Positions 1 to 63,066 of a stretch of DNA of 63,066 nt are shown piece by piece. This stretch comes from Octopus bimaculoides (Eukaryota), in assembly GCF_001194135.2 (NCBI RefSeq), contig NC_069006.1, positions 20,011,803-20,074,868 of the forward strand. The letters are read 5' to 3'. A program made the position numbers and the translations under genes. Every line of letters starts with the position of its first letter. Positions within the stretch are counted from its first letter, which is position 1. The notes beneath the pieces were generated by a model. The model was not told where the DNA came from and made no database searches. It saw nothing but the letters and a program-made list of their open reading frames with translations.

Positions 1-14121: not shown

Positions 14122-15545
14122 TCATATATATATATAAATATATGTATGTATATAGTATATGTACTCATATACCCATATGTGTGTATATTATAATATATAC
14201 CCATATAACATATATACTATGTGTGTATACAAGAGGGTGGGTGTTGAGTATTCCATATAATTTCTATTCCAGATGACTGTTGTTTCCCTGAGATTCCGGA
14301 TATTCAGTGGAAAGAAGGAAAAACAAAAAATGTAAAAAAGAAAAAAACAAAATAGCCCAATGAATGAGTCATAGATCTTTGCTCATCCACATATATCACA
14401 TACCCTTATTGTTCTTGAACTTGTTTTTTTTTTTCTTTTCTTTTTTTTTTCTTCTTTTCCACATGCCAACCCTTTAGTGTTATCTACCTACACGAATTAA
14501 AACAGCACCGCTTTAACATTATTCCCTCTTTTCACGCTCTCTCCTCCCATTTTTTTCCAATTCCACATCTCTTCCTTCTTTTTCTTCTTCTCCTCCTCCT
14601 CCTCACCACCACCACCACACCTTTTTTCTTTCCCTTTCTCAATGACTGATCTTCATTCTTCCTCTCTCTCTCACTCCCTCCCTCCCTCTCTCTCTCTCTC
14701 TCTCTCTCTTTTCTTACTCAACATTCAACGCCTTGTCGTTGTTTTTGTTATTATTTGCAAAGTGTACATGCAGTTCTCCCTCTATAAAATTCTGTTTTTC
14801 TTTTCATCATCGAATCATCATCATCATCATTTGTTATCATCATCATTATTATTATTATTATTATTATCATTATCATTACATTTGTATCTGAAATATTTCT
14901 GCTTGAACCCTTCTTCCTTCGTCCGTCCTTCAGTGGTTGGTTTCCTTCCTTACAAGCCAAGCTTCACGTTTCCACCCCGGCTTAGCTGAGGTAATTATTA
15001 TTAATAATCTAGTTTCTCTGCTGATAATGTTGGAAACTAGGTCATATCACTGGCTTTAGAAAGCGACACAGTTGGATCCACTCAGTGGCCGTCCTTCCCA
15101 AATCTTTTACATCCACATTCTAACCAACATCTACGTACATCTATAATTGCGATATATTATTATTACTATTATTATTATTATTTATACACGCAGTTCGAGT
15201 GGGGTGCTTTTCTGCCATCTATATTTACAGCTGCGAAGTTCACAAATGTGGAAAATATGAGAGAGATTTAATGTAGATATATCGTTTATATAAGGACCAA
15301 ACATAGATTTATTGATATATCAGGACAATGTTGATAACTAGATGTACTCTAGTTATCGACGCACACACACATATACACATTTGTACATATATATAGATAT
15401 ATGTGTACATTATATATACATATATATGTACACTATATATGTTCATATGTACACACAGAGATGTATGTGGAAGATGAACGTTAAACGATGATATATATAT
15501 ATATATACACACAATATAATATAATATAATTCCTTCTCTCTCTCT

Positions 15546-15580
<35 letters not shown>

Positions 15581-16117
15581 ATAATATAATATAATTCCTT
15601 CTCTCTCTCTCTTTATNNNNNNNNNNTATATATATATATATGACAATAATTGTTGTCAAGCTATGGCTACCCATCTACTTCTGACTATAATAAAAATAAT
15701 AATAATAATAACAACAATAGCAAGAATAATGTTTGGTTTATTTTATTTCCGTTGGTATGTGAAGGGTGTTTATGCGGTGACTATTATATATTGTGTGTAT
15801 GAGTGAGTGCACCATGTAAGCGTAAAGGTGCGAGTGTTTGTTTGTTTGTTCGTTGCACTGTGTTTTTAACATCGCTTCGCTTCTTCCAGGTTTGTAGTGA
15901 GTGAGTGAATGAGCGAGCGAGCGAGCGAATGGTAAGGTGTGTCTCCTGCCGACCAACTGGAAATCTTGTTTCCTACGTAAATAAGAATACATACGTAGAA
16001 CCTGCCAAGTAAAACTATAAAACTACATCGTTTCGAAGTGTTGTCAACTTTCGGCAGCAATCCTCGCATATCGCACAAATATTTTAGCAATTAGTATCAT
16101 CATCATCATCGTCAACA

Positions 16118-16163
<46 letters not shown>

Positions 16164-16273
16164 GCCGAGGTCGACTTTGTCTTTCATCCTTTCGGTGAGG
16201 TCGATTTAAAATAAGTACCNNNNNNNNNNNNNNNNNNNNNNNNNNNNNNNGGCCTTGTGCCAAAATTTGAAGC

Positions 16274-16331
<58 letters not shown>

Positions 16332-16433
16332 TCGGGGTCGATAAAATAAGTACCATTTGATCATTGGGATCGATGTAAACGACTTGCCTACCCCATCTCC
16401 CTAAATTGCTGGCCTTGTGCCAAAATTTTAAAC

Positions 16434-16476
<43 letters not shown>

Positions 16477-18405
16477 TTACTGTCCTCGATTTCGATGTCA
16501 ACTGGTTATTAAACTGTAAATAATATACCAGTAATAAACTGAGGTGTTGGATCATCGACACTTACGCCTTCCTCTCCACTCGCCTAAATTAATATTTGTG
16601 ACATGTTGATGTTAAACGAATATCACTAATACTGTTGTTGTTGTTGTTATTAGTATTGTTCATCATCATCGTCATCATCATTTTTATCATCGTCAACTAT
16701 TAAAGCGTGCTTCTGTGGTAGTGGTGGCGGTGGTGGCAGCGGCGGCAGCTTGATCTAGTTTCTGTTTCCTCGTATATATATTTATATATATCTAAATTAT
16801 TTTAGCAATCAGTATGATAATGTGTGCTGGTGTAATTAGGTCACCTTCTTTGAATCTCACTCTTCCATCCACCCCCGTAGATGTTCCGTATATTCTATAT
16901 CACCGCTTAGAACTCTTAGTGAAGTTTCGCTCCTCTATCAGAATTTCGGTTTCGAGTATCACTCACGTTCACTTTTAATTAAACAGAATTCTTGAATTTA
17001 CAACTTATGGTAAGGCTGGCAAGAAGTATTTCATAAAAATGCCGTCATCTGGTGCTTAAAATACCTTATAATTCCTTACGTCGCCTTTTATTGTTGGGAG
17101 GAATTTTTTCATTTTTTGTTGGCTCATTTAATTAATATTCAGTTTATTTATTAATTCGGTTTTCGTTCTTTTATCATCTTTCAAACTTCCCACTTGTTAT
17201 AAACCAGAAATTCCCTCCCCACAAACAAACGCTGGCTCAAAAAAAAATCTTTCTCTCAACGTTTTCCCAGTCTGCGTTACTAAACCCCCATTTTGAAAGT
17301 TAATGCGGTCATGTAAGGCAACATAGCAAGTGTACTTTCTATCGAATGGTAACAAATCGATATTTTTACTACCACCACCACTACTACTACTACTAATGCT
17401 GCTGCTGCTCATCTTCCTCCCCCGTCTCCGCTACTATTCCTGTTATTGTCACTGTTGTATTATTAATGATAGCTGCTGCATCCTTCACTTCTGTGAACGC
17501 GTGTTAGCTATAAGTACATGTCACTTTAGAAATTGTGTGTTTTTACTAAGATAATATTGACATCTTTTTTTGCCTCGCTTCATTCTCTCCTCGTCATTTT
17601 TCTTGTGGATCATTTCCCAATCGAATATCTATCTGTCAAGCAGGGGAAATAGGTTGTTTCTTTTTAAAATCTGTTTGGAATTTTCGTACAAACATTCGAG
17701 TCTTTTAGACTCTTACCTGAAATGTCATTACCAACCACCCACTGACACACTTAATTCCATGCTCGCTCCCCCACCCCACCCTGCATCCTTCTGCCATCAC
17801 TTCCCGCTACCTCCTCCTCCTCTACCACCACCACCACCACCACCAGTAGTCATATTGAATTATTGATATCTTCTTCCTCTTCTTCTAGTGTCTTCATTTA
17901 GCACAATTATTTAGGCCTACTCACTTGTTCCAGCAAACCTTCACCGCACTAGATTTCTGACAGTCGCCCACCCTCGTCCCTACATCCCCCCAATAATATC
18001 GTTTCTTGTTTTTCAGGAATTGTTGTAGTCATTGAGAACTTTGAAAATACTGAAAGTTAACCTTGAATTTTCTCCCCCCCCTCACCTTTCTTTTCTTTTC
18101 TTTTTTTCTTCCTTTTTTTTTTGTTTTTCGGATTGATTCTTCCCTTTCATTGATGCTTTGTTTCTTTCTTTGTTTCCATCACGTGAATGCTGCCTTGAGA
18201 GCCCTGCTAGTGCTGTGAGGAGACCATTCCATTGGTTTGGCTATTATTATATTATAATAATATATAGCATGTGAAAATATGGGTTCATTGTTGGAATTGT
18301 TACACATTGCAGCCACAGCAGTTTGGTACATCGGCATTCCAAATATTTTAATTTGGCTGTTTCACTAAATGTTGCTCTCTCTTTCTCCCTCCCTCCCTTT
18401 CTTTT

Positions 18406-18446
<41 letters not shown>

Positions 18447-18495
18447 TTGCATCCTCGTCTTAGGTCAGTCATCTTAAAGGAAATGAATTGTTACA

Positions 18496-18932
18496 TTAAA
18501 TCTGAGAATTGAGAAATTTTTGCGGGGAGCGTAAATGCCAAGTTGTAATTGTCCGTCCATATCTTAAATATATATCGGTCACATTAGCAAAAAGATTCCA
18601 CCTGGGGAAACGAATCCAGCTTACAGAGTCAATTGACCATGATGCCAAATTCTTGGTCACCATTCCTACNNNNNNNNNNNNNNNNNNNNNNNNNNNNNNN
18701 NNNNNNNNNNNNNNNNNNNNNNNNNNNNNNNNNNNNNNNNNNNNNNNNNNNNNNNNNNNNNNNNNNNNNNNNNNNNNNNNNNNNNNNNNNNNNNNNNNNN
18801 NNNNNNNNNNNNNNNNNNNNNNNNNNNNNNNNNNNNNNNNNNNNNNNNNNNNNNNNNNNNNNTAATTTTTATTCTTTTCATATCTAATTTATGAAATTGG
18901 CCATTTTTGTATTTTAGACATTTATCGTTTAA
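18496..18932 (-). pseudogene. Probable terminal exon, split by a gap (LNDKCLKYKNGQFHKLDMKRIKI..gap..VGMVTKNLASWSIDSVSWIRFPRWNLFANVTDIYLRYGRTITTWHLRSPQKFLNSQI*)
   Basis: CATTTCTACAG acceptor. Open frames on both sides of N run 18670-18862. TAA at 18498-18496. Confidence 0.45.
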
Positions 18933-19051
18933 CTGTAGAAATGGTGAAATGCCTAATTAAATTGAATTACAACACTTGTATTGTTCAGATCCTGCTGGGG
19001 TCAGCTATACTATACATTTTTTTCTATGTTAATAATATAAGTACCCAAGCT

Positions 19052-19430
19052 GGTGAGCTGGCAGAATTGTTAGCACACTGGGGAAAATGCTTAGTGGCAT
19101 TTCATCTGATTTTATGTTCTGAGTTCAAATTCTGCCGGGGTTGACTTTACCTTTCATCCTTTCAGGGTCAATAAAATAAGTACCAGTTGTGCACTGGGGA
19201 CGGGGATCAATGCAACTGATTTACTCCCTCCTCCGGACTTGTTGGCTTTGTGTCAAAATTTGAAAGCAATATTTATTATTTCATCGACACCGAAAGAATG
19301 AGAGGTCGACTTTGCCTTTCACCCTTTCGGGGTCAGTAAAATAAGTACCAGTTATGCACTGGGGTCGATGTAATCAATTTAACCCCTTCCCTGATATTGT
19401 TGGTCTTGTGCCAAAATTTGAAACCAATAA
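19052..19430 (+). mobile_element. SINE family A (tRNA-like head, CTTTCATCCTTTCGGGGTCGATAAAATAAGTACCAG core, (TTA)n tail): one full and one partial copy
   Basis: The same sequence recurs at about 16160-16440, 20186-20328, 29141-29340, 30055-30745, 31556-31760, 42345-42530, 54820-55020 and 61048-61240. Confidence 0.8.
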
Positions 19431-19864
19431 TATAACTACAATAGAGGTAGCTTGTCAACCAGTGACTCACACCTGGTACCTAGTGTAGTCTTCACCTGTG
19501 GCACCACAAACAGTATGTGGCGGTGGATCACCCTTTGGGCAAAGGTATTGGCAGGGTGGTTAATTCAGGTTGAGAGTAGCTGACAAATTTTAAACTGTTG
19601 GCCAAATTCTTTAGCATTCAGATTTCTTTGTCAAATATATTATATATTCACATTGCTTTGAATTGATCACACATTATCTTCTGGCTTCAAGATTTCACTG
19701 GTGTGTTTGTATATTTTTAGTATGACCTCCCTGAGGAATTAGTGGGAAAATTGTCCCTTAAATAGCTGATGTAAAAACTCTAGGCTAGTCTGTCATGTTA
19801 AGGGGTGGACAGTCAGTGTAAAGCTAAATGGACTTGACCATCATGTGATGAACCAAAAGTAGGT

Positions 19865-20135
19865 AGCCTTGTGAGTGGATTTGGTAGACGGAAACTGAAA
19901 GAAGCCCGTCATATGTGTATATGTGTGTGTCAGTGTGTGTGTCCCCTCACCATCGCTTGACAACCGATGTTGGTATGTTTACGTCCCTGTAACTTAGCAG
20001 TTTGGCAAAACAGACCGATAGAATAAGTACTAGGCTTACAAAGAATAAGTCCTGGGGTCGATTTGTTCAACTAAAGGCGGTGCTCGAGCATGACCGCAGT
20101 CAAAAGACTGAAACAATTCAAAGAGTAAAAGAGTG
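19865..20135 (+). mobile_element. SINE family B body and tail (CORE-like ACCTTGGGCAAGT head seen in other copies)
   Basis: Recurs at about 22330-22630(+), 23890-24030(-), 24480-24780(-), 25135-25450(+), 28200-28455(-), 35865-36005(-) and 41795-42185. Confidence 0.75.
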
Positions 20136-20360
20136 AAAAATAAGGCAGCCAGGTGAAATGCCTCTAAGCAATTCACTTGTACTTACATTCTGAGTTCAAA
20201 TTCCATCGAGGTCGACTTTGCCTTTCTGGGTCGATAAAATAAGTACCATTTGAGCATTGGGGCCAATGTCATCAACTTAACCATTTCCCCCGAAATTGCT
20301 GGCCTTGTGCCAAAAATTTGAAACCGATATAGATGGGAGCTGTCATACTTTGCCGTTCAC

Positions 20361-20461
20361 CTGTACTCAGTGTATCCTCTATTGTTGGTTGATATTCTTT
20401 AAAAAGTGCTGTCTTTATCTATGATGTAGAGTCTTTGTGATCTTCTAAAACAAAGGATGAA
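20361..20461 (-). pseudogene. Relic exon with one TAG (SSFVLEDHKDSTS*IKTALFKEYQPTIEDTLST)
   Basis: CCATTTTTCTAG acceptor and GTGAAC donor. Phase 2 in matches the previous exon across a 49-nt intron. Confidence 0.55.
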
Positions 20462-20510
20462 CTAGAAAAATGGAAGCACAATGGTTTAGCCAAGACAGTA
20501 AACTACTTAC

Positions 20511-20716
20511 TCATCAGTCTTGAGCTGTTGCAGGTGTTTCCTTGAATTTATAGACAGAACAATTTATTCTACATTAACACAGTTCATAAAACTCTTCAAA
20601 AGAGAAACAAGATTATATAGGAATGTTATATGCATCATAGTGTCATCTGATTCGCAGAAGCCTGCTCTCGCATTTTATGCCATAAAATTTGCTGCTAAAC
20701 ACCTGCTCTCCGAGGC
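20511..20716 (-). pseudogene. Relic exon with two TAA (ASESRCLAANFMA*NARAGFCESDDTMMHITFLYNLVSLLKSFMNCVNVE*IVLSINSRKHLQQLKTD)
   Basis: Strong GTAAGT donor at 20510. The acceptor is uncertain. Confidence 0.55.
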
Positions 20717-20865
20717 CTTTTAGGTTTTTAAAAGATTCATTTACGTGACTAATTTGATTGATTATACCCACCTCTTTAGTGGCAAATAATTATATATATA
20801 TATATATATTAAATAAATTGATATTGTTGTTGTCTTTCAGTTAGTGATATAAAATTACATATAAA

Positions 20866-20980
20866 TTAGATTGGAGCCTGGTGTTGCCATCCGGTTTCAC
20901 CAGTCCTCAGTCAAATCGTCCAACCCATGCTAGCATGGAAAGCGGACGTTAAACGATGATGATGATGATGATGATGATGA
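20866..20980 (+). mobile_element. Young 5'-truncated SINE family C copy
   Basis: Near-identical to 60439-60548, with CpGs intact. Confidence 0.8.
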
Positions 20981-21053
20981 CTAGCTAAATACATAGATAG
21001 ATAAGTCAATGTCAGATGAGTCTAATGTAAATCGGAAAAGTTGTCATTAAAAC

Positions 21054-21131
21054 CTAAAAATTTCCAGCATGACTGTATTTTGATCATGTATTTAAAATTC
21101 AATAGCACTTTTAACGTTTTGCATTAACAAT
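21054..21131 (-). pseudogene. Possible relic exon (LLMQNVKSAIEF*IHDQNTVMLEIF)
   Basis: Phase-2 entry fits the 22741 exon. Splice sites are weak. Confidence 0.3.
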
Positions 21132-21511
21132 CTTTATTTAGGTGAATAATGTAATGTTATAGCATCGGTAGAAAGAGGTTACGGTTACAATCAGGGGAGA
21201 TTACTGTTGCAACTGGAGAATAGTGAGATTATGGAGCATCCTGGACTTTAAGTCATGGTGTCAGTAGGTGCAGATTAGTGTTCAAGCATTCAGGAAACTA
21301 ATTCACATGTTTATGTGTACACTCATTACAAAGAAATGTATACACACACACACATAATATATATATATGCTCGAAATGAGTAGATTGACATCCAACTGAT
21401 GAAGGGTCCTTTCTCTGTGTTTGTTTGTCCTGTTTTCCATTTTTTTTCTTGTTGTTTACATATTTCATGTTATTTGCACCGTTGGTGACATCTTGTACCC
21501 ATATATTCATG

Positions 21512-21543
<32 letters not shown>

Positions 21544-21595
21544 TTTAATTGAACACGACACATCCATTTCCTTCAGAGATTTAACATTGTTTATA

Positions 21596-21638
<43 letters not shown>

Positions 21639-22253
21639 GCAGGTTGTCGTCGACTTAAGACCTATCCGACTTACAGCTGATTGACTTTACGGTGATTGGT
21701 GTGCCAGTTCCCAGAGCAGTAATAGTCTAGTTGAAATCTAATTAAAAAAAAAAAAGAAAATTATGTCAGCTAACAAACGATTCCTCTAGGTTTGGTTATC
21801 GATCGCCACTGTGGTCATCCCGAGTGTTGGATGAATATCCTGTCGCGGAGACATCAACGCAACCTCGTATTTGTTTATAAGACAACTGCTTGAAACTCCA
21901 CAAGTTTTGACTAACACCAGTTTAACTGTATACAGAATAGTATACAGAATGTGCCTTCACATACATACATATATATATGTTTGTATGCGCACACACTCAC
22001 ATACATATATAGTATGTAGATGGGGTTATAATCAAAGCTGTGTTCTCATGAAGTACATCTACATAATCTAATTCTCCAAAGTATATATGCAGTTCTTATA
22101 ATCCATATGGGAGTTGAAAGCACTAGAGGCTAAATACTGGAAAGTATTTATTGCAGAGCAATTATATATTAAAACAGAAACTGGAATTTTGGTGGTGTTA
22201 TTTCCAAATAGAATAAATAATACCAAAATTTTCCAGTTTTTGTTGCAATGTGC

Positions 22254-22316
<63 letters not shown>

Positions 22317-22740
22317 AGAGAGAGAGAGAGTTGTCTATGTGATTAAGAAGTTTGCTTTGCAACCCTGTGGTTTTGAGTTCAGTCCCACTGCACGGCACCT
22401 TGGGCAAGTGTCTTCTACTATATCTCTGAGCCAGCCAATGTGTTGTGAATGAATTTGATAGATGGAAACTGAAAGAAGCTCTGTAACTTAGCAGATCAGC
22501 ATAGAAACCCACTAAAATAAGTACCAGATTTTGAAAAAACAAGAAGGAAGTTCTAGGGTTGGTTTCTTTGACTAAAACCCTTCAAGACAACACCACAGCA
22601 CGGCTGCAGTCCAATGACTGACACCAGTTAAAGGTAATAGATAAAATGTATTGCTGGTCATGTCTAATTTGACTGAGTTGCCAAATGTCAAGTAATCTTT
22701 ACAGCCAAATATTTGTAAAATAGTTTAGATTATACTTAAC

Positions 22741-22866
22741 CTTTTGCCTGTCCAAAGCATTTTTATAAGCTTCTCCTAATTGTCAATGCTTGTTTTCAGA
22801 CGTTTAGTTAATCCTTGTCTCATATGTTCTGAGTAATTATAAAGCATTGCTTTGAATGGGTCCCAA
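22741..22866 (-). pseudogene. Relic exon with one TAG (WDPFKAMLYNYSEHMRQGLTKRLKTSIDN*EKLIKMLWTGK)
   Basis: Pyrimidine tract plus TAG acceptor and GTTAAG donor. 126 nt with no frameshift. Confidence 0.6.
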
Positions 22867-24308
22867 CTATATATATGTAGAAGGTTGAAAAGGAACATGA
22901 CAGACAGAAAAACGGAAAATGTCCCTTGCATTTGAAAACTATGGAAATATTTTTAAAAAAACATTTCATTTAATTTTTCCACAATTTAATTGTTTTTCAT
23001 GCTTTACTCTTAAGTTGAAAAAGTCGCAAAGACTGAAACCGGTACTAAAATGTTCTTCACGATAAAATTATTTTATCATTTTCTACCTTGTCTTATTTTG
23101 CTTATACATCTATACATCTATNNNNNNNNNNNNNNNNNNNNNNNNNNNNNNNNNNNNNNNNNNNNNNNNNNNNNNNNNNNNNNNNNNNNNNNNNNNNNNN
23201 NNNNNNNNNNNNNNNNNNNNNNNNNNNNNNNNNNNNNNNNNNNNNNNNNNNNNNNNNNNNNNNNNNNNNNNNNNNNNNNNNNNNNNNNNNNNNNNNNNNN
23301 NNNNNNNNNNNNNNNNNNNNNNNNNNNNNNNNNNNNNNNNNNNNNNNNNNNNNNNNNNNNNNNNNNNNNNNNNNNNNNNNNNNNNNNNNNNNNNNNNNNN
23401 NNNNNNNNNNNNNNNNNNNNNNNNNNNNNNNNNNNNNNNNNNNNNNNNNNNNNNNNNNNNNNNNNNNNNNNNNNNNNNNNNNNNNNNNNNNNNNNNNNNN
23501 NNNNNNNNNNNNNNNNNNNNNNNNNNNNNNNNNNNNNNNNNNNNNNNNNNNNNNNNNNNNNNNNNNNNNNNNNNNNNNNNNNNNNNNNNNNNNNNNNNNN
23601 NNNNNNNNNNNNNNNNNNNNNNNNNNNNNNNNNNNNNNNNNNNNNNNNNNNNNNNNNNNNNNNNNNNNNNNNNNNNNNNNNNNNNNNNNNNNNNNNNNNN
23701 NNNNNNNNNNNNNNNNNNNNNNNNNNNNNNNNNNNNNNNNNNNNNNNNNNNNNNNNNNNNNNNNNNNNNNNNNNNNNNNNNNNNNNNNNNNNNNNNNNNN
23801 NNNNNNNNNNNNNNNNNNNNNNNNNNNNNNNNNNNNNNNNNNNNNATATATATATATATATATATATACATATATATACATATATATATGTGATGGGCTT
23901 TCAGCTGCCAGATCCACTCAAGGCATTGGTTGACCCTGGGCAATAGTGGAAGACACTTGCCTGTGGTGCCTGGCAGGGGAACTGAATCTGCAACCATGTA
24001 GTTTGGAAGCAAACTTCTTAGCACTCAGCCAGCCATTCCTGCATGTAAATATTTATGTTATTCCACATATTTTGTGTGTAATAACCGATTCCACAACTGC
24101 TGTTACTAATATAATAATATAATAATGTACATTCCTTTCTCTAAGAGTAGTTACTCGTTTCTTATAATTAATTTATCAATTGATCTCCACGATACTGTAT
24201 CACAGTGTTTGCTAGTGGAGCCTTTATGAGATTGCTCAACCTGCTAGAAATAGCAGCCAAAATCCCCTCATCACACCCTGCTGTTTTGTATAATATAGTC
24301 CTGCATAC

Positions 24309-24410
24309 CTCAAAACTGTTGTTAAAATTTATATGCATTGAATTGGTTACAGTTCTGGTTACAGCAGTGCATAAAATATTTTAACAATTTTTTTTTTTTT
24401 TATACAATTT
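24309..24410 (-). pseudogene. Relic exon frameshifted by a 14-nt A run (RNCIKKKK/LLKYFMHCCNQNCNQFNAYKF...)
   Basis: Donor GAG|GTATGC at 24308. The poly-A expansion breaks the frame. Confidence 0.45.
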
Positions 24411-24666
24411 CTCTTAATATTTAATCACAAAAATATAAGATGTTTTGCACATTAAATAGTTATCCATTATCTTTTATCTTTTTCTTGTTTCAGTCATTAG
24501 ACTACGGCCATGCTGGGGCAATGCCTTCAACTTTTTTAGTCGAATGAATCGACCCGAATACTTATTTTTGTGTTGAGCCTTGTACCTATTTTATTGGTCG
24601 CTTTTGCTGGACTGCTAAGTCATGGGAACATAAACATACCAACAGCAGTTGTCAAGCGGTGGTGGG

Positions 24667-24702
<36 letters not shown>

Positions 24703-25589
24703 GATAGTCTTCTTACCAAATCCACTCACAAGACTTTGCTTATCCAGAGGCTGCAGCAGAAGACACTTGCCCAATTTTGTACTTGGTTTGCAAGATTCTT
24801 GATGGGGAATCGTGTGCTGGAACATATTTTCTTGTATCTTGGGAGGTCCATTATGCCAATAATAAACACACAGACTGACACACTGGTTCTGTTTCACTTC
24901 TTTATACTTTTATTTGTCAGTTGTTAACTAGTTAGCCAATTAACTAATTGATTGAGTGGTTAATCATTTCGTTAATCAATCAATCATGGAAGAAAGTTAA
25001 TTACTAACAATATATTAAAAAAATTTAATCAGTGTAAAAGGTCTAATGCTAAAGTTTGAGAGTATTGATAGATACTAATTAATACCAGAAACAGTCATTT
25101 GGAAATAAACGACAATTCTGTTAAAAAATACTAGTGGTTCAGTCCCACTGCATGGCAAGTGTCTTCTACTATAGCCCTGGGCTAACTAAAGCTTTGTGAG
25201 TGGAGTTGGTAGACAGAAACTGAAAGAAGCCCATTGTATGTGTGTGTCTGTGTTTGTACCCCCACCACTACTTGATAACCATGTTGGGTTTGCTTACGTC
25301 CCCATAATTTAGCAGTTCAACAAAAAGCGCCAATAGTATAAGTACCGGGCTTAAAAAAAAAAGAAGAAAAGTAATAATTACTGGAGTTTGAATTGTATGA
25401 CTAAACCCTTCATGTTAGTGCTCCAGCATGGCCACATTCCTGTCTGAGACAATTGGAAAATGAAAGATAATAGTTATGTATTAGCTCTGTTAATAAACTT
25501 CCAATATCTGTAACTTTTATTCTTATACTTGTTCCTCTTTGTATTCTTTGATTCATTATTCCGTATTGAAGTAACAAACATAAATCACA

Positions 25590-25670
<81 letters not shown>

Positions 25671-25674
<4 letters not shown>

Positions 25675-25823
25675 GTGCATTACTATACATAAATGCCTCA
25701 CGCTAGGAGGGACTCTTAAAGTCAAAACTACCATAATAAACACATGTAAAATGTGTTTATTATGGTAGTTTTGACTTTGAGTCCCTCCTAGCGTGGGGTG
25801 TTTATGTATAGTAATGCCCTTAA
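25671..25823. repeat. Long near-perfect palindrome (foldback or MITE-like)
   Basis: Arms of about 67-69 bp (25677-25745 and 25751-25817) with 3 mismatches and a 2-nt indel. TTAA lies at both outer ends. Confidence 0.85.
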
Positions 25824-26555
25824 TATAAATAAATACATTTAAAGGGAATAATTAATAATTTTTTCCCTTATGAGGTTTTTCACACTAACTACTTCATAAA
25901 TTCTTGTAAAGATTTTATCCTATTTTTAAATTATAAATATATATATATATATATATAACTTTATTTTTATTCTGTACTCTTCCTCTAATAAAGTACTTTC
26001 AGGTTTATCATCATCATTTTTTTGCTGTCTTTTGTTTTCTGGCAAACTCCCAAATTATTAAAGACGTTTCTTGTTCATATTTTAGCTGTTCTTTCTTTCA
26101 TGTAATCTAAATTATTATTTTCTTATCTACAGTTTTGTAAAAACAATCCCCAAAAAACAAAACAAAACAAAACAAAATCTTTGGTTTCAAATAATTTCAA
26201 AGCAGGAAGTAAAAATCTTTATTCTTATTCTGCTTCTTCTTCTTCTTCTTATTATTATTATTGAATTGTGCATATGTACGTGTGTGCGTGTGTACGTGTG
26301 GATTTGCTTTCACCTAACTCTAGAACTTGTGTTTCATCAATTTTATTTTTTGTCAAATATATCATTAATGCTATTAACTATTGGTCAAAACTAATAGGTA
26401 AGTCATTTTCAAATACTCTTGCTGGCTTGCTTTTTGCTGTCCTAAAAAGAATGTGACACTTTTGTTATGTTAAGGTTTATTATTTTTTTTGTATCAGTTT
26501 AAGAAATTTAAATTAATAAAATTCCAAAAGAAAACCTGTTCTGGTTGTAGCTTAC

Positions 26556-26768
26556 CTTTTCTCAGCGAAAACAGCTAAAACCTTCTTTGTGAAGTCCTGC
26601 TTCTTTTATTTATCTTTGCACAAGTTGTCCAAATATGTTGGAATTCTTTGGTCACTGATTACTGTAGTTAACTGGATGTATTAGATGGGTACCTTTAATC
26701 CAATCAACACTGCTATATGTGTATCACAAATATTTTAATCTTGTGTAGCAATTCTCTAGAAGTAATCT
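26556..26768 (-). pseudogene. Relic exon with several stops (...ICDTHIAVLIGLKVPI*YIQLTTVISDQRIPTYLDNLCKDK*KKQDFTKKVLAVFAEKR)
   Basis: Donor AAG|GTAAGC at 26555. The 5' boundary is approximate. Confidence 0.55.
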
Positions 26769-26980
26769 CTTTAAAGGCAATACATACATATATATATATA
26801 CACACACATACATACAAATCTATCTATCTATCTATCTGTCTATCTATATGTATACATACACACATACATTCTTAAACAGATTTATATCTACTATACATTT
26901 CCATTCAAATGCAATAAAAGCTTTTCTGTCTTGAAGTATCATTCATTGTATATATGCTTGTGTGTATGTGTGTGCACACA

Positions 26981-27059
<79 letters not shown>

Positions 27060-39323: not shown

Positions 39324-39517
39324 CTTTCTCCCGAAGACGAATATAGCTGGGAATGGAATTTATGAGTAAATATTTTGTTATGGGTGAAAACATATTTCAG
39401 CGTTTCAAATCTTGTTGAAATAAAAAGTCTTTCTGCTCTAAAGAGAAAGACAAATATTTCAATTAGTCGATTCCTACTAGCTAATATATATGATAAAAAT
39501 CTAATGTTGGAGAGCAT
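39324..39517 (-). pseudogene. Candidate first exon of the minus-strand relic (MLSNIRF...SSSGER; the alternative frame MFSPITKYLL...REK is also open)
   Basis: ATG at 39517, 65-aa open frame, donor AAG|GTAATT at 39323. Frame is ambiguous. Confidence 0.35.
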
Positions 39518-39599
39518 TCCTGGCTGGCTTCACTGTCTTAATCTCTGCATTGTAGCAAATCTTTCTTCCATAACATAATCCTCCTTGTTTCCTGACCTT

Positions 39600-41275
39600 T
39601 ACTTTTTCATGAATTTATCTGTGTTGACTAACTCGTGTGCTTAACTGTGAGAAGCTTCTTACACTTGTCATTTTTCTCTTAGTTGTTTTTTTTTTCTTGT
39701 AAAAAATTTCTGGCCTTGTGCCTGTGTGAGAATTGAAATGATTATTATTTTCATTTATGAGTAATAATAATCCTATGGTAAGTAAAATATGACAAAGATA
39801 ATATGCTTTAGTACTGACAAAAATTATTATCAACAATAATCGTAACAGAAATAATATGCTTAGTACTTACAAATTGTTATCAATAATAATCGCTATAGAA
39901 ACAATGTGCTTAGTACTTACAAATTATTATCCATCTATTACTCTTGTGATTTTTAATCCGACTCTCGTTATAGTTTATAATTGAACTAGGAATTGGCTTT
40001 CACTGGAATGTCTCTAAGAAGCGTTTCAATCATCAAACATTCTTTCCTATCATCTGTAGTTGTTAATTATAGTTAAAATGTGGACAATTGTTTAATATTT
40101 CATGCATTAATTTGAATGGAGCTAGAAATATTCTTTATAATAATCACAGCTCAGATCATTTTCATAACATCTTATAATAAAACGTTGATCTGTATTCTGT
40201 TATTGAACTGACTTTGGTTCATGATATAATACAGAGAACATATAACAGAATCTTTTTCATATTATTAAACATCTCTCTCCTTATTTAGTTGCAAAACTGC
40301 TAAATTTCAGGGTTGTTTTAGTTAAGACAAACTTGATATCAGTAACACACTTTTAGCATACTTTATGACCAAAACTTATTAATTTTGCAAAGTCACAACA
40401 CCATTGCTCCAGTTCAGAAAGAAATCTAGCTCAGAGCTTTTCTCTTTAATTGGAGATGTTTTATCTTTGTGGAACATTAATATTTCTGTCTTACAGTCTG
40501 CATTTGCTGATGTTTATGGCAATGTGTTGCTCCTATTGATCTGATCATATAAACTGATTTTAGTAATCTCTAGTGTATTATACATACCGTATAGAATATA
40601 TTATTCATATGAATTTAATATATAATAAATAGAATTGATCAGTAAAGATTTTAATTACTGATTTAAACGTTTCTTTAATAATCACATATAAATCTTTTCA
40701 GCTCTGTTTTTGCTTTTTATTTTTATATGTTAAAAGCAAGAATTATTTGCTGAACTTACAAGAAGTTGTAGATTCATTAATGTGTAGAATAAAACAGAAT
40801 TAGTCCGTTTGGTAACTTTCTTCTCCATTTTCTTACTTCGTTCCAAAATAAAGCATTAACTTTACAACTTCATTCTCAATAACTTGTAATTTACAGTCCA
40901 TTTAAAAATAGTTGGTTTTTTTTTCTATCATTAGTTCTTTTATCTCATCATTACCATCATCATCATCATCAGAAAATATTTTGAAAATTCACTTTTCAAA
41001 ATATTTATGTACTTAAATGTTGCATGCAAGCTAGTTGACTAATAGCATGTCTTGCTTTGAATTTTTAGAAAATCACTTATACAAGTCCTATCTCCGTTAG
41101 TTCCCCTAGGTACCTCCACAACCAACAGCACCACATATTGAGAACACGCTGCCGCAACACTTGAGGAATTATACACAGTCCTCTCCATCCATCTCTCTAC
41201 TGTGCAGGCTTAATTCATCTTAAACAGCTGCTGTTTATATGGCTTAGATTAATTTTAAACTCGCTCCTAATCATA
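39600..41275. promoter_or_regulatory. Putative divergent promoter region and 5' UTR between the minus-strand relic and the PUS3 locus
   Basis: Lies between two oppositely oriented 5' ends, lacks recognisable SINEs and retains CpG. Candidate acceptors at 41068 and 41207 imply an upstream non-coding exon. No TSS data. Confidence 0.35.
39797..39931. repeat. About 50-bp tandem repeat, roughly 2.6 copies
   Basis: ATAATATGCTTAGTACTTACAAATTGTTATCAATAATAATCG recurs at 39797, 39851 and 39901. Confidence 0.8.
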
Positions 41276-41588
41276 ATGATAGCTGAAAAGGTGCCATGTG
41301 TTGGTCTACGCACATTCCTATACGGCTTGCCAGACTTCCGACGAGAAAATATGCTCCGTAAAGGCCGAGAGGTCCACAGAATCTATGTTGAAGTGCATAA
41401 AGGAACCACTTTCCTCGAAGATCAATTTACTCTGACAGAATTCGGAAGAACAGTCTTAGAAAGCGGAGGCATAAAGGCTGGCCGTGCAAAGAATGTGGAG
41501 CAGATAGTCGTCGCTCGAGAAACTCTGTATTGCAGTGGCTCTGCAACATGTCGACGAGTGTGTGGAGGATATTCAGAATGTACTCCAG
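41276..41588 (+). CDS. First coding exon of the N-terminal extension (MIAEKVPCVG...YCSGSATCRRVCGGYSECTP)
   Basis: ATG at 41276 with an in-frame TGA upstream at 41162-41164. CpG-rich codons. Donor CAG|GTAAGA at 41589, phase 1, matching the exon at 49376. Confidence 0.72.
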
Positions 41589-42809
41589 GTAAGAATTTTT
41601 TTTCTATATTCTTTCAAAATCCTTTAAATAAAATCTTAAATTGAAACAATATTACTATTTGTACAAATGTTGAACTTCAAGTTTTGCTGGTTGTTTACAT
41701 GATGGGGTTTTAGCTCTTTTATACACCTGTTTTATATTTTGGTTGCTATGTTACCAAGTTGACATTTTCTCTGGAAAATTTTTTCGGAAGTTTAGGTATG
41801 GGTGTGTGGTAAGAAGCTTGCTTCCAAACTGCATGGTTCCAGGTTCAGACTCACTGCAAGGCACCTTGGGCAAGTGTGTCTTCTACTATAGACTCAAGCT
41901 GACAAAAGCCTTATGAGTGGATTTAGTAGGTAGAAACTGAAAGACTCTTTTGCCAGACTGCTGTTACAGGGACGTAAAACACACCAACATTAGTTGTCAA
42001 GCAGTGGTTGGAGGATAAACACAGACACAAACACCCCCTCACACATACACATGGCGGGCTTCTTTCAGTAACCATCTACCAAATTCACTCACAAGGCTTT
42101 AGTAGCAGACACTTGCTCAAAGTGCTGAGCAGTGGGATTGAACCCAGAACCATGTGGTTGGCAAGCAAACTTCTTACCACACGACCACTTCTATGCCTTG
42201 TAGATTATTTACAAAAACAGGTTTAAATTTAGCATTGCTTTACTCATTCACTACCAAATTTCTGTTGAAATACACTGCCTCTGATCCAATTAATTTTGAA
42301 AAATAACAAAGAATTCAGTAAAATATCTTTAAGCCGGTGAATGCTGTGAGCTGGTAGAATCAGTAGCACATGGGAAAAAATGCTTAACAGCATTTTGTCC
42401 ATCTTAATGTTCTGAGTTCAAATTCCTCTCAGGGTTGATGAAATAAGTACCAGTTGAGCACTGGGGTCAGTGTCATTGACCAGCCCCTCCTTCCTCAAAA
42501 TATCAGGCCTTGTGCCTATAGCCGAAAGCGGTTATTAAGGTGATGCATGAACCCTAAATTGACTTGGAATTTTGATGGAAGGTTTTAATTTAAGTCCTTT
42601 TAAAACTGAAAGTTTCTATCATAGAACTAGAAACGGTCTCTGACAGATTGGTATCAAAAAGGTTAAGCATGCTAGACATCTCATACAGTTTACATATGTG
42701 CTTACATACATACATATATGTTTGTATGTATCTAATGCATGTATATATATATATATATATGTACTATGTGTGTGTGCATATATATGTGTGTATATATATA
42801 TATGTATGT

Positions 42810-42850
<41 letters not shown>

Positions 42851-45800
42851 TTGTTGTAGGATATCTTACTGGCAATCAAGTATATAGATAACACGAGGTT
42901 GGAGTTAAACCTAAGCTTAATTTATAATGTCTCTTTTGTTTAGTCGTTTGATATTCCACAGTTGTTGTCTAGAAATCCTGTCTGAGGTTATCTCTAATCT
43001 CTACCACACACAACAACTTTTGTGCAATTTTGTCATATTTACGGCTTCATGACCAAAGAAGTGGATGAGGAGTCTCTAAGAATTTTGAAAAATCATATAA
43101 AGAAAGAAAGAAAAAAAAAAATAAATAATTATCAGTTTCTTTTACTCCCAGTGGCAAGAGTATTTGTAGATTGCTGAACATAAAAAGAAGGCTAAGTACT
43201 TTGGATACTATCTCCTCTCAGAACAATTCCTCTCATTTCTTCAGTTTTCTCCCTCTAAGTTTTCTATTACCTTTATCTCTATTCTCAATATTTCTTATTG
43301 GCTACCCAGTCTTTCTGCTCTTTCTTTTGAATCCCACCATTACATATTTTAATCTTGAAGTTAATACTCAATACCTTTTAATTGTCAGCTCACCTGAATT
43401 CAGTTAATGTTTCTGATTCATCCCCCATTACACAACATCTTGTTTCATATCTCTTTTGAAAGTTGTCACTGATATTTGACCATCGGCTGGTTCCAGAAAA
43501 AGAACTATTCATTAAAAAACTATTACACTGTGTAACAACGATTTTTGTCCTTGGGTAGCAACTGTTATTTCCTATGTGCTGACCCTAGAAAGTATGAAAA
43601 ATGGTTAATATTTCCTTCAAACTTTGCTTTTGTTATGATATTTATTCAAAGCCCAAAGAATCCCTCTCAACACATGGCTATGATGCTCCCCCACTATTCA
43701 TGCTCGTCATCAGAGATGCACATATTGTCAGCCACTGAGGGACATGGTGAAGTGGTTAAAGTCAACATATGACAAGTAAATTTATGGTATTGAGCAAAAC
43801 ATTTTCTATAGTAGTATTTCAACTTCATCAACTCATCTCTGAATCTGTCTGAAATGTAATGGAAAATCAGTCAGTTTCAAAACATTGATGTCTAGGTCAG
43901 AAAAGCAAAGTTTGAAGGGAATAGCAGTCATTTCCTTTGATTTCTAGATAGAAGCAAATAGGAAATAATACTTACTGATCAAAGACAAATATATATATAT
44001 AAATTTTCTTACACAGTGTTATAATTAATATCTGTAAACAAATTAGCCATCTGCCTACATATCTGTTATGTATCTGATTGGGTGACTTGCCAGACCAATG
44101 CAGCTCTTCCATAAGTCTTCATATTCTCTACTTGATATCCAATGTCTTCTCCAAATTGATTGATAAATGTTCCTTTTGGTCTGCCAATACCTGTATGTCC
44201 ATGCATGGGTTTCCAGAGAAGGAGATTGCTGGATATTTCATCCTTGCTTCTCCAGTAGTATTCTGTATGTGTTCTTCTTTCTCAGATTACCAAGGTGATA
44301 GTAGGAAGACTGCCATATGGTTGCTGTTTTGTAGGCTGTGGCAGACGAGAAAGATTGAAAACTGACTAAAACCCAAACCAGACATTCATGTCTACATATC
44401 CCTCTTCAGCCATGATACATTCAGGGATTCTCGTGACTCCCTGTCACCATCTATTATGCATTTGAATTATGAACCTCAGTCATAGTGAATTGAGCTGATT
44501 AAACAACCATGGATGCTACACCTATGGATGTGTTACTGTTACTCTCATTAAAAAATGGTGTCTCTGTTTCTATTATTGCCTTTGTATTTGATCCTTGTGT
44601 GAATGGTAAAGAAAGAAAAAAAGAGAAAAAAAAACACTCACCCTGGCAGTCAAACATTTTATGTTCAGAGATATCGGTATGAATAGTTGAACATTCATGA
44701 ACTCTGCTGAACAATTTGTCCATCAGTTATGGCTAACATGTGACTCGCTAGATGTGTGTCACTGAAACTGTTTATAAAGTCTGCTGACTGTCAGAAGTAA
44801 TAATGACATGGAGACATAATATTTTATTGTGACGAGAATCTTTATTATACAGTTATTATTATCTCGAGGTTTAAATGGCTGGGTAGTACCTCCTACGGCA
44901 CCTGGGTATATTTTAACATCTATTTCTACTCTCTGTCAATTTAGCATTCCACCCCTACCCCCCACACTCTTTGTTTCTTTTGTAATTGTCTCTCCCTTTA
45001 ATTAAGAACTCTTTATTCCTTTTTGTTTTCTTAATATTAATAATGTTTGTGACCTTTTAAAGTATAGATGTGTTTTCTTCTTTCAGCTGTTAGCTCCCAT
45101 GTCAGCCAAATCTGTTTCTTTTTTACCTGCAGGCGAAAACTGCTGGAGTTTGATAGCAGTCATTAATTTTCTTTGCTAGGTTTTCTTTAAAGAACAGATA
45201 ACATATATTTAGCTTTCTGTATATACATTCGTAGGTACTTGTGGTGGGGGCCTAAATGCCTGTTGTAACAGCAATATTTTTTTTATGATGTGGCATAAAT
45301 TGAATTGTTCTACAGACTATTCAGGTCAGCTTCTCAACTACAAAACTGTGAATCATGCAAGCAAGTAGAGTAATGAGTCTTGTCTAAGAGTACGGTGCAA
45401 TGATTTGAATCTATATTCTAATCATTTTCAAGGGTCAGCATTAATTTCTGATATAGCAATTCTGTTCTTGTTTAAAGTTGTTATCATCACCACCGATTAA
45501 CCCTTTAGCATTTAATCCGGATACATCCAGCCCAAATATTCTACCTGTTTTATCTTGAAACTAACCAGATCCAATCTCTCACACCTACCTTACAATGTCA
45601 TTCTGACAATATGCAGGCACACCTTTGAAATCTTGAAGCTGTGTGATTAATTCAAAATAATGCGAATAAGTAAGGATTACACTTGGCCCTAATCAAAATT
45701 CTGAAGGGTTAAGGTGTGTTTTTCATGCTGGAATAGGTTGGACAGCTTGACAGGATCTGATGAGCTGCAGATTGTGTCAAACTCCAGTGGTCTATTGCAG

Positions 45801-48800
45801 GATTACTCATTTTTGCCAGTGGACTGGAGCGACATGAAATAAAAGTATTGTGCTCAAGAACACAATGTGTCACCCAGTCCAGGAATTGAAACCACAATCT
45901 TACGATCATGACTAAGCTATGCACCTCCACTCTCACTGGATGCCTTTTTATTTTTTCATGCCATCAGCATTTCTATTTTCTTGGTAGACATCTCCAAATT
46001 TTTGAATCGAGATAATACTAGATTAGCCTTGATCAGTAAAGTGTCCACACATGCAGTTCAGGAACTACTTCATCCTTTTACTGTAGAAATTAGATATGTC
46101 CACTGAAAATTTCATTAATCCTTAGCTACAGAAAATAGTTTTATATACCAATCTATCTTTTGTTGAGGAATGTCATGTCTGAAGCTATTTTTGCTGCGAT
46201 ACATCAAAAGTGACTTGCAGAAAAGAACAATTCTATTTGTTGACAGATATCTAACAGACTTCTCCTAAACTGTGAATCAAAATCACACTAGTTTGGCCTC
46301 AATCAGCAAAGTGTCCACTCATGCAGTTCAGAAACGACACAACTATTTTACAGTGGAAATCAGATATATTCACTCACAATTTCATTACTCTTAACTGTAG
46401 AAAGCAGTTTTATATACCAATCCATCTTTTGTTGAGGAATTGTTATGTTTGAAATTTTTTTTGTTGAGATATGTCAAATTTATTGAGGCAACATGACTGG
46501 TGGAAAATAGCAATTTTATTTTTTTGATGGAGGCACAAGTGGCCTAGTGGTTAGGGTAGCGGACTCACTGTTGTAGAATCGCGGTTTCAATTTCCAGACC
46601 GGGCGTTGTGAGTGTTTATTGAGTGAAAAGACCTACAACTCCACAAGGCTCTGGCAGGCTCTGGTGGCAAACCCTGCTGTAGTCTTTCACCACAACTTTC
46701 TCACTTTCTTCCTCTTTCTGTTGTACCTGTATTTCAAAGGGCCGGCCTTGTCACACTCTGTGTCACGCTGAATCTCCCCGAGAACTACGTTAAGGGTACA
46801 CATGTCTGTGGAGTGCTCAACCACTAGCATGTTAATGTTTATTTATTCAATTGTTTTGAATTAATCATACCCTATCGATGATGTGTTTGTTTAGTTTTAG
46901 AATGACATTGCAGGGTAGGCGTAAGAGGCTGAGTCTAGCTAGTTTGAACATAAAACAGCCAGAATATTTGAGCTGGATATGACGGGTTTAAGCACTAATG
47001 GTTTAAGGGATAAACTGTTGGTCAAACTTCTACAACTGCTAGACTGAAAGAAAATGGTGTGACTTTGATCTTTACCTTTGATTGGTTTATTGATGTGTAG
47101 TCATTTTACAGTTGTTTGTTGTTGAAGGACACTAATGAGAAGAAATTACTGATCCTGTTGAATTTTAATCTTGTAAATTTGTATAGAACTGCTTTAGGTG
47201 TGTGAGTGATGCTCTCTCTCACACACACACACTCACACATCCCAGCGGAGGTTGAAATGTGTAGTTTCCATTTGTAATTTGTCCTCTTATATCAAACCCT
47301 CATTTCTAACAAGTAGTAACAATAACACACCTTGAAGCTGTTGCTTCTACTCACTGTTACTTCTTCTTCCTATTTCATTACTTTTACAACATATGTTGGA
47401 CTATGGAGTTCAATCCTCTGCATTTTTTTACACTTTCACAACTTAGAATAACAAAAATACACCAAACATTCATGTATTCGGGACTGTTTTTGTTTCTCTT
47501 TTGCTTTTAACCTTTAGGATTTTCCGCTTCCAACAGCTTCTGGCAGTTCCCTTTTCATCAATCCACCATCTCATTTTATCACCTCATCATTATAAAGTTC
47601 AGTGATGTCTAGCTTTTGTCTTCTGCATATAAAGTTTATTTTTTTATGCATTTAGCAATTACCATTCCCTTTTTCTGTTTTCCTTCTTTCATTCTCAGAA
47701 CTCCAACTCGTTAAGATCATGTTGTTTGCTTCCATCCATCAATTAAACTAGAATATTATGTTGAAAATCTCTAACATTTAACTTAATGCCATATTAGATG
47801 CTATGGTGTCCACCTTGCCTTGTTTATCTCTGTGTTAAGGTCTCTCTCTCTGTCAGCAGCTAATCAGATTAACTACAAAAGGGCCTTGTCTACTACAGCA
47901 GTTAATCTGATTAGTCCAAGACTGAAGTGGAAGACTACTGAAAATGGTGGGTTAAACTAAATTTATGTACTTAATCAGGTTAAACATTTTTCTTTTTTAA
48001 GGAAAAGCTAGTGCTGTTTTGTCAATAATTAAAGTGGAATGAGAGGCGACAGTAGCAGAGTTTTTCTGTTTTTGAAGGGTGATCAGAATGCCTGTGATCC
48101 ATATTGATAAAATTGTTCCTGTCTAAATATGTGTGAATTAAATACAGTTGTTCTTCAAATAATAAATATGTTCTGCTATGATGAAGAGGAGCTGTGTTGG
48201 TCGAGGGCCCATAAGTATAAAATGTTCTAACAGGGAACTTGTAAATATGTCAGCAATCAAGAGTGGCAATTCAAGTAAGAATAGTTGACTTGGAAACGAA
48301 GCATGTGCAATGATATAACTATGAAGATTGAGTTCCTAAAACCAAGGTGCCACATAAAAAGTGTTGGTGTGGGTGCTGGTGCCATTTTGAAAGGATTAGT
48401 GCTGGTGCCACTTAAAAAGCACTGCTGATAGTACTGCATAAAAAGCACCCAGTACACTCTGTGGAGTGGTTGCCATCAGGAAGGGCATCCAGCTGTCGAA
48501 GCCAAGCCAAAACAGACTATGGAACCTGGTGTGGCCCTTGGCCTTACCAGTTCCTGTCAAGCCATCCAACCTATGCTAGCATGGAAAACTGATGCTAGAT
48601 GATGACGATGATGAATTAGTAACTGTAAGGAATAGATGAAGTTTAACTATAAGAACAAGTTTCTTATTCTTGCAATGATTTTTTAGTGTTCAAATTTTAA
48701 CTGATATTATTATAATGGTTCTGGATTTCTGTTATTTAAAAAAAAATTGAATAAAATAATACTTTAAAAATTTCCTAAACTTTTGATTTTATTCATTTAA

Positions 48801-51800
48801 CTATATTCATCATCATCGTCGTCATCATTTTAACATCCGCCTTCCATGCTGGCATGGGTTGGATGGTTTGACAAGAGCTGTTCAATAACCAATAGAGGAC
48901 CTGCAATTGACTAAATCTAACTTCTGTTATTCTCTTTTACCCTTTAGCATATAAACCAGCCACATCCTGCCAAAATATTCTACCTGTTTTACATTCTAAC
49001 TGGCCAGATCTGGCCTTTCACACCTAGCCTACCATTTCATTCTAAAATTAGCAAAGACATTATCCAAATGTTGAAGCTTCAAGATAATGCATGATTAATT
49101 CATAATAACAATATTAATAATTTGACAATAATCTGAAGGCAAAAAGGTTAAGCTTGAATCTTATTTATAATTTCTGTTTTTTTTTTTTTATATATATTTA
49201 GAAAGTATGTTATTAAAAAATATATTTGAAATAATTATTTTGTTCTTGTTTGTCATAATCATAAACTGCTGAAGAAATATAAACCTTTTCTATTGATATT
49301 ACAATCTTATCTTGGTTGCTATTTAGATTTCTTATTTTTCTTTATTTTCTTTTTCTTTTTTTTTTTCTTTTGCAGACTGCTCAAAGACGAAAGTGCGGGG
49401 TCACAAATGCAATTACAGAGTCAAGATGACTATGCGCTTGGGACATGTAAACTCTTGGTTTGTAGAGGTAACCGGTGACCACAGTGGAGCCTTTTTCCGT
49501 TATGAGAACATGCTTCTGCAAAAACCTTCTGCCCGTTCTAGTCAAAAGAAAATGCGAGCCAGCTTAACTAATCCATCATCATTCCCTCTTATTAGCCACC
49601 TCACACCGTCTCAGGAACAGAACTATTTTTTAATGAATGCTACAATTAAATCAGAACCACCTGATACAACCGTGGAAGAATTACCCAGCCCTGTGTTCCA
49701 GTCAAACCCTCTAGAATTTCATAACTCTACCATTGACAAGAAACCTGGTTCACAGGCTGACATGTCGTACACGTGTATGGCAGGCAATACTCAGGTGGTA
49801 CCAGATGAGCCCAGTATGGCAGTTGCTCAATCAAATTATACTGCTGTCATGGAAGAGATGTGGAATGATGCCAATATTGACTCTAATGAAAATGATAATG
49901 ATGACGAGAAGGTATTAATACTCCACCTTTGCATGTGTACAGTGTGTACCGACTATACTTTAGATACAGTTAGTCTTAGTGCCAGATCCTACTGTTTCAA
50001 CCAGTCTTTACCAAGCTCTCTATCTCTACATATTAGTTAGTGTCTGTTCCTTCAATAACTGTGCTGTGGTTTTTCTTTGGTTTTAGTATGCGTTTTACAT
50101 AGTTTGTGTGTGTGTATATGCATGTACTGCACACATTTGCATGGCTAAATTACAAGAATTATTTTCTTTTCCGTTTCTTTTTTTTACTTTGTTAACAAAT
50201 TTATTTAAACTTGCTTTTTTTTTTGTCCTTTTTCTTTTCTTTTTTCTTTCTTTTTTTTTTTTTCTTTTTTTTTTTGAAACTCCAGCTGTGTGAAATCTTG
50301 CTTCTTCATGTTTCAAGTAATCTCTTCTTTTCCATCAGTTTGTCCCTGCAGAATTTTAGTACTACTGAGAATTGTTGCTAAGTAGTAATAATTTTGTAAT
50401 ATATTTCAGGTCAATGATATTTTAACAGGGAAAAGCAGTAACTATTAACACCTATTTATTGATATATATTTATCAAAGACTCGTTTAATGAACTTTTGGT
50501 TCTCTTGACAAAAATTTCAATTATTGTCACCATCTGCTGATATTAATTAAAACTTATATCATCATCATCTTCATTTAACATCGTTTTCTATGCTGACATG
50601 GGTTGGATGGTTTGACTGGGGGCTGGCAAGCCAGTAGGCTGCGTCAGGCTCCAGTCTGGTCTGGCAACGTTTGTACAGCTGGATGCCATTCCTAACGCCA
50701 ACCACTCCAAGAGTGTAGTGGATGCTTTTTATGTGCCACCAGCATGGGAGCCAGTCAGGCAGATATGTATGTGTAAATATCGAAGAATGAGAATGAATTC
50801 TCAACAGCACATTGGTGGATAAAGGTTCTTTATTCATGTATTAAGACTACCATTGGTTTCATGTAAAGGAACACCTCAACAAAGTGAAAGGACAAACATA
50901 AGAAAATAGCACTGAACACAATTGATACAAATTAAATAAATAATTATAGTAACAGCTTGACTTGACTCCAGATGACTCAAAGCTTCATAGGCTCACAGGA
51001 CAAGCCTAACTTGTCAGGTGTCGAGAGAAGACTCTGGATACCTGATGAAATAGGTTCAGCCTATGAGCCTATGAAGCTGTGAGTCATGGAGCTGAGTCAA
51101 ATGGCTATTAATAAACATATATGTGCACACACATGCATGTATGTAAAACAAAATTTAATTATTACTGAGATATAATTTCCATTTACAGTTTTAATTCAGG
51201 TAAACTTTATCAAAATTATTTGAAGTGAATACACTGTAAAGTATTACAAAATGAAGAGAACTCCTCTATGTTACCTTCTGTGATGTTTATATTTCAATGA
51301 ACTTTGGTATGTTTAAAGATTTGTTTCTTAATCATTTCAGAAAGGTGTGATTTTTAAATTAGAAAATTACTATTTTTAAATCTCACAACGAGAGATATTC
51401 AGCAACAGTACTTTGGAGTAAAGATTTTTGCCAACATAACACGGCAGTCCTGGTTTAGGACTAATGTTGCTGTAATTTCACTATCAAACTTTCCCCCTAT
51501 TGTCTAGCCCCAGGTCAGCCCTGATTGAGCACCCTCGTAATTAAAGACATTCCAATCATGGCCATACCATCTTTTTGTATATCAAAAACTATGTTAGCTA
51601 ATGAATCCTTACTTTAAGATAGTGGTGGTTGTTGATTTGGTTCCTGTTCTAAAAGATTGGAGTTATATTAAGAGTGAGCTCCCTTGTCGGTTCATTTTAT
51701 ATTGATGTAGTCCTGGAATGTGTGCTTCTGTCCATATATTTGTGTAAATAATAATTTATTAGCTTTAAGCTTATATGCATTCACCATGTATTGGCTATAG

Positions 51801-54800
51801 AAAATAGTCTAATGTTGGGGCATAGAAACCCTTGACAAGGCAAAAAAAATGGGTGCATGAGAAAACTATGAAATTATAGTTCTTAAATCTAGCACGAAGA
51901 AATCAGTGGATAAGTTGGTGTTATCTGGCAGCACACTTATCATGAAAATAGGAGGTGTAGGTTCAGTTCCCATGCAGTAGTGTAACTGGGGGAGGGGAAA
52001 GGGGGGAGCACTCAATTTATACCAGCTGAGTGGACTGGAGCAGTGTGAAATGAAGTGTCTTGCTCAGGAACACAACGCATCTCCCATTCCGGTTCAGGAA
52101 TCAAAAACCACAATCTTACAATCACATGTCCAACATCCTAACCACCAAGCCATGCTCTCCCATTTATTGCTACAAAGACTCATAAGAAAGAAATTATACC
52201 TGTATGTGTTAAATACATCTCCAAAAAGTGCTTCCTTACCAGCTTATCTGATGTGATTTACAGTTTTTTATTAATAACATACTAAACTGCTTGTTATTCT
52301 CATTTGCGTTTCCATTTACAGCAATGCCATGGTAATTAGAACCGCGTCATTTTCTGTGTTTCAGGGCAAATTGTTTCATAGTCTTCTTGAATGTTTTTCT
52401 CTGAGATGTGCGGAAATATTGATTTTTTTCCAAGAACACAGTCAATGCAGATGTGACGGTTTTGTTTTGTGTCGTTTATTATTACTAACATGATTTTTAT
52501 GTTTTCTTTCTTTTTTTTTTTGTTTCGCTTTCTGTTTTCGTAGGATTTGGTTAGACGGGTACGACAGTTAGAAGCACATGTTTCTCAACTGCGCAACATA
52601 ATCCTGAAGAATGATAAGAAAGAAGATAAGAAGAAAGATCGAAAAGGAAAAGTTTTTGATTTTTCTAAGTGAGTCTGCAATTTTTGCATCTTATAATGTG
52701 GAATATAATAACCCCCCACCCCCCAAAAAAACCCTTTTGGATTAACTACCATGCTTAGGTCCATCATGGGCCCAAGGGACTGAGATAACAACACTCCCTC
52801 TTGAACTAGATGCCAGACCATTTCAGGGTTAACTTCCCAACCATTGCTGGAACTCATTTGTAGCTGAGTGGACTGGTGCATATAAAGTGAAGTGTTTTGC
52901 TTAAGAACATAATGTACCGACCAGTCCAGGAACCAAAACTATGGCCTTACAAGCTTTCACTATCATGAGGGAGTTAAAAAATATTTTGCCATTGTTTTGC
53001 AGTGAACTATTTTTCACTAGCAGAACAGTTACTTCTACTTCCAGTAGTCAGATATCTACCATTGACAAGGCAAAAGAAGGTTGCTGGTAGTCCTGGCAAT
53101 GGAAATGGTAGTGATTGTCTCCCCCTAGCAATGTAAGTGAAGTGCTTATGTGCACCACAAAACCATATGAAAGGTTCTCTCATAGTATCTATCGCAGTAT
53201 TGTGTGTTCTAAAACAGCATCCACTTTTAAGTGGTGATAAATTCTATATTTTGGTATTAATACTACTTCTGCTGCTTTAATTAGCTAAATATTTTTCTCA
53301 TCTTCACATTAAGAATATATGATATATCCAATGTGTGCTATAGTAGCTATATACTGGAGAAGAATATGTCTTAGACAATTTGTAAGACATTTATATTAAG
53401 GAATTTGTCCCAATTAATATATTAAATAAAACCAAGAAGGTTGGTTGTTAGATTCAGGAAATATATTTAAACTCACTTAATCCTTCTGATAGCAACCCAA
53501 TTGAGACAGGCCCTGGTTCTATGATACAAACTTCCCGTTTTAAAGTGATGTAAATTAAAATCTTCCTTCAGAATTATACATTTCATTTATTTTTAATTTT
53601 CATTTTCAGGTACAATACAAGACACATTGCTCTGAAAGTAGCCTATCTTGGTTGGGACTACCATGGCTTTGCTGTTCAAGAAGACAATGAAAAAACTATT
53701 GAGGCAGCATTATTTGAAGCATTGATTAAAACAAAACTAGTTGATTCACGGTAAGTGTCTAGAATAGAATTGAAAAAAAAAAAAAGCTGGTAATTATCTT
53801 GGGTGATTTATTAATGTGGAAAATTTCAGATGCACCATATTGGCGAATGACGTCAATTAGGTGCTGGTGCGGTTGTGTGGTTAAGAAGCTTGCTTCCCAA
53901 CCACATGGTCATGGGTTCAGTCCCACTTGGGCACACTCATTTCTCATTCTCTAGTTTGGAGAATGTGTCAACTTTTTTTCCATCATTTCCACAATTATTT
54001 CCTTCAGATATTTCTTTTGGTTCTACAAGGGTTGGCTGAAAAGTTCATAGGCTGACCAAGATACTCTCATGAAATGTAACTAAATGAGCTTTATTTTGGA
54101 ACATAAACCACCCCTTGCTGTCCACACACTTCTTCCATTGGTATTTGCAGTACTGGATGCCATTGGTGAAGAAGCTTTCGTCCTGTCATCAACAGCAGAT
54201 ATGACATCATCATCATCACTATGATACTGGTTCCCAACCAAGTGTGTTTCTCATGCTGGGAAGCAGAATATCTTTTAGTGCCATTTCCATTAAATACATT
54301 GTCAGCTGTGGATTGGTTGATAATAAGCATGTTATTAGGTGCTGCTGTGGGTGTGTGGTTAAGAAGTGTGTTTCTCAACCACATGGTTTTCAGGTTCAGT
54401 CCCACAGCTTATCACCTTGTGTACTTGGCTGAATGTAATCACATCGTTTTGAATTAATCATGAATTATCTCATGACTTTCAGATTTCAGTGTTGTGATTG
54501 TTTATTTTTTTAGAATGTCATTGTAGAGTAGGTGCGAGAGGCCAGATCTGGCCTGTTAGACCATAAAGCAGGAATATTATTTGGACCAGATATAACTGAT
54601 TTGAACCAGATATGGATTAAATACTAGAATTTCTTGAGACATGTCTTAACATTTGCTGTTATTTAACAAGTCTTTTTCTTTATTTCCAGGGAGAATTCCA
54701 ACTATCATCGTTGTGGAAGAACTGACAAAGGTGTCAGTGCTTTTTGTCAGGTTTGTAACAAAGTCTCTAATTACTTTCCTCTTACATTAGTTCAAGTTCA

Positions 54801-57800
54801 AAGTTTAGTTCCCTTCTTAGGTGGCTGGCTAAGCATGCCAGGCAAAACGCTTAGCAGTGTATCATTTATATTCTGAGTTCAAATTCCACTGAGGTCAACT
54901 TTGCATTTCATCCTTTCAGGGTCAATAAAATAAGTATCAGTTGAACGCTGGGGTCGGTGTAATTGACTAGAGACCTCTTTCCCAAAATTGCTGGCCTTAT
55001 GCCAAAACTTGAAATCAATATTAAGACAATACAAAATGGCAAGCTGGTTGAATTGTCAGCACGCTAGACAAAATGCTTAGTGGCATTCCATCAGTTTTCA
55101 CGCCGCCTTTTTTTTATATTGAATTTTCTTTCTTAAAATACTTTCAGGTTATTTCCTTGGATCTTCGAACATCATTGTTAGAAGGGCCAGGTGTAAAAGT
55201 TCGTCAGAATGGAACTGCTCATGAAAGGCCAGGTATGAACAAAATTCAGAATCTAATTTTCAAAGTACCTTTTCACTAAATTAATTTTTTTTTCCCCATT
55301 CTTGATTTTTTTTTTTTTTTTTATACAAAATTTTTTTTAAATTCTATTTTGCATCTTCAGGTGACAACATGACTGAAATTAAGTATGTTCATATTCTCAA
55401 CAAAGTCCTTCCTCCAGAAATTAGGGTATTAGCTTGGGCTCCAGTAGATCCTTCCTTTAGTGCAAGGTAATGACACCCTGGCTTTTTTTATCTTCTTTTT
55501 TATTTTTCCCTTACATCCAAATTTACATCCAACAATTTTGTTACTTGGTTTTTACACTTTTATTTTTTTTAATGTTTTAGGTTTAATTGTAAAAGGAGAA
55601 ATTATAAATATTTTTTCCCTGTTGGAAACCTGGATGTTCAGGTACGTAATCGTTTGTTATTTCATAGATTATCTAATCCCTAAGTATAAAATTTGATCGC
55701 TATAAACAAATGATCTGCACAGGTTGATCAGCAAGAAATTGTGGAACCCCTATCTGTCTTATTATGACTGGGGAATCCCCCATCTTGTGTGAATATGAGA
55801 CTGTTATGGACTCTTGAATTATTTGAAACCCAGGGTCTCATATTGAGGGAGTGAACTTGTTAACCATTTGGCCAGCTGTGTTCACTATATTATCACAACA
55901 AAGACTATGTTGGTTTATCAACTTGTCTTGGTTGACTTGACAAAGTAAATATGAGATGGGAATATTGTGTGTTATATTATGGATGATAATTTGGCATATA
56001 TCGAGACAGAGTCATTTTATAGAGCCAAGTAAGGCCTACATCATTGGTTTTCAACTGGGGTCCTCATGGCCCTTAGAAATCCACATAAGATTTTGCTGTT
56101 AAAATTTACATGTGATAAATTAGTTTTCTAAAATATGGAATTTGCGAGTTGTATATTGTTGGACAAGCTTTTCTTTGGCACCGGATATGTTGTATCATTG
56201 CTGTATTATTCTACAATATAAAACATATTTCAAAAATTTTTTTCATAAAATTCCTAATAATATCTAACTATAAAAATGTTCTAGGACTTTTTTTAAACAT
56301 TGAATGGCTATGGGGTCGAGAAGAGTGAAATAGGAACCAAAGGGCTCCATAGGCACAAAAATGGTCGAGAACCACCGGTCTGCCTGTTGAGATAAAAACA
56401 TTGCGTAGAATGTGGTAAATATATTTGAAAGGCTTTATTGTTTCTGTTTAACAGTTGATGGCTGAAGCAAGTCAAAAGTTAGTTGGAGAGCATGATTTCC
56501 GAAACTTCTGTAAATTGGATGTAGCCAATGGGGTTGTGAGCTGTAAAAGGAAAATTCTTTCTGTTGACATTATGGTTGTAGAACAAGGGTAAGTGACTTC
56601 ATTTTCACTTGGTTCTTGAAACAATCCCTTTATTTTTCCCCCATTTAACCCTTTATTTGAGCCAGATATGGCCATTTAACCGGCCATATCTGGCTCAGAT
56701 CTTTTACCTGATTCATGTTCAAAGTGGCCAGATTGGGCCTCTCACACCTATCCTACAATATCATTCTAAAAATAGACAATCACATCATCAACATATTTGA
56801 GGCTATGAGATATTGCTTGAATGGAAAATAGGTCAATTTCAAAACATTGATGTCCAGGTCACAAAAGCAAAGTTTGAAGGGAATAGTAGTCACTTCCTTT
56901 GATTTCTGGATAGAAGCAAATAGGACAAAATACAGCAAAAATGTATAAATTTTGTGACAGTGTAATCAAAGATGAGTTAAGTAGAGTGTGTTGTCTGTTG
57001 AACTGAAAAAATGGAATGATTGAAACATGTTAATATTTAACAGGAAAATATAAACTAAAAGTGACTTTAAAAATCAGGTTTGTCCTTCATGTGTTGTCTC
57101 TTAGATTTTTCCCTTTTTCCAGTTAAAGGAAATATTACCTTAAACACTTTTGCCATTGGAAAATTCTCTGTAAAAAATTTCTGTAAAAAATTTTGTTTTA
57201 AATGTCTTCATGTTTTTTTACTGTTTTGACATTGAATAAAGACTTGACTATTTAATGCTTTTATAAAACCTTTTGTTATTTCGAAAATGCTGATATAATA
57301 CGTTTTATCAGTGTCCATGTGGTGAATTTGTCTTGCGGCAAATTTTCCTATACGGCAAAACTTCTTATAGTGACTATTCCGGGCAGTTATCATGAAAAAA
57401 AGACAAAATGTCTTTTAATCTTTGCTAACTTCCATGTAATTAGTTGGGACATAAATAATTTCAATTATCTACTACAACAGTTGTTTTATTTTCCTTGTAG
57501 ACCAAATGGCTATGAAATTTGCGAGTTGTGTATTGTTGGACAAGCTTTTCTTTGGCACCAAATACGTTGTATCATTGCTGTATTATTTCTCATTGGAGAA
57601 GGCAAAGAATCTCCAGAGGTAATCAATTTATTCATGAATTCTTAATTATCCATTTAGTTTGATGAAATGACTCATATTGAAATTCTGGAAAATAAAAACA
57701 GAAGCATGTGGCTTAGTGGTTAGGGTGTTGGCTTCATGGTCATAGGATTGTGGTTTCAATTCCTGGACCGGAATTTGGTCAGCCCAAAGCTGTAGGTGCC

Positions 57801-60800
57801 ACGCAGTGGTACTGAACCCATAACCATGTGGCTGGGAAGCAAACTCTTTACCACACAGCCACATTTACACCTATGTATGTTTAAATTTTTTTTTTTTTCC
57901 ATAATTTTCTACTCTAAATGTACAAACAAGACAATGTAATATAATTATTAATGATAATTAATTGATTAACCTTTGTTTCTTTGAAGATTATAGAGGAACT
58001 GCTAAACATTGAAAAAACACCACGGAGACCCCAATACAACATGGCTTCCGGTAAGCTTGAACAGCATATTGATTGATTTAACATTATTGATAATTACCCT
58101 TTCCATTAAGTTCTCTTTTCTTCTACTTCTCTCTTTCTCTCTTCTTCCTTCTCACTCTCTCTTCCTTCCTCCCCCCCTCTCACCTTCCATTTCTCTCTCT
58201 TCCTACCCTCTCCATCCTCTCTCCCCCTTCTGTCCTCCCTCCCTTTTTCTCTCCTCCTTCTCTCTCACCTCTCTTCCTCTCTTTCTGTCCTTCCTCCCCC
58301 TCTCTCACCTTCCCTTTTCCTCCCTCCCTCTCTCCTCCCTCACCCCACAATAAATTGTACTGTGGTTGTTTGGATGACTCCACATGTCTCATTTGTTAAT
58401 TAATGTCTCTCCTGTAAATGTCATATTCTGTGTTTGTGGTTCCAACATTCCATTTGACATCTCTCATTCAGTTCCAACAGAACAATCCAATAACCATCAT
58501 CATCAGCATCATCTGCATCACCACTATTGCACGACCCATTGTTTTATGCCCAGAATAAGTAATATTTTGTTTCATGGAAATATAGATTTGTATTCAATAA
58601 AAAAAAAGTAAAAACAATATTGAAATAAAAGAAACATTTGATACATCATCATCATTTTTGTACATCCGTCCATTTTCCATGCTGGCATGAGTTGAACAGA
58701 TTGACAGGAGCTGCACCAGATTCCATAGTGTGTTTTGGTTTGGTTTCTACAGTTGGATGCTCTTCCTAATGCCAACCACTTTACAGGAAATACTGGGAGC
58801 ATTTTAAATACCACCATCACCAGTGCTTTTCATGTGGCACCATCACCAGTGCTTTTCATGTGGCACCACCACCAGTGCTTTTCATGTGGCACCATCACCA
58901 GTGCTTTTCATGTGGCACCATCACCAGTGCTTTTTACATGGCACCATCACTAGTGCTTTTTATGTGGTACCATCACCAGTGCTTTTTACATGGCACCATC
59001 ACTAGTGCTTTTTATGTGGTACCATCACCAGTGCTTTTCATGTGGTACCTTAGTTTTAGAGTATCGTGGTTTTACGACATGATGATGATGATGATATATA
59101 CCAGTAAGAGTTCATTCCACACTTGTAAAAACTTTTGATGTTCAGTTGGAATATTTAAATTTGTATAAATAAATGCCTTGAGACCATTAATGACCACCTG
59201 TTATTCTGTAGTGCTATTGTGCATTTCATGTATCTCTTTGTCATTTTCAGAACTTCCTTTGGTGCTGTTTGATTGCCATTTCTCAGAAGAAGATCTGGAC
59301 TGGGTCATTGAAGCTGGTCAGTTACATTCCCTCCCACTTTTTTCTCTTTTTAAATTAAGTTTAGTCATTCGACTGCAGCCGTGCTGGAGCACTACATTTG
59401 AGTGTTTTATGTTTTAGTTGATCATATCAACCACAGTATTTATTTTAATCTGATATTACTTTTATAATGCCAGTTAAGACACATGCATGCACACACACAC
59501 ACACACACACATGATGGCAAATGAGGGTTATTATACTAGCAGAGATATCTAGCATTGCTCGAGATTAAAATCGTACAGTCTGTATATATAGATATTACTT
59601 GCCCAAGGTGCTGTGCAGTAGATTCAAATTCAGAAGGACACGGTGGCAAAGCGAACTCTTTTCTAACATTGACATGTTTACACTGCTATATGTGTTTGTA
59701 ATTTTGTTGTAACTGCTTTTGTTGATGTCATATTTGAAAACTTTATCTTCAATTCGTTTGTAGATTGTCATGAAGAAAATATCCGACATTTCCAGAAGGT
59801 GTGGGCCCAACATGCAATCAAGTAAGTTTCTTTATCAATTTTAATACTGTCATTAGCCCTTTCGTTACTGTATTTATTTTGAGATGCTCCGTGTTTCTTT
59901 CAATTACTTTAAATATAAAAAAGAATTTAGTAAAATAACTTAGTTATCATTCAGCTGGTGTCAGGAACATAAATTGTGGCTAAGGTTTGGTGAAAGATTT
60001 TAATTCAAAACTTATGGAAACAAGACATTTGTACTCAGAGCCAGAGGTGGTTTCAGCCGGGTTGGTAACGAAAGGGTTAAAGTGATTGTAGTTTGTGTTT
60101 GAATTAATCCTTTTGTTGCCATATTTCTGTTCCAATATGATGCCTTTTGCTTCAGTTAATTTTTAAAATATTGAAGCATTTTATGAAACGCCCCTGCCAT
60201 TATTATTCTGAAGTTTGAAACACAAATCAGCTTTGAATTTTGATGGAATGAACTTTGTATCAGGAACTTTGTATCTCTAAAATAGGAAATTTGTATACAA
60301 ACCAAGATTGGTCAGAAGCAGTTTAGTATCAAAAAGGTTAAGATTCTTTGTCCATTAGCCTTTTTTTTTTTTTTTTTTTTCAGAATTAATTTTTAGTGGC
60401 GTTAGGAAGGGCATCCAGCTGTAGAAACTCTGCCAAATTTAGATTGGAGCCTGGTGTTGCCATCCAGTTTCACCAGTCCTCAGTCAAATCGTCCAACCCA
60501 TGCTAGCATGGAAAGCGGACGTTAAACGATGATGATGATGATGATGATTACATATAGAAAGTTAACCCTTTAGCATTCAGATTATTCTGTTAAATGTAGT
60601 GGTTATTTATTCATACTGTTTAAAAATTAATCATATCTTATCTCATAGCTTTGAAGATTTGATGATGTGGTTCTATATTTTTAGAATGACATTGAAGGAT
60701 AGGTGTCAGAGACCAGATCTGGCTGGTCTGAACATAAAGCAAATAGAATATTTGGGCCGGAGATAGCTGGTTTAAATGATAAAGGGTTAAGTCTAATTCA

Positions 60801-62159
60801 GATAGAATATTACAAAGGAAACCGTTTTTGTGAGTTTATTATTTCAATTTTGGTTAAATTTAACCTTTTGATGAAGGTATACTTGTACTTTGTGTGTTAT
60901 CTAATTGTTTTTCATTCTTTCCTTTGTAGAGCAGCTATGGTTAAACAAATGCTTGAAGGACTCAACAGCCACAAAGTTGAAACCGGTATGTATTAAATTA
61001 TTGAATCTAGACATAAACTTGAAATCTTGCTTCCATTATATCTAACTGCAGTGAGCAGGCAGAGTTGTTAGCATGTCAGACAAAATGCTTAGTAGTATTT
61101 CTTCTAGCTCTTTACATTCTAGTTTTAAATTCCACTGAGGTCAACTTCACCTAGCATTCCTTTCAAGGTTGATAAAATTAGTACAGCTGAGGGCTGGGAT
61201 TGATGCAATATGCTCAAACATATTGTCTCAAAATTAGAAAGAATTATTCTTTTACTTTCTTCAGTCATTTGACTGCAGCCATGCTGGAGCACTACCTTTT
61301 AGTCAAAGAAATATACCCCAGAACTTATTCTTTGTAAACTTATATAATTATATAATTTAGCTTGGTAAAGTGCCTTTATGTATCACAAAATTAATTTCTT
61401 TCATATTAAATTCTCTGTTTCTCTATTTTGACATGATTATTCATTTGCTTATTGTTTTTGTTTTATTCTTGTCTTAGATACTGATATAGCTCCATGGTGT
61501 GAGCTGAGTGAGCCAATACTTGCCCAAAGTGAATGGTTAACACCTGGCTGTAAACCAAGACATTACAAATCTCTGTTGCAAAGACAAACATGTGGTAAGT
61601 TTCACAAATTTTAAATTGAAAACATATGGCCTTCTGTACTCTGGCAGTTTGTTGTACTTGATAAGACACGTCAAGCTAAGTAAAGTCACTGTCTTCCACA
61701 CCTACAGACTTGTTCTTTCAGGTGCCGGTGCCACTTAAAAATCACCCATGTTGGTGCTACATTAACACACCTGTGTTGGTGTTGTGTTAACACACCCATG
61801 CCTATATTTTGTTAACAAACCTACGCCTGTGCTGCGTTAACATATCTGTACTTGTGCTGCAGTGCCGGTGTTGCATTAACACACCTGTGCCAGTGCTGTG
61901 TTAACACACCTGTGCCAGTGCTGCGTTAACACACCTGTGCCAGTGCTGCGTTAACACACCTGTCCTGGTACTGTGTTAACACACCCATGCTGGTGCTGCG
62001 TTAAAAGATTTTTTCTTTTTTTTTTTTTTTCATTTTGCCAATCTCTTTCATGTTGTTGTTGTTATTACAGAGAGCCTGGAATCAAAAATTGAACATTATT
62101 CAAAGAAAAGGAAATTCGTTGAAAATCAAGACTCCTGGTCAGGATTTGCTGGTGAATGA
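41276..62159 (+). CDS. PUS3: Whole spliced model, 16 coding exons, predicted 709 aa: 283-aa N-terminal extension plus 426-aa tRNA pseudouridine(38/39) synthase
   Basis: Manual exon chaining. Every intron is GT..AG and phases match at every junction. The join from 49911 to 52544 is inferred from phase compatibility, not from transcripts. Confidence 0.7.
45501..45708. mobile_element. Same piggyBac-like MITE family, opposite orientation
   Basis: TTAA|CCCTTTAGC ... GAAGGG|TTAA. Interior matches the reverse complement of 60566-60786. Confidence 0.7.
46005..46520. repeat. Old 270-bp tandem duplication
   Basis: Anchor GTGTCCACxCATGCAGTTCAG at 46041 and 46311. Confidence 0.8.
46529..46835 (+). mobile_element. 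tRNA-derived SINE (family D) with Pol III boxes
   Basis: A box TGGCCTAGTGG at 46540-46550 and B-box-like GGTTTCAATTTCC at 46583-46595. A similar head occurs at about 57700-57770. Confidence 0.65.
48940..49147. mobile_element. piggyBac-like MITE copy (same orientation as 45501)
   Basis: CCCTTTAGCAT start and AAAGG|TTAA end. Confidence 0.6.
49376..49911 (+). CDS. Second coding exon of the extension (DCSKTKVRGHKCNYRVKMTMRLGHVNSWFVEVTGDH...IKSEP...DSNENDNDDEK)
   Basis: Long poly-T tract plus TGCAG acceptor, 536 nt open, phase 1 in. Donor AAG|GTATTA is phase 0, matching PUS3 exon 52544. Confidence 0.75.
52544..52668 (+). CDS. PUS3: PUS3 exon (DLVRRVRQLEAHVSQLRN...KVFDFS), N-terminal coiled coil
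   Basis: Acceptor TTCGTAG and donor GTGAGT. Matches the PUS3-family LLKRVRELE...AFDFS segment. Confidence 0.92.
53610..53750 (+). CDS. PUS3: PUS3 exon (YNTRHIALKVAYLGWDYHGFAVQEDNEKTIEAALFEALIKTKLVDS)
   Basis: TruA/PUS3 motif I (AYxGWxYxGF). Acceptor TTTCAG and donor GTAAGT. Confidence 0.96.
54690..54750 (+). CDS. PUS3: PUS3 exon with the catalytic Asp (ENSNYHRCGRTDKGVSAFCQ)
   Basis: Canonical RTDxGVSA motif, flanked by AG and GT. Confidence 0.97.
55148..55232 (+). CDS. PUS3: PUS3 exon (VISLDLRTSLLEGPGVKVRQNGTAHERP)
   Basis: VISLDLR motif. AG/GT sites, phase 0 to 1. Confidence 0.93.
55361..55466 (+). CDS. PUS3: PUS3 exon (DNMTEIKYVHILNKVLPPEIRVLAWAPVDPSFSA)
   Basis: LNxxLPxxIR...FSARF motif. 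AG/GT sites. Confidence 0.95.
55581..55641 (+). CDS. PUS3: PUS3 exon (FNCKRRNYKYFFPVGNLDVQ)
   Basis: RxYxYFFP motif. AG/GT sites. Confidence 0.93.
56042..56377. mobile_element. Older copy of the same hAT-type MITE (opposite orientation) carrying a PUS3 exon fragment
   Basis: Decayed TIRs CATTGGTTTTCAAC / GGTCGAGAACCACCG. The interior is colinear with the reverse complement of 27595-27844 apart from the insert at 56134-56210. Confidence 0.75.
56455..56588 (+). CDS. PUS3: PUS3 exon (LMAEASQKLVGEHDFRNFCKLDVANGVVSCKRKILSVDIMVVEQ)
   Basis: GxHDFRNxCKxDVANG motif. Donor GTAAGT. Confidence 0.96.
57501..57618 (+). CDS. PUS3: PUS3 exon (PNGYEICELCIVGQAFLWHQIRCIIAVLFLIGEGKESPE)
   Basis: GQAFLxHQxRC motif. 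AG/GT sites. Confidence 0.96.
57987..58050 (+). CDS. PUS3: PUS3 exon (IIEELLNIEKTPRRPQYNMAS)
   Basis: ELLNIEKxPxxPQY motif. AAG acceptor and GTAAGC donor. Confidence 0.93.
58815..59048. repeat. Minisatellite, 9 x 26 bp (CATCACCAGTGCTTTTCATGTGGCAC)
   Basis: Direct count. Units 5-6 are repeated as units 7-8. Confidence 0.92.
59251..59316 (+). CDS. PUS3: PUS3 exon (ELPLVLFDCHFSEEDLDWVIEA)
   Basis: PLVLxDC motif. AG/GT sites. Confidence 0.93.
59764..59821 (+). CDS. PUS3: PUS3 exon (DCHEENIRHFQKVWAQHAIK)
   Basis: HxQxxWAxHAxK motif. Donor GTAAGT. Confidence 0.92.
59857..60076. mobile_element. piggyBac-like MITE
   Basis: Perfect 12-bp TIR CCCTTTCGTTAC. Flanks TTAG / TTAA. Confidence 0.75.
60397..60548 (+). 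mobile_element. Young SINE family C 3' part with (GAT)n tail
   Basis: 88 of 89 nt identical to 20866-20954. Older copies at about 33255-33458, 48345-48615, 50565-50760(-) and 58645-58800(-). Confidence 0.8.
60566..60786. mobile_element. piggyBac-like MITE of an abundant family
   Basis: TTAA|CCCTTTAGCATT ... AATGATAAAGGG|TTAA. Confidence 0.75.
60930..60985 (+). CDS. PUS3: PUS3 exon (AAMVKQMLEGLNSHKVET)
   Basis: MLxGL motif. Phases 2 to 1 fit the neighbouring exons. Confidence 0.9.
61478..61594 (+). CDS. PUS3: PUS3 exon (TDIAPWCELSEPILAQSEWLTPGCKPRHYKSLLQRQTC)
   Basis: YKxLxxRxxC motif. Donor GTAAGT. Confidence 0.9.
61745..62003. repeat. Minisatellite, about 25-bp unit (GTGCTGCGTTAACACACCTGTGCCA)
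   Basis: About 10 progressively diverged units. Confidence 0.8.
62071..62159 (+). CDS. PUS3: PUS3 last coding exon (ESLESKIEHYSKKRKFVENQDSWSGFAGE*)
   Basis: LESxIxH motif. TGA at 62157-62159. KKRK resembles a nuclear localisation signal. Confidence 0.88.
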
Positions 62160-62459
62160 AGTCTGCGAGAAACTGTGCCAAATGAGATTCGTTTTGGGAT
62201 CCAGTGATATGATTGTTTGCCAGATTACTTGGAATATCGACTAGTCCAAAACCTATGAAAGGGACCAGCAGTGGACCCTGTTATTATTTGTATTTGTTTA
62301 TGTTAATTTTACAAAATAGGGGTCCAGTGAAATAAGTCAATATTTTGTATTAGTCTAGCAGAGCATGCTAGAATGAGAGAAATTCTTATGGAAAGAAAGA
62401 CAAACAAAACAAAAAAAAACCAAAAAAAAAACAAAAAAACTAAAAAAAATTCAAATTAA

Positions 62460-62888
62460 TAAGCCTAAAAAAATATGTGCATAGACATTTGTAATTGTGT
62501 GTGCGTGTGTGTGTGTGTTGTCATGCAGTTGTATGTGTAATACTGTTATACATATTTCGATGTGTATTGGTGTAATGAAATACATCCCTTGAAATGTGTG
62601 TAATTGTGTGCAGTAGAAGACCCTTGTGTATGTGTGTGCCTGTGCATCTCTGTGTGTATATGTACATATAAGTATATATACACACACACGCACACATGTG
62701 TCTATAGATATATATACATGTATATATTTATGTATATTTATATATATATGTGTGTGTGTGTGTGTGTATATGTATGTGTGTGTTTATATATATATGTTTA
62801 TAAATGTATTTGTATATATATAATATACCATATATATATATATATATATACATGTATCTATATGTTATATATACATGTATATGTATTA

Positions 62889-62950
<62 letters not shown>

Positions 62951-62983
62951 TATATATATTCATATATATATATATATATATTC

Positions 62984-63017
<34 letters not shown>

Positions 63018-63021
63018 TCAT

Positions 63022-63055
<34 letters not shown>

Positions 63056-63066
63056 TCATATATATA
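62460..63066. repeat. (TA)n/(TG)n compound microsatellite
   Basis: Directly visible. Confidence 0.95.

What the first reader, a model, noticed from the sequence alone, without database searches (positions are those of the whole stretch)
41276..52668. PUS3 appears fused in frame to a Cys/His-rich putative zinc DNA-binding domain
Seen: 41276-41588 (phase 1), 49376-49911 (phase 1 in, phase 0 out) and 52544 (phase 0) chain with no stop. The first recognisable PUS3 exon has no ATG of its own. The 283-aa extension carries C86-x5-C92-x3-C96-x5-C102-x3-C106-x9-C116, then YRVK-x10-W-x-V-x5-H140. A P/S/T/Q-rich linker with a SUMO consensus (IKSE) and an acidic end follows. Known: human PUS3 and yeast Deg1 have only short N-termini before this coiled coil. 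Inference: C-x-aromatic-R-V-K...W-x-V...H recalls WRKY/GCM1-superfamily zinc ribbons (FAR1/AFT/MULE-derived). This would be a transcription-factor-like module, possibly a domesticated transposase domain, joined to an RNA-modifying enzyme. It could recruit pseudouridylation to chromatin or nascent RNA.
Basis: partly seen in the sequence, partly recalled or inferred. Interest (0 to 1): 0.82.

Follow-up and report, generated by a model that had tools for sequence, protein, structure and literature searches.

The report
Mollusc PUS3 fused to zinc domain
In this octopus sequence the tRNA-modifying enzyme PUS3 is made as one protein with a strongly conserved, uncharacterised zinc-binding-type domain at its front end. 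The same fusion occurs in bivalves and snails, so it is an old mollusc-specific addition whose function has never been studied.

Summary
Exons 41276-41588, 49376-49911 and 52544-52668 join in frame through GT/AG sites. The first PUS3 exon has no ATG and a stop codon directly upstream. Extending the model gives an intact 16-exon, 709-aa protein: a basic domain with eight invariant Cys/His (aa 5-142), a linker, an acidic tail and a complete PUS3.

The fusion is real and old:
- Biomphalaria RefSeq and GenBank proteins (946 aa) and a Mya arenaria 'PUS3-like' model carry the same domain ahead of PUS3.
- In Pinctada and Elysia the two halves are annotated as adjacent same-strand genes. They sit 164 bp apart or in one open exon.
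- A bivalve-like transcript contig splices the linker to PUS3 at the same EK|DL junction.
- Exon 2 is under strong purifying selection (Ka/Ks 0.09; zinc part 0.008).

The domain has no Pfam family and no significant sequence or Foldseek match in PDB. WRKY is the top Foldseek hit only at E about 1, and profile comparisons with WRKY and GCM1 fail. One divergent relative sits in front of a MULE-like transposase core.

The fusion claim is therefore supported. The WRKY/GCM1 and chromatin-recruitment reading remains a lead. No paper describing the fusion was found.

The parts
41276..41588 (+). Coding exon 1: start codon and aa 1-104. It encodes the N-terminal alpha/beta lobe of the conserved domain and the first four invariant Cys: C86 (41531-41533), C92, C96 and C102 (41579-41581).
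   Evidence: It starts at the first ATG after an in-frame stop and has a GT donor. It is 60-70% identical to mollusc orthologues, all of which break at the same 'C.PG|' intron. AF2 pLDDT is above 90 over most of this part.
41589..49375 (+). Intron 1 (7.8 kb, phase 1), which splits the zinc domain.
   Evidence: GT...AG boundaries. The intron position is conserved in Pinctada, Elysia, L003 and L004. The spliced form is seen in Biomphalaria P0171 and in contig L013.
49376..49497 (+). Exon 2, first part: aa 105-145, the second half of the zinc domain. It carries C106 (49378-49380), H114 (49402-49404), C116 (49408-49410), two beta strands and H140 (49480-49482).
   Evidence: Family-wide invariant residues. 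Ka/Ks is 0.008 against L006, with 1 nonsynonymous and 15 synonymous changes.
49498..49827 (+). Exon 2, middle: S/T/P/Q/N-rich linker (aa 146-255). It carries a basic patch (KKMR) and the psi-K-x-E motif IKSE (49645-49656).
   Evidence: Composition is 43% STPQN. Ka/Ks is 0.11. A psi-K-x-E motif recurs in the linkers of Biomphalaria, Pinctada, Mya and L003.
49828..49911 (+). Exon 2, end: acidic tail (aa 256-283, 'SNYTAVMEEMWNDANIDSNENDNDDEK') ending at the conserved EK|DL splice junction.
   Evidence: pI 4.05. It is homologous to 'SMYTYVWDGDMNDS...EEK' in transcript P0028 and 'SYTYLWDGD' in Pinctada PUS3. The GT donor is conserved in L006 and L010.
52544..52668 (+). Exon 3: first recognisable PUS3 exon (helical 'DLVRRVRQLEAHVSQLRNIILK' plus a basic stretch). 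It has no ATG, and a TAG lies directly upstream.
   Evidence: It aligns with human PUS3 from residue 14. The same intron position occurs in Pinctada and Elysia.
53610..62159 (+). Exons 4-16 of PUS3: 53610-53750, 54690-54750, 55148-55232, 55361-55466, 55581-55641, 56455-56588, 57501-57618, 57987-58050, 59251-59316, 59764-59821, 60930-60985, 61478-61594 and 62071-62159 (stop TGA). They include the catalytic 'GRTDKGVS' motif in exon 5.
   Evidence: All boundaries are AG/GT, and the assembled CDS of 2130 nt encodes 709 aa without stops. PF01416 hit at aa 481-592, E = 6e-31. Identity is 66% to Biomphalaria P0171 across PUS3. E = 5e-132 to solved human PUS3 structures 9enb and 8okd.
56134..56210 (+). 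Not part of the gene product: a 77-nt dead copy of the core of exon 10, lying in intron 8.
   Evidence: It is 94% identical to 57511-57587 and has no splice sites at its edges.

Best explanation
This is one gene, not two.

**Shown: architecture.** It encodes a 709-aa protein with these parts:
- a basic domain of about 140 aa with eight invariant Cys/His (C86, C92, C96, C102, C106, H114, C116, H140), enough to bind two zinc ions;
- a disordered S/T/P/Q-rich linker of about 110 aa with a conserved psi-K-x-E motif;
- a short acidic tail;
- a complete, catalytically intact tRNA pseudouridine(38/39) synthase (PUS3/Deg1).

**Shown: distribution.** The same architecture occurs in cephalopods, bivalves and heterobranch gastropods.

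**Inferred: origin.** The fusion arose early in molluscs. An upstream gene for a stand-alone member of this zinc-domain family probably merged with the first coding exon of PUS3.

**Inferred: mechanism.**
- The PUS3 N-terminus is flexible and dispensable for catalysis in the human enzyme, and PUS3 works as a homodimer.
- The fused protein would therefore be a normal PUS3 dimer carrying two tethered zinc modules.
- The module is basic (pI 9.4). Its paralogues look like domain-plus-coiled-coil nuclear factors. One relative replaces the DNA-binding head of a Mutator-like transposase.
- The module therefore most likely binds nucleic acid and brings or holds the enzyme at particular sites or substrates.
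- Whether the ligand is DNA (chromatin tethering, for example at tRNA genes) or RNA (an accessory substrate-binding domain) is not decided by the evidence.

**Confidence.** The stated value applies to the statement as a whole. The fusion gene alone is about 0.9, and nucleic-acid binding by the module is about 0.55-0.7.
For: **Gene structure.** The exons join in frame through GT/AG. PUS3 exon 3 lacks a start and has a stop just upstream.

**Same architecture elsewhere.**
- Biomphalaria glabrata XP_055864792.1, KAK6965918.1 'tRNA pseudouridine synthase 3' and B. pfeifferi KAK0061564.1 (946 aa) have the domain at aa 40-180 and PF01416 at aa 718-830.
- The Mya arenaria WAR14767.1 'PUS3-like' model carries the first, exon-1 half of the domain plus the PUS3 N-terminus; the model skips the second half.
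- Pinctada: the domain gene model ends 164 bp before the PUS3 model on the same strand. The PUS3 reading frame is open upstream of its annotated Met and matches transcript P0028.
- Elysia: the 'partial' domain model and the 818-aa PUS3 model lie in the same frame of one open exon.

**Transcript-type contigs.**
- L001/P0028 (2259 nt, open at its 5' end) joins the linker motif GRAKxRKRF and the acidic tail to PUS3 at EK|DL.
- L013 is an intronless 2.4-kb contig that holds both the spliced domain and PUS3.

**Selection.** Exon 2 borders are conserved in L006 and L010. Ka/Ks is 0.086 overall and 0.008 for the zinc part.

**Domain.**
- Eight invariant Cys/His across 14 full-length family members.
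- AF2 pLDDT 86, pTM 0.78.
- pI 9.4.
- Paralogue architectures.
- MULE / ZSWIM-like neighbour in P0226.

**PUS3 tolerance of N-terminal changes.** In human PUS3, aa 1-51 are disordered, the 1-57 deletion is active, and the enzyme is a homodimer (PMC11258540).
Against: - No octopus RNA evidence was available. Octopus PUS3 proteins did not appear in the protein searches, and the spliced model could not be looked up. The 49911/52544 junction in this species therefore rests on homology and conservation.
- Patella, Lottia and Mactra PUS3 models (434-451 aa) start with their own short first exon and carry no zinc domain. The fusion is thus absent or alternative in some molluscs. A short isoform from an internal promoter in octopus cannot be excluded.
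- L013 is a messy assembly with a frameshift and an inverted piece.
- Pinctada shows a 1-nt frame offset between the two halves.
- Nucleic-acid binding and zinc binding are inferred only. No significant structural or sequence relative with known function was found.
Confidence: 0.75

Rival explanations
1. There are two independent neighbouring genes: a zinc-domain gene ending by read-through of exon 2 near 50037, and a PUS3 gene with its own undetected first exon. They only appear to chain in frame by chance or by occasional read-through transcription.
For: - If the donor at 49911 is ignored, the frame stays open for about 42 more codons to a stop near 50037.
- The Pinctada and Elysia annotations list two genes.
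- Several mollusc PUS3 models are short and unfused.
Against: - Coding conservation stops exactly at the GT donor. The read-through part is frame-shifted between close octopod relatives.
- The acidic tail of exon 2 is homologous to sequence that transcript P0028 splices to PUS3, and to the annotated N-terminus of Pinctada PUS3.
- The EK|DL intron position and phase are shared by three classes.
- RefSeq and GenBank Biomphalaria models and the Mya model are fused.
- The gaps of 164 bp, or none at all, between the 'two genes' in Pinctada and Elysia leave no room for a terminator plus a promoter.
Confidence: 0.05
2. The locus makes both products: a long fused isoform, and a canonical short PUS3 from an internal promoter, alternative first exon or internal ATG in exon 2. 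Housekeeping tRNA modification would not depend on the zinc module, and the fusion would serve a specialised role. This is compatible with the main explanation.
For: - Short PUS3 models with their own first exons exist in Patella, Lottia and Mactra.
- The Pinctada annotation starts PUS3 at a Met inside the exon-2 equivalent.
- Octopus exon 2 contains several in-frame ATGs.
- Intron 2 is 2.6 kb and could hide a small first exon.
Against: - No candidate alternative first exon could be validated.
- All four Biomphalaria RefSeq accessions in the cluster encode the same 946-aa long form.
- The linker is under purifying selection (Ka/Ks 0.11). This suggests the connection itself matters.
Confidence: 0.35
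3. The zinc module is an RNA-binding accessory domain, comparable to the zinc/THUMP head of Pus10 or the CCCH fingers of Dus3. It would change tRNA or other RNA substrate choice, rather than act as a DNA-binding, transposase-derived module.
For: - From general knowledge: RNA-modifying enzymes are commonly fused to RNA-binding domains.
- The domain is basic.
- No significant similarity to any DNA-binding fold was found.
Against: - Stand-alone paralogues pair the domain with a C-terminal coiled coil, as dimeric transcription factors do.
- One member sits where the DNA-binding head of MULE transposases sits.
- WRKY DNA-binding domains are the repeated, though non-significant, top structural hits.
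Confidence: 0.3
4. The module is a protein-interaction or regulatory zinc domain, for example for localisation, SUMO-dependent regulation or complex assembly. It would have no nucleic-acid ligand.
For: - A conserved psi-K-x-E motif and an acidic tail lie in the linker.
- No detectable homology to nucleic-acid binders was found.
Against: - The domain has a high positive charge.
- Invariant Arg/Lys lie on the predicted strands, in RKGRE, ARETL and RVK.
- There is a transposase-linked relative.
Confidence: 0.12

Closest known systems
PUS3 / Deg1 (TruA-family tRNA pseudouridine(38/39) synthase)
   Same: - Residues 284-709 are an orthologue: 66-67% identity to other invertebrate PUS3.
- E = 5e-132 to solved human PUS3.
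- PF01416 is present.
- The catalytic RTDKG motif is intact.
   Different: It carries a 283-aa N-terminal extension with a folded domain that has eight invariant Cys/His. Human PUS3 has about 13 residues before the homologous point. Most animal PUS3 proteins are 430-480 aa.
Biomphalaria glabrata LOC106070325 (XP_055864792.1) and B. pfeifferi KAK0061564.1, 946 aa
   Same: Same architecture: zinc domain, linker, EK|DL junction, PUS3. Identity is 66% in both the domain and the enzyme.
   Different: The linker is about 330 aa longer and there are 39 residues before the domain. These proteins are database entries labelled 'uncharacterized' or simply 'PUS3', with the extension undescribed.
WRKY-GCM1 superfamily zinc fingers (WRKY, GCM, FLYWCH, FAR1/MULE N-terminal domains)
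   Same: - A beta-strand-rich module with Cys/His ligands, ending in a strand followed by G-x-H (WFVEVTGDH against VVTTYEGKHNH).
- WRKY domains are the top Foldseek hits.
- One family member precedes a MULE-like core.
   Different: - No significant sequence or profile similarity was found.
- Foldseek E is about 1.
- It has eight ligands rather than four.
- It has an extra alpha/beta lobe of about 80 aa and a C-x5-C-x3-C-x5-C-x3-C cluster not found in WRKY.
Pseudouridine synthases and other tRNA modifiers with accessory nucleic-acid-binding domains (Pus10 zinc/THUMP head, Cbf5/TruB PUA, RluA/RsuA S4, Dus3 CCCH fingers). This comparison is from general knowledge.
   Same: A catalytic RNA-modification core joined to an extra, often zinc-containing, binding domain.
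   Different: The domain here belongs to none of those families. It is joined by a long disordered linker instead of packing on the core. It is restricted to molluscs.

Membership tests
PUS3/Deg1 (TruA family) | PseudoU_synth_1 (PF01416) domain above the Pfam threshold | tested here: met
   107.5 bits against a cut-off of 23.3, at aa 481-592.
PUS3/Deg1 (TruA family) | Catalytic Asp in the conserved RTDKGV motif (human D118) | tested here: met
   'HRCGRTDKGVSAF' is encoded in exon 5, 54690-54750. D118 is named as the catalytic residue in PMC11258540.
PUS3/Deg1 (TruA family) | Orthology to PUS3 rather than PUS1 or TruA | tested here: met
   The best solved-structure hits are human tRNA pseudouridine(38/39) synthase, E = 5e-132. 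PUS1 and TruA score 1e-15 to 1e-19. The best database hits are named PUS3.
PUS3/Deg1 (TruA family) | Pseudouridylation of U38/U39 in tRNA | not testable with these tools
   This needs an enzyme assay or complementation of yeast deg1-delta.
WRKY-GCM1 zinc-finger superfamily | Detectable sequence or profile similarity to WRKY, GCM, FLYWCH or FAR1 models | tested here: not met
   - No Pfam hit at E up to 10 for ten members.
- hhalign probability is 0.4% against WRKY and 0.9% against GCM1.
- Shuffle z is at most 2.2.
WRKY-GCM1 zinc-finger superfamily | Four-stranded antiparallel sheet with the zinc site formed by a C..C knuckle and a C-terminal H-x-H/C | tested here: inconclusive
   - The AF2 model has strands 75-83, 116-122 and 128-134 followed by G-D-H.
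- WRKY18 is the top Foldseek hit for both models, but at E = 1.1-1.4 and TM 0.28-0.57.
- 1odh (GCM) is not among the hits.
WRKY-GCM1 zinc-finger superfamily | Occurrence as the N-terminal DNA-binding head of Mutator-like (MULE) transposases | tested here: inconclusive
   - P0226, a divergent member, has its domain matched at a library-wide E = 2e-4.
- The domain is followed by MULE PF10551 (E = 0.014) and ZSWIM1-3 RNaseH-like PF21056 (E = 0.0013), both below threshold, plus a C-x2-H motif.
- This is a single metagenomic case.
Zinc-binding domain (generic) | A conserved set of Cys/His ligands in multiples of four | tested here: met
   C86, C92, C96, C102, C106, H114, C116 and H140 are invariant in all full-length members, from octopus to amphioxus. 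Ka/Ks is 0.008 over the exon-2 part.
Zinc-binding domain (generic) | Actual metal binding | not testable with these tools
   This needs ICP-MS or PAR assay on recombinant aa 1-145.
SUMO consensus site | psi-K-x-E in a disordered region, conserved among orthologues | tested here: met
   IKSE in octopus, L006 and L010. IKEE in Biomphalaria, IKKE in Pinctada, IKRE in Mya and VKQE in L003. Modification itself was not tested.

The most novel reading that the evidence does not exclude
The zinc module is a sequence-specific DNA-binding domain of Mutator-like transposase origin. It tethers a dimeric PUS3 to chromatin, for example at tRNA genes or other Pol III/Pol II loci. Pseudouridine 38/39 formation, or modification of new RNA targets, would then happen co-transcriptionally in molluscs. 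This would be a DNA-guided RNA-modifying enzyme, kept for over 500 million years.
Probability: 0.2. Interest if true: 0.85.

Novelty: new variant of a known kind. Interest (0 to 1): 0.62.

Why it matters
PUS3 is a conserved housekeeping tRNA modifier, and human mutations in it cause neurodevelopmental disease. In vertebrates and yeast its N-terminus is short, disordered and dispensable.

Here a whole phylum has kept an extra, strongly constrained zinc module on that N-terminus. The module belongs to a small domain family with only about 43 sequence clusters among 1.8 billion representatives. The family has no Pfam entry, no solved relative and no literature found.

This gives a concrete handle on two questions. 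The first is how RNA-modifying enzymes acquire new targeting modules. The second is what this orphan domain family does. If the module binds DNA, the protein would be a rare case of an RNA-modification enzyme physically coupled to chromatin.

There is also a practical point. The gene is mis-annotated as two genes in at least two published mollusc genomes.

Tried and rejected
- **Pfam.** Scans of the chain, of the full model and of 20 relatives found only PF01416.
- **PDB sequence searches.** Two family profiles found nothing meaningful.
- **Foldseek.** Two AF2 models were searched against PDB and one against BFVD. Nothing scored better than E about 1.
- **hhalign and shuffles.** hhalign and shuffle-controlled Smith-Waterman against WRKY and GCM1 were not significant. 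A by-eye match of C-x-G-x3-C-x-R-x-C, R-G-H and G-[DE]-H with GCM1 is not supported statistically, and I dropped it as evidence.
- **Wrong taxon guess.** I first took the 'KGTMVPC...' group of hits for insects. They turned out to be bivalves (Mya arenaria), so there is no evidence for the fusion outside molluscs.
- **Upstream exons or genes.** A search of window 11-41 kb found only repeats and gaps.
- **Literature.** Searches for PUS3 with zinc finger and mollusc, PUS3 with octopus, and pseudouridine synthase with WRKY-GCM1 found no relevant paper.
- **Short-isoform first exon.** I did not pursue a search for an alternative short-isoform first exon in 49912-52543. Without RNA data, candidates cannot be told from chance.


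Full report
**1. The observation**

- 41276-41588 begins at the first ATG after an in-frame stop and ends at a GTAAGA donor.
- 49376-49911 is flanked by AG and GTATTA.
- 52544-52668 is flanked by AG and GTGAGT.
- The phases are 0, 1 and 0.

The exon at 52544 encodes 'DLVRRVRQLEAHVSQLRNIILK...KVFDFSK'. This is the N-terminal helical region of PUS3. The exon has no Met and has TAG directly upstream in frame. Against solved human PUS3 the octopus sequence aligns from human residue 14. The statement that vertebrate PUS3 has only a short N-terminus before this point is therefore correct.

The Cys pattern is as reported. One more invariant ligand candidate, H114, was overlooked.

**2. The whole gene**

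I followed PUS3 downstream and placed 13 further exons, all with AG/GT borders. They end at a TGA at 62157-62159. The assembled CDS is 2130 nt and encodes 709 aa without interruption. Pfam finds PseudoU_synth_1 at aa 481-592 and nothing else. The catalytic RTDKG motif is intact.

Upstream of 41276 the window holds microsatellites and twelve N-gaps, with no convincing coding sequence.

**3. Is exon 2 really spliced to PUS3?**

No octopus transcript data could be reached. The evidence is therefore comparative, and it is consistent.

(a) Conservation of exon 2.
- Two other cephalopod genomic contigs, L006 (80% aa identity) and L010 (93%), align with the window only across exon 2.
- Similarity starts at the acceptor AG and ends a few bases after the GT donor. 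The only indel is 6 nt.
- The read-through translation beyond 49911 differs by frameshift between close relatives.
- Ka/Ks against L006 is 0.086 for the exon, 0.008 for the zinc part, 0.11 for the linker and 0.13 for the acidic tail.

(b) A transcript-type contig.
- Logan contig L001 (2259 nt, ORF open at its 5' end) encodes P0028.
- In P0028 a basic motif 'GRAKARKRFHPSQV' and an acidic 'SMYTYVWDGDMNDS...EEK' are followed directly by 'DLITRVRQLE' and a full PUS3.
- The first motif lies at the end of the Pinctada 'zinc-domain gene' model. The second corresponds to the octopus tail 'SNYTAVMEEMWNDANIDSNENDNDDEK'.

(c) Pinctada imbricata.
- The zinc-domain model (FSP39_005642) ends 164 bp before the PUS3 model (FSP39_003526) on the same strand.
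- The PUS3 frame is open upstream of its annotated Met and there reads 'ESHVRRELREFVARRELDR', matching P0028.
- The two open frames overlap by 50 nt with a 1-nt offset.

(d) Elysia chlorotica. The 'partial' zinc-domain model and the following 818-aa PUS3 model lie in the same frame of a single open exon.

(e) Fused database models.
- Biomphalaria glabrata XP_055864792.1 is labelled 'uncharacterized protein'. KAK6965918.1 is labelled 'tRNA pseudouridine synthase 3'. B. pfeifferi KAK0061564.1 is a third entry. All are 946-aa proteins with the domain at aa 40-180, a long linker, '...ELDK|DLVNRVQQLEAHV' and PUS3.
- Mya arenaria WAR14767.1 'PUS3-like' likewise joins the domain to the PUS3 N-terminus.

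(f) Contig L013. This intronless 2.4-kb contig carries both the spliced domain and PUS3. Its assembly is untidy.

(g) Intron positions. The intron inside the domain (C.PG|C, phase 1) and the intron before 'DL..RV' are shared among classes.

Together these points leave little room for the two-gene reading.

**4. Distribution**

The sensitive search of 1.84 billion representatives found only 43 proteins at E of 0.001 or better. The PUS3-linked type ('MLRKGREVHKIYV...') was seen only in molluscs:
- octopods;
- bivalves (Pinctada, Mya and several unnamed contigs);
- heterobranch gastropods (Elysia, Biomphalaria).

Patella, Lottia and Mactra PUS3 models are short and start with their own first exon. 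The fusion is therefore either lost there or only one of several isoforms.

More divergent stand-alone paralogues exist:
- three Octopus loci (LOC115219172 / LOC106869118, LOC115226066 and LOC106879828);
- Mytilus and Pomacea;
- the C-terminus of a 1909-2275-aa amphioxus protein.

**5. The domain**

The family alignment shows eight invariant ligand candidates: C86, C92, C96, C102, C106, H114, C116 and H140. It also shows invariant basic and aromatic positions.

AlphaFold2 with the family alignment gives a confident single domain, with pLDDT 86.4 and pTM 0.78. The order of elements is beta-alpha-alpha-beta-beta-beta-alpha, a long strand (IVVARETLY), the Cys cluster and two final strands ending in G-D-H. 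The domain is basic (pI 9.4) and the tail before PUS3 is acidic (pI 4.05).

No Pfam model matches any member. No PDB sequence matches. Foldseek finds nothing significant in PDB or BFVD.

- WRKY DNA-binding domains are the top PDB hit for both models and make up five of the top ten for the first. However, E is 1.1-1.4.
- hhalign aligns only the last strand with WRKY, at 0.4% probability.
- hhalign aligns only the C-x-G-x3-C-x-R-x-C stretch with GCM1, at 0.9% probability.
- Shuffle controls give z of at most 2.2.

The one positive clue for a transposase link is P0226. This divergent metagenomic member has its domain followed by sub-threshold MULE and ZSWIM1-3 RNaseH-like matches and a C-x2-H motif. 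Membership in the WRKY-GCM1 superfamily is therefore a lead, not a result.

**6. How it probably works**

Human PUS3 is a homodimer held by a C-terminal helix. Its first 51 residues are disordered, and deleting residues 1-57 leaves activity intact (PMC11258540). An N-terminal addition on a long linker should therefore not disturb catalysis.

The mollusc enzyme would be a PUS3 dimer with two flexibly tethered zinc modules. I infer that the module binds nucleic acid and acts as a targeting or retention device, for three reasons.
- The module carries a strong positive charge.
- Its octopus paralogues combine the domain with a C-terminal coiled coil, as dimeric DNA-binding factors do.
- It has a transposase-linked relative.

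The linker carries a psi-K-x-E motif that recurs in octopus, Biomphalaria, Pinctada, Mya and L003. This is compatible with SUMO-dependent nuclear regulation.

DNA and RNA as ligand cannot be separated with the present data. I put nucleic-acid binding at roughly 0.55-0.7, and the specific chromatin-tethering scenario at about 0.2.

**7. Novelty and verdict**

The fused proteins already sit in public databases but are unnamed or simply called PUS3. Two genomes split the gene in two. Three literature searches found no paper that mentions the extension.

I file this as a new variant of a known kind: a pseudouridine synthase with a new, lineage-specific accessory domain from an orphan zinc-domain family. 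The fusion itself is well supported. Its function is open and testable.

Noticed in passing
window 56134-56210 (compare 57511-57587): A 77-nt, 94%-identical copy of the core of PUS3 exon 10 lies in intron 8. It has no splice signals at its edges, so it is a dead exon fragment.
   Followed up: yes
window 1-41275: The upstream 41 kb is microsatellite-rich and has 12 runs of N (451-864, 9637-10175, 23122-23845, 32291-33024, 36363-37347 and others). It holds no convincing coding ORF, and the assembly here is a draft.
   Followed up: partly
L002 (Pinctada imbricata VSWD01000011.1) 18031-19249; L005 (Elysia chlorotica RQTK01001070.1) 12297-12800: Public annotations split the fusion gene into two models. 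In Pinctada, FSP39_005642 and FSP39_003526 lie 164 bp apart, with a 50-nt overlap of open frames offset by 1 nt. In Elysia, the 'partial' EGW08_019820 and the next model lie in the same frame of one open exon.
   Followed up: yes
P0176, P0178, P0182 (Octopus), P0169 (Mytilus), P0195 (Pomacea), P0180/P0225 (Branchiostoma): The zinc domain defines a small orphan family with stand-alone paralogues. Some carry two tandem copies (P0172) or a C-terminal coiled coil. In amphioxus the domain ends a protein of about 2000 aa. No member has a Pfam hit.
   Followed up: partly
P0226 (metagenomic, 460 aa), residues 327-381 and about 430-450: A divergent member of the domain family is followed by a MULE / ZSWIM-like RNaseH core (sub-threshold hits) and a 'CWFH' motif. 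This suggests a link between the family and Mutator-like transposases.
   Followed up: partly
P0116 (Medioppia subpectinata PUS3, 616 aa): An oribatid-mite PUS3 also has a long but unrelated N-terminal extension. It carries a precomputed PF28538 hit and weak SWIM / zf-C3H2C3 hits at aa 135-147. PUS3 may have gained N-terminal modules more than once.
   Followed up: no
L013 (ENA ERZ27229295 k141_31912, 2419 nt): This intronless contig holds the spliced zinc domain and PUS3. It has a frameshift, almost no linker and an inverted PUS3 piece at 707-820. It is either a mis-assembly or an unusual isoform.
   Followed up: partly
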